Source: Scyliorhinus canicula
Lineage: Eukaryota
Direction of reading: 5' to 3'
Assembly (NCBI RefSeq): GCF_902713615.1
Contig: NW_024055478.1
Span: 248,001 to 283,555, forward strand
Length of the DNA: 35,555 nt
A model generated the notes under the pieces. The model did no database searches, was not told the origin of the DNA, and worked only from the letters and a program-made list of their open reading frames with translations. Shown piece by piece: positions 1 through 35,555 of this stretch. Numbering within the stretch: the stretch's first letter is position 1; every line of letters starts with the position of its first letter. The translations under genes were made by a program, and so were the position numbers.

Positions 1-30
1 GCTGCTCCACTGTGTCCTGGTGGCTCCAAT
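1..30 (-). CDS. Start of second exon (V-domain-like), runs off the left edge of the window
   Basis: Branch-like CTAAT, T-rich tract and CAG acceptor (33-31) define a 152-bp intron (31-182). The splice keeps frame and gives N-W-S-H-Q-D-T-V-E-Q, like the xxVxQ start of TCR/Ig V framework 1. Confidence 0.55.
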   Translation of the reverse strand, partial: MGATRTQWSS

Positions 31-182
31 CTGACGTAAAAATTAGATTAAGAGCAACGATCAGTATCAACCCCAAATTGATCAACTTAATCTTCACCAC
101 CGCTATTGTTTGCACCAACAATAACGTCAGGGTTACAGCAGCCAGGAGGAGAATGGAATTTTACTAGGAAGGAAATACTTAC

Positions 183-231
183 TGAGAAGTGATATAATGA
201 TGAGCATCTGAGCGAGCCGGTTCCCCATCAT
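183..231 (-). CDS. Leader (signal peptide) exon of an Ig-superfamily gene, probably an antigen-receptor V segment
   Basis: Minus strand reads aggATG ATG GGG AAC CGG CTC GCT CAG ATG CTC ATC ATT ATA TCA CTT CTC A|GTAAGT = MMGNRLAQMLIIISLL + 1 nt. 49 nt, phase 1, hydrophobic core, good Kozak context, GTAAGT donor at 182-177. Confidence 0.65.
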
Positions 232-294
232 CCTTCCTGAGTCTGGAACTCTGCAGTGAGAGGAATCCTCTGTCAGAGACAGAAATACCGATCG

Positions 295-382
295 CCGTCA
301 CACTGCATTGCTCATCCAGCCAATGGCAGAGGCAGAAATGCAGACCCCCGTCACACTGCACTGCTCATCCGAACAATGGCAG
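295..382. repeat. Local tandem duplication, 35-bp unit, period 53
   Basis: ccgtcacactgcattgctcatccagccaatggcag (295-329) vs ccgtcacactgcactgctcatccgaacaatggcag (348-382). Confidence 0.85.
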
Positions 383-510
383 CGACAGCAACTTCTCCAC
401 TGACACAATTGGGTCAGAGCGAGAGCAGCAACCGCAAGCTGTGGGCGGGGATACCGCAGACTCAGAGTGACGTGTGTGCTGACTCTCAGCTGCACTCGGA
501 GCGGAAATAG
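295..510 (-). promoter_or_regulatory. Putative promoter of the leader-exon gene
   Basis: CCAAT at 320-324, GC box GGGCGGGG at 443-450, CRE-like AGTGACGT at 466-473 and ETS-like GCGGAAAT at 501-508, all 90-280 bp upstream of the minus-strand ATG at 231. Confidence 0.45.
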
Positions 511-976
511 GAAGGGATGAATCTGCAGAAGGCAGAAGACTGTGACCATCCTGCACCTGCTCACTGTTCAAGCCACTAAGAAGAAATCGAGCGGGAGGGA
601 CATAAAGCCCATTTAAACACGGCTTCTGACACTAGACACTGTGTCACTGGATCTGCAACTAGTCTGCCTGTCAATGTAGAGCATCAAAAGAGCAGAAGGA
701 TAAACAAATCTGCCAATATTTGTTCTTCGTGGGGCTGGGATGAAATTAACCCGGCTGATGGAGGTAAACCTCTATTAACTATGAGTGTGCGTAAATTCTA
801 ATCAACCTGTTAAACTGTACTGATGAGTATAATTTATTACTTACTGTTCAAGAGTACCGCCAGTATTATGAGAAACGTGTCTGATTGAATCGCTCAGTGA
901 ATGGGAATTAAATGAGTCAGATTTTTGGAAGGAGAGAGGGAACCCGGGTTCTGTTCAGCTCATTGTTCCACCCACA

Positions 977-992
977 CACAGCAGGGGGCCAG
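977..992 (+). promoter_or_regulatory. CTCF-like motif (imperfect)
   Basis: cacagcagggggccag; ACAGCAGGGGGCCA vs core CCASYAGRKGGCRS (3 mismatches at the edges). Confidence 0.4.
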
Positions 993-1066
993 GCCCATTG
1001 TGACATCACTGAGGATACCTCTGTTGTTGGTCTCATGTGACTTTCCAATCATCATGCGTGGGCTTT

Positions 1067-1083
1067 GCGCCCTCTGCTGGTGG
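1067..1083 (-). promoter_or_regulatory. CTCF motif (perfect core)
   Basis: Reverse complement is CCACCAGCAGAGGGCGC; CCAGCAGAGGGCGC matches CCASYAGRKGGCRS 14/14. Confidence 0.65.
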
Positions 1084-1140
1084 ATTCTGTTCAATCCGGT
1101 TCCGAATGGGGGTTACTGGATGGATTTAACGTTTATAATA

Positions 1141-1182
1141 TAGTAATCTTTATTGTCACAAGTAGGCTTACATTAACGCTGT
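1141..1182 (-). mobile_element. SINE 3' tail fragment
   Basis: taatctttattgtcacaagtaggcttacattaac resembles the tail of the SINE at 14167-14337. Confidence 0.45.
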
Positions 1183-1385
1183 AATTATTGATTTTTATGT
1201 CAAAACATCAATGTCAGGAATGAGAATTGACTATTTAAATATGGATACTGCTCATTATTTCTTTCTCTGACCCAGGTCCAATCCATTGCACTGGGAGTCC
1301 GGTCGCACCTATCCCAGAGCTGGAACAGGAATCCAGTGCGTTCTGGATTTCCAGACCCCTGAGCCAACCCCAACCGTTATTCGAA

Positions 1386-1860
1386 GACAACATGAAAATG
1401 GGCAGTGTGCTAAATAGCGAGGAGGAATGGTTTAGATTGCAGGATGATATAGACGGACGGGCTAGATGGGCAGAACAGTGGCAAATGAAATTTAACCCTG
1501 AAAAGGGTGAGATGATGCATTTTGGGAGGACTAATAATGCAAGAAAATACACAATGAACGGTAGGTTGCCAAGAAGTATAGAAGCAAGAGGGACCTTGGG
1601 GTTCATGTCCGTAAATCCCCGAAGGTAACAGGACAAGGACTTAAGCTGGTGAAGATGACATGTGGAATGCTTGTCTTTATTAGCCGACGCATGGAATATA
1701 AGAGTCGGGAGATTATTATGGAGCTGTATAAAACGCTGGTTATCCCGCAGCCGGCGTATTTTGTGCACGTCTGGTCGTCACATTATGGGAAGGATGCGAT
1801 TGCACCAGAGAGGGTGCAGAGGTGATTAATGAGACAACGTATATTTAAGAAACTCGTTGG
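1386..1860 (+). mobile_element. CR1-clade LINE fragment (RT C-terminal region), decayed
   Basis: ORF 1392-1628 has LQDDIDGRARWAEQWQMKFNPEKGEMMHFGR, a typical CR1 RT thumb region. Confidence 0.85.
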
Positions 1861-1979
1861 ATATGCACTAAGTGCTTGGAGGTGATTCTGAGAGATGCGA
1901 GAAGGTCATGATATATGAATATTTTTTTTCTTTTCTATCAGTGTTATTTTAGCAGTGTCAAGATAAAATAAATCAACCT

Positions 1980-2640
1980 ACAGCGTGATTTAAAGGGGAA
2001 AAAGTGTCGTTTTGGGCGCAATTGGCAGGATGTTTCCCAATGGCCGCATTGGCGAGATCGCAGCCCATATTTAAGGGCACTCGGTGTTGGAAAGTAGCCC
2101 CCATCAGCTTCTCACCATTACTGGCTGCCACGTCGTCAGATTCGCTGGATCCGCACCTCATTTAAGGAGGGGAGCGGGCTGCTCTTAAATGCTCCCTCAC
2201 CATTCACTGCAGTCAACACACAAGCATGGCAATATTTAGAGCTGCACCTCGCTTTGGCGATGCCAACCTGGCCAAGCTTCTCGATGCTGTGGATGCATGA
2301 GACGGGACATCCTGTTCCGCGGGGGGGGGGGGGGTGGTCAGAGGGCCAGCAGCAGAGGCACCAATACCGTCGTCCAATGTAGGAAAAAGACCAATGACCT
2401 CCAGTGACCTGCAAGGGTAAGTTACCACCTCTCTCTTGGCATCAGGTCCGCCTGCCACCCCTCAAATCCAACACCCCCCTACCCCCCAACACATGGCTGG
2501 CTGACACCTTGCACGCACTGGTCTTTGTGCTTGCTCCTCAGAGCTCACTGGCACCTAGCATCACAACCCCTTGATGTCCAGGTGAGGTGCTCACACATAC
2601 CATCTGCTATAGAACTCCCCTCCCAGCCCCGAGGCATGGA
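1980..2640 (+). mobile_element. Harbinger/PIF DNA transposon remnant carrying the 5' exon of the Myb/SANT-like ORF
   Basis: ATG 2226 MAIFRAAPRFGDANLAKLLDAVDA, then (frameshifted) RRDILF and QCRKKTNDL at 2375-2401, then a GTAAGT donor at 2417. These are Myb/SANT-like motifs of Harbinger ORF2 proteins. Ends are approximate. Confidence 0.6.
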
Positions 2641-3195
2641 CTAGAAGAGTATGGAGGTTATTATGGAGCTGTATAGAATGCGGGCTAGCCCGCAGCTGGA
2701 GTATTTTCTGCACATCTGGTCACCACATTATGGGAAGAAAGTGATTGCACCAGAGAGGGTGCAGAGGAGATTAATCAGGAAGTTTTCTGAGCAGGAGTGT
2801 TTCAGTTGTGAAGAGAGGTTGAATAGGCTGGGATTATTGCCCTTAAAGTAGAGAATGTTGCGGACGATCTGATCGAGGTGTTCAGAATTCTGAGGAACAC
2901 AGAATTGAAGACACTTTTCCCCTCAGTAGAGCGGGCAATAACCAGGGGGCATAGATTTAAGTTAAGGGGTAGGAATTTGGAAGGAATTTAAGCGTAGTTA
3001 GAACCTGTAACACATTGTCTGTGTTCCCGAGGCGGGAACACTCACAACCCTTAAGAAGCGTTGAGATGAGGACTTGAAACGCCATCACATACAAGGCTAC
3101 AGACCAAGTGCGAGGAAATTGCTTTGGACTAGATGGATACTTGATGGCTGGGGCAAACACAATGGGCCAAAGGGCCTGTTCTTTGCTGTAAAACT
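2641..3195 (+). mobile_element. CR1-clade LINE 3' fragment
   Basis: ORF 2651-2851 (MELYR...LEY...WSPHY...ERVQRR...EERLNRLGL) followed by a CR1-type 3' UTR ending gggccaaagggcctgttct. Confidence 0.85.
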
Positions 3196-3453
3196 GGACG
3201 ACTAAGGGGCCTGAGGCAGGGAAACTGACGATGGCGCCACACGGCCGCCTCTCCTTAGGTCAAAGAAAGTGAAGGAGAGACTGAACGGAGCTGCTGAAAT
3301 GTAAGTGGGTTGTTAATGAAGATCACACGGAGCTGTTTCCTCGAGCAGATCCTTAGATAATACAACGATTGATGAGAAATAAAGACCAGGACAATTCCGT
3401 CTATTATCTACACTGCGATGTGTTATACTATAGAGGGCGGATCTAAATAAAGG

Positions 3454-3559
3454 CATGATGTGGAGATGCCGGCGTTGGACTGGGGTGAGCACAGTAAGAA
3501 GTCTTACAACACCAGGTTAAAGTCCAACAGGTTTGTTTCAAACACGAGCTTTCGGAGCA
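3454..3559 (-). repeat. Inverted pseudo-LTR segment of the Penelope insertion
   Basis: 106-bp reverse complement of 5158-5263. Confidence 0.95.
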
Positions 3560-4994
3560 GTTGAACCAGGAACATTCCTCGTCACAATGGATGTCTCGGC
3601 ACTCTACACCAGCATCCCCCATGACGACGGCATTGCTGCAACAGCCTCAGTCCTCAACACCGACAACTGCCAATCTCCAGACGCAATTCTGCAACTCATC
3701 CGTTTCATTCTAGACCACAACGTCTTCACCTTCGACAACAAATTCTTCATCCAGACGCACGGAACAGCCATGGGGACCAAATTTGCACCTCAATATGCCA
3801 ACATCTTCATGCACAAGTTTGAACAGGACTTCCTCACCACACAGGACTTTCAACCGATGCTATACACCAGATACATCGATGACATTTTTTTCCTTTGGAC
3901 CCACGGCGAGACATCACTGAAACGACTACACGATGACATCAATAAGTTCCATCCCACCATCAAACTCACCATGGACTATTCTCCAAATTCAGTTCCATTC
4001 TTGGACACACTCGTCTCCATCAAGGACGGTCACCTCAGCACCTCGCTTTACCGCAAGCCCACAGATAATCTCACGATGCTCCACTTCTCCAGCTTTCACC
4101 CGAAACACATTAAAGAAGCCATCCCCTATGGACAAGCCCTCCGTATACACAGGATCTGCTCAGACAAGGAGGAGCGCAACAGACACCTACAGATGCTGAA
4201 AGATGCCCTCGTACGAACGGGATATGGCGCTCGACTCATTGATCGACAGTTCCACCGCGCCACAGCAAAAAAACCGCACCGATCTCCTCAGAAGACAAAC
4301 ACGGGACACCACTGACAGAGTACCCTTCGTCGTCCAGTACTTTCCTGGGGCGGAGAAACTACGACATCTTCTTCGCAGCCTCCAACACATCATCAGCGAG
4401 GATGGACATCTTGCCAAGGTCATCCCCACACCCCCACTACTGGCCTTCAAACAACCGCGCAACCTCAAACAAACCATTGTTTGCAGCAAATTACCCAGCC
4501 TTCAGAACAGCAACCACAACACCACAAAACCCTGCCAGGGTAATCTCTGCAAGACATGCCAGATCATCGACATGGACACCACCATTACACGTGGAAACAC
4601 CACCCACCAGGTACGCGGCGCATACTCGTGCGACTCGACCAATGTAGTCTACCTCATACGCTGCAGGAAAGGATGTCCCGAAGCGTGGTACATTGGCGAG
4701 ACCATGCAGACACTGCGACAACGAATAAACGGGCATCGTGCGACTATCAACAGGCAGGACTGTTCCCTTCCAGTTGGGGATCACTTCAGCAGTCAAGGAC
4801 ATTCAGCCTCTGATCTCCGGGTCAGCATTCTACAAGGAGGCCTTCAGGAGACGCGACAACGCAAAATTGCTGAGCAAAAACTTATAGCTAAGTTCCGCAC
4901 GCATGAATGCGGACTCAACCGGGATCTGGGATTCATGTCGCATTACATTCGGCCCTCACCAACAAGCCTGGACTTGCAGAGGCCTACCGACTGA
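3560..4994 (+). pseudogene. 5'-truncated Penelope ORF (RT C-half + GIY-YIG), 1 frameshift
   Basis: LVTMDVSALYTSI, GTAMGTKFAPQYANIFM, RYIDDIF in ORF 3533-4315; VVYLIRC...YIGET...RINGHR in ORF 4203-4994; the frames join at A7 4267-4273. Confidence 0.9.
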
Positions 4995-5106
4995 ACTGGC
5001 TTGGGACAATTCACACCTCTTTAACCTGGAGTTACCTCTCTCTCTGCATCTTTGATGATTTGATTGCCTGCAGGTGCTCGCATTCCGGGGCATCTCTGAC
5101 TGTGTC

Positions 5107-5114
5107 TATATAAA
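5107..5114 (+). promoter_or_regulatory. TATA box in Penelope pseudo-LTR (second copy at 8091-8098)
   Basis: TATATAAA 30 nt upstream of an Inr-like CCATTC (A at 5137). Confidence 0.5.
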
Positions 5115-5139
5115 CATTTCTGGAACAAGCCTTTCCATT

Positions 5140-5174
5140 CACCTGAAGAAGGAGCCGTGCTCCGAAAGCTCGTG
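5140..5174 (+). ncRNA. Minimal type I hammerhead ribozyme
   Basis: CAC-CUGAAGA-A-GGAGC(CGU)GCUCC-GAAA-GC-UC-GUG: both core boxes, 5-bp stem II, palindromic AGCU stem III, stem I CAC/GUG. Predicted cleavage after C5171. Confidence 0.85.
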
Positions 5175-5260
5175 TTTGAAACAAACCTGTTGGACTTTAA
5201 CCTGGTGTTGTAAGACTTCTTACTGTGCTCACCCCAGTCCAACGCCGGCATCTCCACATC

Positions 5261-7979
5261 ATGGCTACCATTGACACCGCAAACTGCCGGCTCAAAGTGG
5301 AGAGGATCTCCAGGAAGATCGCGCATATAGACACTGACATTCAGTTTCTACAAAGATGCAAAAAAGCAGACAAGATCCCGAAAGGACTACAGATCAAAAA
5401 CCCACTCAAGTCGACTTACAACACAGACTACGCTGAAAGACTCTGCCACCGCACCTCTGTCACACTCCTCAAACACCTCGTACACCAACTCTACAGCAGT
5501 CGACGCAACCTGGAAACCAAGAGAAAGGCCATATTCTCAACTTGCGCTCAGGACACAGCAGACCAGCTGCGGAACACCGCCAAACAGATGAGACAGCAAT
5601 ACTATGCCACCTACATGCACACCAAGAACAGGAAGCTTGAGAAACTTGGCATCACCACCAGCAGCAATCAAGCTTCTCCCGGTACAACAGTCGAAAACAA
5701 TACAGGGAAATCCATTGTCAACTTGTCAGACTACACCCTTCAACCAGACGAAATCGAAGTCCTCAGCAGAGGGCTCAATTTCTGCACCACCACCAAAATG
5801 GACCCCATCAGTCTCGCGGCAGATACGGAGGAATTCATCAGGCGAATGAGGCTCCGGGAATTCTTCCACAGACCCCAAGAGGCCGACAGCGAACCCAGGG
5901 ACACGACCAATGAACCGGAACAGCAGACCGCGAGATCTGCAGTGCAGCAACCGAAAAGGAAAGAGTCAAATTGGACCCCTCCGGAAGGCCGCTGCCCTAG
6001 ACTCGACATGTATGTTCAAGCCGTCAGAAGTCGTGTCAATGCCAGATTCATCACTCGCAATCACAAGGCAGCCTCAAACGTCACCCAAGCACAACGCAAC
6101 GCCATCCGCACTCTCAAGACCAACCGCAACATCGTCATCAAACCAGCAGACAAAGGAGGGGCCACCGTCATACTGAACAGAACAGACTACTGCAAAGAAG
6201 TATACCGACAACTCGACAACCAGGAACACTACAGGCAGTTACCCGCAGATCCAACCAAGGAACACATCCGCCAACTCAGCAGACTGATCAAGACCTTAGA
6301 TCCAGACCTTCAGAACACCCTACGTGCTCTCATCCCACGTAATCCCCGCATTGGAGATCTCTACTGCCTCCCGAAAATACACAAGGCCAACACACCAGGC
6401 CGTCCTATCGTTTCAGGCAATGGGACCCTGTGTGAGAACCTCTCTGGCCACATCGAGGGCATCTTGAAACCCATCGTACAAGGTACACCCAGCTTCTGTC
6501 GCGACACGACGGACTTCCTACAGAAACTCAGCACCCATGGACCAGTTGAACCAGGAACATTCCTCGTCACAATGGATGTCTCGGCACTCTACACCAGCAT
6601 CCCCCATGACGACGGCATTGCTGCAACAGCCTCAGTCCTCAACACCGACAACTGCCAATCTCCAGACGCAATTCTGCAACTCATCCGTTTCATTCTAGAC
6701 CACAACGTCTTCACCTTCGACAACAAATTCTTCATCCAGACGCACGGAACAGCCATGGGGACCAAATTTGCACCTCAATATGCCAACATCTTCATGCACA
6801 AGTTTGAACAGGACTTCCTCACCACACAGGACTTTCAACCGATGCTATACACCAGATACATCGATGACATTTTTTTCCTTTGGACCCACGGCGAGACATC
6901 ACTGAAACGACTACACGATGACATCAATAAGTTCCATCCCACCATCAACTCACCATGGACTATTCTCCAAATTCAGTTCCATTCTTGGACACACTCGTCT
7001 CCATCAAGGACGGTCACCTCAGCACCTCGCTTTACCGCAAGCCCACAGATAATCTCACGATGCTCCACTTCTCCAGCTTTCACCCGAAACACATTAAAGA
7101 AGCCATCCCCTATGGACAAGCCCTCCGTATACACAGGATCTGCTCAGACAAGGAGGAGCGCAACAGACACCTACAGATGCTGAAAGATGCCCTCGTACGA
7201 ACGGGATATGGCGCTCGACTCATTGATCGACAGTTCCACCGCGCCACAGCAAAAAAACCGCACCGATCTCCTCAGAAGACAAACACGGGACACCACTGAC
7301 AGAGTACCCTTCGTCGTCCAGTACTTTCCTGGGGCGGAGAAACTACGACATCTTCTTCGCAGCCTCCAACACATCATCAGCGAGGATGGACATCTTGCCA
7401 AGGTCATCCCCACACCCCCACTACTGGCCTTCAAACAACCGCGCAACCTCAAACAAACCATTGTTTGCAGCAAATTACCCAGCCTTCAGAACAGCAACCA
7501 CAACACCACAAAACCCTGCCAGGGTAATCTCTGCAAGACATGCCAGATCATCGACATGGACACCACCATTACACGTGGAAACACCACCCACCAGGTACGC
7601 GGCGCATACTCGTGCGACTCGACCAATGTAGTCTACCTCATACGCTGCAGGAAAGGATGTCCCGAAGCGTGGTACATTGGCGAGACCATGCAGACACTGC
7701 GACAACGAATAAACGGGCATCGTGCGACTATCAACAGGCAGGACTGTTCCCTTCCAGTTGGGGAATCACTTCAGCAGTCAAGGACATTCAGCCTCTGATC
7801 TCCGGGTCAGCATTCTACAAGGAGGCCTTCAGGAGACGCGACAACGCAAAATTGCTGAGCAAAAACTTATAGCTAAGTTCCGCACGCATGAATGCGGACT
7901 CAACCGGGATCTGGGATTCATGTCGCATTACATTCGGCCCTCACCAACAAGCCTGGACTTGCAGAGGCCTACCGACTGA
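5261..7979 (+). CDS. Penelope-like RT/GIY-YIG polyprotein, about 905 aa if three 1-bp indels are corrected
   Basis: MATIDTANCRLKVE... IKPADKGG, YCLPKIHK, PGRPIVS, RYIDD, GIY-YIG. Frame breaks at 6947-6948 (-1), 7251-7257 (+1) and 7764-7765 (+1). Confidence 0.9.
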
Positions 7980-8123
7980 ACTGGCTTGGGACAATTCACA
8001 CCTCTTTAACCTGGAGTTACCTCTCTCTCTGCATCTTGATGATTTGATTGCCTGCAGGTGCTCGCATTCCGGGGCATCTCTGACTGTGTCTATATAAACA
8101 TTTCTGGAACAAGCCTTTCCATT

Positions 8124-8158
8124 CACCTGAAGAAGGAGCCGTGCTCCGAAAGCTCGTG
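8124..8158 (+). ncRNA. Minimal type I hammerhead ribozyme (3' pseudo-LTR copy)
   Basis: Identical to 5140-5174. Confidence 0.85.
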
Positions 8159-8375
8159 TTTGAAACAAACCTGTTGGACTTTAACCTGGTGTTGTAAGAC
8201 TTCTTACTAAATAAGGCAGAAGAATGAGTTCCGGTGGCGGCAATGCGGAGCAAAGCCGCTCATTCGGCAGCTCCCGCTGGGAAACTGACTTTGGGGCTCT
8301 TTTCGGTGCTCCCAACGGAGCTGTGTGGGCAAATCCCGACGTGGGAAGAGGACAGCAGTCGACCCCTACGGTCCT

Positions 8376-9217
8376 ATGGTCCGGACCTGGAGTGGGGTAA
8401 GGAGAAAACCGGAGAAAGCACCCCTGAAAAAGCGGGGGAAGGAAGACAAAATGGCGGCCGCAGAGACCCGGAGGACTGGAGGCAGTGGGCCCAGGAGCAG
8501 CAGGCGACTCTGCTGCGCTGCTTCCAGGAGCTTAAATTGGAGCTGCTGGAGTCGCTGAAGGTAACCAACAGGGAGCTGAGGAGACTCAGACAGCCCAGGG
8601 GGCTGCGATCCGGGAGCTGCAGGCAGCAGGCCTCCGAAAGGGGAGGATGAGGCCGTGCCGTGGCGGGGAAGGTGGAGATGCACGAGGCGTTCCATAAAAG
8701 ATGGCAGGAGCGGTTTCGAGAGCTGGACAACCGGTCAAGGCAGAAGAATTTACGGATCCTGGGCCTCACGGAGGGGCTGGGAGGGGTTGGACTAGCGGCC
8801 TATGTGATGACTATGTTAACTCGCTGATGGGGGCTGGGTCCTTCCAGGGGCCCCTGGAGTTAGAGGGGGCCTACAGAATTCTGACTAGGAGTCCCAAGCC
8901 CGAACGAGCCGCCACGGGCGGTGTTGGTGCGGTTTCATCAGTTCGTGGACCATGAGTGTGTGCTCGGTGGCCAAGAAGGAGCAGAGCAGCAAGTGGGAGA
9001 ACACGGATGTGCGGATGTTCCAGGACTGGAGTGCGGAAGTGGTGAGGCGGAGGGCTGGGTTTAACCGGACGAAGGCGGTGCTCCACAAATGGAGTGTGAA
9101 GTTCGGCATGTTGCAGCGGCGCATCTCTGGGTCACCCATAAGGATTAGTACCATTATTTTGAGTCCCCGGAGGAGGCGTGGGCCTTTGTGCAGGCCGAGA
9201 AATTGGACTCAAACTGA
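8376..9217 (+). pseudogene. L1 ORF1p (frameshifted)
   Basis: MVRTWSG...KMAAAE, NRSRQKNLRILGL, NEPPRAVLVRF, VRMFQDWSAEVVRRRAGFN; TGA at 9215-9217. Confidence 0.8.
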
Positions 9218-9867
9218 GGGTCTAAGATGGGGGATACTGTATAATACTGTACTTGTATTTGCTTGGTTTAATGTAAGATGTGGGTTGGCCTTAGGGTGGG
9301 TGGGGTGATGTCGATTTGTCTTTTCTGTATTGGTTTTTCTGTAGGGGTCTGGTGGATGGGTTCGGGCAGGGGGGTAAGCGGGGAGTTCGGGGAGCTGATG
9401 GGGGGGGACTGACAATGGGAGTTGCCCTAGAGGATGCGGGGCCAGGCAGGGCGAAAGCATGGGCTTTCTGCGGGTTTCCCGCGCTGGGAGATGGTGGGGG
9501 CGGCGTCGGGGCTGAGAAGCGCGGGTCGTTCCTGGCTGTTTTCTTTTCCTGTGCAAGAGTGGGGGTGGGGGGGAGGAGGACCCGTTGACGGGCACGATGG
9601 AGGAGGGGTAGTACCACGTGGGGAGGAGTCGGAGGCAAGGTGGGAGTCGCCGGGGACAGCAGAAGATAGCTGGCTCACGGGAGTGCTATGGAGGGAGGGG
9701 CGCAGCTATTACGGGGTCCTAGCCTGGGGGGGGGGGGGGTACCGGGTTGCTGCTGAAACGGTCAGGAAGGAGCTGGAGGATGCAGGGGGTGCTGGAGGGG
9801 GGGAGTTGCCGCCATGGGAAACTGACAGAGCGGGGGACGCTGGCCGGGGGTGGGCAAGGGATGGGGT

Positions 9868-12800
9868 ATGGCTAATCGGCAGGGGAGGGGGACAGGGAGC
9901 CCTCTGATCCAGCTGATAACCTGGAATGTGAGGGGGCTGAATGGGCCGGTCAAACGGGCCCGGGTGTTTGCGCACCTGAAGGGGCTGAAGGCGGATGTGG
10001 CCATGCTCCAAGAGACACACCTGAAAGTGGCGGACCAGGTTCGGCTGAGGAAGGGATGGGTGCGCCAAGTATTTCACTCAGGGCTGGATGAGAAGAGTAG
10101 GGGGGTGGAGATCCTGGTGGGGAAAAAGGTGTTGTTTGAGGCGTTAAATGTGGTGGCTGACAGTGGCGGGAGATATGTGATGGTGAGTCGTAAGCTGCAG
10201 GGGGAGCGGGTGGTGTTGGTGAATGTTTACACCCCAAATTGGGACGAGGCGGGATTTATGTGGCCTATGTTGGGCCGCATTCCGGACCTGGAGGTGGGGG
10301 GCCTTATCATGGTGGGGGATTCAACACGGTACTGGATCCCCCATTGGATCGATCCAAGTCCCGGATGGGTAGGAGGCCAGTGGCAGCTAAGGTGTTGAGG
10401 GGATTTATGGACCAGAGTTGGGGGTGGGGGGTGGATCCCTGGAGGTTTGCGAGGCAAAGGGCCAGGGAGTACTCGTTTTTCTCCCACATACATAAGACCT
10501 ACTCAAGGATTGATTTCTTTGTCCTGAGCAGGGGGTTGGTTTCGAGGGTGGAGGATGTGGAATACTCCACCATTGCCATTTCAGATCATGCCCCGCACTG
10601 GGTGGACCTCGGGCTGGGAGAACGTCTGCTCTGGACGTTCGCTCTGGCACTAGGAGGTGGGGCTACTGGCAGACGAGGAGGTGGCCGAGAGGGTTCGGGT
10701 TGTATCGAGAGGTACCTTGAGGCCAATGACAACAGGGACGTCTGCGTGGGGACTGTCTGGGAGGCATTGAAGGTGGTGACTAGAGGGAAGTTGATTTCCA
10801 TCCGAACCCATAGGGAGAGGGGGGAGCAGAGGGAGAGGGAGAGACTGATAGGGGAGTTCGTGTGGGTGGATAGGAGATAAGCGGAGGCTCCGGAGGACGG
10901 ATTGCTGGTGGAGAGACGTAGCCTTCAGGCCAGGTTCGACCTATTGACTACCAGAAAGGCGGAAGCTCAGTGGTGGAAAGCACAGGGGGCGGTGTATGAG
11001 TATGGGGAGAAGGCGAGCAGAATGCTGGCTCACCAGCTCCGAAAGCGGGACGCGGCCAGGGAGATTGGGGGAGTGACGGATAAGGCTGGGAAGGTGGTAT
11101 GGAGGGGGGTAGATGTTAATGGGTCTTCAGGGGCTTCTATGGGGAACTTTACCCGTCAGAACCCACGGTGGAGGGGGGTGGAATGGGGCTTCTTGGACAA
11201 GCTGCGATTCCCGAGGGTGGAGCAGGAGCAGGTGGAGGGACTGGGGCGCCGATCGAGCTGGAGGAGATGGTCAAAAGGATAGGGAGCATGCAGTCGGGGA
11301 AGGCACCGGGGCTGCACGGGTTTCCGGCGGAATTTTAGAAAAGGTATGTGGACCTGTTGGGTCCCCTGTTGGTCTGGACCTTTAACGAGGCAAGGGGGTA
11401 TGGGGGGGGGGGCTTTGCCCCCAACTATGTCACGGGCGCTGATTTCCTTGATCCTGAAGCGGGACAAGGACCCTCTGCAGTGCGGTTCATAGAGGCCAAT
11501 TTCGCTGCTAAACGCCGACGCTAAGCTGCTGGCAAAGATCCTGGCCACTAGAATAGAGGATTGCGTGCCCGGGGTCATTCATGTGGACCAGACGGTGTTA
11601 GTGAAGAGAAGGCAGTTGAATACGAACGTGCGAAGGCTCCTCAATGTCTTATGATGCCGGCGTGGAAGGGGAGGCGGAGATAGTGTTGGCATTGGATGCA
11701 GAGAAGGCCTTTGATAGGGTTGAGTGGGAGTATCTGTGGGAGGTGTTGGAGAGGTTTGGGTTTGGGGAGGGGTTTATCCGGTGGGTGGACTGCTCTACGA
11801 GGCCCGGTGTGAGTGTAGCCACAACTAGGAGGAGGTCAGAGTACTTTCGGCTGTACGGGGGACGAGACAGGGTGCCCCCTGTCCCCCTTGCTTTTCACGT
11901 TGGCGATTGAACCCTGGCCATGGCGTTGAGGGAGTCAGGAAACTGGAGGGGCCTGGTGCGGGGTGGGGAGGAGCATCGAGTGTCGCTTTATGTGGACGAC
12001 TTGTTGCTGTATGTGGCGGACCCTGGGGGGGATGCCGGAGTGATGCGGTTTCTTAGTGAATTCGGGGGTTTCTCTGGGTATAATTGAACCTGGGCAAGAG
12101 TAAGTTTGTTTGTGGTGCATCCGGGGATCAGTAGGAGGGGATGGTAGGCTCCCACTTAAGCAGGGAGGGAAGACTTATGTGTCCAGGTGGCTGGAGTTGG
12201 GGGGCCCTGCACAAGCTCAACCTCACAAGGTTGGTGGAGCAGATGGAGGAGGAGTTTAAGAGGTGGGAGATGTTACGCTGTCACTGGCGGGGAGGGTGCA
12301 GTCCGTTAAGATGACGGTGCTCGCGAGGTTTTTGTTCCTGTTCCAGGCCGTTTTAGGAGGGTCAACGGGAGTATCACGGGATTTTGAGGGCGGAAGGGAC
12401 CCGAGGGTGATAAGAGTGTTCCTGAACGGGCAGGGATATGGGGGGGGGGGGGGGGGCTGGCGTGCCCAACCTCTTGGGTACTATTGGCTGCCACACAGCG
12501 ATGGTGCGTAAGTGGGTAATGGTCGAGGAAGGGGCAGCATGGAAGAGATGGAGGCGGTGTCATGTGTGGGCACGAGCCTGGAGGCGCTGGCAACGGCGCC
12601 GTTGCCGCTCCCTCCAACGAGGTATACCACCCGTTTGGCGGCTACCCTCAAAATTTAGGGGCAATGAGATGCATAGGGGGAAGTGGGGGGCTCGATGGAG
12701 CCCGGATACGGGGGAACCATCGGTTTGTCCCAGGGAGCATTGATGGCGGATTTCTGGGCTGGCACAGGGCATGGGTTAGGATTTGAGGTATCTGTTTGGA

Positions 12801-13615
12801 GAGGAGGTTCGCCAGCTTGGGGGAGTTAGAGGCGAAGTTTGGGCTCCCCCCGGGGAACATGTTTAGGTACATACAGGTGAGGGTGTGTGCCAGGCAGCAG
12901 GTGGAGGGGTTCCCCTTGCTACCCCACGTGGGGTGCGGGACAGGGTGCTCTCGGGTTGTGGGTTGGAGGAGGGAGGATTTCGGACATATACCGGGTGATG
13001 CAGGATAGATACGAGCCTCGGTGGAGGAACTGAAGGGTAAATGGGAAGAGGGAGCTGGGTGAGGAGATTGAGGAGGGGACGTGGGCGGATGCCTGGAGAG
13101 AGTGAATTCCTCCTCTTCCTGTGCGAGGCTTAGCCTCATACAGTTCAAGGTGCTGAATAGGGCCCACATGACTGGGACGAGGATGAGTAGGTTTTTCGGG
13201 GGCGAGGACAGGTGTGCTAGGGCTCGGGGGTCCCTGTGAACCACGCCCATATGTTCTGGGCATGCCCGGTCGCTGGGGGTAGTTTTGGAAGGGCGTAGCG
13301 AGGACGGTGTCGAGAGTGGTGGGATCCAGGGTCAAGCCAGGCTGGGTACTCGCAATTTGTGGGATTGCAGTGGAGCAGGGAGTGCAGGAGGTGAAAGAGG
13401 CCGGTGTTCTGGCCCTTTGCGTTCTAGTAGCCCAGCGGAGGATCGTGCTCCATGGAAAGGGTGCGAGGCCCCCAAGCGTGGAGGCCTGGATCAATGATAT
13501 GGCGGGGTTCATTAAATTGGAGAAGGTGAAATTTGCCTGAGGGGATCAGTATAGGGGTTCTTTAGGCGGCGGCCAGTCTTTCCTGGACTTCCTTGCGGAA
13601 CGGTATGGGAAATAG
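9868..13615 (+). pseudogene. L1 ORF2p (APE endonuclease + RT), frameshifted
   Basis: ITWNVRGLNG, AMLQETH, YSRIDFF, SDHAP, LDAEKAFDRVEW, YVDDLLLY (about 11990), NHAHMFW. Confidence 0.9.
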
Positions 13616-13900
13616 GCCGGCAGCAGCAGCAACCCGGGCGGGGGGGGGGGGGGGAGTAGGGAGGGAGGGGGGGGTTTGGTTCGGTGGGAGGGAGAACTGT
13701 CGTACATGGGTTTGTGGGATGTGCGGGTGTTATCTCTTTCCCTTTTGTTGTTTGGGTGTTCTTGTTGTTTTTTTCTTTTGTTTGTAGTTGCTTTGAAGTT
13801 GGGTGGGTAATGTCTTGGGTTGTTACCGCGGTTGTTTTGTTAATATTGTTGTGATGTTTATATTTTGTAAAAATTTCAATAAAAATTTTTTTTTAAAAAG

Positions 13901-14700
13901 AAAAAAGTGCACCTCTGGACCCTTTTGTATCTCTTCCCTCACACATGAAACCTATGATCTCTAGTTTTAGACTCCCCTACATTTGGGGAAAGATATTGCC
14001 TCTCTACCTTGTCTATGCCACTCATTATTTTACAGACCTCTTTGAGATCATCCCAAAGCCATCGACGCTCCAGGGAAAAAAGTCCCACTTTATCCAGCCT
14101 CTACTTATAACTCAAACCATCAAGTCCCGGTAGCATCCTAGTAAATCTTTTCTGCACTTTCTCGGCAATAATAATAATCACTTATTGTCGCAGGTAGGCT
14201 TCAATGAAGTTACTGTGAAAAGCCCCTAATCGGCACATTCTGGCGCCAGTTCGGGGAGGCCGGCACGGGAATTGAACCCGCGCTGCTGCCTTGTTCTGCA
14301 TTCCAAGCCAGCTATTTAGCTCACTGTGCTAAACCGGTTAATAATGTCGTTTCTATAATAAGACTGACCAGAACTGTACACGGTATTCCAAGTGTGGTTC
14401 ACTAATGTCTTGCAAATTTCAACATGATGTCCCAACTCCTGAATTCAATGTTCTGACCAATGAAACCAATCGTGCCTTCTTCACCACCCTGACCTCCGTG
14501 ACACCACTTTTAAGGAGCTATGAACCTGTACTCCTAGATCTCTTTGTTCTATAACTCTGCCGAACTCCCTTCCACTAAGTGAGGATATCCTGCCCCGATT
14601 CGATCTACCACACATTCAACTAAATTAAACATCATGTGTTATTCATCGGCCCAGCAGCCAATGGATCAAGGTCCCATTGCAATCCGAGATAACCTTCTTC
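13901..14700 (-). mobile_element. CR1-clade LINE fragment
   Basis: Reverse-strand CR1 RT C-terminal and 3' sequence (cagaactgtacacggtattccaagtgtgg, cctatgatctctagttttagac); interrupted by a SINE. Confidence 0.8.
14167..14337 (-). mobile_element. Short tRNA-derived SINE with (TTA)n tail
   Basis: Minus strand: ggtttagcacagtgagctaaa (A-box-like), gggttcaattccc (B-box), tail gcgacaataagtgattattattatt. Confidence 0.8.
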
Positions 14701-14943
14701 CTTGGTATCGTGTAGTCTGCAGTCTCTCCCAAGTTATTCTTGGGAGAGACTGCAATTTGGACAATTTCATTTTCTCCCCCTGTTGTCTTAGGGACAAAAG
14801 TCAAGGTCACCTTGTTTTTGGTGGTAAACAATGTTCCCTCAAGTACAGTACTAGGACTACTGTTTTGTATTATTCAACTTCCCTGTTATGTATTGATTGA
14901 AATTTCCAAATTTGCCGATGCGGCTAATGTTGTTGCTCAAAGT

Positions 14944-15033
14944 TTTGACACAGAGTTATCCAGACACGAAACGTTAGCTCCTTTCTCTCATTTGAGACGC
15001 TGTCAGGCCTGCTGAGAATGTCCAATACTTTGT
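14944..15033 (+). mobile_element. Decayed pseudo-LTR of a second Penelope-like family with a degenerate hammerhead
   Basis: ttgacacagagttatccagacacgaaacgttagc = degenerate core, GAGTT/GACAC stem II, GAAA and palindromic ACGT; followed by gacgctgtcaggcctgctgag. Confidence 0.55.
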
Positions 15034-15169
15034 GATTGAAATCTGAACTCAAATCAGATGTGCATTATAGACAGAATGTGTGTGAGAGTTTAGAAGAGTA
15101 AGAAGCGAGTTGACTTAAATGTTGAAGATCCTGAGGGCTTTGATATGATTGGTTTGTTCATGTTCGGCA

Positions 15170-15335
15170 TTGGATTGGATTTGTTTATTGTTACGTGGAC
15201 AGAGGAACAGAGAAAAGTATTTTTCTGCGTGCAGCTCAAACAAATCATTCAGTACATGAAAAGAAAATACGTAACAATGCAACTCAAGGTACACAATGTA
15301 AATACATAGACGAAGGCATCGGTTGAAACATACAG
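15170..15335 (-). mobile_element. LINE (L2-like) 3' tail
   Basis: Minus strand ends ...cacgtaacaataaacaaatccaatccaa, a tail type I recall as common in shark genomes; the clade assignment is tentative. Confidence 0.45.
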
Positions 15336-16201
15336 GCCTGTGGAATTAACTGATGTGCAAAATGATTTCTCACAGGTATCAGCACCTTCGCTTAAATTGT
15401 TCAATGATTCATTCAGGGTAAATCGTCAAACAATATATTCTACTTACTTATTTTAATTTTTCACTTATAACTTCTAATGAATGAAAATCTACCAGGACAC
15501 TAATACTATATTTTTGTACCGGAGGAGAAAGCCTGGCGAGAGACTGGCTGAATATTCCCTGGAATGAGTCGAGCTCTAGATTCAAAGCATGGGAAACGAT
15601 CTCATTGAAATGTTATTAAATCTCTTGGAACCTAACAGCATTTTGATTGAGAAGCTGTTTCTCCGCCTAAATAGTGTTAAAGTAAGGATTCGATTTTCTG
15701 GAGAAGGGATTGAGGCTATAGTTATGAAAAATAGCTGAATTCACACAGTTGCAAAATTTACATTTCTCGATGTCATTTGGTTGTCGTTGTACGTGGACAT
15801 ATTCAAGGTTGATATTGATAGATTTTGAGGCACTGTGTGATTTCAAGAAAAAAGGGACAGAGCAGAATCATGGATTTCATCTGGAAGTTCAGTCCCGATG
15901 ACACTAAATGGCAAAGCAGAATCTCTCATTTCTTATGTTCCGAAGGGAAAATCTCTGAAGAAGGGTTGAGACAGAATAGAAAGGACTGGACACACAAACC
16001 TGGTAATTAGAACCCAGCTGTTTACTCTACACCTAGTTCAATTTTCGGCACTTGGCAAGTCAGCCGAGAGAAGGGAAAACTGGTGACAGGTTCCTCATGG
16101 CTGCCGAAGATCAATTTCACCCCATATGTCAAGAGCAAACATTCTGAAACTGCAAGATATATTTTGATTTATAATCTAAAACCAAAAACCCTTTGTCTTT
16201 G

Positions 16202-17105
16202 TTACTTGACTAAGTTTACTATGAGATTTCCAAGATATTTGCCGCATTCCTCAACCTTCTCTGAATTTTCTCTGCGTCACTGCATAAATGCACGTGTTGG
16301 TGCAACTGCTCAGCAGCTGAAGCATGTTTCCACTTTCTGGCGGATAAATCTGGGGTCATTGAAATTGGATCTACGAAAATAAGGTTCATTTGTAATTTTT
16401 CACGCACAGGAAATCCACAACATATGTCATCCACAACAGAATGAAGCTCCGGAGATGGCGAAGAGTAAGACAATAGACTTCCTCTGTTCAGCATCTCTGG
16501 ATCACTCTGATTCTCACCACTGCTGTTATCCCGGAGTCTCCGGCGGGATCTACTGGCCGCCATGATATGCCTGACGGTCAGAGCATTGAATAGCAAAATC
16601 AGGAGGAAGGGCAGACCTGGATTTAATACATGTGCAAACCAGTCATAGGCTGTCCATGCAAGTGAGGTGGAGAAGCTTGATTTTACGTTACAAAACCACG
16701 GCACATTGTTCATTATAAAGAGTGGTTCATAAATAAAGTACCAGGGAACGCTTTTGAAACAGCTCAACAAACAAACGGTTCCTATCACCACAGCTGCTGT
16801 TTTCTCGGTGCAATAGTTTGTCTTCAGTTTCTGGGAACAAATGGCGATACTACGATCAAAGGTGAAAGCGACGGTTAACCAGACAGAACTCTCGGTGGCC
16901 GCATAGATTATCACGGTGCTCAGAGTGCATGCTGGAGTCAATGACATAAAGCCAACTGGAAAATAGATGCCAATAATCCGATTGAATATGACAGCGGTGA
17001 CAACGACTAGGAGATCAGTCACTGCCATAGACACCAGATACCAAGTGATGCATTTGGAGAGACCACACCTTCCCCTGGAGAGGACCACGATCGCCACCAA
17101 GTTAA
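16202..17105 (-). CDS. Exon 2 of a class A 7TM GPCR (shark-expanded GPR139-like family); 3' third disrupted by about 6 one-base indels
   Basis: Acceptor ctccttgtgtctctcag|TTAAC. VNLVAIVVLSRGRCGLSKCITWYLVSMAVTDLL, SVWLTVAFTFDRSIAIC, LPFLLILLFNALTVRHI. After correcting indels: RRKSIVLLFAISG...LQLLSSCTNTCIYAVTQRKFRE...LVK*, TAA at 16204-16202. Confidence 0.9.
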
Positions 17106-17643
17106 CTGAGAGACACAAGGAGATTTAAATTGTAAAATTACTAAACATATTCCAACCATGCACATGGCATAATTGTGACTTTTTACAGTTCATCTTCGTT
17201 ATGGAGGACACCTAACACAGTTATTCTGGTTTTTTTAATGTCAATTCTGTTTCAGAAAACGCTGCAAGGGCATCCTAAATTTATGCAGCATCTTTAAAGC
17301 AAAAGGTGTCTCAAGTCGCTTCAGAGAAGATTGATACATCAAAATGTGTCACCACACCACATGAGAAGGTATTGTGCCAGATGTGGAATAATTGGACAAG
17401 CAGGTAAGCTTAAAGAAAGCATTGAAGAAGCAGATTGAGGAAGAAAGTAAATGCGATTGAAGGCGGCCATTTCATAGCGACGGACCAAACGGTTAAAGAT
17501 CTGAAGGTCACGTTCAATATTTGGCATTCCAATTTTGGATCATGTATCAGGTAAACGGGAAAAGCCTGTTAACACAGGTGACATATTAGTTACATTTGTA
17601 TTTTTAAAGTGTATAATTAGACGAGGGTGACACGGTGACACAA

Positions 17644-18160
17644 GGGAGGCACGGTAGCACAATGTTTAGCACTGCTGCATCACAGCTCCAGGGTCCCAGG
17701 TTCAATTCCGGCCTCGGGTGACTCCCTTTGTGGAGTTTACACGTTCTACCCGTGTCTGCGTGAGTTTCCCTCGGGTGCTCCGGTTTCCTCCCACAGTCCA
17801 AAGATGCGCAGGTTAGGTGGATTGGTCTTGTTACCTAAATTGTCCTTTACTGTCTACAAAGGGCAGTAAGAAGTCTTACAACACCAGGTTAAAGTCCAAC
17901 AGGTTTGTTTCAAACACGAGCTTTCGGAAAGATCGTGTTTGAAACAAACCTGTTGGACTTTAACCTGGTGTTGTAAGACTTCTTACTGTGCTCACCCCAC
18001 TCCAACGCCGGCATCTCCACATCATGTCTAAAAAGGTTAGGTGGGGTTATTGTGTTTTTGGGATCGGGTAAAGGCGTAGGCTTAAGTAGGCTGCTCTTGC
18101 CAAGAGCCGGTGCAGACTCGATGGGCCAAAAAGCTGTAAATGCACTGCAAATTCTGTTTT
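17644..18160 (+). mobile_element. HE1/V-SINE-type tRNA-derived SINE interrupted by a Penelope fragment
   Basis: A/B boxes, V-domain gggtgctccggtttcctcccacagtccaaagatg, CR1-like tail gcagactcgatgggcc. Confidence 0.85.
17864..18026. mobile_element. 163-bp palindromic Penelope pseudo-LTR insertion
   Basis: Arms 17864-17925 and 17927-17988 (62 bp, 1 mismatch) plus a tail ending at ATG 18024-18026; TSD TGTCTACAAAGG (17851-17862) / TGTCTAAAAAGG (18025-18036). Confidence 0.9.
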
Positions 18161-18850
18161 TAAAAAGTATGTAAGGGAATATTCTAAACAAATCCGATGT
18201 GTCAGTTTAATACAACTGAAGAAACATCGAATGATGTGCGTCTCAGAAACCGCTGGCTTGGAAGCCAGTTTCCATTCTGATGAGAAATTATGTTCTTTGT
18301 TCTCTGACGGAGGCGAAACAAATTGGGTTTATATTGTCTGAAATGTCGAAGAGGCCATCTGCTTGAAACAAACAACATTCTCAAAGGGCGTGACAGAATC
18401 TATGGAGAGAGGTCGTGCCCGAAGATTCTGGATTCATGGCGAATCACTTCAGCATAAAGGAAAGGTTATTTCGGACTGAGAGGAGCACGAATTTATTCAC
18501 AAAAAATGGATGTGTTGTTTTAGAATTCTCTGCCAAGATGACTCTGGGTCTCCTTATTGTTAAATATATATTCAATATTCAAGGCTTAGATGGACAGCGT
18601 TTGCTGGCTGAGAGAACCAAGTCACATTTGATGCGGCAAAATGGATTTTAATCCGAATATCAGTCAGGAGTTTATTGAATGCAGAACAGGCGCGACCTGT
18701 TGCGTGCTGTCCTCTGCCTCAGCCACTTATATCGATGTACGCAGGTTAAAGGCTCGGAATCCTACGGCGATTAACTTACCCTTTGATCGTAACGTCCCTG
18801 TGCAACCCCCTCCCCCCCCCCCCCCCCCTCTCCCCCCCACCCTTCGCCCC

Positions 18851-19395
18851 GCCCTCAAAGCCTGTCCACCATCTACAATGTAGAAGCCAGGAACGGAATG
18901 GAATACTTGCTTAGATCAGTGCAGCTCCAATAATGCTCAATAAGCTCAAAACCATCCAGGACAAATCAGCCTACTTGATTGACACCCTTTCCACAAACAT
19001 TAATTCCCTCCACTACCGAAGCATTGTAGCATCGGTGTATCCAATTTACAAGATTCATTGCAGGAACTCAGTCACTTTCCCTCATCAACACCTTCGAAAC
19101 CCACGACTGCTACCACCTAGAAGGAGAAAAACAGCAGATACTACCACCGGGAGGTTCTCCCACAATTCACTCACCATCCTGACTTGGACATATATTCCCG
19201 TCCCTTCACTGTCGCTGGGTAAAAATCGTGGAACACCCTCCCTAACAGCACAGTAGGTGTGTCTACAGTGGTCTACATGTCTACATGGACTGCAGTGCTC
19301 AAGAAGGCAGATCACCACCACCACCTTCTGAAGAGCAATTAAGCACGGGAAACAATTGCTGGCCTCGCCAGCGACGGCCGCATCCTTTAAAAATG
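18851..19395 (+). mobile_element. Non-LTR retrotransposon 3' fragment (clade uncertain), antisense in the GPCR intron
   Basis: ORF 18933-19256 (KLKTIQDKSAYLI...SLHYR...IYKIHC) then a 3' end gcaattaagcacgggaaacaattgctggcctcgccagcgacg. Confidence 0.65.
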
Positions 19396-19624
19396 ACATT
19401 TTAAAAAACGTCAGATCATTTTAAGTTATTCATTCAATTGATTTGGCGTCTTAGAAGCACCACAATTGATTACATTTATTGTCCGTCGATTCTAACCATT
19501 GAAAGGCTATTGTGGAGCACGACTTACCGACTGAGTGGTTTCATGAGTCATTTCAGAGAACTGTTAATGTTCAATTATATCGCTGTGAATCTGGAATTAT
19601 ATATCCGCTAGTGTTGATGTTCTT

Positions 19625-19800
19625 CAATAAAGGACGTTATAGAACCTGGTGAACGTTCTGCTGTCACTGGTAGTTTCATAATGATCATTAATGATAATAT
19701 CAGTTAATTCCACATTTAATTGTTATCTGAATTTAAATTAAATTCTGCGTTTTGAACTCGTGCCTTTTGATCATGAATCCAGGAACATAACCGCAATCTC
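19625..19800 (-). mobile_element. Old degenerate tRNA-derived SINE (SacSINE/DeuSINE-like)
   Basis: Minus strand: B-box-like gagttcaaaac, then aaatgtggaatt...aatgatcattatgaaac...ggttctataacgtccttta; similarity judged from memory of the family. Confidence 0.4.
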
Positions 19801-20640
19801 CCCTTCACTAAACATTACATGATTCCCACCAAATATCTATGATTCGTCTGTCATATCTTTTGCCCAACCTCAACAATGGCTCTGTAAAATAGTTATCGAA
19901 GAGCACAGTCAGAGTACTCGCAACCGTACAGGGAAGATGAATGAAGTGGCTGTGTCACGAGTCGAGTAATGCAGTAGCTGGACGAATGTTTCAGCGATTA
20001 AATGAGTTTGTTTTGCGCTCGGGTCGGTTTTCTTCTCCTGTGATATCAACGCGACAGAAAAGCAGATCAAGGGCAAAACTGGACGCCAGTTAGGATTACA
20101 ACGCAATAGCAATTTCAATCCCCCATCATGTTAAGCGAAAAGATGAAATAGCTGACAGTGAATCTGCAGCTCATTCCGGATCCCTCCAGAAATGTAATCA
20201 CCTCAAAGGAATGCTAGCGTAATTCAAGGCAATTGTGTAACATGGTAATAATTCACGACAGCTCGATTTAGACTTACATACGAATTAAAAATCTACCTAA
20301 AGGTTGCATTCTTATGTTACCTCCCTGTAGATCAGGTACTATTGATTTCGAAAAGGTGACCAAAATATTATTAATTTTATCCAGGCAACTGACATTGGCA
20401 GCCGAGCCTCGATATGGCAAGGAATAGCCCCAGATCAATTGATGTGTCAGAAACTAATTATTAAGGCTCGAGCTTTTAAAAATGAATACATATTTAAATG
20501 AGGAAGATCTAAGCTTCCCTTGCTCAAATAAGGTTTAAAAACGCGTGGGGATGATTATATCATGTTGTTAGTTACAATGGAATGAAGTAACGTCATAAAA
20601 CAGTGATTCTTCAAGTCAATGAGTTAGTGCAGCAACTTAC

Positions 20641-20710
20641 CCGGAACTCCAATGGCAGCAAGAATTGGGTAGTAAATGGCATAAACTACACCAGTTATCT
20701 GGCCGTGCAT
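20641..20710 (-). CDS. Exon 1 of the GPCR (N-terminus + TM1)
   Basis: ATG CAC GGC...= MHGQITGVVYAIYYPILAAIGVP + G|GTAAGT; phase 1 matches the exon 2 acceptor (G+TT = Val). Intron 17106-20640. Confidence 0.9.
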
Positions 20711-21178
20711 TCTGCAGTCAGTCACAGAGATTCTTTATGAGAAAGTCAAAAAGCCCGCAGTTATACAGTTTGAAATCTAGAGGGACGCAATTAGTATCTA
20801 AAATTATTTACAGTTGCGTGAACAAACAATTTCAGCAGTTATTTCCATGTTCATATTTGGAGGAGTTAGAATTTTGAAAGACCCCAGGAAGATGACAACC
20901 AGTCTTTGTGTGTTGGGCAGCCCAGGATATTCCTTTTAAAAAAAAAATAATTTTTATTGAAAAACTTTGAATTGATACAACAATAACGCACAATAGTAAA
21001 ATACCAAAAATAACAATAATATTAACAATCATAAACATTCACCCCACCTCCATGAACAACACAGCATTTTAACAACAATGCAAATTAACACAATATAAAG
21101 TTACAGAATAGACACTACAATAAGGAACACCCCCCCCCCCCCCCCCCTCCGGGTTGCTGCTGCTATTGACCAAGTTAC

Positions 21179-24100
21179 CTATCTTTGAGCCAGGAAGTCC
21201 AGAAAAGGCTGCCATCGTTTATAGAACCCTTGTATTGATCCTCTCAGGGCAAATTTGACCCTTTCCAATTTTATAAATCCCGCCATGTCACTGATCCAGG
21301 TCTTCACACTTGGGGGCCTTGCATCCTTCCACTGTAGCAGAATCTTTCGTCGGGCTACTAGGGACACAAAGGCCAGGACACCGGCCTCTTTTGCCTCCTG
21401 CACTCCCGGCTCTACCGCAACTCTAAAAATCGCGCGTCCCCACCCAGGTTTGACCCTGGATCAAACCTCCCTCGACACCGTCCCCGCCACCCCCTTCTAG
21501 AATTCTTCCAGTGCTGGGCATGCCCAGAACATATGGGCGTGGTTCGCTGGACTCCCCGAACATCTGGTGCACCTGTCCTCACCCCCAAAGAACCTACTCA
21601 TCCTAGTCCCGGACATGTGGGCCCGGTGCAGCACCTTAAATTGAATGAGACTATCCTCGCACATGAGGAGGAAGAGATTACTTTCTCCAAGGCATCCGCC
21701 CAAGTCCCGCCCTCTATCTGCTCCCCTAGTTCCTCCTCCCATTTAGCCTTCAGCCTCCACTGACTCCTCCTCCACCTCATGCATTACCTTATAGATGTAA
21801 GACACCTTCCCCTCTCCGACCCACACCCTGAAAGCACTCTGTCCATCGTCCCCCGCGACAGCAGCAGAGGGAATCCCTCTACCTGTCGCCTAGCAAACGC
21901 CTTTACCTGCAAGTATCTGAACATGTTCCCTTGGGGAAGGCCAAATTTATCTTCCAGTTCTCCCAGGCCCGCAAACCTCCCGCCAATAAACAGGTCCCTC
22001 AATTTGCTGATGCCCGCCCTTTGCCACCCCCTAAATCCCCCATCCTTTTTCCCCGGGATGAACCGATGGTTTCCACCCAGTGGAGCCTCCATCGAGCCCC
22101 CTGTTTCCCCCGATGCCGTCTCCACTGCCCCCAGATTCTTAGGGTCGCCGCCACCACCGGGCTCGTGGTAAACCTCTGAGGGGAGAGCGGCAACGGTGCC
22201 GTTACCATGGCACCCAGGCTCGTAACTCTACATGACGCCATCTCCATTCTTTTCCACGCCGCCCCTACCCCCTCCATCACCCATTTACGCACCATTGACA
22301 CATTGGCTGCCCAATAGTACCCCAGAAGGTTGGGCAACGCCAGCCCGCCTCTATCCCTCCCTTGCTCCAGGAACACACTCTTCACTCTCGGAGTCCCATG
22401 TGCCCACACAAAGCTCAAAATACTGCTAGTCACTCTCCTAAAGAAGGCCCTGGGGATAAAGATGGGCAGGCACTGAATGAGGAACAAGAACCTCGGAAGC
22501 ACCGTCATTTTGACGGACTGAACCCTCCACGCTAACGATAATGGCAGCATGTCCCACCTCTTGAACTCCTCCTCCATCTGATCTACCAGTCTGGTGAAGG
22601 TATGCTAGTGAAGAGTCCACCAGTCCCTGGCCACCTGCATCCCCGGGTACCTAAAGCTCTCCCCTGCCCGCCTAAGCGGGAGCCTACCGATTCCTTCCTC
22701 CTGGTCTCCAGGGTGCACCACAAACACCTCGCTCTTGACTAAATTTAATTTATAACCTGAAAAGGTCCCAAAATCAGCTAGCAACTCCATCACTCCCAGC
22801 ATCCCTCCAACCGGGTCCGCCACATACAGTAACAGGTCACATACAACGACACCCTATGTTCCTCTCCACCTCGCACCAAACGTCTCCACCTCCCTGAATC
22901 CCTCAACGCCATTACCAACGGCTCGATTGCCAGTGCAAACAACAAGGGGGACAGGGGGCAACCCTGCCTGGTCACTCGGTAAAGCCGGAAGTACTCCGAC
23001 CTCCTCCTATTCGTGGCCACGCATGCCATTGGGGCCTCATATAGCAGCCTTACCCATCTAATGAACCCTTCATCAAATCCAAACCTCCCCAACACCTCCC
23101 ATAGGTACCCCTACTCTACTCTATAGAAGGCCTTCTCCGCATCCAGTGCCACCACTATCTCTGCGTCCCCCTCAATCGCCGGCATCATGATGACATTCAA
23201 CAATCTCCGCACATTCGTGTTCAGCTGCCTTCCCTTCACGAAACCTGTCTGGTCCTCGTGCACAACCCCTGGCACACAGTCCTCTATCCTGGTGGCCAGG
23301 ATTTTTGCCAGGACCTTAGCATCCACGTTGAGGAGAGATATGGGCCTGTATGAACCATACTGCTGGGGGTCCTTGTCCCTCTTTAAAATGAACGAGATCA
23401 GCGCCTGCGACATCTTCGGGGGCAAAGCCCCCCCCCCCTTCCCACGCTTCATTGAGTGTCCGCACCAGCAAGGTCCACAAACGTTTTATAAAATTCCACC
23501 GGGAGACCATCCGGCCCCGGTGCCTTCCCTGACTGTATCTGCCCGATCCCCTTAACTAGCCCCTCCAGCTCAATCGGCGCACCCAACCCCTCCTTCTTCT
23601 CCTCCTGCACCTTCGGGAAAGAAAGCCCGTCAAGGAACCTCTCCATTCCCCTCCTCTCCCCCGTTGGCTCCGACCGGTACAGTTCCCCGTAAAAGTCCTT
23701 GAAGACCTCATTCACCTCTACCCCCTTCCGCACCACATTCCCACTCTTGTCTCTCACTCCAGCAATTTCCTTAGCCGCATCCCGCTTGCGGAGCTGATGA
23801 GCCAGCATCCTACTCGCCTTTTCACCATGTTCGTACACTACCCCTTGTGCCTTCCTCCACTGTGCCTCCGCCTTTCTAGTGGTCAGCAAATCAAATTCAG
23901 CCTGCAGGCTGCGTCTCCCCCCCAACAGTCCCTCCTCTGGTGCCTCTGCATACCTCCTGTCCACCTCCAGCATCTTTCCCACCAGTCTATCCCTCTCACT
24001 CCTCTCGCTCCTCTCCCTGTGTGCCCGGATGGATATCAGCTCCCCACGAATCACTGCCTTCAGGGCTTCCCAGACCATCCCCACCTGAACCTCCCCCATA

Positions 24101-24969
24101 TCATTCACCTCGAGGTACCCCTCAATACTTGCCCGGACCCTCCTACACACCTCCTCCTCCGCCAACAACCCCACATCCAACCGCCACAACGGACGTTGGT
24201 CCCGCACCTCCCCCATCTCCAACTCTATCCAATGCAGAGCGTGGTCGGAGATTGCAATGGCCGAATACTCGACCTCCTCCACTCTCGGAATCAGTCCCCT
24301 ACTCACCACGAAGAAATCTATCCGAGAGTAGACCCTATGTACGTGGGAGAAGAAAGAGTACTTGCGTGCCCTCGGCCTCACAAACCTCCATGGATCCACC
24401 CGCCCTATCTGATCCATAAACCCTCTCAGTACCTTGGCCGCCGCCGGCCTCCTACCTGTCCTAGAGCTGGACCGATCCAGTGAAGGATCCAACACCGTAT
24501 TAAAGTTCCCCCCCCCCCCCCACCATGATCAGACCTCCCGCCTCCAGATCCGGGACCTGTCCCAACATACGCCTCATAAAGCCCGCATCATTCCAATTTG
24601 GGGCATACACACTAGCCAGGAGCACCTTCTCTCCTTGTAGCCTGCCCCTAACCATAACATACCTACCCCCCCCTTTATCCGCCACCACCTCCGATGCCTC
24701 AAACAACACATTTTTCCCCACCAGAATCGCCACTCCCCGGTTCTTCACATCCAACCCAGAGTGGAAAACCTGCCCCACCCATCCCTTCCTCAGGTGGACC
24801 TGGTCCGCCACCTTCAGGTGGGTCTCCTGAAGCATTGCCACATCTGCCTTTAGCCCCTTCAGGTGAGCCAGTACCCTCGACCGCTTCACCGGCCCATTCA
24901 ACCCTCTCGCATTCCAGGTGACCAACCAGATCAGAGGGCGTCCCCCCCCCTCCCCCGTTGACTAGCCAT
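21179..24969 (-). pseudogene. L1 ORF2p, frameshifted
   Basis: VTWNARGLNGPVKR, AMLQETH, YSRIDFF, RPISLLNVDAKVLAKILA, RQGCPLSPLLF, CTRCSGSPANHAHMFWACP, ends FLAQR*. Confidence 0.9.
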
Positions 24970-25631
24970 AGCCCGTCAACTGCCCGCACCAGGCCAGCAC
25001 CCCCTGCCCGGCCCAGTCCCCACAGCGACAATACCTCTCCTCTGTCCCCCCAGCCCCCACCAGCTCCTTCCTGACCCTACCAGCAGCAACCCGGTATTCC
25101 CCTTTCCCCCCTCCCTTCCCCCCCAGGCTAGGAACCCTCCCAGCCGCGAACCGTCCTCCATTGTACTTCCGTGGGTCAGTTAACATCTGCTGACCCCGGA
25201 AACTCCTGCCAATAACCCGACCCCTCCCAAAGTGGGATCATCCCCCAATCTATCCCTCCTCCAGGCACCGCTCCAGCGCAGGGAAGAACCAGTTAAGGCC
25301 CCGCCTCCCCCGTCACCGTCTCCGCCCCCCTGCCACGCAGCGCAGGAAACCAGTGGAAAGCCCGCGCTTTCGCACTGCCCCACCACACCCTTCTGACGCA
25401 GCTCCCAAATCACCCCCCAACCATACCCCCCTCCGACATAGAATACAACATACCCCCCGACCCTCCCCGCAAGATACACAACTCAACCAATGCCCCACAG
25501 CAGAAAAAAACATAGCAGAACAACACCCCCATAAATAACCATATCAAAATTGCAAAAGTACAAAAAAAAGATCATAGCAACAGCAGAATCCAGCGTTAAG
25601 ATATTACAACCGACCCCGCAACCCCAAACCC

Positions 25632-25947
25632 CTAGTTCAAGTCCAGTTTCTCCGTCCGCACGAAGGCCCACGCCTCCTCCGGGGAATCAAAATAATAATG
25701 TCGGTCCGAATAAGTTACCCACAGGCGCGCGGGCTGCAACATTCCGAACTTTTGCCTGTAAAGCACCTCCTTCGTCCGATTAAATCCGGACCGCCGCTTA
25801 GCCACCTCCGCACTCCAATCCTGGTAGATCCGTACTACCCAATTCTCCCACTTGCTGCTCTTCACCTTCTTGGCCCAGCGCAGCACACACTCCCGATCAC
25901 TGAACCGGCGGAACCTCACCAGCACCGCGTGGGGGTTCATTGTCCAT
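25632..25947 (-). pseudogene. L1 ORF1 remnant: start codon joined to the C-terminal third
   Basis: cctATGGAC-AATGAACCCCCACG then AVLVRFRRFSDRECVLRWAKK...LDLN*. Confidence 0.8.
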
Positions 25948-26534
25948 AGGCCGGGAGACGTCGAAAAATTTCCGTTTTGGGCTCTAAAAAGAGCCGAAAG
26001 GACCGGTTAAAACGGGAGCTCCCAAATGTGGGCTTCCTACTTCATCACAGGATATTCCTGAATGATAATAATTGGGCAAATATAAGGACCGCTTACTCAT
26101 GTGAAATGGTCATTTTTGTCAGACAACAAAGAAATATTATAACCTCGAGACAGAATCCAGCTTAGCTCAGTGACATTAGAGCAGGAAACAATCAGAATGA
26201 CAGTAACAGTCACGTGCTGTCGAATGTGCTCACATAACAGAAGTTAGACTCACATGCAAGATATCGGATTCCAAGTAATCCAAATTAAACCCACAGAATA
26301 TAAATTATCAGGCACGCCCCAACGACTATACTGACCATACAAAGTCTTCTCAGAAATTGAATTTACACCATGAAACGCCATGCGTTTGACGCCATGAAAC
26401 AGCACAAAGTGTATCACGTGAGAGATGTGAAGAAAATTGAGACGAAATCACTTAAGGAAATATAAGGATATTTTTGTATCTATCCTAGGCCGCTTGATTA
26501 TTATAATTGGCTGTTTCACTGTTAATGCATTGCT

Positions 26535-26599
26535 GATCAACATTATTGCATTGCACTGTATCTCTCCGGATCAACATTGTTGCATTACACTGTATCTCT
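26535..26599. repeat. Tandem duplication, 31-bp unit, period 34
   Basis: gatcaacattattgcattgcactgtatctct vs gatcaacattgttgcattacactgtatctct. Confidence 0.85.
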
Positions 26600-27167
26600 G
26601 TCGGTTTGAATGCGCTAAGTATTGCTTTTTGCACCCTGTGTCCTATGTTAATACAATAGGTTCTGTCTATATTATTTCTCCTCCATGTACTGATTATAAT
26701 TGCATCCTAAACCTTACACTTTGGTCGAAATCCATGCATTTAAGAACAAAATCGAGATTATCTGTGTTGTTGTACATTAACATCACATAATGACATGTAA
26801 TCCTTGAAAGACACTGATTCCGCTTTAAATGAAATAATTTGCATGAAATCATTTATATTTAGCGAAAATAAACATTTGATATTTAGTCAGCTCCCCGAAT
26901 AAATATATTTACAATATCGTTTTCTTCTCAATTGTATTCCAAACAACCTTAGCTCCCCTCAAATTCTAAATGGATAAACAGCTCGAGTGATGCAGGCCTC
27001 TTCAAATGCCCTGAGATTAACAGGGTTTCAAAACTGGATGTTCTAACGCTGAGCGCAGTCTGTAGATACGCTGTGATCTCCTGACCCCGAATATATGGGA
27101 GACACAGGCAGTTACCGTGAACCTCACATGCTGCCAGGACATTGATATCTAACATTGAAGGAAAATG

Positions 27168-27253
27168 TCACCTGAAGAAGGAGCTGCGCTCCGAAAGCTC
27201 ATGTTTGAAACAAACCTGTTGGACTTTAACCTGGTGTTGTAAGACTTCTTACT
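27168..27253 (+). mobile_element. About 85-bp solo Penelope terminus containing a hammerhead
   Basis: Matches 5139-5224; flanked by TTGAAGGAAAATG at 27155-27167 and 27253-27265. Confidence 0.9.
27169..27203 (+). ncRNA. Hammerhead ribozyme variant
   Basis: CAC-CUGAAGA-A-GGAGC(UGC)GCUCC-GAAA-GC-UC-AUG: loop II changed, stem II and core intact, first stem I pair disrupted (G to A). Confidence 0.7.
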
Positions 27254-27369
27254 TGAAGGAAAATGGCAGACGTATTTCTATGACCTATAGTGCGCCATGT
27301 TTCTGTGACTTTGTGAGCTCCGACATCTGCCATCCAAATGGGTAAGAAGATGATTGATTGATTACGTGT

Positions 27370-29131
27370 AAAATTAAACAGCATGGAATTGCGGGCAGTG
27401 AGATGGATAGAAAACTGGTTGGCACACAGGAAACAAACAGAAGGAATTAACGGGTGGTTTCAAATTGACAGGCAGTGACCAGTGGGGTACCTGGGATCGG
27501 TGCTACGACCCCAGCTATTCACAATATATTTGACGATTTAGATGAGGGAACAAAATGTAAAATCTCCAAATTTGCAGATGACACAAGTTGGGTGGGAGGG
27601 TGAGCTGTGAGGAAGATGCAGAGATCTTTCAGTGTGATTTGGACAAGTTGAGTGAGTGGGCAAATGAATGACAGTATAATATGAATAAATGGGAAGTTAT
27701 CCACTTTGGTAGAAAAAAAAGAAAGCAGACTATTATCAGGTTGGACATAAATTAGGAGAGGGGAACATGCAAAAAGACCTGGGCCGGGATTCTGCCCTGC
27801 CCCGCGGGCGGGGTGTCACGGCGGGACGGAATGGCATGAACCACTCCGGCGTCGGGCCTCCCCAAAGGTGCAAAATTTTCTGCACCTTTAGGGGCTAGGC
27901 CCTCGCCGGAATGGCTCCCGCTCCGCCGGCCGGCGCGAACAGCCTTTGGCGCCCCGCCAGCCAGGACCAAAAGGCCTTCGCCGGCCAGTGGAAATCCGCG
28001 CATGCGCCGGTGCGTTAGCGGCTGCTGACGTTATACTGGCGCATGCGCAGGGGAGGGGATCTCTTCCGCCCCCGCCATGGTGAAGGCTATGCCGGGGCAG
28101 AAGAAAAAGAGTGCCCCCATGGCACAGGCCCGTCCGCCGATCGGTGGCTCCCGATCATGGGCCAGGCCACCGTGGTGGCCCCGGCGCCTTCCCACGCCAC
28201 CAATCCCGCCGCACCAGTCGTGCTTTGATTCCCGCCGGTGGAAGAGGCCTGTCAGTGGTGGGATGTCTGCACATCGCAGGCCGGAGAATCACGGCGGAGG
28301 GCCGGCTGACTGACGCGGCGCGATTCCCGCCCCCGCCGATTCCTGGGTGGCGGAGAATTTGGCCCACGGCTGGGGCGGGATTGACGCCGGCCCCAGGCGA
28401 TTCTCCAACATCCCGGGGGTCAGAGAATTCCGCCCCTGGTCACTGAAGGTAACCATGCAGGTACAGCAGGTGGTAAAGAAGACAAATGGTCTGCTGGTCT
28501 TCATGACGAACGATTCGAGTACAGGAGCAGGGATAACTTGCTGCAATTATACAGGGCCATGGCAATGCCATACCTGGAATATTGTGAGCAGTTTTGGTCT
28601 CCTATCTGAGGAAGGAAGTTCTATCTATGGAGTGAGTGCAGCAAACGTTTACCAGACTGATTCCTGGGATGGCAGGTCTGACATACGAGGCTCGATTGTA
28701 TTGGTTAGACTTGTATTCGCTGAAGCTCAGAAGAATGCGGGGGGATCGCATAGAAAGCTGTAAAATTCTAACAGGACAGGACAGGGCATATGGATGTTCT
28801 CAAAGCTGGGTGTGTCCAGAACCAGGTGTCAGAGACTGAGGATACGGGGTAGACAATTTAGGACAGAGACGAGGAGAAATGTCTTCACCCAGAGAGTGGT
28901 GAGCCTGTGGAATTCGTTACCACAGGCAGTAGTTGAGTCCAAAAAATAGTATGTTTCCAAGAAGCAGTTAGAAACAGCACTTAGGGCGAAGGGGATCTAA
29001 AGATATGGGGGGAACCGGGATTAGGCTATTGAGTTGGATGATCAGCCATGATCATAATGAATGGCAGAGCGGGATTGAAGAGCCGGATGGCCTCTTTCTG
29101 CTCCTATTTTGTCTACACTACATATGTTTCT
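27370..29131 (+). mobile_element. CR1-clade LINE (RT to 3' end), decayed, interrupted by a MITE
   Basis: IENWLAHRKQ, VTSGVP, ISKFADDT (about 27565-27585), CR1 3' UTR ggatggcctctttctgctcct. Confidence 0.85.
27782..28435. mobile_element. 654-bp GC-rich Harbinger-type MITE
   Basis: 12-bp TIR GGCCGGGATTCT / AGAATTCCGCCC (10/12), CTG on both sides (27779-27781, 28436-28438), no credible ORF; CR1 sequence resumes after it. Confidence 0.8.
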
Positions 29132-29654
29132 AAGACTCATTCTCGTCAATGTCTGGGTACACTTTCTAAAGGGGTATAGAACCTGAAGTGCGATTTCCAG
29201 AACCGCACCCAATTTTCCATTTCAGGGAGAACCAGTTGTTTATCAACGGTCACCAGCAATTTCTCTCTTTTGCATCATGTACATGTGTTCTGAAGCCCAC
29301 CAAATCGTATGTTTTAATAATCACTTTGACAGCTACAGTCAACGAATTTTGCCCAAAAAGTTCAGGTCTCTTTGTTCTTTCATGCAGTTTAAACTTTAAG
29401 TGAATTATTTATTTTGTGAGGTCAGAGAGAAGCACATTGACATTTCCAATGAACAAGAAGGAATGTGAAAATTTGACGAGTGCAACAAATTTATTTTCTG
29501 CCCCAAATATGCAAAATTAATTATAAATACATTCGTCGAGAATCAATGCATTTTCTTTGTGTCTGTGTGTGGGAGTGCTTGCCTGTTCCTTCTCCAATCT
29601 CCGAAATGGTGAAGACCTTGGACTATCCCCGTGCTTTGTATCACTGTTAAACAT

Positions 29655-29933
29655 TAGAACATAAGAACATTAGAACTATGAGCAAGAGTAGGTCATCTGA
29701 CCTTTCGAGTCTGCTCCGTCCATGCAATGAGAGCATGGCTGAATTTTTGTGAACTCAGCTCCGCTTTCCCGCCCGGACATCATAACCCTTTATTCCTTTA
29801 TTCTTCAAAAAACTATCTTTATCTTGAAAACGTTTAATGAAGGAGCCTCAACTGCCTCACTGGGCAGGGAATTCCATCGATTCACCCTTTGGGTGAAGAG
29901 GTTCCTCCTAACCTCAGTCCTAAATCTACTTTT
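29655..29933 (-). mobile_element. CR1-clade LINE 3' end
   Basis: (TAAGAACA)-type tail and CR1 3' UTR; the minus ORF includes RRNLFTQRVNRWNSLP. Confidence 0.8.
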
Positions 29934-32357
29934 ACCCAATAGTAGCTGAGAGATAGAGGAACAGATTGGGCGGCAGATCTTGGATAGGTGCAGAAGTAAC
30001 AGAGTTGTTGTCATGGGTGACTTCAACTTCCCTAATATTGACTGGAACCTCCTTCGTGCAAATGGTTTGGATGGAGCAGATTTTGTCAGGTGTGTACAGG
30101 AAGGATTCCTGACTCAATATGCATAGAGGCCGACTAGCGTGGAGGCCATATTGGACTTGTTGCTCGGCAACGAACCAGACCAGGTGTCAGATGTCTCGGT
30201 GGGAGAGGATTTCGGTGACAGTTACCACAACTCCTTCACCTTTTCCATAGTCATGGGGAGGGATAGGAACAGACAGTGTGGGAAGCTATTTAATTGGGGG
30301 AGGGGAAATTATACTGCTATTAGACAGGAGCTGAGGAGCATAAAGTGGGAACAATTGTTCTTGGGGACATGCACAACAGTAATGTGGGGATTGTTTAAGA
30401 AGCACTTTCTGGGAGTGCTGAATAGTTTTGTTCCACTAATACGAGGAAAGAATGGTAAGGTGAAGGAGCCTTGAATGACAAGAAAAGTGGAGCTTCTAGT
30501 CAAGAGGAAGAAGGAAGCTTACGTAAGTTTGAGGAAGCAAGGATCTGACTCGGCTCCAGAGGGTTACAAGGTAGCCAGGAAGGAACTCAAAAATGGACTG
30601 AGGAGAGCTGGAAGGGGGCATGAAAAAGCCCTGGTGGGAAGGAGTAAGGAAATCCCCAATGTGTTCGACACTTATGTGAGAAATAAGAGGATGATCAGAG
30701 TGAGAGTCGGGCCGATCGGGGATAGTGGAGGGAACTTGTGCCTAGAGTCTGAAGAGATGTGGGAGGCCCTAAATGAACACTTTGCTTCAGTATTCACTGG
30801 AGAGAAGGGCCTTGTTGCCCATGAGAACAGTGTGAACCAGGTTAATAGACTCGAACAGGTTGATATTAAGAAGGAGGATGTTTTGGAAATTTAAAAAAGC
30901 ATCAGGACATCAGGATAGATATGTCCCCTGGGCCTGACGGGATATACGCAAGGTTTCTACCAGGAGTGAGGGAAGAGATTGCTGCGCCGTTGGCGATGAT
31001 CTTTGCGTCCTCAATCTACACTGGAGAAGTAATGGATGATTGGACGGAGGCGAATGTTGTTTCCCTGTTCAAGAAAGGAAATAGGGAAATCCCTGGGAAT
31101 TAGAGACCCATTAGTCTTATGTCTATGGTGAGCAAAATATTGGAAGGATTCTGAGAGATGGGATTGATGATTATTTAGAAAAACATAGTTTGCTTATAAT
31201 AGTCAGCATGACTTCTGAGGGGCAGGTCATGCCTCACAACCCTCATTGAATTATTTGCGGATGTGACGAGAGACATTGATGAAGGTCGAGCAGTGAATCT
31301 GGTGTATATGGATTTCAGTAAGGCACTTGATAAGGTCCCCCATGGTACGCTCATTCAGAAAGTTAGGGGGCGGGGCAGCACGGCGGCACAGTGGTTAGCA
31401 TTGCTGCCTATGGCGCTGAGGACCTGGGTTCGAATCCCGGCCCTGGGTCACTGTCTGTGTCTGCGTGGGTTTCGCCCCACAACCCAAAGATGTGCAGGTT
31501 AGGTGGATTGGCCACGTTAAATTGCCCCTTAATTGGAAAAAATAATTGGGTATTCTAAATTAATTTTAAAAAAAAGAAAGTTGGGGGCATGGGTACAGGG
31601 AAGTTTGGCTGTCTGGAAACAGAATTGGCTGGCCGTAAGAAGAGAGCGAGTGGTAGTGGATGGAAATTATTCCGCCTGGAGGTTGGTGACCAGTGTCCCG
31701 CAAGGATCTATTCTGGGACCTCTGCTCTTTATGTTTTTTATAAATGAATTGGATGAGGTAGTAGAAGGGTAGATTAAAAGGTTGCCGATGACAGGAAGGT
31801 TAGTGGAGTTATAGATAGTGTTGAGGGTTGTTGCAGGTTACAACAGGACATTGACAGTTTAAAGGGCTGGGCTGAGAAGTGGCAGATGGAGTTCAACCTT
31901 GATGAATGTGAAATTATTCATTTTGGGAGATCAAATTTGAATGCTGGATACAGGGTTAAAGGCAGGATTCTTGGAAGTGTGGAGGAACAGAGGGATCTCG
32001 GAGTACTCGTACATAGATCCTTCAAAGTTGCCATCCAGTTTGATCAGATTGTTAAGAAGGCGTATGGTGTGTTGGCTTTCATTAACAGGGGGATTAAGTT
32101 TAAGAGCTGCATGGATTTGCTGCAGCTTCATAAAACTCTAGTTAGATTTAGCAGGATGCTGCCTGGACTGGAGGGCATGTCTTATGAAGAAAGGTTGAGG
32201 GAGCTAGGGCTTTTCTCACTGGAGCGAAGAAGGCAGAGAGGTGACTTGATAGAGGGCAAGGTGATGAGAGGCATGGATATAGTGGATAGCCAGAGACATT
32301 TCCCCAGGGCTGTCATGAGGGGACATAATTTTCAGGTGATCGGAGGAAGATATAGAA
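29934..32357 (+). mobile_element. 5'-truncated CR1 LINE (APE C-half + RT), decayed
   Basis: [54 protein letters not shown]. Confidence 0.9.
31372..31575 (+). mobile_element. V-SINE variant with an A-tail and a long TSD
   Basis: gggcagcacggcggcacagtggttagc head, B-box ggttcgaatcc, ends ctaaattaattttaaaaaaaa; TSD AGAAAGTTAGGGGGC (31357-31371) / AGAAAGTTGGGGGC (31575-31588). Confidence 0.85.
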
Positions 32358-35300
32358 CAAAGAAAGAAAATTACAGCACAGGAACAGGCCCTTCGGCCCT
32401 CCCAACCTGCGCCAATCCAGATCCTTTATCTAAACCTGTTGCCTATTTTCCAAGGATCTACTTCCCTCTGCTCCCCACCCGTTCATATATCTGTCTAGAT
32501 GCATCTTAAATGATGCTATCGTGCCCGCCTCTACCACCTCAGTTGGCAAAGCGTTCCAGGCACCCACCACCCTCTGTGTAAAAAAAAATTCCACGCACAT
32601 CTCCCTTAAACTCTCCCCCTCTCACCTTGAAATCGTGACCGCTTGTAATTGACACCCCCACTCTTGGAAAAAGCTTGTTGCTATCCATCCTGTCCATACC
32701 TTTCATAATTTTGTAGACCTCAATCAGGTCCCCCCTTAACCTCCGTCTTTCCAACGACAACAATCCTAATCTACTCAACCTTTCTTCATAGCTAGCACCC
32801 CCCCCCCCCCGCCCCCCGCATACCAGGCAACATCCTGGTGAACCTCCTCTGCACCCTCTCTAAAGCATCCACATCCTTCTGGCAACGTGGCGACCAGAAC
32901 TGCACGCAGTATTCCAAATGTGGCCTAGCCAAAGTCCGATACAACTGTAACATGACCTGCCTACTCTTGTACTCAATACCCCGTCCGATGAAGGCAAGCA
33001 TGCTGTATGCCTTCTTGACCACTTACACCTTCAGAGTACAATGGACCTGAAATCCCAGATCTCTCTGTACATCAATTTCCCCAGGATCCTCCCATTGACC
33101 ATATAGTCCGCTCTTCAATTGGATCATCCAAAATGCATCACCTCGTTTGCCTGGATTGAACTCCATCTGCCATTTCTCTGCCCAACTCTCCAATCTATCT
33201 ATATTTTCTGTATTCTCTGACAGTCCCCCTCGCTATCTACAACTCCAACAATCTTAGTATCATCCGTAAACTTGCTAATCAGTCCACCTGTACCTTCTTC
33301 TAGATCATTTATGTATATCACAAACAACAGTGGTCCGAGCATGGATCCCTGTGGAACTAGTCACTCTTCTCCATTTTGAGATACTCCCTTCCACCACTAC
33401 TCTCTGTCTCCTGTTGCCCAGCCAGTTCTTATCCATCTAGCTAGTAGACCCTGAACCCCATACGACTTCACTTTTTCCATCAACTTGCCATGGGAAACTT
33501 TATCAAACGCCTTACAAAGTCCATGTATATGACATCTGCAGCCCTTCCCTCAATTAACTTTGTCACTTCCTCAAATAATTCTATTAGGTTTGTAAGACAT
33601 GACCTTCCCTGCACAAAACCATGCCGCCATACACTGATAAATCTATTTTCTTCTAAATGTGAATAGATCATATCCCTCTGTATCTTCTCCAACAGTTTGT
33701 CTACCACTGACGTCTAGCTCACAGGTCCATAATTCATTGGATTACCCTGCTACCCTTCTTAAATAAAGGGATAACATTAGCAATTCTCCAGTCCTCCAGG
33801 ACCTCACCCGTGCTCAAGAATGCTGCAAAGATATCTGTTAAGGCCCCAGCTATTTCGCCCCTCGCTTCCCTCAGGAACCTGGGATAGATCCCATCCGGTC
33901 CTGTGATCGCTATTCCGAAAGTAATCACCGACTGAAACTTCAACCACCTGGCCGGGATCAATCCCCAATACCGGGCCCAGTATGGCCCCTTCCCGAGTTG
34001 GACTATTTACATACTGCTCTAAAAAAAACTCTCCTGGATGCTCCTTACAAACTCTGCTCCATCTACGCCTCCAACACTACACGAGTCCCATTCAATGTTG
34101 GGGAAGTTAAAATCTCCCATCACAACACCCCATTGCTCCTACATTTTTCTATAACCTGTCTCCATAGTTGTACCTCTACATCATGCTCGCTTTTGGGAGG
34201 CCTGTAGTAAAGTCCCAACAATGTTATTGCACCCTTCCTATTTCTTAGCTCCACCCATATTGCCTCATTGCTCGAAACCTCCATCGTGCCCTCCTTAACC
34301 ACAGCTGTGATATAATCTCTGACTAGTAATGCAACTCCTACCCCCTTCTACCTCCCACTCTATCCCTCCTGAAGCATATATACACTGGTATATTCAGTTG
34401 CCAGTCTTGCCCTTTCCTCAAGCAAGTCTCAGTAATACCAATAACATCATATTCCCAGGTACTAATCCAAGCCCTAAATTCATCTGCCTTACCTGCTACA
34501 CATCTCGCATTAAAACAGATGCACCTCAGACCACCTGTCCCTTTGCGTTCATCATGTCTTCCCTGTCTACTCTTCCCCTTAGTCACATTGAGTTTATCAT
34601 CTAGTACCTTACTGGCTTTAGTTGCTGCCTCTTCACTGACCTCTAACTTCCTAATCTGATTCCCACCCCCCCGCCACATTAGTTTAAAACCTCCCCAACA
34701 GTGTTAGCAAAAGCACCCCCTAGGATATTGGTTCCAGTCCTGCCCAGGTGTAGACCATCCGGTTTGTAATGGTCCCACCGCCCCCAGAACCAGTTCCAAT
34801 GTCCCAAAAATCTGAACCCCTCCCTCCTGCACGGTAGCATAGTGGTTAGCATAAATGCTTCACAGCTCCAGGGTCCCAGGTTCGATTCCCGGCTGGGTCA
34901 GTCTGTGCGGAGTCTGCACGTCCTCCCCGTGTGTGCGTGGGTTTCCTCCGGGTGCTCCGGTTTCGTCCCACAGTCCAAAGATGTGCGGGTTAGGTGGATT
35001 GGCCATGCTAAGTTGCCCGTAGTGTCCTAAAAAGTAAGGTTAAGGGGGGGGGGGGGTTGTTCGGTTACGGGTATAGGGTGGATACGTGGGTTTGAGTAGA
35101 GTGATCATTGCTCGGCACAACATCGAGGGCCGAAGGGCCTGTTCTGTGTACTGTTCTATGGTCTATGTTCTATCTCTCAAGCCACGTATTTATTCTGACT
35201 ATTCTTGAATTTCTACTCTGACTGTCTCGTGGCACTGGTAGCAATTCTGAGATTACTACCTTTGCGATCCTACTTTTTAACTTATCCCCTAACTCCCTAA

Positions 35301-35555
35301 ATTCTGATTGTAGGACCTCATCCCGTTTTTTTACCTATATCGTTGGTGCCTATATGCACCACAACAACTGGCTGTTCACCCTCCCCCTTCAGAATGTCCT
35401 GCAGCCGATCTGAGACATCGCTGACCTGTGCACCCGGGAGGCAACATACCATTCGGGAGTCTAATTTCGACCACAGAAACGCCTGTCCACTCACGTTACG
35501 ACTGAATCCTGTGACTATAGCCCTCCAGTCTTTTTCCCGCCCTTCTGTGCAGCAA
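32354..35555 (-). mobile_element. CR1 LINE (ORF1 esterase + ORF2 with about 0.7-kb internal deletion + 3' end), runs off the right edge
   Basis: ORF1 remnants VHIGTND and DGLHLG, stop near 34681; ORF2 CICFNAR, GITET, LYYRPP, NSDH joined directly to GPDGIYP at about 33900; tail at 32354-32375. Confidence 0.88.
34829..35172 (+). mobile_element. HE1/V-SINE with CR1-type (CTATGTT)n tail inserted in CR1 ORF1
   Basis: A/B boxes, V-domain, tail gggccgaagggcctgttctgtgtactgttctatggtctatgttcta; no TSD, only GCAC and AT microhomologies. Confidence 0.9.

What the first reader, a model, noticed from the sequence alone, without database searches (positions are those of the whole stretch)
1..231. Hidden spliced leader + V-like exon: probable antigen-receptor V segment missed by the ORF track
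Seen: a 49-nt ATG exon with a GTAAGT donor, a 152-bp intron with branch site, T-tract and AG, and an in-frame phase-1 junction giving MMGNRLAQMLIIISLLNWSHQ-DTVEQ. Known: Ig/TCR V segments have a 46-55-nt phase-1 leader exon, a short intron and FR1 starting xxVxQ (e.g. the EDVEQ/ENVEQ type in TCR alpha V). Inference: a TCR-like V segment, or another V-set receptor, continuing left of the window.
Basis: partly seen in the sequence, partly recalled or inferred. Interest (0 to 1): 0.75.

Follow-up and report, generated by a model that had tools for sequence, protein, structure and literature searches.

The report
Spliced leader of shark TCR V gene
The left edge of this window holds the promoter, signal-peptide exon, short intron and first ten codons of an ordinary, transcribed shark antigen-receptor (T-cell-receptor type) V gene whose body lies just outside the window; the splice is real, but the gene is of a well-known kind.

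Summary
On the minus strand there is an ATG exon at 231-183 (49 nt), a GTAAGT donor, a 152-nt intron (182-31), a CAG acceptor and an in-frame phase-1 junction. Together they read MMGNRLAQMLIIISLL-N-WSHQDTVEQ.

By sequence alone such a leader-like exon is only modestly unlikely, at 0.17 expected per window. Transcriptome-like contigs from two independent studies carry exactly the predicted 183|30 joint (GT..AG). They show no depth over the intron and run on past the window's left end. Two further runs have contigs ending exactly at the donor.

An earlier, unchecked scan note places a V exon with a recombination signal 1.2-1.6 kb further left, and other notes describe this catshark genome's TCR V arrays.

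Best reading: the 5' part of a conventional split-leader TCR V gene segment. TCR alpha/delta is likeliest and beta is not excluded.

The V domain itself (Cys23, Trp41, YxC) and the RSS lie off the window and could not be retrieved. All protein, contig and metagenome look-ups were blank.

This is an ordinary gene of a known kind, so interest is low. The scan has already noted many V genes elsewhere in this genome.

The parts
271..376 (-). Two tandem 53-bp copies (81% alike) immediately upstream of, and overlapping, the 5' limit of the RNA contigs. On the gene strand each copy carries CCATTG (ATTGG, an inverted CCAAT box, only in the proximal copy) and GTGTGACGG (a TGACG half-CRE). Presumed core promoter; function inferred only.
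   Evidence: tandem repeat; motifs read from the sequence; the X14 contig reaches 298
232..298 (-). 5' untranslated region, minimum extent. It has no upstream ATG. There is an A at -3 of the first ATG, and the second ATG has A at -3 and G at +4.
   Evidence: table 8: contigs cover 183-298 (X14), 183-278 (X11), 183-266 (X13) and 183-237 (X25). Sequence.
183..231 (-). L-PART1, the first leader (signal-peptide) exon: 49 nt encoding MMGNRLAQMLIIISLL plus the first base of the Asn codon. It has an n-region with Arg and an 11-residue hydrophobic core.
   Evidence: covered by contigs of four runs, all ending exactly at 183
31..182 (-). Leader intron: 152 nt, GTAAGT...CAG, phase 1, removed in transcripts.
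   Evidence: sequence, table 5 (joint 30|183, skips 152, in X11 and X14) and table 2 (zero depth over 41-160)
1..30 (-). Start of the V exon. The rest of the leader (..N-W-S-H; an 11-nt L-PART2) is followed by the first residues of the V region, Q-D-T-V-E-Q. The last base is C, so the next residue is L, P, H, Q or R. The exon runs off the window. It contains the heptamer CACAGTG in codons D-T-V (16..10).
   Evidence: (30 letters laid after the joint, and contigs run over the end)

Best explanation
Window 1-376 (minus strand) is the 5' end of a conventional, transcribed, split-leader V gene segment of a rearranging antigen receptor in a catshark TCR V array. TCR alpha/delta is most likely (about 0.55 of the total) and TCR beta is not excluded.

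How it works:
1. Transcription starts at or upstream of position 298, inside a duplicated 53-bp promoter element, and runs leftwards.
2. The 49-nt L-PART1 exon encodes most of a signal peptide.
3. A 152-nt phase-1 intron is spliced out.
4. The V exon supplies the last leader residues and then the V domain, beginning QDTVEQ.
5. The body of the V exon (about 270 more nt) and its recombination signal lie beyond the window's left end.

Shown: the exon and intron anatomy, the use of the splice in RNA, and that the transcript continues at least 169 nt beyond the window.

Inferred: that the continuation is an Ig V domain ending in an RSS, that it rearranges to J (or D-J) segments lying further left, and which TCR chain it serves.
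For: Anatomy:
- L-PART1 is 49 nt, the junction is phase 1, and the intron is 152 nt with GTAAGT and CAG.
- The leader has a charged n-region and an 11-residue hydrophobic core.
- With the usual 11-nt L-PART2, the V region reads Q1-D2-T3-V4-E5-Q6. This is the register of many TRAV genes such as human TRAV12-2, QKEVEQ (my own knowledge of IMGT numbering).

Splice used:
- The joint 30|183, GT..AG on the gene strand, stands in contigs of X11 and X14, which come from two studies.
- All four runs show zero depth over the intron and over 300-1120 but cover 183-298. This fits RNA, not DNA.
- The X14 contig has 199 nt downstream of the donor, of which 169 lie beyond the window.
- The X13 and X25 contigs end exactly at 183 and carry 465 and 268 further nt.

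Context:
- Earlier scan note s1-268284 places a leader-V exon with a perfect RSS 1584 to about 1213 nt left of the window start.
- Notes on this genome describe TCR alpha/delta and beta V arrays of a catshark. I did not check these notes.
- xVEQ starts are documented for shark TCR V genes (nurse-shark beta V2 and V3, YVEQSP; PMC5931798).
Against: - The defining parts of a V segment (Cys23, Trp41, YxC, heptamer-spacer-nonamer) are off the window and were not seen.
- Three protein searches with the spliced and unspliced peptides were blank.
- The RNA status of the runs is a guess by the tool, and the tissues are unknown.
- No other V exon or RSS lies in the 35 kb upstream, so within the window itself there is no array.
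- Leader exon, phase-1 intron and V-type exon are shared by non-rearranging IgSF genes.
Some of the expression therefore comes from a paralogue or another splice form.
- The donor's exon side (TCA) is off consensus.
Confidence: 0.75

Rival explanations
1. It is the first two exons of a non-rearranging V-set immunoglobulin-superfamily gene (a surface receptor with a signal-peptide exon and a V-type domain exon). The gene happens to sit beside a TCR V array and has further exons to the left instead of an RSS.
For: Signal-peptide exons ending in phase 1, followed by an Ig-domain exon, are general to IgSF genes (established knowledge). The X13 contig continues 465 nt past the donor, which is longer than a V exon; that fits further exons as well as V-J-C. 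No RSS or second V lies within the window.
Against: The 49-nt L-PART1, the 11-nt L-PART2 register and the QDTVEQ start are the specific V-gene layout. A V exon with an RSS is noted about 1.2 kb downstream (unchecked). This genome's TCR arrays are dense with V segments.
Confidence: 0.1
2. It is a V segment, but of another type housed in shark TCR arrays: a NAR-TcR V (followed by its own D and J and a supporting V-delta) or an IgH-type V used by TCR delta.
For: Earlier notes report NAR-TcR V genes, supporting V-delta genes and IgH-type V-D-J cassettes inside this genome's TCR alpha/delta array. A second V lies only about 1.2 kb downstream, a spacing that recalls the NAR-TcR V / supporting V pairs (my own recollection of Criscitiello et al. 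2006).
Against: Window base 1 is C, so the residue after VEQ is L, P, H, Q or R and not Thr. That does not fit the V-x-Q-T-P start that I recall for IgNAR-type V domains. The downstream V is described as having its own ATG and leader in one exon, unlike leaderless supporting V-delta genes. IgH V regions start E/Q-V-Q-L, not xxVEQ.
Confidence: 0.1
3. It is a chance leader-like ORF. The apparent 'spliced' contigs would come from an intronless (processed or germline-fused) paralogue rather than from splicing of this locus.
For: The sequence pattern alone is expected 0.17 times per window. This genome holds V families whose leader and V lie in one exon. The contigs differ from the window at 1-3 letters per 100 (table 8).
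Against: The skipped stretch is bounded exactly by GT..AG with a perfect GTAAGT. Contigs of four runs break exactly at 183. An intronless copy with identical flanks would itself have to derive from this splice. The word depths of 2.6-10 in small transcriptome-sized contig sets are not what sparse DNA gives.
Confidence: 0.04

Closest known systems
Conventional TCR alpha/delta V gene segments (IMGT V-GENE: L-PART1, leader intron, V-EXON, 23-RSS), e.g. human TRAV12-2, TRAV13 and TRAV5 with QKEVEQ / GENVEQ / GEDVEQ starts
   Same: - A short ATG leader exon (49 nt).
- A phase-1 intron of 152 nt.
- An 11-nt L-PART2.
- The V region starts X-X-X-V-E-Q, which puts V4-E5-Q6 in the usual register.
- It is transcribed from its own promoter.
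   Different: Only the first 6 V-region residues are visible. Cys23, Trp41, Cys104 and the RSS were not seen. Assignment to the alpha/delta chain was not tested.
Shark TCR beta V genes (nurse shark beta V2 and V3 begin YVEQSP; PMC5931798, primer table)
   Same: V-E-Q at the start of FR1, in a shark TCR V gene.
   Different: Here the residue after Q starts with C (L/P/H/Q/R), not Ser. The mammalian V-beta promoter decamer occurs once, about 700 nt upstream of the transcribed region, and is not above chance.
The unsplit-leader ('intronless leader-V') TCR V family of this same genome (earlier notes s1-243507 and s1-268284)
   Same: Same genome. One member lies about 1.2 kb downstream of this gene. 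Presumably the same array and orientation.
   Different: This gene has the classical split leader with a spliced 152-nt intron. That family has leader and V in one exon.

Membership tests
Ig/TCR V gene segment (IMGT V-GENE) | Short first exon (L-PART1, about 40-60 nt) with ATG, encoding the n- and h-regions of a signal peptide | tested here: met
   Positions 231-183, 49 nt, MMGNRLAQMLIIISLL. Chance rate of such an exon is 0.17 per window.
Ig/TCR V gene segment (IMGT V-GENE) | Short phase-1 GT-AG leader intron that is actually spliced | tested here: met
   A 152-nt intron; the joint 30|183 is in contigs of X11 and X14; no depth over the intron.
Ig/TCR V gene segment (IMGT V-GENE) | L-PART2 of about 11 nt followed by FR1 | tested here: met
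   AT+TGG AGC CAC is 11 nt, then QDTVEQ in the V4-E5-Q6 register. The register comparison is from my own knowledge of TRAV numbering.
Ig/TCR V gene segment (IMGT V-GENE) | V-domain landmarks Cys23, Trp41, hydrophobic 89, Cys104 (YxC) | not testable with these tools
   They lie left of window base 1. Protein searches, contig look-ups and a metagenome scan gave nothing.
Ig/TCR V gene segment (IMGT V-GENE) | Heptamer, 12- or 23-nt spacer and nonamer RSS directly after the V exon | not testable with these tools
   Expected about 300 nt left of the window start. No RSS anywhere in the window.
Ig/TCR V gene segment (IMGT V-GENE) | Lies in an array of V segments upstream of (D)J-C | tested here: inconclusive
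   No other V-set pattern in the 35 kb upstream. An earlier unchecked note places a V+RSS 1.2-1.6 kb downstream.
TCR alpha/delta V (TRAV/TRDV) | Joined in transcripts to TRAJ-TRAC or TRDD-TRDJ-TRDC; sequence clusters with TRAV/TRDV | not testable with these tools
   Contigs continue 169-465 nt beyond exon 1, but their letters are not given. The xxVEQ start is also found in shark beta V genes.
NAR-TcR / IgNAR-type V | FR1 of the V-x-Q-T-P type (recalled from memory, so a lead only), own D and J, extra cysteines | tested here: inconclusive
   The residue after VEQ begins with C, so it is not Thr. The rest is off the window.
Non-rearranging V-set IgSF gene | The V exon ends in a splice donor (phase 1) and further exons follow; no RSS | not testable with these tools
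   The end of the exon is off the window.

The most novel reading that the evidence does not exclude
One promoter and leader exon may serve more than one V exon. Contigs of two runs (X13, X25) contain this leader exon at 97-98% identity and break exactly at its donor, but they do not continue into the window's own exon 2. They could therefore reflect alternative splicing of this leader to another V exon, for example the V lying about 1.2 kb downstream, rather than a paralogous gene with a near-identical leader.
Probability: 0.05. Interest if true: 0.5.

Novelty: new member of a known kind. Interest (0 to 1): 0.12.

Why it matters
It matters little beyond annotation.

For anyone annotating the catshark TCR loci it adds three things:
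- one expressed split-leader V gene;
- its likely promoter, a duplicated 53-bp element with CCAAT and half-CRE motifs;
- the fact that 35 kb upstream of it holds no V segment, only retroelements and a truncated rhodopsin-type GPCR. That may mark a gap or an edge of the V array.

It does not bear on any open question about antigen-receptor evolution.

Tried and rejected
1. The 26-aa spliced peptide is too short for the search for homologous proteins, whose minimum is 40 aa. To bring longer proteins into the tool's length range, I aligned the peptide, and the 53-aa unspliced reading of window 2-160(-), with unrelated stop-free window ORFs used only as length carriers.
   - Local simulations gave 29-73 bits for exact targets.
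   - All three real searches were blank: A3 had 81 candidates, none at E<=10; A4 had no candidate; A5 had 861 candidates, none at E<=10.
   - How the tool sets the length range for an alignment is not known to me. These blanks therefore say only that no protein with this N-terminus was reachable.
2. A metagenome scan for the 30-nt exon 2 found 0 matches.
3. I tried to reach the left flank through genes called on the Penelope-like ORFs at 4203-4991 and 5261-7180. Neither is on record.
4. Findings look-ups by sequence and by further words returned nothing. A negative 'from' coordinate is not accepted.
5. A full-text search for DTVEQ found only unrelated papers.
6. The mammalian V-beta promoter decamer AGTGAYRTCA has one match, at 1001-1010(-), about 700 nt upstream of the transcribed part. 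At least one match occurs in 28 of 100 shuffles, so I rejected it as evidence.
7. A second leader-like exon at 3085(-) lies in repeat-like sequence with no V-like continuation, so I rejected it.
8. A second joint in X11 (464|552, GA..CC, side 20, one contig with 3 mismatches in 43 nt) is non-canonical on both strands. I read it as a length variant of a related copy, not a splice.
9. The bacterial promoter/terminator scan is irrelevant to this eukaryotic gene.

Full report
**What is there**

Read on the minus strand, window 231-183 is a 49-nt exon that opens with ATGATG and encodes MMGNRLAQMLIIISLL plus one base. It is followed by GTAAGT. The next 152 nt (182-31) contain a CTGAT branch-type motif and a T-rich tract, and end in CAG. 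Window 30-1 then continues the frame, so the spliced product reads MMGNRLAQMLIIISLL-N-WSHQDTVEQ, with the Asn codon split 1/2.

The 5' leader has no upstream ATG, and the second ATG has the better context (A at -3, G at +4).

**Is it more than chance?**

- In 200 first-order Markov simulations of the window, an ATG exon of 40-61 nt in phase 1, followed by GTRAGT, occurs about 2.1 times per 35.5 kb on both strands. With an uncharged hydrophobic core it occurs 0.17 times.
- The window holds one other such match, at 3085(-). It sits in repeat-like sequence with nothing V-like behind it.
- All three frames of the 30 exon-2 letters are open, so the frame is fixed only by the leader.
- On sequence alone the pattern is therefore suggestive and no more.

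**The splice is used**

The look-up of sequencing runs found four small, transcriptome-sized contig sets of the same species that hold part of 1-330. I laid them on window 1-1200.

| Run (study) | Contig length | Window part covered | Joint 30\|183 | Letters beyond the donor |
|---|---|---|---|---|
| X11 (P4) | 143 nt | 183-278 | yes | 41 |
| X14 (P3) | 315 nt | 183-298 | yes | 199 (169 beyond the window) |
| X13 (P5) | 552 nt | 183-266 | not listed | 465 |
| X25 (P5) | 323 nt | 183-237 | not listed | 268 |

- The joint skips exactly 152 nt. Its ends are CT..AC on the + strand, which is GT..AG on the gene strand, and all 30 exon-2 letters are laid.
- None of the four runs has any depth over 41-160.
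- Depth over 300-1120 is essentially nil apart from one low-depth X11 contig.
- All four runs cover 183 to between 237 and 298.
- The X11 and X14 contigs run over the window's left end.

The tool's 'RNA' label for these runs is a guess. The exon-only coverage, the word depths of 2.6-10 and the exact exon boundaries are what RNA gives, not sparse DNA.

They match the leader at 97-98%. I read them as a paralogous V with a near-identical leader. Alternative splicing of this leader is a low-probability alternative.

**Surroundings**

- A 53-bp unit is duplicated in tandem at 271-376, 81% alike.
- On the gene strand both copies carry GTGTGACGG (a TGACG half-CRE), and the proximal copy carries CCATTGG (an inverted CCAAT box).
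- The furthest contig starts at 298, inside the proximal copy, so this repeat is probably the core promoter. That is an inference.
- The 35 kb upstream contains no V-set pattern (C..W..YxC) and no heptamer-nonamer pair. It holds tandem Penelope-like retroelement copies (RVT_1, weak GIY-YIG), L1-like elements and a truncated rhodopsin-family GPCR ORF.
- The mammalian V-beta decamer occurs once, far upstream, and is not above chance.

**Context from the scan's earlier notes (not checked by me)**

- A 372-nt 'intronless leader-V exon with a perfect RSS' lies 1584 nt before the window start. That puts it about 900 nt beyond where this gene's RSS should be.
- A follow-up on that family called it a TCR V family with an unsplit leader.
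- Other notes describe this genome as a catshark with TCR alpha/delta arrays (including NAR-TcR and IgH-type V genes) and a TCR beta array.

**What it most likely is**

It is the 5' end of a conventional split-leader V gene segment. With the usual 11-nt L-PART2, the leader is 20 residues (MMGNRLAQMLIIISLLNWSH) and the V region starts Q1-D2-T3-V4-E5-Q6. This is the register of many TRAV genes, for example TRAV12-2 QKEVEQ with Cys23 17 residues after Q6 (my own knowledge). On that register, Cys23 is predicted about 50 nt left of the window.

The chain is open:
- xxVEQ is typical of mammalian TRAV.
- Nurse-shark TCR beta V2 and V3 also begin YVEQSP (primer table of PMC5931798).
- Window base 1 is C, so the next residue is L, P, H, Q or R. 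This argues mildly against the V-x-Q-T-P start that I recall for IgNAR-type V domains.

**What could not be done**

The V body and the RSS are off the window. The single read-laying run prints no contig letters.

- The spliced peptide is too short for the protein search.
- Three searches with the spliced and unspliced peptides, aligned to unrelated carrier ORFs, were blank.
- Look-ups of retroelement ORFs meant to fetch the flank were not on record.
- A metagenome scan was blank.

Membership in the V-segment family therefore rests on three features met (leader exon, spliced phase-1 intron, L-PART2/FR1 register). One further feature is inconclusive (location in an array), and two defining features are untestable here (the Ig V landmarks and the RSS).

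**Verdict**

- Confidence is 0.75 that this is a rearranging TCR-type V segment. Rivals are a non-rearranging V-set IgSF gene (0.10), another V type of the array (0.10) and an artefact or retrocopy (0.04).
- It is a new member of a well-known kind, and interest is low (0.12).
- The scan has already noted many V genes elsewhere in this genome.

Noticed in passing
window 10-16 (minus strand, codons D-T-V of exon 2): A perfect RSS-type heptamer CACAGTG is embedded at the very start of the V region. Any nonamer 12 or 23 nt downstream would lie off the window, so it cannot be judged. It is probably a by-product of the ACA GTG codons.
   Followed up: no
window 1140-1185: A stretch of about 40 nt is covered by hundreds of RNA contigs, with summed word depths of 33,000-188,000. 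Loose ends on both sides read ...ACAATGAAGTTACTGTGAAAATCCCCTAGT. It looks like a fragment of a very abundant shark SINE/LINE-tail repeat.
   Followed up: partly
window 16219-17118 (minus strand): A 299-aa ORF matches Pfam 7tm_1 (rhodopsin-family GPCR, E 1e-19), but only over profile positions 2-193 of 260. The C-terminal third reads as non-receptor sequence, so the gene is either interrupted (an intron, as another note on this window assumes) or truncated. A GPCR gene upstream of a TCR V gene recalls the olfactory-receptor genes flanking mammalian TRAV arrays, but this match is not to the olfactory family model.
   Followed up: partly
window 3533-7800 (plus strand): Tandem copies of a Penelope-like retroelement: RVT_1 in 5261-7180 and a weak GIY-YIG match in 4203-4991, with identical ORF pieces repeated about 2984 nt apart. 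Neither ORF is on record as a called gene.
   Followed up: partly
window 183-266, contigs of runs X13 and X25: Contigs of 552 and 323 nt contain this leader exon (97-98% identical) and break exactly at its donor, but do not continue into window 1-30. This means either a paralogous V with the same leader or another acceptor. Their letters could not be read.
   Followed up: no
window 422-552: One X11 contig lies on 422-464 and jumps to 552, skipping 87 nt with non-canonical ends (GA..CC). It is probably a length variant of a related copy of this upstream region that is weakly transcribed.
   Followed up: no

What the first reader, a model, noticed from the sequence alone, without database searches (positions are those of the whole stretch)
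5140..8158. Two minimal hammerheads exactly one unit (2984 nt) apart: candidate self-processing or circular RNA route to tandem insertion
Seen: identical hammerheads with a palindromic AGCU stem III too short to fold alone. Known: Penelope-like elements carry such minimal type I hammerheads, thought to cleave as dimers, and retrozymes use paired hammerheads to release monomers that circularise. Inference: a transcript from the 5' pseudo-LTR holds both motifs and could form a double hammerhead, releasing a unit-length RNA (5172-8155). Reverse transcription round a circle would give the observed 1.5-mer of near-identical copies.
Basis: partly seen in the sequence, partly recalled or inferred. 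Interest (0 to 1): 0.75.

Follow-up and report, generated by a model that had tools for sequence, protein, structure and literature searches.

The report
Shark Penelope retrotransposon with hammerhead repeats
This is a young copy of a well-known kind of jumping gene (a Penelope-like element) in a shark genome. Its two end-repeats each carry the small self-cutting RNA motif already published for this class, and the proposed circular-RNA route is a 2014 hypothesis that this locus neither proves nor excludes.

Summary
The same 29-nt minimal type I hammerhead lies at 5143-5171 and 8127-8155, exactly 2984 nt apart, and a third, slightly decayed copy lies at 27172-27200. The motifs sit in the pseudo-LTRs of one Penelope-like element (PLE) insertion at 3454-8208, flanked by a 9/8-bp target duplication. 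The insertion is an inverted 106-nt arm, then a 1665-nt 5'-truncated copy, then a full 2984-nt unit.

Evidence here leans towards linear, uncleaved templates. All five insertion termini in the window lie at two fixed sites, 53 and 92 nt downstream of the cut site. RNA-run reads show the same two termini with many different flanks. This is the "tail" signature of internal reverse-transcription initiation (Frangieh 2024). An 85-nt solo copy starts 32 nt after a TATA box and crosses the cut site intact. No pile of RNA read ends occurs at 5171/5172.

A circle is not excluded for the 1.56-unit product. The scan reached the same verdict on another piece of this genome (s1-200281). Verdict: a known kind, low interest.

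The parts
3445..3453 (.). Left target-site duplication AAATAAAGG
   Evidence: Matches AAATAAGG at 8209-8216 with one extra A
3454..3559 (-). Inverted 5' arm, the reverse complement of 5158-5263. It starts at RT start site 2 (CATCATG), runs through the 39-nt tail and the unit 3' end, and stops in hammerhead helix II
   Evidence: the repeat finder I4, 99% complementary; alignment A1. It is joined to the direct copy at a 6-nt imperfect microhomology at 3554-3559
3560..5224 (+). 5'-truncated upstream copy (0.56 unit), forming the upstream pseudo-LTR. It holds part of the RT, the thumb, the CX4CX2C linker and the GIY-YIG endonuclease
   Evidence: No substitutions and 3 single-base length differences against 6545-8208; RVT_1 and GIY-YIG hits; translations
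5107..5114 (+). TATATAAA box in the pseudo-LTR (second copy at 8091-8098). The predicted transcript start is about 5139-5141, at TCACC
   Evidence: The solo copy 27168-27253 begins at the base equal to T5139. An RNA-run contig and a strand-change joint lie at 5137-5139
5143..5171 (+). Minimal type I hammerhead 1, predicted cut after C5171
5225..5263 (+). 39-nt 'tail': the first bases of the full unit, ending at the ORF start codon 5261-5263. It also occurs as an optional 3' extension of other insertions
   Evidence: Termini at 5224-5226 and 5261-5263 in the window copies and as loose ends with many different flanks in 4 runs. It matches the published tail and the two RT start sites
5225..8208 (+). 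Full 2984-nt unit
   Evidence: the repeat finder D1-D4; right end abuts the target duplication
5261..7978 (+). RT-endonuclease ORF region of the full unit. It has the DKG motif, YIDD, the CX4CX2C linker and GIY-YIG. In this copy the frame is broken near 6946, 7251 and 7764, which gives an apparent in-frame TGA at 7181-7183
   Evidence: The majority of reads differ in length at these three places (table 4). Homologues in sharks reach 92% identity
8127..8155 (+). Minimal type I hammerhead 2, predicted cut after C8155, 53 nt before the insertion's 3' end
8209..8216 (.). Right target-site duplication AAATAAGG
27168..27253 (+). Solo 85-86-nt copy of the same family, equal to 5139-5224. It is flanked by a 12-13-bp duplication TTGAAGGAAAATG and holds a complete hammerhead core with two loop II changes and G1.1 changed to A
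17864..18026 (.). Fold-back copy of the same family. An inverted 64-nt arm ends at site 1 and a direct ~100-nt arm ends at site 2. Both arms stop at the GAAA box / helix II base. TSD TCTACAAAGG / TCTAAAAAGG
   Evidence: (I16)

Best explanation
One recent retrotransposition of a Neptune-type Penelope-like element produced 3454-8208. Shown: the domain architecture, the anatomy of the insertion, and the positions of its termini. Inferred, from the published in-vitro behaviour of an Anolis PLE: the element's RT-endonuclease nicked both strands of an AT-rich target and started reverse transcription at internal sites of the RNA. On the bottom strand it started at site 1 (...CTTCTTACT, 53 nt past the hammerhead cut site) and copied 4.65 kb of a more-than-unit-length template. 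That gave the full unit plus 0.56 of a unit, which forms the pseudo-LTR. On the top strand it started at site 2 (...CATCATG, the end of the 39-nt tail) and copied only 106 nt, as far as hammerhead helix II. The two cDNAs were then joined at a 6-nt microhomology, which made the inverted arm. Each pseudo-LTR carries a TATA-type promoter, and about 32 nt after it the class-typical minimal hammerhead. That motif can form an active core only by pairing its AGCU with a second copy. Its likely job is occasional, protein-assisted trimming of multi-copy or read-through transcripts. It is not an obligatory step of insertion. The longer-than-unit template was most likely linear: either a transcript of a tandem master copy, or a cDNA transfer between the terminally redundant ends of the RNA. 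A hammerhead-made circle is a minority possibility.
For: PLE identity. RVT_1 (E 1e-9) is followed by a weak C-terminal GIY-YIG hit (E 1e-3, below the Pfam cut-off), with the ADKG, YIDD and CX4CX2C motifs. There are 4612 homologues, the best listed in sharks (up to 92% identity, Scyliorhinus torazame), and many carry RVT_1 + DUF8422 + HTH_animal + GIY-YIG.

Anatomy. A partial tandem, an inverted 5'-truncated arm, a tail and a TSD match the standard PLE layout.

Two discrete termini. Of the five ends in the window, three are at 5224-5225 and two at 5263. In four RNA-type runs, reads run into many different flanks behind 5224-5226 (104-124 reads in the raw runs) and behind 5261-5263 (379-475 reads). 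This matches the two internal RT start sites that define the tail.

Linear uncut template. The solo copy 27168-27253 starts 32 nt after TATATAAA and spans the cut site.

No read-end pile at 5171/5172, although depth there is 200-575.

Hammerhead reality. There are 0.0 descriptor hits per shuffled window. In 80 distant PLE loci there are 23 descriptor hits, all on the ORF strand, none on the other strand and none in shuffles. They share the bulged A, G10.1-C11.1 and a palindromic helix III, and helices I and II differ in sequence from locus to locus. The best-supported variants among shark reads fall at N7, loop II and H17.
Against: The source of the longer-than-unit template is not observed. 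A transcript starting at about 5139 and ending past the 3' pseudo-LTR cannot by itself template 1665 nt of an upstream copy. Some extra step is therefore needed: a longer tandem master, strand transfer, or a circle. None of these leaves a distinguishing scar. The mechanistic steps are carried over from a Poseidon-clade lizard element and were not tested on this family. The RNA runs are poly(A)/oligo-dT libraries dominated by solo fragments embedded in host transcripts on both strands, so missing cleavage ends are weak evidence. The detection threshold was a fifth of local depth. Another note of this scan (s1-228633, not checked here) reports a copy fused to 18S rRNA exactly at the cut site, which suggests the ribozyme does cut in vivo at least sometimes.
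Confidence: 0.75

Rival explanations
1. The reader's model, which is also the model of Cervera & de la Pena 2014. A pseudo-LTR-driven transcript forms a double hammerhead and is cut after C5171 and C8155. The 2984-nt RNA is ligated into a circle, and the element's RT runs round it more than once from an internal start site. That gives the 1.56-unit cDNA.
For: The spacing is exactly one unit and the helix III AGCU is palindromic. The tandem copies have no substitutions between them. RT initiation is internal and needs no defined RNA 3' end, which suits a circle. Every tail-bearing copy contains the 3'-end-to-5'-end junction. Related non-LTR retrozymes, derived from PLE pseudo-LTRs, do form circRNAs. 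The field has no accepted mechanism for pseudo-LTR regeneration.
Against: At least one template was linear, TSS-initiated and uncut (the solo copy). No cDNA 5' end in the window lies at G5172. There is no pile of RNA ends at the cut site. The same was reported for Anolis, where hammerhead mutants also insert normally in vitro. Naiad PLEs form the same tandems without canonical hammerheads. Minimal PLE hammerheads cleave poorly in vitro. The predicted dimer minimum-free-energy fold is an extended helix II duplex, not the double hammerhead.
Confidence: 0.15
2. Two separate insertions. A 5'-truncated copy with its inverted arm landed first. A second, full-length copy then homed precisely into the 3' end of the first, because PLE endonucleases favour their own ORF-pLTR junction.
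For: The Anolis PLE protein cleaves a target that corresponds to its own ORF-pLTR junction, and self-insertion is mentioned as one option.
Against: A single target duplication brackets the whole 4755-nt structure and there is no internal duplication. The junction 5224/5225 is seamless and identical to the junction inside the tail-bearing solo copies. There are no substitutions between the copies.
Confidence: 0.05
3. The near-identical 1.56-mer is an assembly artefact: a collapsed or mis-joined young repeat rather than a real tandem.
For: The only differences between the copies are single-base run-length changes, which are typical of long-read errors. PLE tandem/inverted structures are known to trouble assemblies.
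Against: The structure has proper, matching target duplications at its two outer ends and a microhomology junction. The layout is the standard one for the class. Contigs from independent runs join 7862-8024 to the pseudo-LTR (table 8).
Confidence: 0.03

Closest known systems
Minimal type I hammerheads of Penelope-like elements (Cervera & de la Pena 2014, PMC4209133; Lunse, Weinberg & Breaker 2017, known here only from the reference list read)
   Same: CUGANGA and GAAA boxes, an unpaired nucleotide between A9 and G10.1, a G10.1-C11.1 pair, no helix III loop with palindromic 15.2-16.2, a short helix I, location in both pseudo-LTRs about 3 kb apart, and many dispersed solo and opposite-strand copies.
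   Different: Nothing of kind. This is a shark family (helix II of 5 bp, AGCU palindrome). The cut site lies 90 nt upstream of the start codon, whereas in the Anolis Poseidon element it lies 26 nt inside the ORF.
Poseidon PLE of Anolis carolinensis, PAc (Frangieh et al. 2024, PMC11167929)
   Same: Tandem or partial-tandem loci, an AT-rich target, two RT start sites that define a 30-40-nt tail, extension from both target strands (which explains inverted arms), and no RNA-seq ends at the hammerhead site.
   Different: A different clade, since the CX4CX2C linker here points to the Neptune type. The start sites are placed differently relative to the ORF: here site 2 coincides with the ATG, while in PAc the sites lie 111-118 nt inside the ORF. 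There is no biochemistry for the shark element.
Retrozymes: plant LTR retrozymes and animal non-LTR retrozymes (PMC4918200, PMC7229834, bioRxiv 10.64898/2026.07.22.740005)
   Same: Hammerheads spaced one unit apart, self-processing to monomers, and proposed circRNA templates for tandem cDNA. Animal retrozymes are proposed derivatives of PLE pseudo-LTRs.
   Different: Retrozymes are small (170-1000 nt) and non-coding, and their circRNAs have been shown experimentally. This unit is 2984 nt, encodes RT-EN, and no circle has been shown for any PLE.

Membership tests
Hammerhead ribozyme (minimal type I, PLE variant) | Conserved core: C3 U4 G5 A6 N7 G8 A9 ... G12 A13 A14, A15.1-U16.1, H17 | tested here: met
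   CUGAAGA at 5143-5149, GAAA at 5164-5167, A5167/U5170, C5171; identical at 8127-8155
Hammerhead ribozyme (minimal type I, PLE variant) | Helix II closed by G10.1-C11.1, with one unpaired nucleotide after A9 | tested here: met
   A5150 is the bulge; GGAGC (5151-5155) pairs with GCUCC (5159-5163). The same bulged A is seen in 19 of 23 motifs in distant PLE loci
Hammerhead ribozyme (minimal type I, PLE variant) | Palindromic, loop-less helix III that can pair only with a second motif | tested here: met
   AGCU at 5167-5170. Relatives carry AGCU, AUAU, ACGU, AAUU and longer palindromes
Hammerhead ribozyme (minimal type I, PLE variant) | Helix I flanking the core and the cleavage site | tested here: met
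   CAC (5140-5142) pairs with GUG (5172-5174), plus CA/UG beyond a U.U x2 internal loop. It is short. From a transcript starting at about 5139 only 3-4 nt of the 5' strand exist
Hammerhead ribozyme (minimal type I, PLE variant) | Match to the curated Rfam hammerhead covariance models | tested here: not met
   No hit at gathering score or at E<=10, even on an 81-nt slice. The models require a helix III hairpin, so this does not argue against the minimal variant
Hammerhead ribozyme (minimal type I, PLE variant) | Self-cleavage after H17 | tested here: inconclusive
   No pile of read starts or ends at 5171/5172 in two raw RNA runs (threshold one fifth of depth). The libraries are poly(A)-selected and dominated by solo copies. 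Cleavage itself is not testable with these tools
Penelope-like element (EN+, canonical) | Single ORF with RT followed by a C-terminal GIY-YIG endonuclease | tested here: met
   RVT_1 E 1e-9. GIY-YIG E 1e-3, below the Pfam cut-off, but the motifs VVYLI...YIGET...R..NGHR...PV..HF...E...GLN are present. Homologues carry PF01541. The ORF of this copy is frame-broken at three places
Penelope-like element (EN+, canonical) | PLE-specific N-terminal DKG motif | tested here: met
   IKPADKGGATVI. It is invariant in the alignment with 9 homologues. Craig 2021 names it as diagnostic
Penelope-like element (EN+, canonical) | Pseudo-LTRs from a partial tandem, an optional inverted 5'-truncated copy, a 30-40-bp tail and a TSD | tested here: met
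   Searches compared with the description
Neptune clade of PLEs | [quoted passage not shown] | tested here: met
   PCQGNLCKTCQ; the criterion comes. Clade placement by phylogeny was not tested
Retrozyme / circRNA-propagated element | Unit-length circular RNA detected | not testable with these tools
   The junction of a circle equals the genomic tandem junction. The 'goes back 2985' joint comes from the 7-nt overlap of the chosen stretch ends, not from a circle

The most novel reading that the evidence does not exclude
The two hammerheads of a pseudo-LTR-driven transcript really do cut as a dimer in shark cells. The 2984-nt coding RNA is then ligated into a circle that serves as a rolling-circle template. 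That would make PLE pseudo-LTR regeneration a retrozyme-like process and this young, abundant shark family a natural system in which to show it.
Probability: 0.12. Interest if true: 0.6.

Novelty: already known. Interest (0 to 1): 0.15.

Why it matters
How Penelope-like elements regenerate their pseudo-LTRs, and what their hammerheads do in vivo, are still open questions. [quoted passage not shown] This locus does not answer either question. It does show that a shark genome holds a very young family with full-length tandems, hundreds of expressed solo ends and clean terminus signatures. That family reproduces, in a different PLE clade, the two-start-site "tail" pattern found biochemically in a lizard element. 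It would be a reasonable family for the decisive wet-lab tests.

Tried and rejected
- **Rfam:** cmscan at gathering score and at E<=10, on 35 kb, 12 kb and 81 nt, found no hammerhead family. I do not count this against the motif, because the models need a helix III hairpin.
- **Dimer folding:** the cofold minimum-free-energy structure pairs the two helix II hairpins into one duplex rather than forming the double hammerhead. A first script using mfe_dimer crashed. Thermodynamics therefore gives no support for the active dimer.
- **PDB sequence search:** nothing for the RT, and only T4 endonuclease II at E 0.27 for the EN.
- **Pfam on alternative frames:** no HTH_animal hit in the copy of Pfam used, although homologues carry it.
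- **The look-up of encoding contigs:** Distant metagenome loci were used instead.
- **The 'goes back 2985' joint:** rejected as evidence of circles. It follows from my choice of stretch, because 5040-5046 equals 8024-8030.
- **The in-frame TGA at 7181:** considered as selenocysteine or read-through and rejected. The frame of this copy differs from the upstream copy and from most reads between about 6946 and 7251.
- **Lunse et al. 2017:** the paper is not held.
Full report
**Observation.** The 29-nt string CTGAAGAAGGAGCCGTGCTCCGAAAGCTC occurs exactly twice on the + strand, at 5143-5171 and 8127-8155. The two predicted cleavage nucleotides, C5171 and C8155, are therefore 2984 nt apart. It reads as a hammerhead as follows:
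- the CUGAAGA box at 5143-5149;
- an unpaired A at 5150;
- helix II, GGAGC/GCUCC with a CGU loop, at 5151-5163;
- the GAAA box at 5164-5167;
- a loop-less palindromic AGCU at 5167-5170, in place of a helix III hairpin;
- C17, followed by GUG, which pairs with CAC at 5140-5142. The monomer fold extends helix I by CA/UG across a 2x2 U.U internal loop.

A strict descriptor for this architecture gives 0.0 hits per shuffled window. A third core at 27172-27200 has two loop II changes and G1.1 changed to A. Rfam's hammerhead models do not score any of these, even on an 81-nt slice at E<=10. They require a helix III hairpin, so I do not count this against the motif.

**What it sits in.** The motifs lie in the two pseudo-LTRs of one insertion, 3454-8208 (4755 nt). 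It is bracketed by AAATAAAGG (3445-3453) and AAATAAGG (8209-8216). From left to right the insertion holds three parts:
- An inverted arm at 3454-3559, the reverse complement of 5158-5263 (I4).
- A 5'-truncated direct copy at 3560-5224. It is joined to the inverted arm at a 6-nt imperfect microhomology (GGAGCA at 3554-3559 against GGACCA at 6539-6544).
- A full 2984-nt unit at 5225-8208.

The overlapping 1665 nt of the two direct copies have no substitutions. They differ only by three single-base length changes in 2-3-nt runs.

**The ORF.** It starts at ATG 5261. It encodes an RT (Pfam RVT_1, E 1e-9) with IKPADKGG and YIDD, a PCQGNLCKTCQ linker, and a GIY-YIG endonuclease. In the full copy the frame is broken near 6946, 7251 and 7764. 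The apparent in-frame TGA at 7181 is a consequence of this, because the upstream copy and most reads have a different length at these places (table 4). I built no repaired version.

**Relatives.** A word-based protein search found 4612 relatives. The closest among those listed are in sharks: Scyliorhinus torazame at 92% and Heptranchias perlo at 86%. Further relatives occur in turtles, amphibians, mussels and ticks, and many have the RVT_1 + DUF8422 + HTH_animal + GIY-YIG architecture. An RT with a C-terminal GIY-YIG endonuclease, the DKG motif, pseudo-LTRs, an inverted 5'-truncated copy and a tail together define a canonical EN+ Penelope-like element. The CX2-5CxxC linker marks the Neptune/Nematis type (criteria read).

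**The hammerhead as a class feature.** I fetched 80 metagenome loci that encode distant relatives (33-43% amino-acid identity) and scanned both strands with the descriptor. There were 23 hits, all on the ORF strand. There were none on the other strand and none in 20 shuffles of the whole set. The hits share traits the descriptor did not demand: a bulged A after A9, G10.1, and C11.1 in all but two. Helices I and II differ completely in sequence from locus to locus while staying paired. Pairing itself was a condition of the descriptor, so it is not independent evidence. Helix III is always a palindrome: AGCU, AUAU, ACGU, AAUU, ACCGGU and others. One contig (L025) has two identical motifs 3419 nt apart. 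This replicates the features listed by Cervera & de la Pena 2014. Among shark RNA-run reads, the best-supported variants inside the motif fall at N7 (5147), loop II (5156) and H17 (5171, C to A). A G12 variant appears in one run only. That list is truncated by the tool, so it is supportive only.

**How insertions of this family end.**
- *Termini in the window.* The window has five independent insertion termini. Three are at ...CTTCTTACT(G), equal to 5224-5225: 8208, 27253 and the outer end of the fold-back's inverted arm at 17864. Two are at ...CATCATG, equal to 5263: the outer end of the inverted arm at 3454, and 18026.
- *The same pattern in RNA runs.* Reads and contigs were laid on 5040-8030 from two raw RNA runs and two transcriptome-like contig sets of the same organism. 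Depth is 200-575 at 5140-5263 on both strands, against about 1-20 over most of the ORF.
- *Diverse flanks.* In the two raw runs, 73-78% of laid reads run on into unlike sequence. The strongest loose ends lie behind 5224-5226 (104-124 reads in the raw runs) and behind 5261-5263 (379-475 reads), with low-agreement flanks, which means many different loci.
- *What it means.* Family-wide, insertions end at two fixed sites, 53 and 92 nt downstream of the predicted cut site, never at it. The 39 nt between the sites (5225-5263, ending at the start codon) is the PLE "tail".
- *Published parallel.* Frangieh et al. 2024 showed for an Anolis Poseidon element that RT starts at two internal sites of the RNA that bound the tail, and that both target strands are cut and extended. 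They also showed that hammerhead core mutants insert normally in vitro, that cleavage needs the protein, and that public RNA-seq shows no ends at the cut site.
- *Fit to this locus.* The bottom-strand cDNA runs from site 1 for 4.65 kb. The top-strand cDNA runs from site 2 for 106 nt. Microhomology joins the two.

**Evidence on the template.**
- TATATAAA lies at 5107-5114 and again at 8091-8098.
- The 85-86-nt solo copy at 27168-27253 has its own 12-13-bp target duplication. It begins at the base equal to T5139, 32 nt after the first T of the box, at a TCACC initiator-like sequence. A rotifer PLE pseudo-LTR has TATATATA followed by TCACT. The solo copy runs through the hammerhead cut site to site 1.
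- It is therefore a run-off copy of a linear, promoter-initiated RNA that was not cleaved.
- An RNA-run contig ending at 5137 in an inverted junction, and a strand-change joint at 5139/5151, point to the same 5' end.
- The other cDNA 5' ends in the window are at 5158, about 5163-5164 (twice) and 6545. None is at G5172.
- No place at 5171/5172 passed the tool's test for piled read starts or ends. This test is weak: the threshold is one fifth of local depth, the libraries are poly(A)-primed, and solo copies dominate the signal.

**What remains open.** A transcript from about 5139 to the 3' pseudo-LTR cannot template the 1665 nt of upstream copy. Some way of getting more than one unit is needed. 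I see three candidates:
1. A transcript of a longer tandem master. An unchecked note of this scan, s1-243620, reports three hammerheads in a row elsewhere in this genome.
2. Transfer of the growing cDNA between the terminally redundant ends of the RNA. Positions 5139-5224 occur at both ends of a pLTR-to-pLTR transcript. This is my inference and is not tested.
3. Rolling-circle copying of a hammerhead-made circle.

All three give the same DNA. The junction of a circle is identical to the tandem junction, so junction reads cannot tell them apart. The "goes back 2985" joint is only the overlap of my stretch ends.

The circle idea is stated in full in the discussion of Cervera & de la Pena 2014. 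It is supported by analogy with retrozymes. Against it, Naiad PLEs make the same tandems without canonical hammerheads, and there are the Anolis data. I put it at about 0.15.

**Comparison and verdict.** The motif, its place in both pseudo-LTRs, the 3-kb spacing, the dimer requirement, the partial tandem with an inverted arm and tail, and the circular-RNA proposal are all published. The scan itself already examined the same idea on another piece of this genome (s1-200281) and concluded the same. What this window adds is modest:
- It reproduces the two-start-site tail signature in a shark Neptune-type family, both in DNA copies and in reads from RNA runs.
- It holds a TATA-positioned run-off copy which shows that uncleaved linear RNA is used as a template.

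Novelty: already known. Interest: low.

Noticed in passing
window 3554-3559, 17920-17930: Three short cDNAs of this family (the inverted arm of the main insertion and both arms of the fold-back) all stop within 5156-5164. That is at the 3' base of hammerhead helix II / the GAAA box, 8-16 nt upstream of the predicted cut site. It suggests a block to the RT at the GC-rich helix II or at bound protein, rather than a cleaved RNA end.
   Followed up: partly
window 5232 (+): In the oligo-dT single-read RNA run X24, 152 read starts pile up at 5232, inside the 39-nt tail (local depth 567). No matching pile occurs in the other raw run. This is unexplained. It may come from one abundant host transcript or from duplicate reads.
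   Followed up: no
window 5178-5263: Loose ends before 5178-5180 in all four runs carry a consensus such as GGAGCTGTGCTCCGAAAGCTA|GTGATTC. This is a second, more abundant subfamily that shares the 3' 85 nt but has its own hammerhead, with H17 = A and a different helix I 3' strand.
   Followed up: partly
window 6940-7239: The single-cell RNA run X23 has a one-strand depth peak (105-164, against 11-21 on the other strand) over part of the RT/thumb region. It is probably a fragment of the element embedded in a well-expressed host transcript.
   Followed up: no
window 17649-17841, 31378-31527, 34829-35018: Three copies of a tRNA-derived SINE (62-88% alike). The Penelope fold-back at 17864-18026 lies about 20 nt after the first of them.
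   Followed up: no
window 8969-13537 vs 21248-25875: A series of inverted repeats at 76-85% complementarity (repeat finder I1-I3, I6-I9, I15, I17, I18). They indicate two diverged copies of a long repeat in opposite orientation, about 7.7 kb apart at their inner ends. A first-reader note places an L1 at 25632-26059.
   Followed up: no
window 1684-1833 and 2629-2778: A 150-nt direct repeat, 85% identical, spaced 945 nt, just upstream of the Penelope insertion. It was not examined.
   Followed up: no
L025:30-62 and L025:3449-3481: A 3577-nt metagenome contig encodes a distant PLE relative. It carries two identical minimal hammerheads 3419 nt apart, the same pLTR-to-pLTR arrangement as in the window.
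   Followed up: partly
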